Shown here: piece by piece, positions 1 through 64,000 of the stretch
Numbering within the stretch: the first letter of the stretch is position 1
Layout of the letters: each line of letters starts with the position of its first letter
Source: Phoronis australis
Lineage: Eukaryota > Animalia > Phoronida
Assembly: GCA_002633005.1 (NCBI GenBank)
Contig: NMRA01000974.1
Coordinates: forward strand, 1 to 64,000
DNA: 64,000 nucleotides
Reading direction: 5' to 3'
Program-made: the position numbers and the translations under genes
The notes under the pieces: generated by a model
Databases searched by the model: none
What the model saw: the letters and a program-made list of their open reading frames with translations, nothing else
What the model was told of the DNA's origin: nothing

Positions 1-611
1 TTGACACATTCTGTCCATTTTTATGATGCTAATAAACACCGTCCCCTGGAAGGATACTGTCTACGGTGCAGTCGGCCTATTTTAATCCTCTTGTTGGTTT
101 TAACACTTAAAGGCAGCTATGAAAGAAGTGAACTTTTGGTTTAGACCACTTATGGCTATAAAATTAGCCTCCACTCAGATAAGGAGTGCTTTCTCAGTGT
201 GCACAGAACTAGCAGTTGAAGCCAATTTGTAGAGCCTGGTCTCGGCAATAACAAGCTGCTTGTTCTTTGGAAGCCCTGAAACCACCTGTAATTTGATTAC
301 CGAACAATGGAGACCATTTTCATAACATTAAGTGCTCTAAAAGCGAAAGCTGGTGATACAAGGAGGGTTTGTGTCAACTTCTTGGTTTCATTTCAACAGG
401 ACTGTTAACATCTCAACATTGGGGGGGGGGTTTGGAAAGATGATTGTTGATTAATGAGAGGGGTTCTGGCAATGTCATCAATTTTGATAAATACAGGACA
501 GTGCAAGACACAAATTGTGCAAAGTAGTAAAATCAGATGTAAAAAGTATGTAGGAATCATTTAAAGTAGATTATAATTGCGATAATCATTGTTCTCAACA
601 ATGCTTTCAAG

Positions 612-765
612 GCTGACGTGGATTACTTCAGTCTTACTCCAAACTGACATTGATTACTTCACAGTCAAGACCCTAACTTAAACCAACATTGGTTACTTCA
701 CAGTCAGACTCCAACTTAACTCACTGATGTTGGTTTTCACAGTCGGACTCTTAATGAAAATTACA
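612..765. repeat. Degenerate ~38-bp tandem repeat (about 4 copies) in the putative CDCA8 3' UTR
   Basis: Recurrent TTACTTCACAGTC(A/G)GACTC core. Confidence 0.5.
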
Positions 766-1539
766 TTTCATTACTAATCATCGCAACAGTTTACCCAGTA
801 TTTCAAGCATAGTATGCTCCACAACTCAGGTTTGGCAGCTTACGTCCTGTCATTTTCCAATCAACTATTTTAGGGCAACTGCTGCAACAGAGACAAATGA
901 CTAGGAATTTTTAATGGACCCTAAATCCTTATTAAACTTTGTACTCACATTTATAAATGGTTCCTAAGAAACAAAATTATGGAAGTAAATGAAGCAGACA
1001 TAGTTGAAGCAGTGTCCAAGAGCAGAACACATACGTCATGTCACTTATCAGTGTTCAAATGTATTAGTCACCACTGCAGCTTGAAGGGTGATGAGTTGAG
1101 TTCAGCAGCTTGTAAAAACACAACTATCCTTCTGTTTATAAAAGATTCCATTTGCAGACTACAACATATGTACATTTTAGGTCACTCGTTTTTATCAACT
1201 ATGTTCCTTGGGAATGCCAAGCCAAGCCATGATTCATTTCAACATTTGTTGAAGAAGTTATCAATCCTGTAGGAAGACCGCATACCTGCACCTTCACAGG
1301 CGTGACCTTCAAGAAGTGGTAAACACCTCATCTTTGTTTACCGGAAACGTAGAGTGTCGGAAGAGCTTCAAGAATTATGGACACCAGCGCACTGTAAAAT
1401 TGACACCTCTCACGCTAAAGAACATACACAAATTTGAATTGTGCTACGACTACATATTCCAGTTCAGACAGGCGTTCACATTCGCTCCAGCAATAAACAC
1501 TGCAAAGTGAGTCACTAATAGTACTTGGGGGCCCTCTGT

Positions 1540-4500
1540 CTACTTCACCTGTTGTAGGAGGGCACCCAATTTCTCATGCAGTTTCTGTATATTTTCAATA
1601 GCGCCACTATCGAGTGTAGGAATCTCCATATTCTCCACTTCTGCTGCAGCATCCAGAAGAATCTACAATGGAAGCAAGACATATGTCAACACAAATGCTA
1701 CATAATCACATCAAACTACAATTTTGTGACTTTCACATCAAATTAACATTTCTTTAGAATTGGGCGGGTTTCAAAAACACCGAATTGCTGTCAATAACTG
1801 AAATTACATACAGCGCATACAAAACTATTGGAATTGAAAAAAGCACAAAGCTGGTGCTTGGTAACAAGCGGACCCTTGAGAGAAGAGTGTGATATGCAGT
1901 GCAGACTGGAGCTGGACTGACTTTCTTACCTGCCTTGAACCGTCCCCTGTCCCCTGCACTGCCAATGGACTGCCTGCCATGGACATCACTCTTTCACCTG
2001 GTTTAGGGTTACGCAACATGCCTGGTGTTACTGGTAGCCTACAAACACAAAGTTCACACTCATAACTATAGTCACGGATGTGACTGTGTATTAGTTGAAG
2101 GCAAACAAACAGATTGGGGTGGTGAAAGGAAATGTGAATTGAGTAGTACCAATAAATGTTTCAGCTTATGTCGGAATTTCAGCAAATGTGCAGCTCTAAA
2201 ACAGCGAACAGAACTGTACCTATTCCAAGGTACCTAAACTACACGGTCAACGGACTCATAAACACGGGCACGGACGCATGAACACGACTCACGGACCTGC
2301 AAACACCGTCCACTGACTCACAAACACGGGAACGGACTCACAAAACACGATCCACGCACCCAAATACACGGGACACGGACTCATATTCACGAGGAAACAC
2401 GGTTAACGGACTGCCAAACACGGGTCACGGACTCATCGGCTTTCTGGGTCAGCTGACATCTTCATTTTGTTCGTAACCCGTGTTTGGCGGTCCGTTAACC
2501 GTGTTTCCTCGTGAATATGAGTCCGTGTCCCGTGTATTTGTTTGCGTGGATCGTGTTTTGTGAGTCCGTTCCCGTGTTTGTGAGTCAGTGGACGGTGTTT
2601 GCAGGTCCGTGAGTCGTGTTTATGAGTCCGTTGACGGTGTAGTTTAGGTACCTTGTATTCTGGTCTGCTCTGTATACAGAGGGAGACAACTAGAAAGAAT
2701 AATAAAAATGGCCATTAAACACCACAGTGACAAAAAAACATCAAATCCATCCCAAAACAGAAAGGTGCTGTTATAACAGTAACTGTTTGCTAAACTTCAT
2801 GAAAAGCCGCCAATAAGAACTCTTAAGATACAGAAGCAAACATCAAAGTCTGGAGAGCACAGTGGTAGCCAGACTCATCCAAAAGTCACATGGGAAGACG
2901 TCACATTTATAGGATAACACATCCAAAATTACAGTCACACATCAACAGGAACACTTCTCTTTTTGGGGCGGTTTGGCAGATAAAATGGCAAATGCCAAAA
3001 TGGGCTCAAATTTTCTAATGTCTACTAGGTGGCGCAGAATACATCAACAAAACAAGAAAGCATTGCAGTCTCCTTAATGGATTGAAACCTATAAGCCAAA
3101 TTTCATGAAAATACACTGAGAAACTCCAAAGATACAGAGGTAAACATAAAAAGCTTAAATTGCCACCAAGGGCACAGTGGTAGTCAGATCGGTCCAAAAT
3201 TTGCTGTGATCTGTCGTCAGCATCATAAGAACACAACGGTCGAATCTTATCAAGATCTTGCGAGGAGTTTAAGACATACATCAGCGAACGGTGAACTGAG
3301 ATGATGGCAACATGCAGCCACACATGTGAGCAAATAAAAATGACCAATAGGTGACATAAATATACCAAATCTACTAAAAAATAACAAGATGTCATCATCT
3401 TATAGAAACCAAGGAACACAAAAGGAACAGAGGAAAACGTAAAAAAATAAACTTGTCACTAAGAGTACACTGGTTGTCGGATTCGTCTGAAAATTTGCTA
3501 ATGCTGTCTCATCCATGATAGGAATATGTCGCCAACATTTCACAAAATTCCACCATGGAGATTCAGCAGTGGATACTGGAAGGGGGAGATGAAGACAGGA
3601 TAATGCATAGATTCAGCAGTGGATACTGGAAGGGGGAGATGAAGACAGGATAATGCATAGATTCAGCAGTGGATACTGGAAGGGGGAGATGAAGACAGGA
3701 TAATGCATAGATTCAGCAGCGGATACTGTAAGGGGGACATGAAGACAGGATAATGCATTGACATATAAATAATATTGACTGCATAAGAACAAACTAAAAG
3801 AAAGCTTTCTTCTCCATATATTCTGGCACACAAACAGGCATTTGTTCACTTTACGCTGACTAAATTCATGAACTCATAGACTCATGAGCTGACTATCAAA
3901 TATGATTGACCAACTGCTAAACACTGCCCAACTCACAAAAACACGCTTACGCACCCCCAAAACCACAGTCCAATGACTCACAAAGTCATGACTAGACTAA
4001 CATATATGACATACAAGGTCCCTGTCAGGCAGTCAGTGAGCCGAGTTTATGAGTTGGGAGCCATGTTTTTGGCTACATAGACAGTGGTTTGCAAATTCAG
4101 CATCATGTGTTGTGGTCAGCAAGCTCCGTTTACCAGTCAGTGAACTGAGTTTACCAGGCCAACGAGTCATTTTCAGTCATGAACAATGTCCATGAGTACA
4201 ACAGTCATGTTGTTTTCACCCCTTAATGTGGAGAAAGGTTCAACATAGTACTTAGTGTTCACAGACACTTTAAGGATACTAAGCTGATCTCACTTAGAAT
4301 GGGAAGAGGCTGTTATTGACAAAAGGAACAACCAGAAATTGACTCAGAGTGCAGCCACATACCTTGGATCAAACTTGGGTGTAACAAGAGGAGTCTCCCA
4401 GCCGGCTCGACTGGGTCCACCCTTCACAGCAGGCGTCCTCAGCTCTCGCGTCTGGGTTCGCCTATAACAGACACAGTTGGGGACCGTTCACAACTATCGC

Positions 4501-7500
4501 CATTTTCATGAGAGCACAGACTGTACGCTTTTGAGGTAGGGGGTCGGGGCTTACTGCTAATGTGTGCTTTTGGCGTCATAAAAATGAGTAGTTCAGATAA
4601 CAGAAGTCAACATTTCTAATTACTTTTTCACATCATGAAAATATGACAAATAGCAAAAATATCACCAAGATCCAACCAGACAAAAACTAAATACAAGTAC
4701 ATTGTTTGATGTATGCTTTATTTTCATGCCACATCACTGCACAAACCAACACTCTAGTATTTAATTTTCTTGATTGAAGCACATTTGCAGTTTAACAGAT
4801 AAAAAAATGACATAGTTCATAAAAAATTGCCATTTTTGCATGCCATTGGGGCAAGGAAGGGGGTCGGGGAAAAGCGTACATTTTGTAAACTTATAAAAAT
4901 GAAGACAATTATTGTGAACAGTCACACACAACTCAACATACATAACCTTACCACAAATAATGGCAACTTTACCCAATGTTGACATCTACACAGCACAAAC
5001 CACGCTAATAAAAATCCAACAAGAGAGCATCTAATAAAAGGAGACAACCTCCTCAATACTCCTAGGTTTAGCACATGAGTGTCCTACATAGTCTAGCATG
5101 GTTATGCCTCTTTTAACTTTTATAAGTCAAAAACCCTGTAGCATTGCTTCACTTCAAGAGGCTGACACCACAAAACAAAATTGCCACTAAGAAGCGCACA
5201 ACATAACTGAACTGCCTTGTCATCCCCTCCTTGATCAAAACACATTTGTCAATATCAATACATCCTTCCAGAGACTTGGCAGATCTTAAAGCAAAACACT
5301 AACTGTAACTACAATTGCCACCGAGTGGCACTGTAGTGGCCAAATTTGCCCAAACATAGCCCTCATTTGTTGTCGCCCTCATAGGAACACATATGCCAGA
5401 CTACACGAAAATTCTGCAAGAGGAACTACAATACTGCAGACACAAATGTGATGCAAGAGTAAGTGGTAGCTAAGCCTGTGTATTACCTTGTTCTCTGTGT
5501 GCTGGGTGGAGGCATGTTGGTACTATCTACCAGGGCAGAAGTCTTCTTACCACGAGTTGTTCGACTCTGTAACGTGTTAAACAAGATCAATAAATGTAAT
5601 AAGTTTAACACACCAAATGAAATTAGAACTGAACATTTAGTCATTTGTCAGGGCTTCACTACATTGTCTCCCACTGCCTCGGGATGCATGTACTATATAA
5701 ACTACAATTGCAATAGGTTAATATGAAGTTTGAGTAAAGACAAGCCAGGAGTCTGTTTCATGAAAAGTGCTTTATAGACCTAAGACAAAAATTTCACATC
5801 GCAATTGCTGGATAAAGTTTTAACCTAGTAATTATGAGTGCATCACTGTTCAGAAATAATTTATAGAAATCATCCCCGTAACTAGCAGTGACGTGCATAT
5901 TCTCAGTGGTACTTATTTTGGCTCAACTGAGATTCAACTATTTTTCAGACATGATTGTGTAAGACCCAATTTCCAATTAAAGCCTCAAATCATTTTCATG
6001 AAACGGATCCCAGAGGAATATCTTTGCAATAGTTTATTTCCAACTTTTCTGAAAATGTCCATTCCTGAAAATTTCGCTTTAAACATTGATCTTTCATACA
6101 GTGCATGATGCGATGTAGCTTATACATTTATACTTATGACCTTGAAAATGACGTCAAGGTCAACGAATTCAGCTGGCACCAGGAAATGCCCCACCTGAAC
6201 CTCCGTGCATAATATCAAACAAAATGTAAAGCTGCTGTCTAGAGATATCACACCAACATTTTTCAAGATGGTGATAGGGCAGTTGGTAAACAGCGGTCTG
6301 CATTCACGAATGGATTTAATGTAGTGGGATAGTTTTCAGTGTTTCAATGTCAAGGTCATAAAATTGACTGGCACCTGAAGGTGCCCCACCTGCAACTTGG
6401 AACAAAATATAAACAAAATCTAAGGCTCTCATCTCAACATACTGCATCAGCAACTTTTTCTCAAGTGAAAACTGATTTCATCACTCTGACCTTAAAAAGG
6501 ATGTCACCGTCACAAAAAATTGGGGATGGTCCACCTACATCTTGGTACAAAATACAAAAAAGAAAACTTCATTCTTGAGGTATTCTCGACACTTGGTTGT
6601 AAATACTTTGCCAACCGCTAACGTACAGTAGGGAACAACATGCAGTTGCTGGAAGAGGCCAACACATATTTACTAGATACAAAAGGGAATTCTTTTGATT
6701 AATGCTTGCAAACTTGTCACCAAGTGTACCAAATAAACTGAAAACAATTTTGAAAACGAAGTAAAAAATAAATAAAACTTCACACGAATGCAGTGCAAAT
6801 AACATGCAGTAAGTCCCTTGGGAATGAATATTTGACTTTTATCGGCCCATTATCATCATTTTTGGTGTTAGTTATACTTTCCTCAGAACATCAACTTACA
6901 TATTCTAGAAGAAAATGTGTATAGCCTCATAAACCAAGATGTGAGTAAACGTTTGCAAAAGATTGTGTGAACCCGCAAAACCAGCGCATACACAGGCTAA
7001 TCAACACAGAGTATGCATGGGTGAAAGAATTCACAGTTGATCTACGACAATCAAAACCACGTCCTTCATGACTGAAGAAGGCATGGGGAACATTGTCGAC
7101 ACCATGATTACAAAGAATGGTGCACACTGATAAAAATGTGCTCCTCCAAAACTAACTAACACTACGATATATAAATGAAGCAGTAAAGCCGAAGATCACC
7201 TTCTTTACAGTGGTTGGTACAGGGGCCTCATCCTGATCACACTCTTCTTCTTCTGCTATTGTGTCACATGACATCACAGTCTTCTTGACGGTACGTGACG
7301 ATTTCTCACTGAAACAACAGTCAAGAATGGCGCACACAATGAAACATGTCCCTTGTCATTATGGTTTTCTTGAATGCTTCTCATCAAAACAGCACAAAAT
7401 GATTCTACAACACTACCACAATGTCGAGCAAGAGAAACTTCTTGGTAAGAATTTAGTATCACATGATGCACCACAGACACTGTGGAATACAGCAGGAGTA

Positions 7501-10500
7501 CTGAAGGACACAACAGTAACACTGTAGGATACAATAGGGACACTGTAGGATACAGCAGGGTAATTATAGAATACAGCAAAGACACAGTAGAATACAGCAG
7601 AAACACTGTGTGATACAGCAGGGTACACTACCAGAGCCTTTTCAGAGATCTGTAAGTTTGACCACACATCACTACAGACTGTTTCGAAGGTTTTATTAAT
7701 CAGACATCACACGGCTGTTGCTAACCTTGATTTGGCTACTTTTTGATCAATTGAGTTGGCTAGTGAGTCCACGATCTCATCTGTTGTCTTCATCTCTATA
7801 TCAGATACATTGCCTCCAAGCTCTGAAAACATAATGAGATATATGTATACTTAACTGCCATTCACAATGTAGTAAATTCTTGAAACTTTGTTTGGATATT
7901 CCCTCTGCTTGAGCAATTACCCAATTCAAATGCACAGCTTTTAGCATCATTACAATGTTCAACGCTGAACAATGATCTGCCCATTTTGTGACATAAGTGG
8001 CTACTTTCAGAATTGTCAAGAGGACCCAAAAAATAAGACCACATCGAATTAGACCAGTTGCAAATACAAATCAGCATTCTTATCTACAATTAGTCACTGC
8101 ATGATTTATTCATTTAATATTGCTTAAAATCACATTTCCTCACCACGTGCAACCTGAATACGGAAACCGTTTAACCTCAAAAACTTTTTTATGATAGCTT
8201 TTGCCATTGTCTAAATAAATTAACAGGTCACTTGTAACGTATCTATGCAAAAGACTTGGAATGGTGAGCAATGTAACTGTTCAGCTATTAAATAAAACAT
8301 TCTTAGTCAAGCATGCAACACCTACATATTATTTCTACTGCAGCTTTAATAGATTCTAAGGGAGAGTTTCCACATACTTACTCATGAAATCAGATCTTTT
8401 CATGTCTCTTATTCTCTGAAACAACAGACACAAGTCAGTAAAAAAGATTTCGACTACAAGTTTACAGCTACACATAAGCAACAAATCATGCCTCAACCAG
8501 TAAGCCTACAACCACTTCACAAGTAAGTTTAGTTAGATCAAGATCAAAGATAACTGGTAGAAGAACAGAGACAATCTATGAAAATACCGTTAACTGCCAG
8601 TTCCCCACACACAATACAGAACAAGAACAGTGCCCATTATTGCATTGCAAACAGTATGTTTCTTGGAGTGTTTATTAGTGTCACGAAAATGGCCACAAGA
8701 TGATACAAAATTATCTAACACGTCCACAAATAGTAACATCTCAATAACAGAAACCTATTTGCCAAATTTCCTGAAAATCCATCTTGCAACTCCAAAGATA
8801 CAGCAGCTATCGTGAAAAAAATAAAATTACCACAATGAGGAACAGCAGAAGATGGATCTGTTCAAAAAGTTGTCACCTGTTGCCACATTTATAGGAATAC
8901 ACTTGCCAAATTTGACAAGAGCAACGCGTAGCATTGAAATGCACCCACGAATGCATCGCAAATTGTGTGCTTTTAGGGTTGTTTATTTGTGTCATAAAAA
9001 TGGCCAGTAGATGGCGCAAAAATGTACAATCCACACGAAGACGGGCACATGTCATTGCTTCTTTAATAGAAAGCTATACACTAAATTTCATAGAAATCTG
9101 TCACGGAATTTCAGAGAAACAAAGGAAAACAGAATGAAATGAAATACCCACTAGGGGGCACACTGTTCATTGGATCTGCCTGAAAGTCGTCATTGTCTGT
9201 TGTTAGCTTCATATAAATACACTTACTAATTAAATTTAATAAAGATCCTGCAGTGGGTTTAGGAGATACAGTTATGGGAGTAAAACAAAACAAAACTACC
9301 ACTAGGAGGCGCCACAGCAGTCAAAGTTGTCATCGTCAACCGGCCTCTTAACACTGAGAACATATACGCCAATTTTCAAAACCATCCTTAGAATGATTTG
9401 GTTGATAGAGGGTAGACACCAAAATAAAAAAACAGCAAAAATGGCCACTAAGTGGCGCACAATACCATGATTCCTTCCGAAAATGGGAGGATAGCGTCAT
9501 CTCACCAATAGATATTCAATAATTTTATGAAAATCTGTTGAGGACCTTTGAAGATACAGAGGTAAACGTAAAATTAAAGTTGCCACCAGGGGGCACACCA
9601 GTGCCAGATCCATCAGAAATTGTCATCACCCGTTGTCAACATCATGTTAAATTTAGTAAAGATCCTCCAAACAATTTAGGAGATACAGCCATGGGCGCAA
9701 AAAACAAAACTGCCATTAGGAGGCACCACAGTAGTCGAAGTCATCAGAAAATCACTGTCAGCTGTCCACTTCATTGTAAAAACATACATGCCAATTTTCA
9801 CAATTATCTTGAAAGGGGTTTGGTTGATAGAGAGGTGGACACCAAAAAACAGTAAATATGGCAACTAGGTGGCGCAAACTAGATCGAATCCATCTGATAA
9901 CAGAAAGATGGCGTCACCTCACTAACAGAACCCTGTACACCAAATCTTATGAAAATACGTTGAGCAGCTTTGAAGATACAGAGGTAAACGTAAAAAAAAC
10001 TTGCCACCGGGGGGCACACCGGTAGTCAGATCCGTTCGAAAGTCGTCATCATCCACTGTCATCATCATATAAATGCCCTCACTAAATTTAGTAAAGATCC
10101 TGCAAACGGTTTAGGAGATAAGAGCCATAGGTGCAAAAAACAAAACTGCCACTAGGAGGCACCACAGTAGTCAAAGTCATCAGAAAATCATCGTCAACCG
10201 TCCTCTTCATAGTAAGAACATACATGCCAATTTTCACAATCACGCTTAGAGCGGTTTGGTTGATAGAGGAGTGGACGCTAAAAAACTCGAAAACAGTAAA
10301 AATGGCACAAACTACGTCAAATCCATCCGAAAAAGGGAGGACACCGTCGTCTCACTAATAGATGCCTATAAACCACATTTCGTGAAAATATGTTGAGGAG
10401 CTTTGAAGATACAGATGTAAACGTAAAAAAACTAAAATTGGCAATAGGGGGCACACAGAGGCACTATGAAGAGGTACACAGAAAAAATAAAACTGCCACA

Positions 10501-11612
10501 ATGGGACACAGCGGTTGTCAGACCTGCCCAAAAGTCATTGTAATCAGTTGCCAGGGGTTTAGGAGACACACCTCTGATGTAAAAAACAAACTTGCCACTA
10601 GACAATGTAGAACTTACTTTGGGTAACTTCATTAGCTCCATCCTGTAACAAGTTGACACTGAGTCACACAACTGCTTAGCCTGCTTTCTCATTCGATCAA
10701 TTCTGTTTTGTACTAGAAAAAGAAACATCATCAAATAACATACAACGCATTTAGAACTAAAGGTACTTGTGCCGTTTAAATACCACAGTGACAACAGTTT
10801 GCACGCTAAACCACTTTTATGTAGCATCACCTCTCTTGCTGCAATACATGAAAATAGTGCTTTCCTGCAATGGTTTAAAAACATGATTACATTTCAGCAA
10901 AAGAAATTAGCAACACAAATTAGGCAGAGCAAATATACACGTTCAAAATGGGCGAATAGAAGGTCACTGGCTGGCTATCCTGGTGGCGAGCCAATTTTCA
11001 GAGTGACCAAGCATGCTACTGTTCTTCTGTGAGTAGTTGAGATAAATAAAACGTCTCCTTACTGACAGTGGTGTATTTACTTGGACATTAGTATAGTAGC
11101 CCCAGTTGTCCACAAGAACAGCATACAGATGGAATTTATACATGATGTGACTTCTTTTGCAAAATTGGAGATTTTTGAATAGAGTTTACATATTAAAGTA
11201 GCAGACACCATAATTTTACTATTTTTGTTTTTTAATTACATATATTTTAAACTTCAAGATGTCCAGAAGTTAAGACTGAGGTGAACATTATTTCAAGCAT
11301 TGTGTCTGAGCATAACAATATAGCACATGTACAATATTTTGACATAACTGTTGATTTCAACCAAAGATTTTGACATCTCACAAATTTGACCTATTTGTCT
11401 GTGCTAAACTGTCAGCCTGTACAATTGTGAAGGTTATGGCCCTAGCAGCACCATACACGAATTCCACTTCCCATACCTTCATTGTCAAAATCCTTTAAGA
11501 ACAAGTGTAGTTTGTCCCTCCTCTCTTCCACAGTAAGTCCCTCTCCTTCACTGCCCTCTGGTGCCTTGGGTTTGGCACGTGACCCTGCTTTAGTTTGTCT
11601 TTTACGAGGCAT
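1540..11612 (-). CDS. CDCA8: Borealin (chromosomal passenger complex subunit), ~293 aa. Coding exons 11612-11477, 10712-10618, 8415-8382, 7822-7726, 7308-7200, 5566-5487, 4461-4363, 2038-1930, 1662-1540
   Basis: All introns are GT-AG with consistent phases and the exons sum to 882 nt. N-terminal LHLFLKDFDNEVQNRIDRM...YRMELMKLPKRIRDM, central TPLVTPKFDPRLPVTPGMLRNPKPGERVMSMAGSPLA and C-terminal LDSGAIENIQKL match Borealin as I recall it. Confidence 0.93.
2226..2655. mobile_element. Palindromic 430-bp MITE with CAAGG...CCTTG ends and a 5-bp TSD (TATTC)
   Basis: Inverted arms of ~200 bp built from ACGGACTCA-x-AACACG subrepeats. TATTC lies at 2221-2225 and 2656-2660. A second copy lies at 46005-46428. 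Confidence 0.9.
2700..3560 (+). mobile_element. Old, degenerate copy of the HINE/pearl-like element
   Basis: Shares AAATTTCATGAAAA, GATACAGAGGTAAAC, TTGCCACCAAGGGCAC and CTACTAGGTGGCGCA with the young copies. Confidence 0.7.
3559..3758. repeat. 50-bp minisatellite, 4 near-identical copies
   Basis: Unit AGATTCAGCAGTGGATACTGGAAGGGGGAGATGAAGACAGGATAATGCAT at 3559, 3609, 3659 and 3709. Confidence 0.95.
3860..4215. mobile_element. Highly diverged relative of the palindromic MITE at 2226
   Basis: ACTCA(C/T)A-type subrepeats on the left are mirrored by GAGTTTATGAGT-type subrepeats on the right. Confidence 0.45.
5170..5450 (+). mobile_element. Degenerate HINE-like fragment
   Basis: AAATTGCCACTAAGAAGCGC, TTGCCACCGAGTGGCAC and ATAGGAACACAT motifs. 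Confidence 0.55.
6110..6570. mobile_element. Degenerate repeat of a second family with a GACCTTGAA...TCAAGGTCA core
   Basis: About three degenerate subunits, each with TGACCTT(G)AAAA-n-TCAAGGTCA and CCCCACCTG. Confidence 0.45.
7477..7628. repeat. 21-bp minisatellite, ~7 copies
   Basis: Consensus ACACTGTAGGATACAGCAGGG. It explains the low-complexity ORFs 7274-7667. Confidence 0.85.
8915..10460 (+). mobile_element. HINE/pearl-like non-autonomous element, long copy 1 (3' end lost), nested in an older copy (8620-8914, 10460-10605)
   Basis: Starts ACAAGAGC and has subterminal ATGCACCCAC. About ten ~130-150-bp subunits carry CCACTAG(G/A)(G/T/A)GGC. High similarity to 24852-26815 and 59451-61212. 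Confidence 0.88.
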
Positions 11613-13098
11613 TCTGCAAAAAAACACCATTTAAGTACAAAATATATTATCAATTTGAATTTCATTGGTAACTATTGACTTGCCAACAGCAGCTCTGGAA
11701 GGTCATTGGTTAGTCCAGAATTATAAGTTTAAAGAGGCCTGGAATGCAATAAACAGACTAAATTGTAATATTGAAAGTGGTTCTCTGCCATTGAAACAAA
11801 ATTCAAACTGCTCACTAGGTATTTTAAGAGTTTGTTTGTCAAGATGTTTAATTTCTGTTGATATCAAAGCATTTTCTTTTAGCTTCAAATTTCAAAACAA
11901 CGATCAGTCAACTGCTTGCCACTTCGCCGATTTTTCTCCCACAAGGCAAGCACATCTCCTTATTTGGCAAGACATAGACGTAGCACATTTCCACAGTTTT
12001 TTCCATATTTAAAAATCGTTAATTTTGTGATTTTCAATCAAAATTTCCTCACAGGGGAAAGTGAATTACTCTGTACTAGATATTGTGTGATGGTACTTTC
12101 GTCAGGAATTGTTTAAAAGATATTTTTGACAAGCTTTCACATTCCATGCCTCTTTAAACCCATTATGGATGCATATTTTTAAAAATCTAGATGAATCTCT
12201 GATGCTCTACGTAGACACTTTATTGGAGTGTGTTGGTCAAACAAATGCTTGTTAACAATATGTACAGTAACAGGGCTGTCCCAGGTTACACAGTGACAGT
12301 ACTCTCCATTGTTTCATAGGTTAGAAAGCGCTGTCTAGGTATGGAATATCAAGCACATTTTCTCAGGTCATGTGTTTGGTAGTTTAAAAGTTTCAGAATT
12401 GAAAAGATATTCTCACGAAATGGGATTCTATTTAGTTCAAATCAATTCGATGAATTTGCTTCATCCACTCCCTCCGCATTTTCTTGACACAGCAGCAATA
12501 CTTTATTGGCATTGGAAGAATGAACACAGAGTAATGCAGCCAAGAAAAAAAATTGGAAATAATACAACAACACAGAACATGTGTAGCTCCAAAGCCAATG
12601 GAGCAAAATAAGAATACAAAAGCACTAGACTGACATTGCGACGCTACGGGTAAATACAACGAGATGCAAGTGTCACTGTGTAATATGGGTTGACCCCATG
12701 GATTTTTTGGCATCTGTACAAAATTCATCTCATGTATTTTAAATGGGGAGCAGCCCAAATCTGGTCAAAAATATATCTTATAGACTTAAACCTAAAATTT
12801 TGTCACTTAAAAATAAGCTTACTTTCCTCAGCGATTCTTTCGGGTTTTATACAGCTCAATGAAGCATGTCTACGGCAATTAAGATGACTTTGATGAAGAA
12901 TTCCAACTCCACTTTTTGGTTGCCTTTAACTTTTTCGCTGCGCACAATAACCCCAAAATACTTCAATTGACTTCACGACAGTCACACGAGTGAGTCAAAA
13001 AGCGCGACATAACTTCCTTAAATGGCACTCGGCAAGGGAAGCTCGAGTGTGTGTTCATCATAACCTAATGTGTATATAATATATCCATGCATCATTTG

Positions 13099-13154
13099 AT
13101 GTAGACAGTGACACCGTCTCTACCGCCAGTAGAGACGGTGGTCACTGTCTACAT
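13099..13154. repeat. Near-perfect inverted repeat (25-bp arms, 5-nt loop)
   Basis: ATGTAGACAGTGACACCGTCTCTAC-cgcca-GTAGAGACGGTGGTCACTGTCTACAT, with one bulge. Confidence 0.9.
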
Positions 13155-13719
13155 TCGATGCTATTCAGTATTCTGAAATAAGAAACCTTTTATGGGGATA
13201 TGCAATCGCCTGGGCTGTGGCGTCCATATGCAAATTACCTATCCTGCATGTTATATTGAGGAGAATTTGTACATTGTCATTGTCCCACTTTAGAGTACAC
13301 CATTGTCAAAGCATCTTCAGTCTGGTTCAATATAGCAGTCATTGTTTGAATGATCACTGAAGGAAAATTACCAGAGGCGAGGCTGTTGAACGTTTTCTCC
13401 TAATAACTTTAATGGAATATTTAACTTCAAGTTCAGGCAATCTTGAGATTAAGCGGAATTTTCCGACCAATTTAACGCACAGCAAATCAATCAACTTCCT
13501 GAGTAAGTTGTTCTCCAGGCCAGCCAGCCAGCTAGCTGTATGTAGTGCTTTGTACCAAGGCTGAAGTTGTTCATGCGACATTACGACATACAAAGTAGAT
13601 AATTGTTTTTGTTCATGAAATTAATTCAATTCTCCGTAATAGTTAATGGTGTTTCGCCAGTATACTTTACCTTGTTATGAAAGTTATTCGGTATAATTAC
13701 ACTTTTTCATGAGAAACCT

Positions 13720-13800
13720 TGCACCGCCATAAATTTGAACTTCTTAATTTAACCAATGAAATTGCTTCAAGTGGCCACGTGACAGAAAATGGCAGCGCCC
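13720..13800. promoter_or_regulatory. Candidate core promoter in the divergent CDCA8/C1orf109 interval
   Basis: TTTGAA (CHR-like, 13734), CCAAT (13753), GCCACGTGAC E-box (13776) and AAAATGGC (YY1-like, 13786) within ~70 bp. A plus-strand donor G|GTAACA follows at ~13850 and a minus-strand donor at ~13670. Confidence 0.55.
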
Positions 13801-15146
13801 AGGCGTAAAGATGATGATGTTGAAGTGAAGGGGAAATTAATTACATAGGGTAACATTCGCAGTTTCTCGCATGTCTTTCCTACCAAAACTATTTTGGACA
13901 ATAAACCCTTTTGGACACTCTTGGGTAATTAGGTAAATTAAACAAGTGGCGATTGCTAGGCAGCTGAAGAAATGTGAAGATTATAAAGATACTAAGTCGT
14001 TGTTTTTACAGTAATTTGTCATGATTGCAGTCACGTCTTCACGGAATCCGATTACCATATCATTTTTTACGATCTTAGCAGAAATCTGACTTACACCTGC
14101 TAGAGGCCATTACTGCTCCCTTTGACTCTAGTGGGGTTGTTTAAGATACTATTCATTCGTTTCTGCTCCAGACTATGATTATCCCGTAACATGCACACGG
14201 TTGTGCACATATCAACGCCCAGCATTGCTCTCATTGTTATTAAGAGGACACTTGTGGAGGGGGTCCAGTGTCCCCCAATATGGCCGTCCCAGATTACACG
14301 ATTATAGAACTCTCCTTTGTCCTGGAGATAAGAAAGCGTGTGACATAGTTTTGGAAATCAGGCACATTTTGGTGTCTTCTCATTAATGTGGAGAATTTAG
14401 GCAAAGAATTTCAGATCATGCATCTATGGCATGGGTATTTGTCCAGTTTATCAAACTTTTTCATGTCGGAGTTGTAGCCCACAGCACCGCAGTAATTACT
14501 TCATTGACATTGGAGGGACGAATAGAGAAATGCAACGGAGAAAAACTTGTAAACACAACAAATAACATGTGAAACTCCAGTAGCACGTAAACGAGGCAGC
14601 AAATGTGCCTGACGGATGTTTACGGCATTGTGGGTAAATACAGCGAGATTGGAGTGTCGCTTTATAATACGGGACAACCCTATTACAGAATCAGCTGTTA
14701 TTTTTTCCAATTATTTTAAGATACATATTAGAATATTTTGGCAACACGCTTTTCTTACAGTGGGAATTCCCCTCTCAAACGAGGTTCTCTTTCAGAGATA
14801 TATGGCTTGTGGCAATTGCCCCTTTGCACCCTATATATCCAGCAAAGTCGAGTATTTTAGAGGGGGAGAAGAAAGATTTCAAATTGATCATGAAAACCAT
14901 AGAATGTTTTCATGCGAAGCACAGCTGCATAAAGACATGTTGCCCTTACAAATACGTGAAGCTGTTCAAAAAACAAAAAAAATGTTGATCGGAATTGAAT
15001 TCAAAGAAAAAACATAGGCAATATTCTCAGTAGTTTTACAATGATGGATGTACCTAAACCAAAAATCAAGCCAGACATTTGCTTAAATTAAAGCTGGTGT
15101 TTCTACCAGTTAAATACACTTCATAAAACACTGCCACCTTTTGAGT

Positions 15147-15290
15147 GGGACTTAACTCAACCAGCAGAGCTCTTGGCTGCTATGGGAGAGTTTGAGGTTC
15201 GATTCTGTTGTGGGGTTGAAATCAAACGAAAAGAATTTTTCTTGCCGATTATGTCACCCAAAAAGTGCATGTGTTGGCAATTGTAAACAG
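15147..15290 (+). mobile_element. Degenerate tRNA-derived SINE head
   Basis: A-box-like TAACTCAACCAG and B-box GGTTCGATTC (15196) at tRNA-like spacing. No intact cloverleaf. Confidence 0.4.
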
Positions 15291-16189
15291 CTTTCTGTGA
15301 TTTTTGATGTGCAAATTTAAATCATAAACCATTACTGGCTACCACTAAAATGAACCAGAATTCTTAATACGAATAAGTTATAAAAATTCCTTGGGATGGT
15401 CTCAAACCCCCCTCCCCTCCCCACTGTCTGCCGTGCTCTGGGTTGCCCATTAGGTACATATTTAAATCTGTGCAAACCCCTTCAAAAATTGATTCAAGAT
15501 TCGGTACTACTGTGAGTAACGGGTTTTGCAACTTGACAACCGGCAATCAATTCAGAATTTGTGCGCCTTCAGTTTTCACATTGTGTTGCCTTGTGGTGAC
15601 CCAATAGTATATTAATGTTAAACTGATGTAAATTATGATTCATCAAGTGTCAGTTGGCAAATTACCCATGAAAGGCTACCGCCAACTCTACCCTAAATTA
15701 GGTTTGGTGGACTAACTAGTGGCTGTTGTATTAGGTCTGGATCACTTCGGCATGCCCATCACAAGACAAGCACGAACTTTTATTTCCATGTAACTTCACA
15801 GAAAACACAAGTTTGTTCTGTAGTTGGATAGCCATGATTAAACAACAAACTAAAGGAGAAGAATAATTATTCACTGCTTTTATCAGAACACCCTTTTTCT
15901 GCCACTATATTTTCCTGGTCTCTAGTGGACTTCTAGAGCCAGGTGAAAGTACCCTACAGAGGATGAGGATTTCAATTGCGCCCATATATGTGACCACATC
16001 TTGTCGTCATCCTGTTCAGGTATCTGCTTGATACTCAAAAATTCCTTTTGGAATCTTGATCAAATTTGGCAGAAGTGTGTAGAGCCTCATTAGAATGGTG
16101 TATTCCCTTTTCAACCCGTCTCACCCTGGGCCATAGTGTTACAGCTTTTCACTGTGCTGGGGGGAAGAGCATCGGCTTATTAGCACTTT

Positions 16190-16312
16190 TAGTACTTAGT
16201 TTGATCTTGACAAAGGCTTTTTCACCTTCCGTATTTTTTTGGGGTGGACACTCTTAGTTCTTAGTTTGATCTTGACAAAGGCTTTTTCACCTTCCGTATT
16301 TTTTTTTGGGGG
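16190..16312. repeat. Tandem duplication of ~65 bp
   Basis: CTTAGTTTGATCTTGACAAAGGCTTTTTCACCTTCCGTATTTTTTT occurs twice. Confidence 0.85.
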
Positions 16313-16454
16313 GGGAGTGTTTCCGAATGATAACTTGAGAAGCAATTAATGGATTTTGTAGAAACTTGACACAGAGGTATGGTTAGCCAATGTAAGCTGA
16401 GGGTTCATTGTATCGTTACAGAACATTAATGTTGGACTACACCTGGATTAACAA

Positions 16455-19400
16455 ATGCAGGCTGAGGGAGCATTATACCGTCAGCTACACAAGACGTTCA
16501 AAACAGCTGCATCACTTGTGAAAGCATGGGATGAGATGTCAACTGAGAAGGAAGTGGAGTCTCTGTGTAACTTAGCTGAGCAGCTGCAGTGTTGTGAGCA
16601 TGTAAGAGTCGAAAACACACCATTTCAACAGTATCTGGACCTGAAGGATAGGCTCAGATATAAGCTGTGCACTGCTATAGAACAGACTATTGCTGATCTC
16701 AAAATGAAGTTGTAAGTTTTTTGTTTTTTGTTGTCCTATGTTTAGCATTCATATTCCTCATTCTTGATAGGAGCAAATTTTAGTGAGAGATTTAAAAAAT
16801 CTATTCTCGACTTTTTTGCTGACAAAAATTCCCTTTACCTTGGAAAAATGGGCCTCAGTGTAATTATTTTAGTCAAAAAATGAGTTAAAATAAACCATAT
16901 TCAGCACCAAGTTCAGGCAGTTTGTGTGACACCAAACATTGTCAGTCCTTCACAAGGAAGCCCAACGTATCACTTGGATGCCCACTGTCAATCAGAATTT
17001 CTCCAGTTTAGATACCCACATTGTAAGGGAAATTTCAAATTGCTCTGCATTGCTTTGGACAGGCTTTATTATTGTTATGAGTAAATGTTGAAAGCTGATG
17101 CTGTTGATAATCAATGTTGTGATCAGTAACCCCAATTGCAGTGCCTTGTATGGGCAAATGGTTATTATCATCAGAAAATGTGTGTGGCTGCTCATGGTCA
17201 AATGTGCTTCTGAATGGGACTGTGTGGTATCATATCTGCTTCATATTCCACAAATTGTGTCCTCTAACTACCTGAATTTGGTGGGTTAAAAATGGTGGTC
17301 AAGAAGCAAGGCAGTCTTAATGTTTATTGATAGCCAGCCTATACCTTTTGAAAATGGCTATCACAAAAAAGCAAAAAATTGTTCCCAAATTTTCTTTTTC
17401 TTCCCCTTGTTATGGTGGAGGTCATGTTCCAGATATGTTGTCAGACAGGTGCTGTACCCAATTATTGTTGAGTCTCACACAGTTTGCATGTCATCTTCCA
17501 GATTGCCTCTGCAGGAATTAACAAGCAAAATGTCGAAACAGAGCCAACAGTGCAAAGACATCTTCCAAAAGTATTCATCGAAACTTTCCATAGATACGGC
17601 AAGCCAGCGAAAAGCACTACAGCCCTCCCTGGTGGACATGCTGGAGTATATTTACAATACTGAGACAGTCTACAGGCAACAGTATCTTTTTTGTTTAAGT
17701 TCTTGTCCTACAACTCATATGTTGGAAGCTGTCAGAATATAGTCTGACAGTATTATTAGTTGTATTGTTTTGTTTTATTATTCAGTTCTATGGCATGACC
17801 CCTGAGTTAAGTACAACGATGATGTAATTTGTTTACTACAGAATAGTATGGAACTTTCTAGTAGACTGAGTTCAGTAGTGATGATGTAATTTGTTTACTA
17901 CAAAATAGTGTGGAACTTTCTAGAATAGTGAGGTCAGAACAGTGATGATGTAATTTGTTTACTACAGTATAGTGTGGAACTTTCTAGAAGACTCTATCAT
18001 GACAGTGATTACTGGAGAGTAGTACATGTTTGTAGAATGGTTGGGTAGATTCTGGAAAGTTCTAGAATGTGCTTGATTTGATGAAAAGTTCCAGAACAAT
18101 GCATTAGGCTATAAATACACAAGCACAGGTTTGAGTTAGTCAGATCAAGTCAGTTCAAGAAGAGATCAAATCAGATAATCATCAGATCAAGTGAGTTCAA
18201 GAAAAGATGAAGTCAGTTCAAGAGAAGATCAAGTCAGTTCAAGAAAGTTAATCAGGAGAACTACAGTTGAGTTGCAGTGAAGAGAATCAGCAGTTACAGC
18301 GTTAGTCAATAGAGAGCCAGCTACAGCTATAGAGACAGCAGGTCATTGAATCGACGAGTGTAACACTTGCTGAACGTGTCTCAGAAGTTCATCACAAGTC
18401 AAGGCTTCGCAGCACTGGCTGGAGCATGAACAGACATTACGTCGGACGTTTTGTTTGAGTAGGCTTGTGAACGTACGGTCGGGATTAATAAAGGATTAAC
18501 TCGAACCAGTCTTCAGTCTATCGTCACACCGAAAGCTATTAGCACTGGTTGGTAACCACCTGCGCCCACCCACACACGGGGAAAAACGTGACTGAAGCAT
18601 TAAGTTACAAAGCACCTTCGGTCAAAAGTATTTAAATCAAAATTGTTTTCACACAAAGCCAAAATATTGCTTACCTTAGTTTGAAACTTTTTGATGCCCA
18701 TTTCTGTGGTCATTCTCAAATTGATGACATGGTGACTTTCGGGCTAGTGTCGTCCCATTGTGGGGTCTGTTGCTATAACTGGTTGATGGCAAGTTGGAAT
18801 AGAATTATGAGAGAACCAACAGTGTTCCCCTATGTCTATTTATGCAAGGCACGCTACCTGAACCATCTTCTGTGTTACTACCATTATTCTGTTGGGCACT
18901 ATGAAATAGAGCATTGCCTATTGGCCAATTTGTTTTTTCGCAATTCCACATTGAACTGTTCTTCCACAAGGTTGTATACAGTTCACAAGAAATTAAAGGA
19001 ATTGATTTCACTTCATTACAAGTTTTAAGTATTTTATTAACAGCAAATTTTTCCACGAAGTTGTCATCATCTCCCAGAAGTTGTCACAAAGAAATTAAGA
19101 AATGGTGCGTGTCTTTGTTATGAGAGTACTGAGCCGACAACAAACTTCTTGTTACAAAAGCCGGAGAATGATGGAAGAAAATGACGTTAGTGAGATTGCT
19201 TTTCATTAAACGGTTGTAACAGGCAAGAGAATAGAATGCTGTGTGTGATGAAAGTGGAACTTGCACGTTAAATTCTTATCTCTGTGATTGCTTGATCAAA
19301 TTAGTTAGAAACACAACATATAACGACGATGTGAATATGAAGTAGGCTGAAAATTGTCAAATGTTTTTAAGAACGAGTTTGTGTCCAAAATGATCCACTG

Positions 19401-20988
19401 TAAATCACTCAACCATGTCCAGCAAATACCATGACGTGGTATTGGGGAATAACCCTGCATGATGCGGGATATGTGAGGTCATGAGGTACGCCATTGGTGC
19501 AGCTCGCAGATTTTTTTCTTTTCACATTTACAAGTTGTTAAGGAATACGACTGCATTTTGTTTACCACAGATGATGTTCAAATAGCATTGTTGTTTAGTG
19601 CCTGCTTTACATTAGTATATGTAGGAGCATGCAAACACATTTTTAATGTGAATATTGTGTATGTGAGAACAGAACGCTGTGAAGAGTATGTGTGATTTAG
19701 TGTGAATACTATGTATGTGAGAACAAATTGCCTTTGAGAGTATGTGTGATTTAGTGTGAATACTATGTATGTGAGAACAAATTGCCTTTGAGAGTATGTG
19801 TGATTTAGTGTGAATACTATGTATGTGAGGATAAATTGCCTTTGAGAGTATGTGTGATTTAGTGTGAATACTATGTATGTGAGAACAAATTGCCTTTGAG
19901 AGTATGTGTGATTAGTGTGTATACTGTGTATGTGAGAACAGAATGCTTTGAAGAGTTTGTGATTAGTGTGAATACTGTGTATGGGAGAACAGAATGGTGT
20001 AAAGAGTGTGTGTTATTAGTATGAATACTGTGTATGTCGACAAAGCAAGTTTTCTTCTTTAACTTTATTAAGATTAGCTACGAAGAATTTCTTGCTCAAT
20101 GGATTAGAATACGATAACCCTGAAAGTATAGCAACATTCAAAACTGGATGGATTATGAAGTGTCCAGGAATGTGGAAAGTTGAAGGTTTGTGATGAACAT
20201 TTTTAAGTTAATTAAAATTATGAAAGAGAAAATCCAAGTCACTAAAAACTGTTGAACTGAAGCCTAGTAATAGCAATAATGTTAACTCAGCAAATTATTG
20301 CATGAAGCCAAAAGGTCATTGTTGCTTCTGGTCTGATCTGGATTTGTTATGAATGATGTGCCGGTAATGGCGTGTTTACTTCTTCAGAAAAATCCAAGGT
20401 GATCAAGAGGGATGGGTTTTTTCTTTTACTCTACCTAAGCCTGTTTCATTGGTCGACTGGTTGTTCTTCTGACTGTACTGGCTTTGGTCAATAACTTATC
20501 CAGCAACTACTTTAAAGAAATTTAGAATGTTCAACCATCACAGATGTTACAGAGCTGAAAATAATCATCCTCTGTTCTCTTCACATATCCGTCCCAAATA
20601 ATCAAATTTGGTATTAAAAAGTCTCATATAAAAGCAACTATTGTCCATTTCCACTTCTGCCAGCTGAAACCCTCGACGGCTGCCCTCATCACCAAATGGC
20701 ACATTGAGAAGTAAAAACTAGGTCAGCAAAGATAAAATTAGCCTTTTGTGAACTCGCACTAGTCGGATCCAATTGGACTGCTAGATTTCATTAGAATATG
20801 GTCGTTGAACTCTGACTTGTCTGAAGGTCAGAGTGGATGATCTGGTACAACCGTACCACTGAACTTTTATCGAGTCGGACATAGTTAAGGGTGTCCATCT
20901 TTAGTTTTCTTATTAGTAACATATGTAATTTTTGCTGTTTTCAGAGTATTTAATGACAGTCAAGTTTTTCATGGAGGAAAAGTATTGA
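16455..20988 (+). CDS. C1orf109: C1orf109/AIRIM (AFG2-interacting ribosome maturation factor). Coding exons 16455-16711, 17502-17681, 20073-20185, 20945-20988
   Basis: SLCNLAEQLQ, DLKDRLRYKL, PSLVDMLEYI...YRQQLATKNFLL and terminal VKFFMEE align with human C1orf109 motifs as recalled (SLSNLAEQLQ, DLKERLRRKQ, PSVADMLEWL, VSFFLEE). Phases are consistent. Confidence 0.9.
17730..18609 (+). mobile_element. Solo LTR (880 bp) with a 4-bp TSD (AAGC)
   Basis: TG...CA ends (TGTCAG...GTTACA), AAGC at 17726-17729 and 18610-18613, ~62-bp U3-like repeats x3, TATAAA at 18110 and AATAAA at 18487. Confidence 0.8.
19645..20037. repeat. ~54-bp minisatellite, ~7 copies
   Basis: Unit TGTGAATACTATGTATGTGAGAACAAATTGCCTTTGAGAGTATGTGTGATTTAG. 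Confidence 0.92.
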
Positions 20989-21734
20989 AGTGCACTGAAA
21001 TGTCTCCTTACGACTCCTTCAAATGGAAAGACAAGAGAAGAATTCGCACTTGAGTGATACCCAAGAGTTATCAAGGCAAACTGTGTCGTGAACAGATGGT
21101 AAAAGGAAGCGTTCACCGGGGTCTGTTGATGTGACTGGAAGTAGTGACTGCTCCAAAGATGTGAAAGTGTCCAATAGATTCATCAGGAAATTTTCGCTTC
21201 TTAACAATATCAGTGCTGTGGATTGCGTACTTTTTAAATTTGTTTATGGGCGGTGGACATCATCTTTCTATGGTGTAGTCACACTTGATATTCTACTCCA
21301 TCACAGTTGTCATGAGTAATAACGACACCAGTCTTGAAGGGAGTTAGGCAAACTGATCCTGATGTTAACTACAGATTTTTTTGCAAAAATTCAATATTGA
21401 CATGTTGTATAAAATCATGCCTGTATTTTTCATCTGTAACATTTCTTTAAATGGGATAGTCATGCTCTAGGTATGCAAATTGATATGAAACAATCGCCAT
21501 TGACTTTTCAGACAGTTAGATTTTTGTCCTTTAAGCAGTTTTGAACATGGATTACTCTTTATTGCATGGATATATTTCCATGAAGTTTTTCACACATTTT
21601 AGTCTTTAACCGAGGACTGCTGCTTAAATTATTTTCCTAAGAACAGAGGTGTGGGCTGTAAGAATGAAGATTTAAAAATAAAATCAAAAGTATACGCTAC
21701 AGTTCAAACACGTCACCCGCAATTTAGGTCTTTG

Positions 21735-22165
21735 TTCATCCATGTATACGTGGGAGCATAATGCCGTCATCCCTGTCCATCCATCCAGGATTCACTGCTG
21801 CATTTTCAAAACCCATTGGTGTAGATTTTCGCACAGGTTCAACTAATGCAGCACTCCCTAGTGGCAAACTTTGTTTTTCCTCAGTATCTACCAAGCTACT
21901 TGATGGATCGTTCTGAAATTTGGTGCAAATATTCTTATTTATAATTGTGGCATCTCCTAGTGGCAATTTAGGTTTTCTTTGTGTATGTGTCTATCTTCCA
22001 AGTTCATGAAATAAGTTTCTAACAAGGAGATGACTGCACTTGGCTTCCTTCTGACAAATTGTTCTTGTGCTGCACCCCATAGCGACCACTTTATAATATT
22101 ACATAATACTAATCAAGACCGTTAGATGCAAAGCAGTTTGAGTTGTGGGTGCATTTCAATGCTTT
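21735..22165 (-). mobile_element. Short, reverse-oriented HINE-like copy
   Basis: GTGGGTGCATTTCAATGC (reverse complement of the 5' end), CCTAGTGGCAA motifs, and GCATAATGCCGTCATCCCTGTCCATCCATCC (reverse complement of the 3' microsatellite end). Confidence 0.75.
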
Positions 22166-22745
22166 ACAGTGTTAGACCTTCAGGAAACAAATGTGCTGCC
22201 CGCCAGGCCACTTACTTGAATATGAGACCACTTCCACATCGGCCTATAGGTGAAAGTTTACTGGCTCTGCCGCAAATCCACTGGCCCCAGGCCACCGTGT
22301 ATTTCAAACGTTGGTTTGCATTGTTATACTTTAAGAAATTCATGTTCAAAGCAAAACTGTAATATGTTCACATCAAGGGGCATATGATTGTAATTGATTG
22401 TGCAAAGTTTCAAGACATGAATTAACAGTTTTCAATAAGCCAGGATTCTGAAAAATATAAACTTTTATGGGTTGCAAATGGACAGTAACAAATTATTTGA
22501 TGAAGTGTGGAGGGACACCTTGTGCAAAAAGACAACTCTGTACCAGGTTTTAATGTGGTGGTTATGGTGACATTACCATTAGACCAGATTGACACCCATG
22601 CTTGGTTTACCACTAACCCCCAATTTATACAACTGAGAGTTCTTAAATGTATCCCTGTCTTAGTGAATCCCCGCCTCATTAGGATTTTGGCCCCCAAACA
22701 GTATGCAACTGTCTTACCATTGAATAAGAGTCAGTTTTAGGGGAA

Positions 22746-22947
22746 TTTACTTTACTGTAGCAGGAAAGTACTCAAACTCTTCTGCCCTTTACTGAAGGAG
22801 ACATGAAATGCATTTACTTTACTGTAGCAGGAAAGTACTCCAACTCTTCTGCCCTTTACTGAAGGAGACATGAAATGCATTTACTTTACTGTGGCAGGAA
22901 AGTACTCCAACTCTTCTGCCCTTTACTGAAGGAGACATGAAATGCAT
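22746..22947. repeat. 67-bp tandem repeat, 3 copies
   Basis: TTTACTTTACTGTAGCAGGAAAGTACTCCAACTCTTCTGCCCTTTACTGAAGGAGACATGAAATGCA repeated. Confidence 0.93.
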
Positions 22948-23581
22948 TGTTTGGCTTATGTGCATTCTATTATAATTGTAATGCACAAAAAATGATGAAA
23001 GCATTCGTGTACATCATCACATGAGTAAAGTAAGTCTTCCTAAAACCACTTTTGAGGTGGTGATGCATTTAGTAACATCAGTTCTGAAATCTATTTGTCA
23101 CTGTACCCCTAAAGATGACCAACTAAATTGTGTCAATGTAAGTAGGCTAGTGGTGGGTGTAAATAGTCAGATACAAAATTTTAAGAGATGACGTACAAAA
23201 CTGTAATGTGTGTATCAGAAAATTTAAAGATACACTTCATAAAAAGTAATACCACGTCACTATCGTGTGAAATCACTTCATTCTTGACCATGAGATTGAG
23301 TTTAGTTTTATGTTAATCTTTACCATGATCTTTTTTTTCTTTTTTCGATGGTAAAGATTAACTCAAAACTTGACAGGACTTTAAATAACAAAAAATTCCA
23401 GTATGAAAAGATCATTCAGATGATCTTAACACTGCGTCCAGTGCCTGTAAAGTTCATAAGTCCGATGGAAACAAGTATACAAGTAAGGCGCAATACCACT
23501 CAGCAGAAGGTCAAGTGCATAGCAAAGAACAATTGTAGTGCAAAATTTTGTCAGAATTCAGTGAGTGTTACAGTTCAAGCT

Positions 23582-26500
23582 TTATCCAACCATGCTTCGT
23601 TTTCGTCCCCTTAAACGAACTTCGTCTAATTTCTTCAGAACTTCTGCGACACCCTGGCCATATCCATCGGAGTATGCAGTGAGTAATGAGTCGAACAACT
23701 TCTCTGTGTTTGGATGTGTGCTGAGGAAAGCTCTTTCCAATACATAGAGATCAACACCCTTGTCTTCAGCCAAGGACTCAATATAACTAAGTCCAAAATC
23801 GATCATGACAAGATCAAGGTTTTCTGTGTTCTTAAGCAACATGTTTGATGTAGTGAGATCACCATGAATTATGTTATTCTTGTGCATCAGTGCAACAGTT
23901 TTGCCCATCTTCTCCATTAAAGGCTGCAGTTTGTTGTGAACATCAGAGGAAATGTCCTTCTGAACTCCAGCAATGTAGTCTCGTACTGTTGTTGCATTTG
24001 TGAGATGCTCCATGTAAATTTTGTAATTTGTCAAATCCACAAAGTACACAGCAGGAGTGACCACACCTGAAACAAAATATCAGTATGAGAGGTTAATATG
24101 GGCAGGATTGGCCACACCTGAATAACATGCCTACAGTAACGAGATTTTAAACAAGACTACACAGAGCATTGAAAGGTGAGTGCGGTAACAAACTGTATGC
24201 TTCTAGGGGTGTTTATTAGTAGGCATGTCATAAAAATGCCCATTAGATGACCAAGATACAATACGTTGAACCTGCCCGAAAATAGAAAGGCGTCATCTGA
24301 ATCCAGAACTGTTTTGCTACACTTTGTGAAAATCTGTCCAGGAACTCCAAAGATTACGGAGATAAGCATTATACAGCCAAGATACATCAAATCCATCTCT
24401 AAATGGAAAGGTACTGTTTTTACTGTACAAACTATTTTTTCCAAATTTCTTGAAAAACTGTGACAGTCAAAGAACTCTGAAGAGAGGCAAACGCAAAAAA
24501 TAAATTGCATCTATGGTGGTAGTCAGAACTTTCCAGAAATATTGAGCAGATATTTATACGTTAACACTAAATTTCAAAAAGCTGCAAAGAATTCATCCAT
24601 AGATGCAAAAAATCTCCACTAGGGTGTGCCACAGTTGTCAGAACCGTCCAAAAACCTCAGTCATACTCACAGTCTTCTCATTAGGAATACGTCTGATAAG
24701 ATTTTAAAATCATCTTTTGAGCAGTTTGCCCAATTTGATACTAAACTTATGGCATAAATTTATTACCAGAATACTAGTAGTGACTGGTGATTTTGTTAGC
24801 ACCTGCATTCAACAGTGGCATGATATAGGGTAAAGTGGAAATGCGTATTTTGCAAGAGCAACATGGAGTTTTGAAATGCACCCATGAATGCATCGCAAAT
24901 GGTGTGCTTTCAGGGTTTATTTGTATCATAAAAATGGCAACTAGATGGTGCAAAACTGTAAAATCCGTCCGAAAACAGGAACATGTCATTGCTTCATTAA
25001 TAGAAAACTATTCATCATATTTAACAAAAATCTGTCAAGGAACTTCAGAGAAACAAAGGAAAAAAAATAAAATGAAATTACCACTAGGGAATACAGCATT
25101 CGTTGGATCCACCTGAAAGTCATCGTCTGTTGTTAGCTTCATATAAATACACTTACTAAATTTAATGTAAAGATCCTGCAGTGAGTTTAGGAAATACAGC
25201 TATGGGCGCAAAACAAAACTACCACTAGGAGGCACCACAGTAGTCAAAGTCGCCATCATCAAACGTCCTCTTCACACTAAGAACATGCGCCAATTTTCAA
25301 AACCATCCCTAGAATTATTTGGTTGACAGAGGATTGGATGCTAAAAAATAAACAGACTCAAAAACAGCGAAAATGGCCCCACAAGGTGGCACAAAATACC
25401 TCTATTCCATCTGAAAACAGGAGAATAGTGTCATCTCACCAAAAAATGCCTTTTTTCAATTTTATGAAAATCTGTTGAGGACCTTTGAAGACACAGAGGT
25501 AAACGTAAAGAAATAAAGCTGCCACTAGGGGACACACCAGTAGTCGGATCCATCTGAAAGTCGTCATTGTCCGTTGTCAACATCACATAAATAGACTTGC
25601 GAAACTTAGTAAAGATCCTGCAAACAGCGATGAGTGCAAAAAAACAATACTGCCACTAGGAGGCTCCATAGAAGTCGAAGTCGTCGGAAAATCATCGTCA
25701 GCCGTCCACTTCATAGTAAAAACATACATGCAAATTTTCACAATTATCCTGAAAGCAGTTTGGTTGATAGATGAGTGGATGCCAGAAAACAGACTCGAAA
25801 ACAGTAAAAATGGCCACTAGGTGGCATAAACTTGGTTGAATCCCTCTGAAAATGAAAAGATAACGTCACCTCATTAACAGATGCCTGTATGCCAAATTTT
25901 ATAAAACTACATTGAGGACCTTTAAAGATACAGCGGTAAGCGTAACAAAATAAAAGCCACTAGGTGGCACACCAGCAGTCAGATCTGTCCGAAAGTTTTC
26001 CTCTTCTGTTGTTAACATCATATAAATACACTTACAAAATTTAGTAAAGATCCTGCGAACGTTTTAGGAAATACAGCCAAAGGCGAAAAAAAAACGGCCA
26101 CTAGGAGGTGCCACAGCAGTCGAAGTCGGCGGGAAATCATCGTCAGCTGTCCTCTACATAGCAAGAACTCGTACATGCCATTTTCACAATCATCCTTTGA
26201 GCGGGTTGGTTGATAAAGCAGTGGATGCCAAACACCAAGTAAATACACTTGCTAAATTAAGTAAAGATCCTGCAAACGGTTTTAGATACAGCCATGAGCG
26301 CAAAAAAAACGAAACTGCCACTAGGAGGTGCCACAGTAGTCAAGCTCGTCGGGAAATCATCATCAGCTGTCCATTTCATAGTAAAAACATACACGCAAAT
26401 TTTCACAATTATCCTGAAAGCCGTTTGGTTGATAGACGAGTGAACGCCAAAAAACAGACTCGAAAACAATAAAAATAGCCACTAGGTGGCGCAAACTACG

Positions 26501-29008
26501 TCAAATCCACCTGAAAACGGGAGGATAGCGTCATATTACTAATAGGTGTCTATATACCAAATTTCATGAAAATCCGTTGAGGACTTTTGAAGCTACAGCG
26601 GTAAATGTAAAAAACTAAAATTGCTACTAGGGGGCACACCGGTAGCCGGATCTTTCTGAAAATTCGCTCATGCTGTCCCATCCATGGAAGGAACACATGT
26701 GCAAAATTTCATGAACATACATCAAGGGGTTTTGGAGATAGAGCAGCGGACATCGGACGGACGGATGGAGATGACGGCATAATGCATCCACATATAAATA
26801 TGTGGGCGCATAAAAATGTGTCTATGTGATCGACACATTTCGTTTCGCAAGGGAAACCCACCGAAACTTTGTGATCATCATGTGGTCTGCACCTGCATCA
26901 CCGGCACTTTCCCACATCGGGTGGAACAACTGGTTCACACGCTGGGCGGAACAACGGAAGCGCAAACCTCAAATCGGTTCTCCGCCTACTTGCTGGGGGT
27001 AACTGTAATGCAGTCCTGATGTAACTGTGTTCTACGTCTACCACTAGCCAGTACGGAGGCAGGCTGGCGCCAATCTGGCCATATGTGGACAGCGGAGCTC
27101 AAACATACACACATGCAGGGACACTACTGGCATGGTGGGGACTGTGAGGATAAGCCCAGGTAGAATTAAGAGCTGAGTGTGAGCCATTTGTTTCGCTTTC
27201 AGAAACGTTGCGTTGAAAGTCCACTGAAATGTGTTGTTTACCGGCCAATTGTGTCGCTCACTCCAAAGCCTTGAAAATATTACAAAGGCAAGCCAAACGT
27301 AGCCGATGTTACCCGTGAGGGTCGAGTGCCTGGTTTCCGGCATGACGGGGTTGCCGCCGGCTTTGCACTTTTCGAAACGCTGCAGACCAGAGTGGTCAAC
27401 TTGGCCTGCAGGCTTTGTGCAGGCCAAGGCAAAGCACTGTGCAGTCCCCCCCCCCCCACCATGGACCCTACAGTATCCGCGAAGTCCCCAAAAATGTGTC
27501 GTTTACCGGCCAATTGTGTCAATTTCAGAAACGTGTTGAAGAAATTTCAAAGACCCAGACATGAATGTGTCGTTTACCAGCCATTTGTGTCAATTTCTGG
27601 AACGTTGCATTTAAAAAACTTTAAAGTCCCCTGAAATGTGTCATTTATTGTCCATTTGTGTCCCGTCAAGTTTTCAAAGGAGCTTTGAAAATATAACAAA
27701 GGTAAACAAACGTAGCAGATGTTAGCCATACTCAACAGCGTTGAGCGGCAGGTCTTCCGCTTGGCCAGGGTGGCACTGCCGGCTCTGTGCTCAGCGAAAC
27801 GCCGCGGTCCACATGGTCAAGTCGGTTTGGCTTGATCAGTGCTGCATGGTGCCATGAAAATTAGACGACTTAAAGCCGAAGGCCGGGGATCACCAGGTTA
27901 TTGGCGCTACAATCCTCCCTATGATAAAGTGTCCATGAGTATCATTGAAAATTTTCATGAAGTCCCATGAAATGTGTCGTTAATTGGTCATTTGTGTTGC
28001 TTTGTGAAAGGTACCAAGGATTCCTTTTCTTTCTAAGTTCCCCGGTTATGTGTCGTTTATAGGACATTTGTGACGCTTTCTGAAAGGTACAACCCACAAG
28101 GCGAAGTCAAGTTCAGTCATGAAGCATACACCAGATCTTGATGGTCCGCTGGTTTGGCTCTGATTGGCAAATCGCCGTGGTCCCCATGGCCATGCCCGTC
28201 ATGATGACTCTTCTGTTCACAAGCGGTCGATGTCTGGGGGAGCGGTCATGATGCTTTAAAAGTGCCGCTATAGTTGTGTCCCTGATGTGTCCTTGATGTG
28301 TACCTGAAGCGCTGCAATCCACATATGGCCAGATCCACTGCCCGCCTCCATACTAGCAACAAGCAGGGAGCGCACAGGATCAAGATTCATTCCAGTTGCC
28401 CCCAGGTTGGCGGAGGACCGATTGGAGGTTTGTGCACCTGTTGCTTCGTTGTCGGAAAAATGCCGGTGCACATGATCGGGTACTGCCCGACCATCCGGAA
28501 GTTTCGGCGGGTTTCCCTCATGAAACGAAATGTGTTGATTACACTGACACATTTTAAAATGCGAGTTTTCTCTTTACCCTATATCGTGCCATATTATCTC
28601 TGCATTTGCTTTAGAGTGTAGTTATAAATGGCACCACTTGTGTCAGATTACATTTGGCCAGTTTTTATCCACATCGTTCCAAAGCTGCATATTATTCACA
28701 TACTACCACTACACTATCGCAGCATACATCCCATCGCCCGGCTAAATGCCGCAGGTCAACCGGGGCAACGTGTTAGACAACAATCTGATCAATCATAATC
28801 ATAGTATCATACCAATTGTCCTACAGCGAACCATTGCTCGAACTTCAGACTTTGTTCTTTGAGACGTGAGTGATTTGTCCAACACTGGATGCCTGTATTT
28901 CTTCGGGAACCTTTCCTTGACAACTGTCGATCGTCCATAAAACACCATACTATAAATTCTAGCTTCTGCCCCCTGTTTGATAAGAGTCACTTCGCTTTCA
29001 TGCGCCAT
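23582..29008 (-). CDS. TP53RK: EKC/KEOPS complex kinase TP53RK/PRPK (Bud32), 226 aa. Exons 29008-28813 and 24066-23582
   Basis: IKQGAEARIY, VKERFPKKYRHPVLD, IIHGDLTTSNMLL, IDFGLS, EDKGVDLYVLERAF and C-terminal RGRKRSMVG. A phase-1 GT-AG intron joins the two exons. Confidence 0.97.
24150..24735 (+). mobile_element. Old degenerate HINE-like copy
   Basis: AACAAGAC start, GTCATAAAAATGCCCATTAGATG and CCACTAGGGTGTGCC. Confidence 0.6.
24816..28591. mobile_element. Foldback-like DNA element (~1.8 kb without the insert) with diverged ~350-bp TIRs. The left TIR is split by a HINE insertion
   Basis: TGGCATGATATAGGGTAAAG at 24816 is the reverse complement of CTTTACCCTATATCGTGCCA ending at 28591. The arms continue at 26812-27130 versus 28280-28558. 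Internal repeats AAATGTGTCGTTTACCGGCCAATTGTGTC. Confidence 0.8.
24852..26815 (+). mobile_element. HINE/pearl-like element, long complete copy 2
   Basis: CAAGAGC start, subterminal ATGCACCCA, 12 motif-bearing subunits, (GGAC)n microsatellite and terminal hairpin ATGCATCCACATAT-AA-ATATGTGGGCGCAT-AAAAA. Confidence 0.9.
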
Positions 29009-29290
29009 TTTAAATTTTAAAGCAAAGGTGGTTGTATTTTATTGTTTTCAAATCACAAAGAGTGAATCGTAGGCCTCGTGTTTTTCTTACTTTACTCCGT
29101 TGTGTGGCATTTGTTGCCTTTCTCTATTTCAGCGCAATAATTACCCTATGAACAATGTACCTAAAATTGGAGTTCTTGTGTAAAAATGTTTTCAAAATTT
29201 ATTTCGATAACTTGTGTCATTACCATTGCCCACGATAATAGTGGACTAAAGACGGTAGGACTGATAGTGAACACTGGAGAACAGCTGAAA
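29009..29290. promoter_or_regulatory. Compact bidirectional promoter between TP53RK and FITM2
   Basis: The divergent start codons are only 282 bp apart. Confidence 0.65.
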
Positions 29291-30203
29291 ATGGCTAAAG
29301 GTCGCAGTTCCGATTCATACAAAACTTCAAATGACAAGATAGGACTGAGAAAGAAATCCATCCCTGGGCCAACAACTCCAGTAGACTTTTTTGGAATGAT
29401 TGTTATGAAAATTGCGAAGAAAATCCTGCTCGTTGACACCCATGTAAAGATCGGATTTTATTGCGTTGTAGTGATGGTCGCTTCCGTGATATGTGATTTG
29501 TTTCACCCACCCATGTTCTATCTGGGGTCGAAAAATAGCGTTTTTAATGTTTACTTTGTGAAAATAGGATGGGGATGGACACTGGCGTTATGCGGATCAT
29601 TTATATTTCTCACTAGCTATACATATTGCTGTGGACATCTGAACTTGGTGTGTAGACNATTTAGCTAGACTTGCTGTGGGAACTGTTGAGTGGTGGGTGT
29701 GGGTGAACCTGTTCAACACAGTGGAGCATGCTTCTGGCTTCTGTACTAAAGATGGACATGATAGCAAAACCTTGTGTCTCAACTCCGGACATCTGTGGCT
29801 AGGATTTGATATATCAGGACATACATTTTTATTGCTTCACTGTCTACTGACTATCTCTGAAGAATGCAAGTGTTTGAGACATTGGGAAAGAGTTGTAGAT
29901 AACTTCAAAACGGATGATGAACGTAAAATGCCTAACCAACTCCCTGCACAGGATTTATGTCAACTTAAAGTTTCATACTATAGTTTGGGGCCATTCATTA
30001 AACTGAATGCTGCACTCTTGTCATTCCTGATGGTTCTTTGGGAAATGATGCTCTTGATTACTGCTCTGTATTATCACACGTTAATACAGAAGTTCATTGG
30101 TGCTAGTATTGCTATAGGTACATGGTTTGTTACGTATCAAGTCTGGTATAAATGTTCCTGGTCACCAGGTCTTCCAGGGCACGGTGTTATAGATGTAGCT
30201 TAG
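29291..30203 (+). CDS. FITM2: Fat storage-inducing transmembrane protein 2 (acyl-CoA diphosphatase), intronless, ~303 aa
   Basis: KNSVFNVYFVKIGWGWT, FIT signature GFDISGHTFLL...ISEE and YYHT. Deleting the single N at 29658 fuses the two ORFs (CRHLARLAVGT). Confidence 0.93.
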
Positions 30204-33200
30204 TTTTTAGACTTTTTAGAATGCTAATTTATTACAGCTTTTTGCTCCATCTTACTTATTGGTCATTATTTTGATATAAGTAGTCTCAGGTGGATGTTTT
30301 ATCTTCCTATTTGTAGCACCTGTAAACCTGCCTTCCGTTGCAAAAAACAACTTTTGATTTGGACTATGTACCATTATGAAACTGGTCTCAAATTGTTCCT
30401 TACTCAAATGCGAGGGGAATTCAGGGTTTTGAAAAAACTTTCAGTTTGTTTCTGTTTTAGACCAGGCTCTACTTGTTTGTCACAGCGTGTCATTTAAAGT
30501 GCCCAGCATGTTTTTAAAGAATAACAATCTGTCGGTTCCTTGCAAATCCAGAAAATAATCACTTCTCATCTGAAGTCAGGAAACAGTTGACAACAAATTT
30601 GCAGTGTTAAATGCTTTACGTAAATCAAAAGTTGACTTCTTCAACAGAACATGGATTTGCAGGCACTTTATTGAGACATTTTCTTCCTCACCACTTGAGA
30701 TTTTTATTGCGAACCAGCCACTATGTTTTTTCTAAAATCTTTCCGGACCATAGGAGAAAGTGATTTTCATACCCAAACAGATCATTGACAATTTCAGTGT
30801 CCAAGTACATCAATTTTGGCATAGTTAGTCAATTTTCCGAGCTTGGACTGTTTTGTAACAATAACAGGTGAACTTTATTTCTGTTAGAAACCAACAGCTA
30901 CATCCCAAAATACTACAATACCCTTTTTGATTCTGTGGTACTTACCCATAATGGTCTGCCCCATGAGAGAACTTGTCCCACAGATGTACATCAATACAGT
31001 GCAAATCACTATTGTACTGCAAAATTATGATGCTCGTCATTCTGACCAAGTTTTACTGATGAATGCTTGGTTGCAGTGACATCAGGAAGTTAAAATGGCA
31101 TTAAACCTGTGTTTTATGTTTTAATTTAGGCCACTCACCATTGTGAAATTGGTTTCAAATTGTTCCTTGGTCAAATTGGAGCTAATTTGAAAAAATGACA
31201 GTTCATTATTGGTTGAAACCTGTAAAATACCAGGTCACTTGATGACCTGAAATTTTATGAGCTTCATCTGAAGAAATATTGGACTGTCGATTGCCCAAAA
31301 ATCATTTCTAAATTGAGTTGGGAACAATTTAAAACTATAGTTATAACAGTATGAGGTCTAACTCAAAACTTGTTTTTGACAGAAACCGTTAAGTTAATGC
31401 CACTTTAATAATGCCATATTCTAAAAACAATTAGGGCCACAACCTTTTTAAACTACGTCAATCATACAATGATTATTTCTATTTCCATGAAAGAGGCGAG
31501 TTCCATTCAGGTTGTAACTTGTTAGAGTTTATATCAGCCTAGCTCACTATGTCTCTTTGACCGTAGGTCACTGTCTCTTTGACCGTAGGGAGGAAATAAG
31601 ATTTATAATTTTCATCTTTGCTAACGAATATACTACTTTCTGATGTTTTTGTGATTGGAGAACTATTAATAAAATAATGAGCCGTAATTTGTTACCGAAA
31701 ATAAAAGCACAAAGTTTATTAACACTGGCAGTGATGCTTGCTGTCATTTTGGACATTTCTTACTTTTATTGTAAGTTTTGTCACGACTCCACTCTTGTCA
31801 CATCTTCAAGGTGTAAACATCTTCATCTCGATCTTGTACATTTTGTAAAATGGAAAGCTTGACGTGATTTTATGTTGCTCAGTTTTTTAAGGATTGCTTT
31901 CCTTTTATAGGTGCAATCATACATTATATCCATGAATTAAACCGTGGGTGGTTGATGATTTAGGAAGGTACTACCAGATACCTCTGGTAAAGCACCCTTC
32001 CCGCAAAGCTCCCATGGACGCTTTGTCAGAAATGCAGAGAGTAATAGCGCCCGTGTTTGCGAAAAGACAATGAAACAACCAAAAGTACTGTTTTGTTCCC
32101 TTTCATGTTCTAGGGTTTGCCCCGGGGGTTTGCCCAACATACGGGTGTCATTCTCTTTGTAATTGTTTTAATTACCTCTAACTGCCCATTCATACTATTC
32201 TGAAAGTCAACCACTTTGAACGCGAATCCTTCAGAGCAGTGAATGTTAAGTGCTGACTGATCAAACTCTCCCACAACTATCTGGTAATCAACCATCGTTA
32301 ACTCGTCAACTTATTTTAGATCAAAGATATTAGGATGCGCCATCAGAGAACAGCAAAATCATATTACTGAAAAAGTTTCATGGAAGAAATCGTAGCCGAA
32401 AAACCGTGTGCACTTAGTGATCTAATATGCAGCTTTGACCAACGCAAGGGTTCGTCAAGAGTTTTATTGCATAATGCATAGTCGTAGGAAGCCTGGTACT
32501 CGTGAAATTGGGACGCAGGAAGCAATAGGTTATGCCCCTCCAATAATTTATAGGCGTGAGGTTAATGTGCAACCTCTGCAATACATTCCAAAGGGGAATT
32601 CGTCAAAAAGCATATGCATGTGTTGTCGGCATTTTGGAATTCGTCTATATTATCTTGAAACTTGCGTGTTGTTGATTACCATGCGTCCCGCAACGGTTGC
32701 TGAGGATAGTTTACGTTTTGACGTAGACGTTTTATATCCCGCCTTCTGTTTAAATGCTTTTCATTCTCCAGTATTTGCCAACCGTTATCAGGGCAAAAAC
32801 AATGTAAGCGTAGATTTCTGCTGAAAAGCAGAAATCTACGTTATCAAAATTGATAACTTCTTGTACACCCCTTTCTCCGAGTCGTAAATTATCCCTTTCC
32901 CGAACTATTTTTGAGCGGACTCACGAAATGTTCCAATTTCCACTGGCACATCAGTGTTGTTTGGAAGTCACACAGTCAAGATGAACCGACTGGTACCTAG
33001 TGGTAAAGGAGCGTTCATATATTACGTCATCATTCGAGGTAGGAGGTTTGCCGGGGAAAGATGACGATTTCCAACAAGGGGGAGTTAGACTCATGGTGAC
33101 GTCAGTGTGTTTTTTAGAATATCTCCATCACAGTACATATCGTTGAGAAACTGGTTCATCTTCTATAGCAGTCGAATTCAGTAACAAATTCCAAAACCGA

Positions 33201-33600
33201 GACATGTCGTTTCACGCTTCCAAGATTTAATAATATTTCACTGGCTAAGTTTACCTTATAAACATGTACGCACAGACAAACACCAGGCCCACTCGATCAC
33301 TGCCTATCACTGACAAGCATAACTTTGACGAAACGCACCAGCACGTCCAGCGGCAGGCATGGTCGAGTTTCGCAAGGGATGGGATTGAAATTGCCGGACT
33401 AAGTTACGCACATAGGCAGTGTTTCGACATAATTTATTGTTTTCATTATTAATATGGCGTTGTTTTACTTTGCTTTCATACTATACCTCAAGTTTAGTCA
33501 TTATCAAACCTCATGTTTTGATTGCCGATTCAGTGGAGACTGGCCACAGAGTCAAATGTCGATAGTGTTGCAACAACGCGGCGACCCCAATGAACCCACT

Positions 33601-34188
33601 ACAAGACTGCACCACAAACAGTGTGCTTCAAGGAGCGTTTTTAGTATCATAAAAATGACCATATTGCATGGCGGAGAATATGTCGAACCCGTTAGAAATT
33701 GGGAAGGCGTCAAATCGTCTGACTTTTATAGAACTATTTGCCAAAATTCATGAATATCCACTCAGGCACTCCAAAGATACAAAGGCAAGCGTAGAAATTA
33801 AAATTGCCACAAGGGGGCACAGCGTTCAAAAAGTTTATATTGATATAATGATTCTTCAGTTTGAATTGTTCGGTGGATAGAGAGGCTAATGACAACACGC
33901 TCTCAAAACAATTAAAATACAATTAGTCCTTCCGAAAATTGGAACGCGCCATCGCCTCCTTAATAAAAAACTATTTGCCAAATTTCAAGAAAATTCATTA
34001 AGGAACTCAAAAGATACCGTGGCAAACATAAAAAAATTGCCACTTAGGTCAGAGCGGTATTTGGACTGGCCCGTCGTCGTCTGTCAAATCTTATAAAGAT
34101 CCTGCAAGGTATTTACAACATACAGCAGCGGACGTCGGACTGAGACGACGGCCATATGCACTCGCATATAAAAATGTGGGTGCATAAG
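33601..34188 (+). mobile_element. Short, older complete HINE-like copy
   Basis: ACAAGAC start, TTGCCACAAGGGGGCAC, GCAGCGGACGTCGGAC and terminal ATGCACTCGCATAT-AA-AAATGTGGGTGCAT. Confidence 0.75.
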
Positions 34189-34284
34189 AAGGCCACCCTC
34201 ATTTAAACATTTTGTTTTCCCGCCTTATCCTCACTCCTTTGACGTAGTTAGGTTCATTATTTTTGGTTTATAGCTGAAATGGCT

Positions 34285-34318
34285 TATTTTATTTTATTTT
34301 ATTTTATTTTATTTTATT
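34285..34318. repeat. (TTTTA)n microsatellite
   Basis: Seen directly. Confidence 0.9.
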
Positions 34319-34838
34319 GCAGAATACAACAGCGGCAAATGCAACTCACGATTATAAAGCAACATTAGTTTGTTATTAGAATTGTAAATACGGAATCTCC
34401 AACGAACAGTCGGTTCTTCCAAAACAGGGAGGATTGGCTGTGATGACGTAATTAGATGCTGGACGGGGAGGGTTATATCAGGATAACGAAGGGGGGGGGA
34501 TGGGGTGTAAACATTGGCAAATTTTGGATGACGTAATATATGTACACTGCCTAATTAGTGAGCCGTTAGTCCCCAGGCCGGAAATTTGAAGTCTAACTGC
34601 CAGTGTGCAATCAATCTGATGAGATTTTAATACTGCTAGTAGAACTTTGTATTTTGCGTTCGAGAACTTGTGGTTTACTGTACATGTGAAATGATACAGT
34701 GACTTAACGTTTATTGGTTCGAACCTGATACACAACCATTCCAGTTGGTCATCCCATTTTAGATACCAGTGAAATGGCGAACACATATACTGGTTAGTGA
34801 TACTGTTCTGTCTGTCAGTATTTATTACACACTCGATG

Positions 34839-37387
34839 TTAATACAGTTTTATGCCTGTCTCAGTCCATTTGTTGGACTTGATACGCATCTCTACAATTT
34901 CCGCTAGGTGTCCCTTCTTCATATGTCTCAGAGTTCCCACCATATCTTCTATCGTGGCCGTAGCGCTCACACGCTGCCACTTCTGAAGACTTCTGATGGC
35001 CATCTGTGTAGTGGTGCAGGGGTCCCATCTTTCGCATGTACGTTGTATAACTGCAATATGAAACAATGCTCTGATGGATCATATCCACCTATCTTGCTTT
35101 GCTCACTAGAATACATTGCAAAGACAATTTCTTAATTTTAGACAATTAATGAAAAACGAGGATGTTCCTTAAGGTTTTGAACCACGTTCATTTGAAAGAC
35201 GTAGACACTTATGTTTTATCAGTAAGAAATGTGACAGGTACTGAAAAGGGGAATGCCCCCTCTTAAAACATAATTAGTGTTTTTGAAATTTAAACCTTAA
35301 ATCTTTATCTGACCGGTTTCAGTGATCTAAAGGGGACGTTATCAAGACTATCAGAATGATGTGAACTCGGCGAATGAGCATTGTGGTAGCAGAGCTCTTC
35401 AAGGGGATTATTTACTTGTTCCGTGGTTCTCACAGAAATCTAAAGAACGCATACGTGTGGTCACTTACCTTTCAAGTCGTTGACTCTTGTATCATAATCT
35501 CTCTCTGGTGAAAATGGAAGCTTGTGGTACAGCGTAACCCAATCGTTCGGTATGGCTTCCGCAACAAGTCTACAGGCGAAGGCAAGCTTTTCTGTAAGAA
35601 AATTGGCTTTGGTGAATTGTTTTGGGCCATGGCATACGACTTGGCTGTGTCCACACACCACGATATAAAAAACCGTGATTGTAACAGGAAAGTCTTGTTC
35701 AGGTAGCCCTGCGTACCTTTCAGTTAAGTTTAATTCTTGTCCCGTTTTCGATGTATCATATACTTCTATGGAAATACTCATGTGAGTCCCGCCACAGGTG
35801 TGTATGATGGTGGTTACTGATTGGCTGAGGAACTTCACATCGATTAGCGACGGTCGTATCTATTAGAAATTTTTCATTCACTTAAGGCTAACATGGGGAA
35901 AAAGACTAGTCTTGGGAACTAACTGCCACGTCACTATACGCTTACCTTTCATGTCACCAGCTCTGAATTTCCTCTTTTCAAAGTAGTTAATCTTTTTTAC
36001 AGTATCTGAGCTCGTCTTCAGTTCTTTAATCTTGGCAAGAGTGTCCATTTTGTTACTGAGGTATTGAAACTCCATTTGTCGCTGCTCAACGTCTTTTTGT
36101 GATGGCAAAGAATGGTGGCAAAGCCTGCTTTGGCGTTTCTTGCTGGTGTCAATTTCTAGAATGAGTTTGCTGATTTCTTTCGACAAATTAGCATTTTCAT
36201 TTTCCAGTTTACTTTTTTCATGAGTTTTGGTCAAAAGCTGATTGGACAAGGAATCGTGGGCATCCTTAATTGAAGTGACCTCGGGAGCCAAGGCCTCTAG
36301 ACTTCTCGGAGATATTTGGCGTTGCGCTTGTTTAACCTTTTCAGCCAGTTTGCTGTTCTTGGTGTTAATGTCTGTGTGAAGTTGTTTGATTGCAGCTATC
36401 AACAGTTGAATTTCTACGAAAACTTGTCGCTGTCTCTGTTGCAGCTGCTTCAGTTTCAATTCCAGTCTGTCGTTGGAATGACTGCCTTTAAAAATGCGAT
36501 ACTTTACGTCCTTTTCGTGATGAGCAGCTTTGCGAAGTTCCTCCGTCATTGAAGATTTGCGCGCAAAAAGCTGGTTAATCTCTGCTGTTAGGTTAGCCAC
36601 GTAGCATTCATCTTTCATGATCCATTTCTTGGCTGGCTGACAAGCAGCGAGTACAGTTTCACATATCCCGTTCATGTAATGTAGGACTTTACTGTAGTTG
36701 TCCAAGTACTTTGAAAACGGCGAAACGTGTTCTTGGATGTTTTCGAGAAGACTGTCAAATTTTACCATATTTGTATACATCTCATTTTCGTACTTCACTC
36801 TTTCTGATTCATAATCGTCCACAGATTTCAAGCTGAGAAGTTCAGCCTCTGTTGCCATGGTTAGGCAATACTTTTCAAGGTTATGTTTTATTTTATTGAC
36901 AAGTTTTTCTCGCCATTTGAACACGGCATGAGAAAATTCAATTGCTCTTCGGCACAAGTCTTTCATTTCTGCATATTCTCGCCTGCGGATGAAATCTTCA
37001 TCATCTGTTACTTGTTCCAGAATAATTTCAAATGAAAGGTAATCTTTAATTCCTGAATAATGACCAATTCGCTGGAGACAGCTTTTAACAAACTCTGTCC
37101 ACGTGTCCGCTGAATCATCGGCCGCGTTCTTCAACCAAAGTTGTTGGAAATGTAAAACGTCTTTCTCAAGTTGCAGGATACATAGTTTAATTTTACTTCT
37201 TATTGCGCCTAACGACACTGGCAACGTCTCCTTCGCAACGGCCTCCTCAAGTTGTCGGTCGTGTGTCTGCGGACTCATCACGGGCGCTGTTGGTGCTTTA
37301 CTCAGCAGCATAGCCGACTGTTGAGTGCGCTGTTTACGCGCAGCAAAACTCGTAGGAGACGGTGCCCTCACCGATCCCTTGACCGAC
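34839..37387 (-). CDS. Long coiled-coil protein with a C-terminal death domain. Exons 37387-35946, 35591-35469, 35050-34839. The 5' end is unresolved (candidate exons 37996-37885 and ~37625-37500)
   Basis: A 509-aa ORF with heptad-rich helices joins via phase-1 GT-AG introns to CRLVAEAIPNDWVTLYHKL...AIRSLQKWQRVSATATIEDMVGTLRHMKKGHLAEIVE, a death-domain pattern (W..L...L; L..W; AT...L...L). Confidence 0.8.
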
Positions 37388-40272
37388 CTAATAAGAGAAA
37401 TACACATTGAAATTAGTAATTTACTAAAGGGGCATGTACGCTGTTTTTTTTTTTGACAAACATTAATTTAGTCCGTATAGGAGGTTCAGCAGAGTCACAG
37501 GAGAAATCTGCGTGGCAACCTAGGGCGGGGAGAATCCTAGAGTTTGCGACTACACGGAAAGTGCAGTGGCACTGGTGATTGTGAATCGGGGTTGTATTTG
37601 CTGTCTTGACACTAGCTGGCGCCTCTGTGAAAGCAAATACTAACAGGTAAAAAGTGTTTAGTAACATCTCCACTGAGTATTTGTTAAATTTTAAGTTCAG
37701 GTCGTCAAATTGGGAATACCGAGTTGTCAAATCTCCGCTCTAAACAAACACGAAAATCAACTTTAAGTGAGTTCATTTTTGTTACAGACTATAGAAAATG
37801 TAGGTATTAACCAAATAGTTATCAATCGTATGAAATGTTGCGAAAAAGTTTGAAACCGTGTCATGAGATATTTTAGGAGTTTACCACGCCTATCCTTGCT
37901 GTGCAAGCCGGGGACGTAGGATGACTCCCTACAAGGTTTAGTCGGTTTGTGTGTATGTTGCGACTTTGGAATAGACTTATTAGCTTGGATTCCCATCGCA
38001 TTACTAGGAAATGTTTTGAATGGGACTTAAGCCATTGCGTACAAAACTGGTCAGCTGAACTAAAATGTATTTTCAAATTGTGAAATGTTAGTCGTGTTTT
38101 TTTGCATTCAAGTTCGTCTACGATATTAAAGCATCAATGAATTCTATAATTATGTTCAGCAATGGCGAGGACTGAAAATTGGGAGGAGAGTATTAGGTTA
38201 AAAACCAAATATGAGAATTTGCATGACATTTAAGGAAAATTTTGAAATTGAGGAGTATATATATATATATATATACTCTTATTTTCCTGGAGTAAGAAGG
38301 TTTTTATTTTGTCAGTTCAGATTTGATATTTTTCCACTGGAGATAGAGGTTGGAAGGTAGACTTACATTGAACGAGAAAATAGGTTATGTCGCTTATGTC
38401 ACTGTATTACGATTTACATAGAAAACTATGTGAGGCAGCAAATTGCACTCCACTTTTTCAATTTTCTGATACACATAAGCTCAGCTTTTTAATATTTAAT
38501 TTGTTCTGGGAGCTTACCGTTTTTGTTAAGAAGCATTTTTAAACGTAAGAAGTGTTTGTATACATCCATGTAATCAGTGACTTATAAGCTTGAAATGAGC
38601 TGGGTGTGTTTTTAAATTCTTGATTAATTGTTTAAATTTAAGGACGAATCAATTCAAGAAACTAACATATTACTATAATATCCATCGTTTTTGCGACTGC
38701 TTTCTACTAGCACTAACGGTAAGTTGTGAATGTCTCACTCATCTTTGAAGACTGACACTTTTCATTGCAGTTTACGATTTTAAACTTTTGTTTCCGAATA
38801 AGGCACGAGTGTTCTGAATCAATCTAAATGCGAAATGAATTCCTATCAAAAGACGCCGGTTGATCTGGGTATCAAGGATTTCAACGCAGCTAGACCCCAC
38901 GCAAAGTCGATGCAGGCCGGAGTAGAATTTCCTCAGATAGGAACATTGTATTATTCAATCATTTATTTGCTACATTCGAGTACTAGATAATGGTGGTCGG
39001 TATTGATATTGGGATAGGCAGGGATATGTGACAAGCTGGGGGAACGGGGGAGATGCTTTAGTCCGCTTTAAAGCTTAGTGTACTTGATTTAATTCCATAA
39101 GCTCTCAGAATCCTACGTAGGACGATAGCGATGATCTCGCAAATGGCAGGCTTCTGTATTGGTTGATAAAATTTGGTTGGATGTGAAATTAGTAGTCCAA
39201 CCGCCACACGGCTGCATCACCTGTGGATGCAGCAGGCACACAGCTTTAACCGATTTACTTCTTGATTGATAAAATAAAGCATACTAAACAATATAAAACT
39301 GTTACCTGAAAAGATTGGACAAAATGCAATTATTTCCCTTATTTTTTTCTAAATATGCAAATGAAAGGTCACTTGACCAGAAAGGTGTGACCATGTGGCC
39401 ATAAAGAAACATAGCTGTCAACGGATGATTTTTAACTTATGGCCAAGTAAACTACACTATAGGTAATAACGTTGAAATAAACTTAATTGTACGAGTAACA
39501 TGAAAAAGAGCAAAGTTTAATGACAGGTAAGTCTGAACATGTCGGGCTTCATTATATTTTCATTCGAAATTATTACCATCTACCGGAAGTAACTATCAGT
39601 TGACAAGTTTCCCATGCAGGGCCACCATCGCTGTCCCAGAGAGGCCAATGTCGCTGGTAGTGCATTTCCGATAATGTTCAGTCACGAGCCGGCAAGAAAT
39701 CTCCGTTTACCCCCGCACCTGTTGATTGTAGTCTTTGTGTGTTCAAATCATATAATCGTTAGGCTTAACTTACAGTTGATATTTTCGTTTCGGTAATTGG
39801 ATCCTATTTATTGGGTAACCAGACACTGTTTTTGCGCGTTTTACTGATATCTTTTATGTGTATGGCTCGCCTTTCCATGAAGTAGGTGTTGATATTGATG
39901 AAACAGATCTACACTGGAGAGAGGAAAATGAACTGTTTTACTAAAATCTTTATCAAATTATAAACGGAGAAGTGAAATTGACAACCAATTGACTATTCAT
40001 TTGATATTTACAACTTTATCTTTGTGTTGAGTTGTTTGGTAATAACAGCTATGCATTACAAGCACTAACAACTTTAGTCAGAGATATAAAGATCACTGAG
40101 TATATAATTATAAAGGCTTAAAAAGCTGGAAATTTCCGGTCACGGCATGAGGGCCCGAAAATTATGAGGTTGGTCGAAAGAAATGGCGAATGTCAGTTCT
40201 TCCTGAACCCAAGAGATCATCTCTAAATTGAGTAAGGAACAAGACAAGACCAACTTTATAACACGCTTTTGA

Positions 40273-40387
40273 CAGATAGCACGGGTTTGATGTCGCTTTA
40301 CTTGGCCTGTTTATTGTGCCACCGTATACAGATAGTACGGGTTTGATGTCGCTTTACTTGGCCTGTTTATTGTGCCACCGTATACAG
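40273..40387. repeat. 56-bp tandem duplication
   Basis: CAGATAG(C/T)ACGGGTTTGATGTCGCTTTACTTGGCCTGTTTATTGTGCCACCGTATA occurs twice. Confidence 0.9.
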
Positions 40388-43144
40388 TTGTATCGTTGGT
40401 ATTTTTATGAAATATACTTTCGTAAAAAAACAATTGCATGCGGTCTGATACACGTTGTACCAGACGTGCGCAGGCCTCGCATGTAGGTCCATTGCACTAA
40501 TCACCTGGAACTATTTTTTGCTCTATTAATATTTGGTTAAAACCGAGCTGAGGAGCTAGAAACCTAGCTCAAGGGTTTAGCAGTGTGACAAACGTAGAAA
40601 ATTGAATAAGTGGGCAACTCGTGAATACAATTCTGTGTATTTTTGACCTCTAGAAGTTTGTTTTCCGTGATTATTCATTTTTACTTTAACCTTTACGGCG
40701 ACCATTCGTTCATTTTTTGTCATAATTATACGTTTGGAGTAATTTGGAAGTCGTCTTTAACCAACCATCGGTTTGTCCCACAATGAAAGCTGATAAATGT
40801 GTAAAGGGCGTGCATGCAATATTAGACACTGATTTTTTCTGACTATTTATGCATTAACATTGACATTAAATGCCACAAATATCTTGAATGCGCTTACCAA
40901 ATGGCGGCAAATTGATCAGCATGTAGTTTCATTCACTTCAGCCGGAAACAACTATTGTTGAGGCTGTGCAGGAAGTTGTTGCTATAGAAACCACTACAAG
41001 CTATGATATTGACCGTGCAACATTCACAAATAGGTCCTTGGATATGATCAGCTTGAGTGTTTCCAATCCCATGTTTACAGAGTTAGAATAAATCAAACAA
41101 CTCTATTACCCTGATGTTGTTATAAGATGGTATAATCCTTTAAAATGATAGATCATCCAACTGTTGTTCGCTTTGGGTTGGTTGACTCTCCTCACAGTAA
41201 TTATCGCAGTATCTCATATTTCTATAAACAGCCCGCTTGTGGTATGTGCGTTTTAACAAAATGTTTTTCACGAGATGCTAACAAAATGTTAAGCTATTAA
41301 CTTCCGCGGTGAAACAACGGTGTTTTCGGCATATATAAAATTTAGAAGTATTACAAATTAGTTCCGAAAATATAACTTTACACATCCGTTCTATTTGGCG
41401 GTAAAAGTGTAGATAGGTTGTTTTTCTCTAACCAAACGGTTACACGTTCTACATATTTTAAAATCAAAGTCGAACAAATGCTGTTTAAGAACATTTCCAA
41501 AACTGCAACTTATGATATGACTTCATGGTTCGTGTATGCATTTAAATGGCCTTAGGCACAAACATATGATTGTCCTATTACAGCCTTCTTTGTGTATGAA
41601 GCACCTACTCTAATTTCAACAGCACCATCTCTTACGAGTCTAAGGGGCACTGTGAAGAATCGCATAAATTTCACCATTTTGATGACACATTAAAATATAA
41701 TAAATTCAAGCACGATTATCACTTTTTCAAAACGTGGCGCTAATTATTTTAATTACGTCATTTCATATAAAAAGTAGACAACGTTACTGCTCAAAAATCG
41801 AATTAACCTTCATTCGGTATTTTCAGTATTTTTAAACAGATCAGTGAAACGAAAATTTTGCAAACTTCAAAAATTTCCCAAGCTAGTATTCCATTAGTTT
41901 GGACATGTTCGTACAGTTGGGTTTTCCAATCTATTCCATTTAGACACCGTTTCTTCGTCCAGCCATTGATCAGATTCAAATGCCTAGTGTTTCATGGCGT
42001 CATAATGTTGCCATTGTTCTCAATAATTTCATTTGAACAAATGTAGTCAATCTTGCCAGAATTCTTATCGTAAACGGATACTTACATTTTTATCTATGAC
42101 AGATAAAGCGACGCGTCTGATCTCCCAACGGTCTGGTGCGTAGTGTGGACAGTGGATGCGCGAGACGTGAATCGTTGCCGTTTCCAAGTAAAGTCTCGCG
42201 GTTGCTGTTTGCTTTTTGGTTGTAATAAATTGTATTGGTGTATTCAGTCGGCGGTATCACTTCTTTAATGATTGGTAAATTCACCCTGACTGTGTTTGCT
42301 TGTTTAACCCTCTCTGAAAACACAAACGCCGTTGTCGTCAGATCAGTACACGAGAGAGGCAGTCACTTACTATTGACTCTCAGTTAGTTTTGTCAAACAC
42401 AATCGCTCGGTGATTTTCTATGTAAACCACTCTATTAGAAGCTTTCCGTTATGAATGATCCCTAGTAGCAAATATTTGCCCACCGTGTGGTTCGTCAAAT
42501 GTTTGTTAGTTCAGACAGGCTTAATTTTCACTCATATAGTTAATTTGACTTAAAATCATTATCAGGTTTATCGAAGAAGTCATACCAGCCGCCGTCGTGG
42601 TCATGTTTGGTTCAGCTAGTTGTAACATAAATATACACGGACGATGCCAACGCATAAAAAGATACCTGTGTACGAGACCTAATCGCGTGTGAATAATCTT
42701 CAGAATAGACAACTCGCTATGGTTGCTAAGGACGCCTGGTCTCAATGGCTTTTATGATCGTCACCTCGGGTGCACTTCATTTAAACGACGTGCAGCTTAA
42801 TTATATTATTGATAAATATGGAAAGAGCCTCTGTTATTTGGAATGCCACAGGGATGTCGTGTATCTTCTGTCTGAAAACCATTGTAGAACTAGTGTCTAC
42901 TATGTAAATAGACCACATTATACAATATCGTTCCAATAGTTTAACCTACCTGTTTATGTAAATATGGGATGCCATAGTAAAAATATACGCATACTTATTA
43001 ATTTAAATATTTTAAAACCCACTTTATTTGAGGGTCGTAAGTCCGGCCGTGTCAAAGGAACGTTATTGCAAACTCAATGCAGCGTATTTTGGAAGAGTGA
43101 CTACGTTGCAACTTATGTTAAGTTGATAATTTCTAATGGTTACA

Positions 43145-43397
43145 CATGCGTGCACCCAGCTTAAAAATGGGGGGGCTCGAATTTCTGAGAATTTGGACCT
43201 TTTACTAAAAACACGGGGTACCTTTAGAGCTATGAATTGTGCACTCGCCGAATTTTGGTAGTTTCTTTCTTCTTAGTGGGCTTCTGTCTTTTGTCTAGTT
43301 TTCTGCTTTTTTCGGAGTTTTTGCTTCTCTGAGGCAGACCTTTTTACCCACTTCGCCAAATGGGGGGCTCGTTCAAGGACCTCTGGGTGCGCGCGCG
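43145..43397. mobile_element. ~255-bp GC-ended MITE, copy 1
   Basis: CATGCGTGCACCCAG...CTGGGTGCGCGC TIRs. Homologous to 48583 and 57760. Confidence 0.8.
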
Positions 43398-44029
43398 TTG
43401 TACTTAATGATCATCTTCACGAACAGAGTTACCGAACTGTGCGCAAATTAAAATCGAAATTGCCGCAGTCTTACCTAAGACCGGACTTACGACCTTCAAC
43501 AAATGGGTGCCTGGACTTCTTCTTTTTGTATAGCAGTTGGGTGCTTTTAAAAAGACTCCCGATACTAATAACCTGTTGCAGAGTTGATGTGAGCACAATA
43601 GCCCGGTAGCGTCTTTAGGAATCCTAACGCGTACGGTTATCATCTTAGTAAGTACGCCGGATTGACATCTTGTTGTCAGTCAAGGCACTTGAATTGAATC
43701 TCACGGTAAAAATATACTTTCCTGGGCGACAAGAAACTGTAGTTAAGGTATTGTTTTGCTTTATTGTGAACTGCATCACTCTGTTTGAGTATAATATTCT
43801 TGATAATTCTATGGAATGCGTATTATTGTAAAACTATTCTAGTATTCTCTTGTTTTTAGGAAACGTTAAAAAAGGCGAGAGTTCCCAAATTTGTTCACAG
43901 AAACGCTATTAATGATGAATTTTCGTCATACAACGTAATTTTCTCACATGGATACAAATTTGAATGGTGATCTCAATATGAATTATAATTTACTTACAAC
44001 TCTTTCTTGCTTGTTTAAATAAGTTCAGT

Positions 44030-45830
44030 ACAGTAAGAAAAGTAAGATTCAAAAACATAAGCACAAAAATATTCTTTGGATTTCCCAAGGTATTTAAACT
44101 CTCTTTGATTTAGAGACAGGCTTTATAAACGACTCAAGTCAATCCCCCAAAGTGCTAGTAATTTTGTTTCGTTAAAAACAAACCTACAAACCTATAAATT
44201 ATTCTAAAAGAAGTTATGAAAAGTGCTACAAGACTTTATTATCACTGTCAGTTTCGGGCCCATGTTGGTTCTCCTAAGAACACTTGGAGAGAAATTACTA
44301 ATTTATTGAATAGAAATGTCTAATAATCCAACCAAATTGAAGATAAATGATGAAATGGTTTGTGACGAGGGTGATATTGTAAATCATTTTAATAATTATT
44401 TTAGTAATATTGCCTCACACTCTGTACCTACTCATTCTTCAAATTTGTCACATATGTCTTTTTAGACTGTGAATCCGCTGCTAGATTTGACTTTGAACCA
44501 ATTTCCCCGATTGATATTAGAAAAGTGATTAATTCTTTTCCTGCTAAACCTACTTGTGGTCATGATGGCATATCCCTGAAAATAATAAAATGTCTAAGTA
44601 ATCCATTGACTGAACCATTGTGTGTTGTGTTTAACCAGTCCATTTCCAACCAAATTTTTCCAGACAACATGAAAATTGCTAATGTTATTCCTGTATTTAA
44701 ACAGGGGACCCGTTGTTTTTAGATAATTACAGGCCTATCCCTCTTCTTCCTTGAAAAACTTATTTATAATCAACTTTACGATTATTTTCAATCTAATGGC
44801 TTGTTACATCCAGTATGGTTTTCGTGGGAGCACTCTACAGAACTGGCTTTAGTTGAAATTATGGATGTAAGTGTCAAGGCTATGGTAAATAATAAATTTC
44901 CTATGGCTATTCTAATTGATCTTCCCAAAGCCTTTGACTCTTTAATTCATTCAATTTTACTCGACAAACTTCTATATTATGGTTGCAACCCCTAGTCTTT
45001 AAATTTTTTGAGAAACTATCTCTTTAATCGGGCTCAGTATGTTCAGATTAATAACACAGTTCCAATTTTGAGGGTTGTCCCACAGGGTCTATACTAGGTC
45101 CGTTATTATTCATCATTTATATGAATAATTTAGGGAAGTGCACGAGTTTCTTTGACTACATACTTTATGCTGATGATACTACTATCATTAATTGTATTCA
45201 CAGCACGTTGTCTGTTAATGAGTCACATACTTTTTATGAGGCGCTGGAGAAAATTCAGTATTGGTTAAATGTAAATGGATGGGTTTTAAATGCAACTAAA
45301 ACAAAATTCATGTTTTTTCATAAACCGCCAAAATGCCTATTATACGTTATTTACCTGTATTCATTTTATTGTATTTGTATTAGTCATAATAAATGACCTT
45401 ATATCGCCTACCTCGGTCTCCTTTTCATCTTTGGTAACGAGCTTGCGACGCACTTATCATTTATCTATTATTCGGGGCATATATCGACCATAAAAGCAGA
45501 TTCTGTGGTGTTCTTAATAACATTTAACATTTCTTGCCTTTAAAACTTTGAAAACTGCATATAATGGTATTTGTCCTTCCTCATTTTAATTATGGCATTC
45601 TGCTATGGGGGTGTCAACATCATAGAATATTCAAATTACAGAATTTTTGAAAAAGGTTATTCGCACTATTACCTCTAGTTATTTTAATACCCATACAGAT
45701 CCTTTATTTAGGACTACACAGGTACTCAAAATAAAAGACTTGTATGTTGTTGCTATTATCAAATTTTTCTACAAATATGTTCATAATTACTTACCTTCAT
45801 TTTTTAACACGTTCAATATAATAACCCGTG
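44030..45830 (+). pseudogene. Decayed non-LTR retrotransposon (CR1/L2-like) reverse transcriptase
   Basis: GHDGIS, FPDNMKIANVIPVFK, DNYRPI, HSTELAL, IDLPKAFDSLIHSILLDKL, VPQGSILGPLLF, YADDT and LNATKTKFM, with many stops and frameshifts. Confidence 0.9.
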
Positions 45831-45927
45831 GGTCTGGTGGCTCTGTGGTCAGCGGACTCGGGTCCTTCACAGAGCCTCCATAAGGGTTAATTTGTATTTA
45901 TTGTATTTTTTGTCTTAACGTGAAGAA

Positions 45928-46003
45928 CTACTACCACTACCACTACCACTACCACTACCACTACCACTACCACTACCACTACCACTACTACTACTACTAC
46001 TAG
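45928..46003. repeat. (CTACCA)n/(CTA)n microsatellite
   Basis: Seen directly. It resumes after the MITE at 46429. Confidence 0.9.
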
Positions 46004-46004
46004 T

Positions 46005-46428
46005 ACTACACGGTCAACGGACTCATAAACACGACTCACGGACCTGCAAACACCGTCCACTGACTCACAAACGCGGGAACGGACTCACAAAATACGATCC
46101 ACGCACCCAAATACACGGGACACGGACTCATATTCACGAGGAAACACGGTTAATGGACAGCCAAACACTACACGGTTTACGGACAAAAATGAAGATGTCA
46201 GCTGACCCAGGAAGCCGATGAGTCCGTGACCCGTGTTTGGCGGTCAGTTAACCGTGTTTCCTCGTGAATATGAGTCCGTGTCCCGTGTATTTGGGTGCGT
46301 GGATCGTGTTTCATGAGTCCGCTCCCGTGTTTGTGAGTCAGTGGACGGTGTTTGCAGGTCTGTGAGTCGTGTTCATGCGTCCGTGCCCGTGTTTATGAGT
46401 CCGTTGACCGTGTAGTTGAGGTACCTTG
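46005..46428. mobile_element. Second, inverted copy of the palindromic MITE, with the left terminus lost
   Basis: Near-identical to 2226-2655 and ends GGTACCTTG. The spacer AAAATGAAGATGTCAGCTGACCCAG is the reverse complement of the copy-1 spacer. Confidence 0.9.
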
Positions 46429-47734
46429 TACTACTACTATTATAGAAAATTAATAAATATAATGGCGTGTTATTATCATCAAGCCTGGCAGTATCGTGTA
46501 CTTAGAACCTCGGCCCGCCCTTGTCCAATTTAAATGTTTCAAGTTATTCGCATACTGGGGCTTGGGCATACGCTTCATCTACAAGTTGGCCGACATCTAT
46601 CCTTTGTAGATGCACTTGCACAGTTGTCTTTTTGTCCTTCTCATTTCATTTGTTCAGAATACATTCGTCCAACAGTAACCGGTTTTAATTAAATAAGTCA
46701 AATTGTAAAAGCACAGTCATATTTTCAGAAGGTAGAGGTCCTGTAGACTTTGATTTTTAGTTTGGTACTAATCTGTCATCAAGCGGTTCACTTCACCAAG
46801 TGCTCTTAGTAACATCTAAAAAAACATTAAAGCAATGACAACGCATTTGTTATAAATATTCAAACTGAAATCCCCAACACGTTGCTACATTTTTTCTAAT
46901 ATAAATTGTTTTTTATGCAACTATTGTTTTTTTTCATAAAAAACCCTATATTTGATAGTACCTCACGCAAAAAGGAACATTTTAGAAACAACTCCAACAG
47001 CATTTTGGAGAACAATGCATAAAGCACAGTACCTGAAAGTTTCAGCCATTTATGAAATTTGGACATTTTCTAAGGTACTATGAATTTCTATAACCAGCTT
47101 GTATAATTCTAATGGTTTTTTTTTTGAAAAGCAAGTGCTTCCCAGTGACAAAAATGAAAGATTTGAAAATGTGATATCAAGTCAACTGGCGACGTTGTCA
47201 GTTCGGTAATACATTTCTGTTTATATCTTCATTTATTTTAAATACAATTTTAAAGTGTTTGGAATGGCAGTTCCGACCTTTACTACTAGGTGACACACAT
47301 CAGTCACGAAATTTGCCTAAATTCGCAGTTGAACGTGAAAAATAAAAGAATTGTGTATCCTGACTTAGTGCAACATACCGAAATATTACTTGCACTGTCA
47401 CTCATTATAAACATCTAATTTCATTGTTTTTAAAGCTACACCTTGATTTGCTGGCTGAAAAACGAAGATCAAACCACTAAGCATTTACTCTCATAAAATT
47501 GGTCCCATAATATTCCTTGCCTCGATAGGATTATAGTTGCGTAACTAACTCACGTGCCATTTTCGAATACGCAGTTTTAAGGTTGGTTAACAAAAATGAT
47601 TTTTTAAGAGTTTTATTTAGTCACGGCTCTGATGGTTTCGATGTTCTTGTTGGTAAGGGAAAAGGAGTATGATGGTAGGAAATATTACAAGACTGGTTTT
47701 TTGAAAGCAAAAGACCCCATCGAAGTAAACAAAA

Positions 47735-47823
47735 TCAAGGTAACCCCGAACCAGTGGCTCAAACCCAAACCAATGACTGCTGTGGTTACATCAACCAATG
47801 CGAAAGCGCGTGCCACTGGCTAG
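47735..47823 (-). mobile_element. tRNA-like SINE head, with a related fragment at 63138-63190 (+)
   Basis: On the minus strand, TAGCCAGTGG (A-box-like) and GGTTTGAGCC (B-box-like). GCATTGGTTGATGTAACC.CAG.AGTCATTGGTT is shared by both sites. Confidence 0.45.
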
Positions 47824-48582
47824 GCACGTAAGGAAACAGGGAGAGGGTAAGGGTACACGCTATCGGAAATTCTCACACGTGCAAGCGGGTATACCGTTGT
47901 TGAATTGATGGCGCTTTAAAAATTATTGTCTCATCAGAGACCAGTGGCACTCAGGTTTCATGGAACAGTCCCAAATAGGGACTCAACTAAGGTTCCTAAG
48001 TCTTTTAGCTATTTGTGTCTTTATGGACTCACAGATGAAATATGTTTCTATCATTTCATCTTTATTATGAGTTCCTCTTCGATTAATGACATTTTCTAAT
48101 ATCATAACTAAAAATTGAACCCAGAGTTCATCGAAAATAATTAGTGACTCAGTCTTTAAATTGCATGAAAACATCCCGAATTATTTTCGACAATATTGAG
48201 TATTCAACGTGGAGTTCACTCTCGATATGTATCAAAATCAAAAGTTGACTTAATAATGAAACTAAAACAATAAGAAAGGGCAATCGATGCTTTCAAGTCC
48301 AAAAATACGCCTTAGGTTTCAGGGAACTTGTTTGATCCCCTATTAGGGACTGTTTTACGCAAACGGGCACTGTCGCCTTTGGTCTCATGCAGCCACAGAC
48401 CGCGCGCGCGCGCGCTTCAGCAACATATCGTTTCAGGCGAATCACTTTCAAATCATTTGAAGTCCGTTTCTGAAGCTCAACGAGATTAACTGTGGTACCC
48501 GCTGTAGATTCTACAGTGACTTCTACCACGGGCACCAGCGAAATCGAAAGTAAAAATATAATTGCAGGCGGTCTGGTACACG

Positions 48583-48837
48583 CATGCGCGCACCCAGCCT
48601 AAAGTATAGGGGGGCTCGAATTTTTCGGTGTGCGGACCTTATAGTGAAAGAGGACTAAAAAGGGGGGGCAATAGGTTCAGGACCGAATTGCGCATGCGCG
48701 CCGACTTCCCGTGGGATTTTATGGACTTTTGTCTCATTTACTCGGACTTTTTGTTTCACTGAGGCGGACCTTTTTGCCCAATTCCCCAAATTGGGGGGCT
48801 CTTTTGAGCCTCCGAGCCCCCCCTGGGTGCGCCCATG
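48583..48837. mobile_element. ~255-bp GC-ended MITE, copy 2, with a 5-bp TSD (ACACG)
   Basis: CATGCGCGCACCCAG...CTGGGTGCGCCCATG flanked by ACACG. A paralogous empty site lies at 40438-40530. Confidence 0.88.
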
Positions 48838-49538
48838 ACACGTTGTATCAAACGTGCGCAGGCCGCGCATTTAGGCTCTGATCACTTGTGGCCACTTTTG
48901 TTCTTTATTAAAATATACTCGCAAGTAACCAAACTCGTCGATTCAAACCCCGGCCACGCTATATATCCAATAGGCCCTTTCTAGTCCGTTATTCGCTGAC
49001 TTGTTTGCATGGAAATGAAATAACCGTGTTATCGTTTGATAACTGATTATTTAACGGTTAGTGAGAAACAACCACATACGTATAGGAATACTACTGCGAT
49101 ATTGTATCTCGAATTCATTTAATCTTCGATCTGGTTGGGACAGTCTTTTCCCACAGGCCTCCATTGACTCGCCCTTAGCTGATTGAACACTTACGAGTGC
49201 ACGCACTGGCTGAAAGTGACGGGTCATCATGATGGCCTGTCATAACTCAAGGAGTCTTCAATTGCTCCAAAAAACTAAGGCTAACAATAGCAACACACAA
49301 GAGGCATTTATTATCTTTCACAATTAACATGTTAAAACTGGACCTCTGTAGAGATCCTACGAATCCAAGTGGTTTTTAAAATAATCATATTATTGGTTAT
49401 ACTACCGATTGTTTGAAAACATTTTTCTCGACTTCAGAAATAGCAGCCTAGTGTAAGTCTGTGTCACTAGGTATCTAACTTCACCGTGTGGTCATCGTCA
49501 GGGTTCAAAAATTCTTTCCCACTTGTGTCCGTTATATT

Positions 49539-49705
49539 TGTACATTGGGCCAAGGCGGAGTTGGGTACCTGTAAATATACAGATTGTACATTAGGTCAGG
49601 CGGAATCGAGGACCTGTGAACATACAAAGTGTATATTGGGCCAAGGCAGAATTGGGGACTTGCGAACATAAAATTTTTACATTCGTGGGCAAGGCGGAGC
49701 TTGAA
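49539..49705. repeat. Degenerate ~46-bp tandem repeat, 4 copies
   Basis: TGTACATTGGGCCAAGGCGGA core recurs. Confidence 0.7.
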
Positions 49706-50004
49706 CTGGTCTTACAGTTCTATCGTGGCATATTTCTATGATTGAAGCTAGCGCAAATAGACCATCAGGTGATTCTTGTTCCACCTACGTACTTTTCGCA
49801 ATAACAGTAAACGCAAAGCATCAGCAAATTTCCTCGAAAAGAAAAAAACAGTTAAAAAATCTGCCAAATGGTAGCCTACATAAGTAGGTACGGCCTTCTG
49901 TCTGTACAGCAATGAGCCAAATACTCCGAGGACCATCAGTCAAGAGTTCGCACCACAAATGTATCGTAAATAACTGGCGTAACCGAAACCCGTACAGGCT
50001 GATA

Positions 50005-50496
50005 CTACCCACAACCCCCTCGACCTACGGCCCCATCGTCCCATGACCCCCTTGAAATCGGCAGTCTACACAAGCTCGACTCGATCTGAACGTAGAACAA
50101 GCGCTGACTTGCAAGACCAATCCATGGGCGGTGCAGCACTGAAATAAGTCATGGGCGGGGCATCATAGGGGGCTGGGGGCTATAGCCCCCCACTTTTTTC
50201 AGTGCTACGCCGCACATTGTCTTTAGACGGTGCATCACAGGGGGGCTGAGGGGGCTTCAGCCCCCACATTTTTTAGTTCTGCGCCACCCATGTAACTGGG
50301 GTCTATAGCCCCACCCAGTCCCCTAGGGTGGGCCGACCATGCAACGAGTCTGGCCGTGAGCTTGTCTGGCTTTTCCCTGCTTTTTCGCGTATAGGTACTC
50401 TGAAAGTCTTAGGTCACTCAGCATAGTAATGTGTAAAATTAAAAAGCGCAGATACATCTAGTGCAGTAGGTCGTGGGTCGAGGGGGTTATGGGTAT
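50005..50496. mobile_element. TIR element with a nested GC-rich MITE (50123-50292, CATGGG...CCCATG)
   Basis: TACCCACAACCCCCTCGACCTACG is inverted with CGTGGGTCGAGGGGGTTATGGGTA. Internal GGGGCT(ATA/TCA)GCCCC hairpins. Confidence 0.6.
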
Positions 50497-50539
50497 AGGG
50501 GTTTTAGAGCTTACTACACTGTAACTAATTGAGGTAAGA

Positions 50540-51495
50540 AGAGCATTTGGTAGTTAGTACATTAAGTAATTACAAATGAAGACAGGCATTCAACTTTATG
50601 AACAAATGAAACAACGATCTACAATTTTAATTATATTCGTCTATAGTGTTTTTGCAACAAGGAGTGAATGCTTGAAGGCTAGGAGTAGATATTTTATCAA
50701 TGATAATGGGAGGTATTAAGAAGTAGTTTACTAAGCAGGGAATGTGATACTTGAGGCATGTTTGAGAACTGAATTTCGTAAATAACGGTGGAGTCAATAT
50801 CGGGCGGTAATTAGCGTATTGTGAAACAAAAATTTACATTTCGAAGAAAATGCTGCGTTTATAGCGATATTTCTTCAACGATATTTTTGCAGGAAGTTAG
50901 AGTCACAACAATATTGTGGAAGTTAATTATTCATAAATTTGTGATAAAAGTTAAATGTATCATCAAGTTCGAAGATAGGGTTTGCACTGGTGATAAAGGG
51001 TGACTTAGAAAAATGTAGACACTAGTTTACTTTTGCAAACTTCTTAAACGATTACGACATTTACGAATGATAAATGTGATAACATTAAATAATTGTAAAC
51101 GAGAAGTAACGCGTGAGTTGAAATATAATGTTTCAAAATAGATAAACATGCCGCTTGTTTTTCATATTTTATTGGAAATTTCAGTTGTCCAGGAAAATGT
51201 CCTATCGAAATAAATAACCAAAAACTTAAAATTATCAACCACTTTACATCATTAATTTTTAGCTGGTGTATTTCATTTATGCCTTCCTAGCGATAATGAA
51301 ATGCATATATTTAGTTTTTGTTGTGTTAAAATAGAGTTTGTTTACAGTCAGTCAGCTAGACATTTGGCAATTTGTTATTCATGGAGTCAATCTGGAGCTC
51401 AAAGTTCCTATTTTTGTTTATATGTAAGGGGCAGTAAAATGTATGTGTCGTCCGCATACATTAAGAAATTTCCATCAAATGAGGATGTCGTGTCA
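50540..51495 (-). pseudogene. 5'-truncated decayed LINE RT fragment
   Basis: The minus strand reads FLMYADDTYI at ~51440-51470, followed by degenerate AT-rich RT C-terminal sequence. Confidence 0.6.
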
Positions 51496-51568
51496 TAAAA
51501 TCACCACTGACATGTCTGTTTATCCCACAGCTCATGGCGGACACCCTATCTTTTACCACTTGGTAGCA

Positions 51569-54500
51569 TTATTTGGACAAAAACAACTGCAGGAGACTCT
51601 GGATTTTCACTGAGCGATTTCTTTCAAAAACCTGTGCTAAATCATCTGCGAGTCCAAGATTGAGTATGGTGTTATCAGACGTACGCTGTTGGTAAATTTG
51701 ATACAAGCACCATCTCAATGACTGGTGTTTCATGAGAAGAATAAAAATATAGCATTCTGAAAACGCACGAAGTTGCTGAACCGACTATAACAGTAACACC
51801 TCATTATGGGACAACTGTCTGATTTCTACGTGAGGCACTCTCTGCACTTCCAAGAATTGAACACTCTTTAGTTAACTCGGATATCATCGTTTACCTTTTC
51901 AATGGGAAGAAACTTTTGACTTCCCCAGTAAGTAGACAAGTCGCAGAATGCCGGAGCCGGTAGGTTGGTCATCAGAGTAAAGCTGGATAAGAACGCCCAC
52001 CTTCGGACGGGACTTTCATTACTTCCGCTTCGGTGCAGCAGGTTAGAATGGAAAAAGAGTGCGTCACCTACGGAAGATTTGGAGGTGACTGCTCTGTAAG
52101 ATTGAGTAAGAGACTGCAATAACCAAGGTTGTATTTTGCTATCTCTTAACATTATGGATCCCATCATTTCGAGAGAGCGCCAACCCTGCCTCTTAAAACT
52201 TTTCACTGATGTTACATCAAATTCAAGGAGGGGGCCAATGCTAGCGGTGAGAATCGGCAATTAACGTTTCAGAATGAATTAATTGGAAATATTTCCCATT
52301 CGAGGTTTGATTCGTAATCAGCATCGAGTACTGACAAGGCTGTCTACTATGAGTAGGCAATGAGACCGGGGCTTAGTTCCGTAGATGCAAGAATCTCGGG
52401 AATAAATCTTGTGCAATCACGCGATTCCTTGTAATGCATAGAGATATCTCGTAAAGACTTGCGTGATTTTGCGTTTTCACGAGTGTATTGCGTCTAAAAA
52501 GATGTTTTGTTTCTCTAGTCAACAAGAGTTTGCTGTCCTACGCAACCAGACGAATTGCAGTGACTCAGAAGCCATGTTTACCTGACTTTTTAAAAATATT
52601 TTTAGCAATACCTGATAAACATTGGTGTGCGGCGAAGGAGACTTCGCTGTCTCTTTTAGGTGAATTACAATTTTTTTAACGAGATCACAAATCCTCGAAT
52701 CATTGCAACACCAGTCCAAGTCATCCCGAGTCATTTGATAAACGATGTGTTGTTTACTGCGTGGCCACTGGAGACACAGTAGGCCATTCCTTTCCCCCCG
52801 GGTTCATTGCAAAAAGTCCTAATTCAGTCGAAAATTGTTTCAATTTTGAGTTCGGACCCCCTTTTCATTGCAAAGTGACTCAATGTTGCTTCTCTTTTCA
52901 GCAATTCTCCGAGACTAGACTGATGTAGCCTACTCTGGCTCGTGATTGGGTCATAGAGGTTACAGAGTGGTCCCTCCGTCACACTAATAAATGCGGAAAT
53001 AACCCACGTGACTTTCCAAGCAAGGAAATCAATACAATCAGGAACTTGATTGGATTTTCAGCTTACATGAAGCCAAGTGGGCGTTGGGGGCCAGAATGAG
53101 TGTATCAGTCACTCTCCCCGGCAAGTCGCTAACAACTTCACGTTTGTTCCCCTGTTGAATACTTCTGGCTAAGCCAGTCGGCGTGTTTACTCTGTTCACG
53201 GGAATTCGTCATCAGGGCTTATTNAGCGGCTTCACGGGCAATAAAATGTAATCGACCGAATAGATTCGTCGACCACAGATTTACCCTGTGGTTTTTCCGC
53301 TTGATCCCAGACCGCCCCGAGTTGCTCCAGCAGCCAACTCGGGGCGGTCTCTCACGAGGGTTTAGCGTTATGTCTCGTTGTATTTTCGACAAAACGATAT
53401 TGTTTCCAAAAAGAAACACAGAGTTTGCCCCTATTGCCTGGAAGTGGTCCTACCTGGTTGCATCTCAACGTCCATTAACGGAAGTGATTTCTCTAGCTCT
53501 TTGACACGCATGGGCTCTGCTTGTCTCTGGGCACCAACATACACGTGATCTATCCGGCCGCATTTGTGAGAACCCCTCAATACCTTAACGACACATCGAA
53601 AAACCAGAACATTATGTGCTGAACATTTTGCAGTGTTAAGAAAGAAGTTATTTTTGATATCTCTTACATTAATGGGACACTTCCACAATAGGCAACTCTA
53701 GATGACCATATAAACCGAGATTACTTAGAACACGGAATACATGTAGGCCTTAGTCTCAAATGTCTTCATACCAACGATAGAAAACAATGTAGAGCCACAA
53801 GCGGGACCATTTAAGGTTTGTCAAGTAAAATGAGTGTTAAAATGTCATCAATTTTGACAAAATTGGTAAACACTTTCATGACTGGCCAACTTCGACATCG
53901 CTTTGACTCGTTTGGGCTATATAATGGCTAGGAATACTGTGTAGTTAATAAGTTTATTTCATCGATAATTTCAATGTTTAGGATACATCTGAATTGATTT
54001 AAGGCTCGATTTGGTGACATGCTGCTTACCAATGCGACCTCTCAGATTTTGTTTGGCGACCTGTTAAAAATCCTAAGTCCCCGATCAAAGCAGATTTTTT
54101 GTAACAGAACGTGAACTTGCGGGTGCCGCAACAGCGTTCTTTTGGTCACGGACTAGAAAGAGCACGCTGTAGGGCTACCACAAATGGGGTTCCCTTGTTT
54201 TGGCGAGCTTATTTCCCATTTGGCCAGTTGATGCTCTGCCTTATGAGGTACAAAGGGTCGAGCCCTGTGATTACTTGTTGATTTCAATTGACTTTTCTCA
54301 CAGTCCTTGAAAAGTCTTAGTAATTTTGAAACACAAGCACTCCTTCAAAGGATAATAGTAAAATACATTATTCCGGATATTTCCTACTACAAATTCATCA
54401 CTTCAATTTAATGTCGCAATCATCGTTCGATTCGTGGTTTCAATGGTCAAATTCAAGTCGGTGGCGTCATGCCCAGATACAGATTGGGTTACACAAAATA

Positions 54501-57500
54501 TAATAACATGCTATATAGCCAAAGACTAGATAGCTGTTCTTAAAGGAGCATGCCACCCAAAAAGTAACCTAATTTGTATCAATTTAAATTGAGTAGTTCT
54601 ACTCCATAACGACACGTACGGTTGCGTTACCTGACACCTGACGTCAGACGGAGGTGTTGAAATTATCCAATGACGTCATCGGTTTCACCCGCAGTCTGTT
54701 CAGCAGCTCACAACACGGGTTACTGGTGTCAGCTTATCGCTTGAAGTCATCGTTTAACACCAATAAATCATCAAACTTCGATGCAAAACCATTAAAACAC
54801 ACCGAATTCTTATAAAAGCGTGTTGTTTCATTTCGCTCTTACGGATTTATTGGTATTTGGACACACCGTAGCCTACAAAGTTCGGCAGGCCAATAAAGTC
54901 CGTAGCAGAAGTTTGGGGTCGGACTAGATAATTTCGAAGTATTTTCCGTGAGATGCAGACAGGAGAACCTAGATCTGTGTTGTTTAGACTTGTGATTTTT
55001 TGAGTTCTAAACACAAAACGCTTGTTAGCCTAGCCAGTGGCTCGGAGTACGATCAGAGGCCCGTCGCGGCCGGTCGCCGGGATTGACTCGTTATCCCCGC
55101 CAGTGGCTCGGAAACTGATCGGACATCAAGAACATAAACCAGCCAAAATTCAGTGGAAACTAAACTTCCAGTCAAAAAATACTATATTAGTGAGCCCAAG
55201 TAATGTGCTCCTGATTATGTTGGTGAATTAGCCACGAAACTGCAAATCTACTTACTACCGGGTTTCGCTTTGGCCACAGCACCGTCAAGGCAAAAGTTGT
55301 ACATTGACAATAATTATTTGAGTAATGTAAATGTAAATAAAGATTCCCTTAACACCTGGCCGTGGGATGAAAATTGAGTTGTTTCACAACAGTTTCTGCC
55401 AGCAAACACTAAATTAGCATGACCTCACACGGCCTAGGTGTCCCGTCAATTAGTTTTATTGCACCTAAAGCCGGTAACGCAGTGATTTATTCATTGCTGG
55501 CTTCTCAAATCATTTGCACTCACGAACACTCCAAAGGCATTACAAGTTGCATCTAATGATACAGACTTTGTTTCAGTTTTATATAAGTATTGGTTAGGGT
55601 GAGAATAATTCATTTTGAAACAGAACGCTCAGTAATAAGCGCCAACATGGCAACTCGCAATCCCGACTTAGGACGAGCTAGAGCTCATCAGTCCCGACTT
55701 CGCGGGTGGATCGTTAAGTTTTACCTGGGAGTAATGATATTGGTCCTAGGTTTTACAGGCTATCAATTCGAAAAAGAATACAGTGATGAAGAAATACTAG
55801 AGAGGCGCCGTGAACAAGCTCAGACAACTGAACGTATGGAGTTATTTGGTAAGCCAGCATTCGTCAGGCACGGTCGATTCGTCTGCAGGCCAGAGACACG
55901 GAGATGTTTCACGGCCTCATATACTTGCTATTTACAGCGTACATTTCATTCTTCACTACCATGAGCCACTTCCTAAGCATTTCGGACTCTCGAGGAAGTA
56001 AAAAAAAACGTTATACCCGCTTTCCTCGAAGCTGCTTAGTTCGGACAAGCGAGATCGATGCACCGCAACATAGCGGCATTCACTCTGCATATGAACCACT
56101 GACGTCGCTAGCGTCGTTTCTCACCTTCCTCACAGGTTAACGCGACACCTCTTGGCAAGGTAAGGTCGACCGTATGCGAGGCGATGTGGATATAGACCGA
56201 TTAAGACGGCTAAAATGACTAATTAAATCGGGTGGCATTCTCCTTTAAGTCGGAAGTGTAACGTCAAGTTACAGCACACTACTAGTCAAGAGTAAAAGTG
56301 ACAAAGGTCATCACAAACTGCGACTCCAGTCAGGCACGGTACCTGTTCTAAGATACTTGAGATAGGTACTCATTCGACGACTATTAAGCGTTGTGAAACG
56401 AAAGTATCTTTCGAGTGACCCAATTTCTAATAATTTCTGGAGCGCAAAACATCGTAGGCCCAGTTTCATTCACGGTATTTTGAAACATTGGGAAAGTTCG
56501 TTTCAACAATTTGATAATCCAACCGTAATAGTTTCACCTGTAAGCATCCGTTCATTTTTGTACACGGGTCAAGCGCAATGAAAACTGTCAACATGTCCGG
56601 GATAAGAAACCCGTTGTCGTACCAGTATCTGAAATAATAAAATACAGTGTTAATCCGGGTACCTTGGTCTATCCACATTAAGTTTTCTGAGACATGCCTA
56701 CTCCATATCAAGAATTCCATGGTCTAATAAGTTAAAATTTCACATTGCTTCATGAGGGGACCTATATTGAACTGTAGCTTAATTTTAACTGGGCTGACTG
56801 GTAAGCTTACCCGTAGTCTTGATGCCACACGTGCTGCCCTCCCACGGCTGCATCTTTCATCATCAGCTTTGTGGCGTAATGAGATACCGTGCCGCCAAGG
56901 AGCTACAAAGGCACGTTACTAACTAGACAAAAGCACATTCGAGTGTCAACAAAGCCTCTCAACAGTACACGGGGTAACTGAGGCATCTTCGTTTTGATAC
57001 ACAAATTCAAAAATAGGCAGTGTGTTGGTAGCTAGTCTTTTGCTCTCATTTATCCTCAACACTACTTTTTCTCAAGGTAAACCACAATTTTCCTACGAAA
57101 TTACTTCTTGTATGATGAACCAAGCTTTTTCTTATATCAGCGTTCTTTTATTCATACAGTTACTCGTGAAAAAGAAAGATCCAGTAAAGGGTAGTAAGAA
57201 CATTTGTGATGTTCGTGAGTAATAAAAACTGTTCACCCTCAAATGGGAAACTATTTCATCTCCGTAACCCAGACGTTTCATAAAAAATTCACATTAATCT
57301 ACACAGAGTGTCTCCAGAACTCTACTTACACTTCAGTACAACGCCTGGAATTCAAATTCAGTTCCCGTTGGCCAGACTCTGAGCCTACTGTATAGTAGGT
57401 ATACTTTGCTGTGAAAGTAGGCGCGTGAGTTGTCACGTGGCCTTCATGCACGTGTATGGCAGGTAAACTCAGTTTTTTGGAAAACGAACATTTATTGTGC

Positions 57501-60500
57501 AAATCTTACAGGAAACTAAAAAAACGTTGAAGAAATGCAAAGTCAGGTTAAAAGACGCTTTCACAAAGATTCACCAATATTTGTTTCGGTCACCTTTTGA
57601 ATTTAAACCAGTTATCTTGTTCATAAAACATTAAACAAATTTTTGAGAAATCGTGTACATTAGACAAGCTACAAATTACTACCAGAAAAGATGAACGTCA
57701 GTCTAAACTCTAGTTTTTGTTACTTCGAGTTGAAAAGTATCAAGCTCAAATTTCATAGCATGCGCACACCCAGCCTAAAAATGTGGGAAGTGCTCGAATT
57801 TTTGAGAACGTGGACCTTTTGCTAAAAAAATAAAAAACGGGGTATGTTCAGAGCTACGAATTGTGCATTCGCCGAATTTTGGTAGTTCCTGTCATTTTAG
57901 TGAGCTTTTGTCTTGTTTTCTACTTTTTCCGACATTTTGAATCTCTGAGGCGGACATTTTTGCCCCCTTCGCCAGACAGAGGGTTGGACTTGTTCGAGCC
58001 CCTCAAGCCCCCCCAAGGGTGTGCGTATGACGTACTAAGGTTTTCATGTTGATCGATACATACTTGACTAGTATTTCACCAGATGGCGTAGTTACAGAGG
58101 GTATCACAATAAAATGTCTATACTAAACCTGTTCGGACGTAGAGGCCACTTTCTCACAACGCGCCACCATTCCTGTGATGTCATTTCCGGGATATTTCCA
58201 TAAGCACATTCTGAATTTTTTTCCGAATCCATCGTCGAGCTACAATCACAACAGATGCGAAACAATGACACTTGCGTGCATTACGCAGTGAATGAATTAG
58301 TTCAACAGGAACATGTTCAGATTGATTTAGTTTTCAAATTACACTAAGCGCTACATCTCATTTCCCTAAAGGCAACTACTATGCTTCTCACCGGTTGCGA
58401 TTATAATAGGAACTTACCAAACAGAGCCCAGACTTATGTAGTCGGCCTCTTTTGCTTGGCTATTAGTGGGGAACGGAGATGAGTGTCAGCATTAACCGCT
58501 GCTTGTCCGTGGCAACATTCTTTTCCGCTAATTTTAGACACTGTGGATTATAAAAACTAAACCAGGCATTACAAAAACTGACTGAACTTTTTCATAGCTT
58601 GAACGACGAAAATCGTTAACTACACCAAAAGAAAGTAACGCGCATTACAACTGCAGTTCATGTGTCTCAACCTCTAATGTGTAAGCTGCCTGAGCAACAG
58701 AATGGGACAACGTGACTTGTGTACAGCACCATTTATCAGAGTAAAGTGACCTTAGTACCCCCAAATATACATTGTTATTTGAATGGGAAGCGCTTCATGT
58801 AGAAATTCATGACTTCGACTTTACCCCCGCGTGGGACCACAGATAGACTCTTTACCTATCTTATGCATCCGGGCAGATGGGCATGAGCTGTCACGTGACC
58901 CCTCTTGCGGCATTTTCATTGCCCATTTCCTGAGATGATGCATTTTTACGTATCGTTTACACATCGTCATTGTTATGTATTGTACTTTGTCATAACCATA
59001 TTGCCCATGTTTGCCTACTATTAGTCTCCTTTCCGTCGCTGGGAACAAAAAGTGGGACTTACCTATTCACATAAGATACCGTAGTTATATCGAACACACA
59101 AGGTTAAATAGCTAATCTATAGTAATTGCCAAAAACTTGAGGTATGACTCGTCCAGGTTTAGCCCATGCCTGGCTTAACACCCACACCCTGTTTCTTAGA
59201 TTCTTAATTTAAGCGCCCTGGGCAGTAGGCCTACGGTATAACACGAATTTCTGTACTAGGCATTATTGGATTAGACAAGAGACCGTAGGCCAGTTCGGAA
59301 CAAAATTTTCTCCATATGAATGATTTTTATCAGTTCCTTAGTGATGGCACGGTGTTTCTGACCAATCAGCTATATTTATCCCAATGTTTCTGACTACAAC
59401 TAACAGTGTCTTGTGAAGTTACAGGTTGGTTCTCAGTCAACTTGATGCTCAACAAGAGCGTTGAAATGCGCCCACGAATGTATCGCAAATGGTGTGCTTT
59501 TAGGATTATTTATTTGTATCATAAAATGGCCACTGGATTGCGCAAAAACGTACAATCCATCCAAAAATGGGAACATGCCATATTTCATAAAAATCTGTCA
59601 AGGAACTTCAGAGAAACAAAGGAAAACAGAACAAAATGAAATTGCCACTTGTGGGCACAGCGTCCTTTCCATCCGCCTGAAAGTCGTCGTCTATTATCTT
59701 CATACAAATTCACTTACTAAATTTAATATAGATCCTGCAGTGGGTTTTGGAGATACAGCTACGAGCGCAAAACAAAACATAACTACCACTAGGAGGCGCC
59801 AAAGTAGTCAGTCACCATCATCAAACGTCCTCTTCACACTGAAAACATGTACGCCAATTTTCAAAACCATCCCTAGAACGATTTGGTTCATCGAGGGGTG
59901 GACGCCAAACACAAGATTTGAAAACACCAAAAATGGCCACCAGGTGGTGCAAAATACCTCGTTTCCATCCAAAACAGGATGATAGCGTCCTCTCACCAAT
60001 AGATGCCTATATTCAAAATTTTATGAAAATCTGTTGAGGACCTTTGAAGATACAGACTCTGGTAAACGTAAAAAACTAAAATTGCCACTAGGGGGCACAC
60101 CAGAAGTCAGATCTGTCCGAAAGTCGTCGTCGTCCATTGTCAACATCATGTAAATACACTTGCTAAATTAAGTAAAGATCCTGCAAACGGTTTAATAGAT
60201 ATAGTCATGAGCGCAAAAAAAACACGAAACTGCCACTAGGAGGCGCTACAGTAGTCGAACTCGTCGAAAAATCGTCGTCAGCAGTCGACTTCATAGTAAA
60301 AGCATACAAGCAAATTTTCACAATTATCCTGAAAGCCGTTTGGTTGATAGACGAGTGGACGCGAAAAACAGACTCGAAAACAATAAAAATGGCCACTAGG
60401 TGGCGCAAACTAGGTCGAATCCATCTGAAAACGGAGAGATAGTGTCACCTCATTAACAGATGCCTATATGCCAAATTTTATGAAAATACGTTGAGGACCT

Positions 60501-62256
60501 TTGAACATACAGAGGTAAACGTAAAAAAAAAATAAAATTGCCACTAAGAGGCACACCAGTAGTCAGATCCGTTTGAAAGTCGTCGTCCTCCGGTGTGAAC
60601 ATCATATAAATACACTTACTAAATTTAGTTAAGCATGATCCTGCGAACGGTTTAGGGGATACAGCCATAGGCGTTAAAAAACAAAACTGCCACTAGAAGG
60701 CGCCACAGTAGTCGAAGTCGTCGGAAAATCATCGTCAGCCGTCCACTTTATAGTAAGAACCTATATGCCAATTTTCACAATCATCCTTTGAGCAGTTTGG
60801 TTGATAGAGGGGTGGACGCAAAAAAACAGACTCGCAAACAGAAAAAAATGGCCACTAGGTGGCGCAAACCACATCAACTCCATCTGAAAACGGGAGCATA
60901 GCGTCATCTCACTAATAGGTGCCTATATACCAAATTTTATGAAAATCCGTTCAGGACTTTTGAAGAGACAGAGGTAAACGTAAAAAACTAAAATTGCCTC
61001 TAGGGGTACATCGGTAGTCGGATCCGTCCGAAAGTTCGCTCATGCCGTCCCATTTACAGAAGGAACACATGTGCAAAATTTCATGAACATACGTCAAGGC
61101 GTTTCATGGAAATAGAGCAGCGGACGCCGGACGCCGGACGGACGGACGCCGGACGGACGGATGGAGATAACGGCATAATGCGTCAACATATAAATATGTG
61201 GGTGCATAAAAACAACTGACATCAAACTCGTTCTCATCTTTGTACAGATGGAAAATGTGAGAGCAGGGATGTGCGATCGGAGGACACAATACACTCGCGA
61301 AGCAGTTGTGGCGAGAAATCTCCGGTCATGGCATTACGACTAATTCAACCATCCAATCTCACTGACCAATCACTACAGTGGCCGCCATTCAGTAAGGGTT
61401 GCTAGTGAGTTCTCGCGCAAATATACACGTGAAAACTCGAGTGATCTTGCCTTTGCGACTTTTCCGCGTTTACAGCCGAATACATCCTGATTTTGTAGCG
61501 ATAAGTTGTCTCATTTAGAAGTTATGACATCGTCAACTAAAAGTGTTTTGTGTCTATAATGAAAACAGACCGGTGACTGGAATATGGAATATTATGCCGC
61601 GAACTCGATCCAGTAATACCGTACACGCGTACAATAAGGCCCAAAGCGCGAAGCATAATTATGCATTTTACTGAAAGTTAATTTAAAACCAAAAAGGAGC
61701 GCATTGTTAAGATACGATGATAAAGGTTGACGGCGTTGACGTGTTTTCAATGTAAAGATTAACAATTTAAAGGGCTACTAAGTAGGCCTACGTCTGTCCG
61801 TTTTCCTAAAGGAGACTGGCAGACTTGAAAACTTTCTTCACGAGGAGCCACAATTGGGCTCTCGTGCTTTTGCTCAGGTGTTTTCTGCAATGGGCCCAAC
61901 CATGAGGCCTGCGCACGTCTGATGCACCGCAAATGACATCAGACCACCTGCACTGTTTTTTAAGTACGCCTACGGACAAAACTTGTGCACAAAGACTCAC
62001 TTGCGCCTATAAGAGAACCTTTAATGTATGCGCCTCTGCCTGCGAACACTTTCGCAAACCCGATACAGCTCATTCGCAGGCGTAAGGACCTAAATATGGG
62101 GACAGATCATCTCTTGAATTCAGTTGCTTCATAAGAGTTTTTGATACACTATTGAAACAAGATTAAGTACATACCTTGTAAGCATGCTTTGCTATACCTT
62201 CGTCATTTTCCACGGCCTCGAGAAGTTTCATCGTTTCATTTAGGGTAAAAAGCTCC
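51569..62256 (-). CDS. PhyH-family Fe(II)/2-oxoglutarate dioxygenase (ectoine hydroxylase / L-proline trans-4-hydroxylase-like). Exons 62256-62175, 58239-58129, 56902-56811, 56628-56538, 53583-53454, 52067-51895, 51685-51569. The 5' end near 62306-62393 is unresolved
   Basis: [22 protein letters not shown]...[11 protein letters not shown] (HxD), [18 protein letters not shown] and [27 protein letters not shown] (distal His and 2OG Arg). GT-AG phases are consistent. The last exon is less certain. Confidence 0.9.
53309..53350. repeat. Perfect 16-bp GC-rich hairpin with a 10-nt loop
   Basis: AGACCGCCCCGAGTTG-ctccagcagc-CAACTCGGGGCGGTCT. Confidence 0.92.
54544..56244 (+). mobile_element. Non-autonomous Kolobok-like DNA transposon (1.7 kb) with a TTAA TSD
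   Basis: TTAA|AGGAGCATGCCACCC ... GGGTGGCATTCTCCT|TTAA. Internal ORF remnant [18 protein letters not shown] (55647-55850). Confidence 0.82.
57760..58029. mobile_element. ~270-bp GC-ended MITE, copy 3
   Basis: CATGCGCACACCC...GGGTGTGCGTATG, homologous to 43145 and 48583. Confidence 0.8.
59451..61212 (+). mobile_element. HINE/pearl-like element, long complete copy 3
   Basis: AACAAGAGC start, subterminal ATGCGCCCAC / GTGGGTGCAT inverted pair, 11 motif-bearing subunits in a ~457-bp higher-order trimer, (GGAC)n microsatellite, terminal hairpin and TAAAAA. Confidence 0.92.
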
Positions 62257-64000
62257 CTAAAGTAAATAAATTCGAGAAGCCGATGACAGCCGATATAGAT
62301 CTTACCGTCCGTAAAATTGAAAATCCTTTCACCTGGTACTTCACCCCTCCCCCCTCCCCTCATGACCCAAATGAGCGACCCAGCCTGTTTCATATCACCT
62401 AGTGCTTCGTCAATAGACCGCTGACGTTATCAAGAGTCTTCTAATCACGAGCGCCTGACCTAAACTGGGCAACAAATTACGAAAAAACAATGACTTTAAT
62501 TTACGGCAATAAAGCACTGGTTGAAGTGATTGCGGTATAAGTTTTACAAAATGATGTTACTTTATTCAACTTGTTGACCAATATTTCAATCGGGACGGAG
62601 GGGTTCATATATTCATCCTGGTAGATAACTGGCGTGCGAGTCGTGATTCATATCGATATCCGCACAGCTGTCACGGTCTTCTAGTACTGAGGGCATAAAC
62701 GAGAACAACTGGTCCGCCAGGCAGTGCTTAGTTCAAACTAAGGTGCAAGAAGCCTACCTGACGAGAATAAAACCATTCTGTTTAAATGCAGCTTTTACGG
62801 CTGGAGTGACCTCGAATGAGTCGTTGTACACCAGTACTGTAAGAGTACCATATGACAATAAATCACGCATAATCAACCAGTGGCGGATTTGAAAGAGTAA
62901 AGGGCAATTAAACAGGGTTGCCGACCTTCATGTTTAATTAAAAACCCACTAAGAATTGGCAGGTGGTAGACCCTCAGCCGCAGTGGCCCTGGATCGCGAC
63001 CACTGGCTTGAACAGTGAGTTAGTTTCCGAAAAATGTGGAGGGAGTTTGACCACTGCAAAGCTTTCCGGGAATCGATCGGCGTGAAGCCATCAGCTCGCT
63101 GATCCCCTACGTGCCTAGCCAGCATGCAGGTATCACGTAGTGACACGAGCTTTAGCATTGGTTGATGTAACCTCAGTAGTCATTGGTTAGCTTTACAACA
63201 CAGTGAAAAATGGCGGTTTTGTTAGTGTTGTCATGCAACTGAGTGGCGTCGCAGCAACTATTTCGTTTCTGCAGTGATGTTTAATAGCCACGTGCTTGAA
63301 GCACGTACATGTACAAAAACACATCTGGCCGATTTAACGGCCTGTTATTCATTCTGTGTGAATACAGGACAGTATCGTAAACAAAAGTCATCGACAGTAG
63401 AAAGATGCACTCCCGCGAAAAGGCGCAACCACAATTTCTAGGATTCACCGATTTGTCTGCCCAGCAGACCACCGTGATTTTCATAAACTGCAGCCCATCA
63501 GTCATGGGAGTTTGTTTGCGTAAAGCGCTGCCTGTTGAGAATTCGACTAGCCAATCAGAAACCCCGGTGTAAAAACATTTCCCGAAGTGATACCTGCGTG
63601 CTGGCGCGGCTACCGCCCCACCTAGCGGCTCGCAGAGAACCAGCGAGGAGCCATCAGTAGCCAGCCTTCGCGAAGGTGATGGCTAAGAATGTCGACGGTT
63701 TAGTTAATTAAAATCTGCGTGCTCGTTGAATGTCTTGTGGAGCCGTTGTTCAGTAATGCATTCAGTAAACAAGTAACACGACGCGCGTGATGGCCTGACC
63801 TGACGTAGGTTACGACACGTCAGTGACCCCGACCCAGTGACCAGCGCCGGCAGCTCAATGGCTTTGTAGCACCAACAATGCCCTTGGAAATCCGAATGGC
63901 TAATCACAGTTTAAAAATCCCTTGCAGTCGCCAATAACAATGACCACTTTATCAGAATTTGTGAGACGAACCTGACTCGTCCTTGGCCTCCATCTGTACA

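What the first reader, a model, noticed from the sequence alone, without database searches (positions are those of the whole stretch)
59451..61212. Mobile element carrying a phased array of co-oriented CTCF-like motifs (candidate portable insulator)
Seen: every ~140-160-bp subunit of this repeat carries one motif, e.g. TGGCCACCAGGTGGTGC (59934), TGCCACTAGGGGGCAC (60083), TGCCACTAGGAGGCGC (60231), GGCCACTAGGTGGCGC (60391, 60850) and GGCCAGTAGATGGCGC (9002). All point the same way, with 10-12 per long copy (8915-10460, 24852-26815, 59451-61212). The motif is a GC-rich island that stays recognisable across the three otherwise divergent subunit types and in old copies. Established: the CTCF core consensus is CC(A/G)(C/G)(C/T)AG(A/G)(G/T)GGC(A/G), and TEs such as B2 SINEs spread single CTCF sites in mammals. 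Inference: a Helentron-type non-autonomous family may disperse multi-site insulator or loop-anchor arrays at about nucleosome-core spacing. It might use host CTCF to evade silencing, or it might shape chromatin domains. The motif could instead be the binding site of the element's own zinc-finger transposase.
Basis: partly seen in the sequence, partly recalled or inferred. Interest (0 to 1): 0.85.

Follow-up and report, generated by a model that had tools for sequence, protein, structure and literature searches.

The report
Rolling-circle transposon carrying CTCF-site arrays
A very common gene-less jumping element in a worm- or mollusc-like animal carries ten to twelve same-facing matches to the docking site of the genome-organising protein CTCF, which were spared while the rest of its internal repeat drifted, so the element likely recruits CTCF for its own benefit rather than serving the host as an insulator, though binding is untested.

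Summary
Copy 59451-61212 has 11 same-strand CTCF-matrix hits at p<1e-4 (shuffles: 0.41). The two other long copies have 10 and 12. The element is a non-autonomous Helentron (HINE, DINE-1-like) on the minus strand, in a lophotrochozoan: 5' subterminal repeat with hairpin, GTCC microsatellite, ~145-bp central repeats in an ABC higher-order unit, matching 3' subterminal repeat. All 8 high-information motif positions are invariant across the three unit types (flanks: 46 of 115 columns), and variation across 33 sites follows CTCF's tolerance (rho -0.70). A second HINE family with different ends, found in metagenome contigs, has the same layout. Oyster HINE repeats lack the searched cores. After insertion the sites erode like their flanks (copy-private changes 3/57 vs 15/414; old copies 30% vs 36%). 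The constraint therefore seems to act on transposing lineages, not on host copies. The spacing is ordinary HINE unit length, too short for a nucleosome between bound sites. Best reading: a selfish CTCF array, analogous to the gypsy Su(Hw) insulator. A host insulator or loop-anchor role is unsupported; binding is untested. New variant of a known kind; no description found in nine literature searches.

The parts
59451..61212 (-). Full-length non-autonomous Helentron (HINE), copy 3; element reads 5' to 3' on the minus strand
   Evidence: Ends and array; 84-87% identical to the two other long copies
61178..61207 (-). 5' subterminal repeat (61198-61207) nested in an inverted repeat (arms 61178-61191 and 61194-61207), preceded by a T5 run (61208-61212)
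   Evidence: the hairpin is eroded here (z -0.57) and better in copy 2 (z -2.38)
61121..61161 (-). GTCC-type microsatellite just inside the 5' end
59466..59475 (-). 3' subterminal repeat, 9 of 10 bases complementary to the 5' one; the 3' palindrome region is shortened by a deletion in this copy
   Evidence: copy 1 keeps an imperfect 12-bp palindrome at 8921-8932
59480..61110 (.). Central tandem array: 11 units of about 145 bp in the order A' B' C A B C A B C A B''; higher-order period 457 bp
   Evidence: units group by position across copies
59527..59545 (+). CTCF-like site, terminal A' unit, 12.6 bits
59642..59660 (+). CTCF-like site, terminal B' unit, 11.7 bits
59783..59801 (+). CTCF-like site, C unit, 21.7 bits
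59934..59952 (+). CTCF-like site, A unit, 22.4 bits
60082..60100 (+). CTCF-like site, B unit, 23.2 bits
60230..60248 (+). CTCF-like site, C unit, 22.7 bits
60390..60408 (+). CTCF-like site, A unit, 25.4 bits (p 9e-10)
60538..60556 (+). CTCF-like site, B unit, 11.4 bits; two changes private to this copy
   Evidence: the family majority differs at 60547 and 60549
60687..60705 (+). CTCF-like site, C unit, 21.7 bits; one private change
60849..60867 (+). CTCF-like site, A unit, 25.4 bits
60994..61012 (+). Eroded CTCF-like site, terminal B'' unit, 7.2 bits, 1-bp deletion
8915..10460 (-). Copy 1: 11 units, 10 sites; 5' end missing; flanked on both sides by older units of the same family
24852..26815 (-). 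Copy 2: full length, 12 sites, internal partial duplication; lies in the intron of a TP53RK gene (exons 28808-29008 and 23582-24070, minus strand)
33565..34187 (-). Old short copy with the same 5' hairpin; 1 of 4 sites intact
2698..3790 (-). Old copy with eroded sites and an internal 50-bp tandem repeat

Best explanation
This is a non-autonomous Helentron (HINE) whose central repeat unit carries a strong CTCF-type motif that was spared while the units diverged, likely because copies that recruit host CTCF would stay open or unsilenced and so get copied more often. Shown: HINE anatomy, the motif match, CTCF-shaped conservation between unit types, a second family with the same layout, and erosion after insertion. 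Inferred: (1) the host has a CTCF of conserved specificity; (2) it binds the array; (3) 10-12 sites about 145 bp apart, each behind an A-tract, leave too little room for a nucleosome between bound sites and would give an open, methylation-resistant donor; (4) that raises access for the Rep/Helicase of an autonomous partner; (5) selection acts on transposing lineages, and inserted copies are mostly passengers, although young ones may locally act as CTCF clusters.
For: Anatomy: against PMC4067079 (passages) and PMC7492417 (parts 1-2 of 7). Match: none of 5000 column-shuffled matrices reaches the real score on any of 4 units. Between types A, B, C: 8 of 8 high-information positions invariant vs 46 of 115 flank columns (p 0.001); flank identity 51-63%. 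Among 24 internal units with a site: 8/192 mismatches vs 408/3034. Non-CpG G/C only: 4/126 vs 146/901 (p 2e-5); per column 5 alleles vs 15.6 expected (p 0.002). With the one deleted site added back: 15/200 vs 527/3299 (p 0.0008). Entropy over 33 sites falls with CTCF information (rho -0.70, p 0.0009). Second family L006/L036: 147-bp units, microsatellite, a different terminal hairpin (z -7.8), same motif orientation relative to the ends, 2/88 vs 151/1425 (p 0.009). Family-wide polymorphic places: 0 of 57 motif bases vs 22 of 414 flank bases (p 0.09; only 40 of 133 rows shown). Erosion after insertion: copy-private changes 3/57 vs 15/414; old units 46/155 vs 658/1819 (p 0.12). The family is abundant in RNA on one strand. 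The CTCF motif is the top motif in open chromatin of an annelid (PMC7854359, passages). The survival-strategy idea is stated for SINEs in PMC3368268 (passages).
Against: No binding, accessibility or methylation data. The matrix is vertebrate and recalled; the host's CTCF was not found or examined. CpG positions inside the motif erode as fast as flank CpGs (9/36 vs 74/305), which gives no sign of protection from methylation in these copies. Oyster HINEs spread without the searched cores, so the site is not needed for HINE transposition in general. Across the three copies at matching positions the motif is not spared overall (19/79 vs 290/1159). Internal units are marginally spared (7/56 vs 201/818, p 0.05) and terminal units are worse than flanks (12/23 vs 89/341). 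In old units G/C positions alone still show some sparing (38/115 vs 303/685, p 0.025), which blurs the element-versus-host split. Units are related, so cell-level p-values are optimistic. In L006/L036 alone the entropy correlation is not significant (p 0.11).
Confidence: 0.5

Rival explanations
1. Host-adopted portable insulator: inserted arrays are kept by the host as chromatin boundaries or loop anchors.
For: Strong, co-oriented sites. Internal sites are marginally spared between copies (p 0.05), and old G/C positions partly spared (p 0.025). SINE-borne CTCF sites act as barriers in mammals (PMC3368268, passages). [quoted passage not shown]
Against: Copy-private changes hit the motif as often as flanks (3/57 vs 15/414). 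Only 1 of 20 old units keeps a 20-bit site. Copy 2 sits inside an intron, not between genes. Orientation-dependent CTCF looping is not established in spiralians and was not seen in echinoderms (PMC10658182 and PMC13317027, passages); amphioxus shows only a slight convergent bias.
Confidence: 0.15
2. The motif is a cis site for the autonomous Helentron's own protein, or for another host zinc-finger protein, and resembles the CTCF motif by coincidence.
For: Selection at the level of the element is what a transposase site would show. Nothing here identifies the binding protein.
Against: L006 has an unrelated terminal hairpin but the same motif. Variation tracks CTCF's position-by-position tolerance. 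AT-rich tandem arrays of the same motif occur in 14 sequence clusters of metagenome contigs, most not HINE-like by eye. No autonomous partner was found in the window, so its protein could not be examined.
Confidence: 0.12
3. Neutral passenger: one chance CTCF-like site arose in an ancestral unit and was multiplied by tandem amplification; it has no effect on the element or the host.
For: All sites descend from one ancestral site, so 33 hits are not 33 events. No overall sparing between the three copies. Tandem repeats with chance matches also exist in prokaryotes (11 hits in 596 Gb, e.g. L051, L059).
Against: The core stayed invariant while flanks fell to 51-63% identity between types, after CpG control, and in a second family. 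All 11 prokaryote hits are above 50% GC, whereas 25 of 47 metagenome hits are below.
Confidence: 0.15

Closest known systems
HINE / DINE-1 non-autonomous Helentrons (PMC4067079, passages) and oyster Cg_HINE elements (PMC7492417, parts 1-2 of 7, passages, supplement search)
   Same: 5' subterminal repeat with nested inverted repeat, GTCY/GTCC microsatellite, central repeats of about 140-180 bp, 3' subterminal repeat, T-rich ends, no target-site duplication, no coding capacity.
   Different: A three-unit higher-order repeat with one strong CTCF-type site per unit. Six CTCF-core strings occur only 2-54 times each in 3.37 million characters of oyster array tables (cells cut at 400 characters; other core variants not searched). 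The subterminal repeat is 10 bp here against 11-15 bp in the papers.
gypsy insulator of Drosophila, 12 Su(Hw) sites in 350 bp (PMC7168160, passages)
   Same: A mobile element carries a repeated array of about a dozen sites for a host insulator-type zinc-finger protein.
   Different: LTR retrotransposon, Su(Hw), about 30-bp spacing, function shown. Here a rolling-circle DNA element, CTCF-type sites, about 145-bp spacing, function untested.
B2 and other SINEs spreading CTCF sites in mammals (PMC3368268, passages)
   Same: Repeat-driven dispersal of CTCF motifs; protection from silencing proposed as the benefit to the element.
   Different: SINEs carry essentially one site per copy (recalled) and binding was measured. 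Here 10-12 sites per copy, core only: an upstream M2-like word (recalled) in 1 of 33 sites; invertebrate host.
ISY Helitron dispersing MSL recognition sites in Drosophila miranda (PMC7168160, passage)
   Same: A rolling-circle element seeds binding sites for a chromatin complex.
   Different: There the host adopted the sites; here the sites erode after insertion.
C. elegans Helitron minisatellites as source of PATC 'mechanical insulators' (bioRxiv 10.64898/2026.08.08.743475, passages)
   Same: Internal tandem repeats of non-autonomous Helitrons are linked to insulation.
   Different: That signal is protein-independent, absent from the element consensus and gained after insertion; this motif is in the family majority and lost after insertion.

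Membership tests
HINE (non-autonomous Helentron) | Subterminal inverted repeats a few bases from the 5' end and some tens of bases from the 3' end | tested here: met
   10-bp pair, 9/10 in copy 3 (61198-61207, 59466-59475) and 8/10 in copy 2; slightly shorter than the 11-15 bp
HINE (non-autonomous Helentron) | Short inverted repeat nested with the 5' subterminal repeat (DINE-1 type) | tested here: met
   14-bp arms, 2-bp loop, in copies 2, 3 and the old copy at 34156-34185
HINE (non-autonomous Helentron) | GTCY-type microsatellite inside the 5' end | tested here: met
   61121-61161
HINE (non-autonomous Helentron) | Palindrome or stem-loop after the 3' subterminal repeat | tested here: inconclusive
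   Imperfect 12-bp palindrome in copy 1 (8921-8932), eroded in copy 2, partly deleted in copy 3; folding z about -1 in all three
HINE (non-autonomous Helentron) | T-rich ends, insertion at TT, no target-site duplication | tested here: inconclusive
   Copy 3 has T5 at its 5' end and TT at its 3' end; no duplication shared by the copies; copies 1 and 2 lack TT at the 3' end; no empty site available
HINE (non-autonomous Helentron) | No coding capacity | tested here: met
   Only a 178-aa stop-to-stop frame through the repeats (not run against Pfam); no Rfam match at E<=1
HINE (non-autonomous Helentron) | An autonomous Helentron with the same ends exists in the genome | not testable with these tools
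   No whole genome is held for this window
CTCF binding site (core) | Match to the core matrix beyond chance | tested here: met
   the matrix is recalled
CTCF binding site (core) | Conservation concentrated on high-information positions | tested here: met
   Between unit types and among internal units; not between copies overall
CTCF binding site (two-part M1+M2) | Upstream second motif | tested here: not met
   1 of 33 sites has a recalled M2-like word upstream; A-tracts stand there instead
CTCF binding site (core) | Occupancy by CTCF | not testable with these tools
   No ChIP or ATAC run among the 8 runs listed
Chromatin insulator | Enhancer blocking or barrier activity; location at domain boundaries | not testable with these tools
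   No Hi-C or reporter data
Chromatin insulator (host-maintained) | Sites preserved after insertion | tested here: not met
   3/57 vs 15/414 private changes; old units 30% vs 36%; small samples

The most novel reading that the evidence does not exclude
Helentron central repeats in more than one animal lineage have evolved, under selection on the transposon itself, into nucleosome-length CTCF arrays: a selfish insulator that keeps the element open, transcribed and mobile. Each burst drops large numbers of 10-12-site CTCF clusters into the genome and transiently rewires domain boundaries in an animal group where CTCF's role is still unknown.
Probability: 0.25. Interest if true: 0.85.

Novelty: new variant of a known kind. 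Interest (0 to 1): 0.6.

Why it matters
Why HINEs keep ~150-bp central repeats is unexplained in the papers read; here one part of the unit is visibly constrained and names a candidate protein. It gives a direct test of the proposal that transposons carry CTCF sites to escape silencing, because selection can be split between transposing branches and inserted copies. It also matters for motif-based studies of 3D genomes in spiralians: one repeat family can supply very many strong, co-oriented CTCF motifs that need not be boundaries.

Tried and rejected
No whole genome is held, so no genome-wide consensus, empty site or autonomous partner could be sought. An exact 24-base unit-A pattern in viral contigs and a pattern joining this family's flank to the motif in metagenome contigs found nothing. 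The paired-motif pattern gave 1 viral-contig locus, not followed up beyond scoring. Profiles of units A, B, C match the 48 loci only at the motif or weakly (best E 0.002). With the motif masked, homology of L006 units to window units is weak (best p 0.011 of 6 tests), so common descent versus convergence is open. No Rfam family matches, so a SINE or structured-RNA reading has no support. A tRNA-like B box in unit A was considered by eye and dropped: one base short and no matching A box (recalled consensus). An apparent AACAA target-site duplication at copy 3 was rejected because CAAGAGC belongs to the element in all three copies. No RNA holder was listed by the run index; RNA evidence comes from the lay. 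The library strand was not calibrated against a host gene, so the direction of the RNA is open. Earlier-findings look-ups by sequence and by the full word set found nothing. One paper on CTCF distribution in animals was not held. Supplements of bioRxiv preprints were not seen, and Fig. 3 of PMC7492417 (consensus sequences) is a picture and was not seen.
Full report
Observation. The quoted motifs are all at the stated coordinates. I scored the window with the JASPAR MA0139.1 matrix, which I recalled; it comes from no call. Copy 59451-61212 has 11 plus-strand hits at p<1e-4 and 8 at p<1e-5; 500 dinucleotide shuffles give 0.41 and 0.03, and none reaches 20 bits. It also has one marginal minus-strand hit. 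The copies at 8915-10460 and 24852-26815 have 10 and 12 hits. An IUPAC search gives 22 matches in the window against 0.04 expected. Of 34 full units in the three copies, 33 carry a hit; one lost it by deletion. Spacing is 115-162 bp, median 145, over 28 intervals, with two deletion-lengthened gaps left out.

Host. The window encodes a TP53RK-like kinase, a FIT protein and a PhyH fragment. The best named relatives of the kinase are from Lingula, Paralvinella, Lineus, Tubulanus and bivalves at 60-64% identity, so the host is most likely a lophotrochozoan. No whole genome is held. Copy 2 lies in the kinase gene's intron.

Anatomy. Read on the minus strand, copy 3 begins with T5, then a 10-bp subterminal repeat nested in a 14-bp inverted repeat, then a GTCC microsatellite, 11 tandem units, the matching 3' subterminal repeat, and ends in TT. 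The 5' hairpin recurs in copy 2 and in an old short copy. It folds weakly in copy 3 (z -0.57) and better in copy 2 (z -2.38). The 3' palindrome is imperfect, eroded or deleted in the three copies. This matches the DINE-1/HINE description in PMC4067079 (passages) and PMC7492417 (parts 1-2 of 7 and passages). The units form an ABC higher-order repeat of 457 bp and mostly group by position across copies, so the array was fixed in a master element and copied whole. The family is abundant: 16,503 contigs of run X1 lie on one 471-bp period (the tool warns that depth is not a copy number).

Is the motif constrained? Between the majorities of A, B and C, flank identity is 51-63%. All 8 positions with more than 1 bit are invariant, against 46 of 115 flank columns (p 0.001) and 5 of 11 low-information motif positions. 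Among the 24 internal units with a site, mismatches are 8/192 against 408/3034. At non-CpG G/C positions they are 4/126 against 146/901. Counted per column, 5 alleles are seen against 15.6 expected (p 0.002). Adding back the unit with the deleted site gives 15/200 against 527/3299 (p 0.0008). The 9 terminal units were left out of these counts. Over all 33 sites, terminal ones included, entropy falls with CTCF information (rho -0.70, p 0.0009), and none of 5000 column-shuffled matrices scores as well on any of four units. Units are related, so the p-values are optimistic. Other blocks of the unit are also partly conserved (up to 9 of 14 columns against 12 of 14 for the motif).

When does the constraint act? 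Against the family majority in DNA contigs, copy 3 has 18 near-private changes in 471 bp: 3 in 57 motif bases and 15 in 414 flank bases (p 0.47). The 22 listed polymorphic places all lie outside the motifs (p 0.09). Only 40 of 133 rows were shown. Comparing matching units of the three copies, motif and flank differ equally (19/79 vs 290/1159); internal units are marginally spared (7/56 vs 201/818, p 0.05) and terminal ones are not (12/23 vs 89/341). In 20 old units the core differs at 46/155 positions against 658/1819 in flanks (p 0.12; G/C only p 0.025), and 1 of 20 keeps a 20-bit site. Motif CpGs erode like flank CpGs (9/36 vs 74/305). The simplest reading is that selection acted mainly in transposing lineages and that inserted copies decay. 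The samples are small and the split is not clean.

Relatives. A pattern of two cores 136-166 bp apart gave 47 metagenome loci. L006 is a HINE-like element with 147-bp units, one strong site each, a microsatellite and a strong terminal hairpin unrelated to this family's; L036 holds the same units. The motif points the same way relative to the ends and also follows an A-tract. Its core is spared too (2/88 vs 151/1425, p 0.009). Homology to the window's units outside the motif is weak (best p 0.011 of 6 tests), so descent or convergence is open. The hosts of these contigs are unknown. As a control, 596 Gb of prokaryote genomes gave 11 hits, none below 50% GC, whereas 25 of 47 metagenome hits are below 50% GC and fall into 14 clusters. 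The search was designed to find such arrays, and no scrambled-motif control could be run on the metagenome set. In the oyster tables, six core strings occur 2-54 times each in 3.37 million characters (cells cut at 400 characters), so the motif is not a general HINE feature.

Spacing. Oyster HINE monomers are mostly 140-180 bp, so the period is ordinary for the class. A median of 145 bp leaves about 126 bp between 19-bp sites, less than the 147 bp of a nucleosome core (established). A fully bound array would exclude nucleosomes rather than phase them; this is inference.

RNA. Two RNA runs lay 1,446 and 1,373 reads per million records on one period, 97% with the first mate on + in X6, and 78% of X6's reads are under 90% alike. 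The family is therefore transcribed abundantly, on one strand, from copies other than this one. In most stranded libraries this would mean the element's own 5' to 3' direction, but the strand was not calibrated, and a few strong host transcripts could explain it.

Mechanism. I favour a selfish CTCF array (0.5): the element recruits host CTCF, stays open, and is copied more often. PMC3368268 proposes this benefit for SINEs (passages). The gypsy insulator with 12 Su(Hw) sites and the ISY Helitron are the closest analogues (PMC7168160, passages). The CTCF motif is the commonest motif in open chromatin of an annelid, mostly single and at promoters (PMC7854359, passages). Orientation-dependent looping is not established in spiralians and was not seen in echinoderms (PMC10658182 and PMC13317027, passages), with a slight bias in amphioxus (10.1101/2022.01.04.475009, passages). 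CTCF motifs can also sit in silenced elements (PMC8555987, one passage), so a motif does not imply binding. Rivals: host insulator 0.15, neutral passenger 0.15, transposase or other protein 0.12.

Novelty. Nine full-text searches listed no paper on CTCF motifs in Helentron central repeats. I judged most listings by title and abstract start, and only 30 of 137, 30 of 64 and 15 of 64 papers were listed; subscription journals are mostly missing. The nearest is a preprint on protein-independent insulation from C. elegans Helitron minisatellites (10.64898/2026.08.08.743475, passages). Each ingredient is known; the combination, with conservation that appears to act on the element, seems undescribed. 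Earlier notes of this scan report CTCF arrays in other transposons and minisatellites; they are unchecked leads and suggest the theme recurs. Verdict: real, a new variant of a known kind, interest 0.6.

Noticed in passing
window 60440-60910, runs X6 and X7: The repeat family is very abundant in RNA (about 1,400 reads per million records on one 471-bp period) and 97% on one strand in X6; reads include the terminal unit next to the 5' end. Direction and source are unresolved.
   Followed up: partly
window 8634-10601 and 24218-26815: Two of the three young copies sit inside or directly beside older copies of the same family in the same orientation, which may reflect self-targeting.
   Followed up: no
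window 59929-59937, 60385-60393, 60844-60852: Type-A units have AAAATGGCC overlapping the start of the CTCF-like site, which resembles a YY1/Pho core (recalled); types B and C lack it.
   Followed up: no
L012, L017, L023, L025, L038, L040, L045 (one cluster); L019 and L028 similar: A 38-bp minisatellite with a very strong CTCF-type site in nearly every unit (up to 28 bits, up to 20 sites per contig) in several metagenome contigs.
   Followed up: no
L033 139-472 and 1070-1260: Foldback-like element with 158-bp units, each with one CTCF-type site; the arrays in the two arms face each other.
   Followed up: no
L011 456-620, L014 477-790: Another 146-148-bp tandem unit with one strong CTCF-type site per unit, unrelated to the window's family; no HINE ends seen.
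   Followed up: partly
window 28808-29008 and 29165-30203: TP53RK (minus) and a FIT-family gene (plus) start head to head within about 160-250 bp; the FIT frame shifts at an N near 29660, probably an assembly error.
   Followed up: no
window 2241-2640 and 46054-46413: A second dispersed element with 21-bp repeats arranged as inverted arrays occurs twice in the window.
   Followed up: no
window 35878-37467 and 35461-35859 (minus): A 529-aa coiled-coil-like frame and a 132-aa frame have no Pfam match; probably exons of one gene.
   Followed up: partly
L058 401-966: A 69-bp tandem repeat with a CTCF-type site in a 3-kb contig of a bacterial MAG; may be animal DNA in the bin.
   Followed up: no
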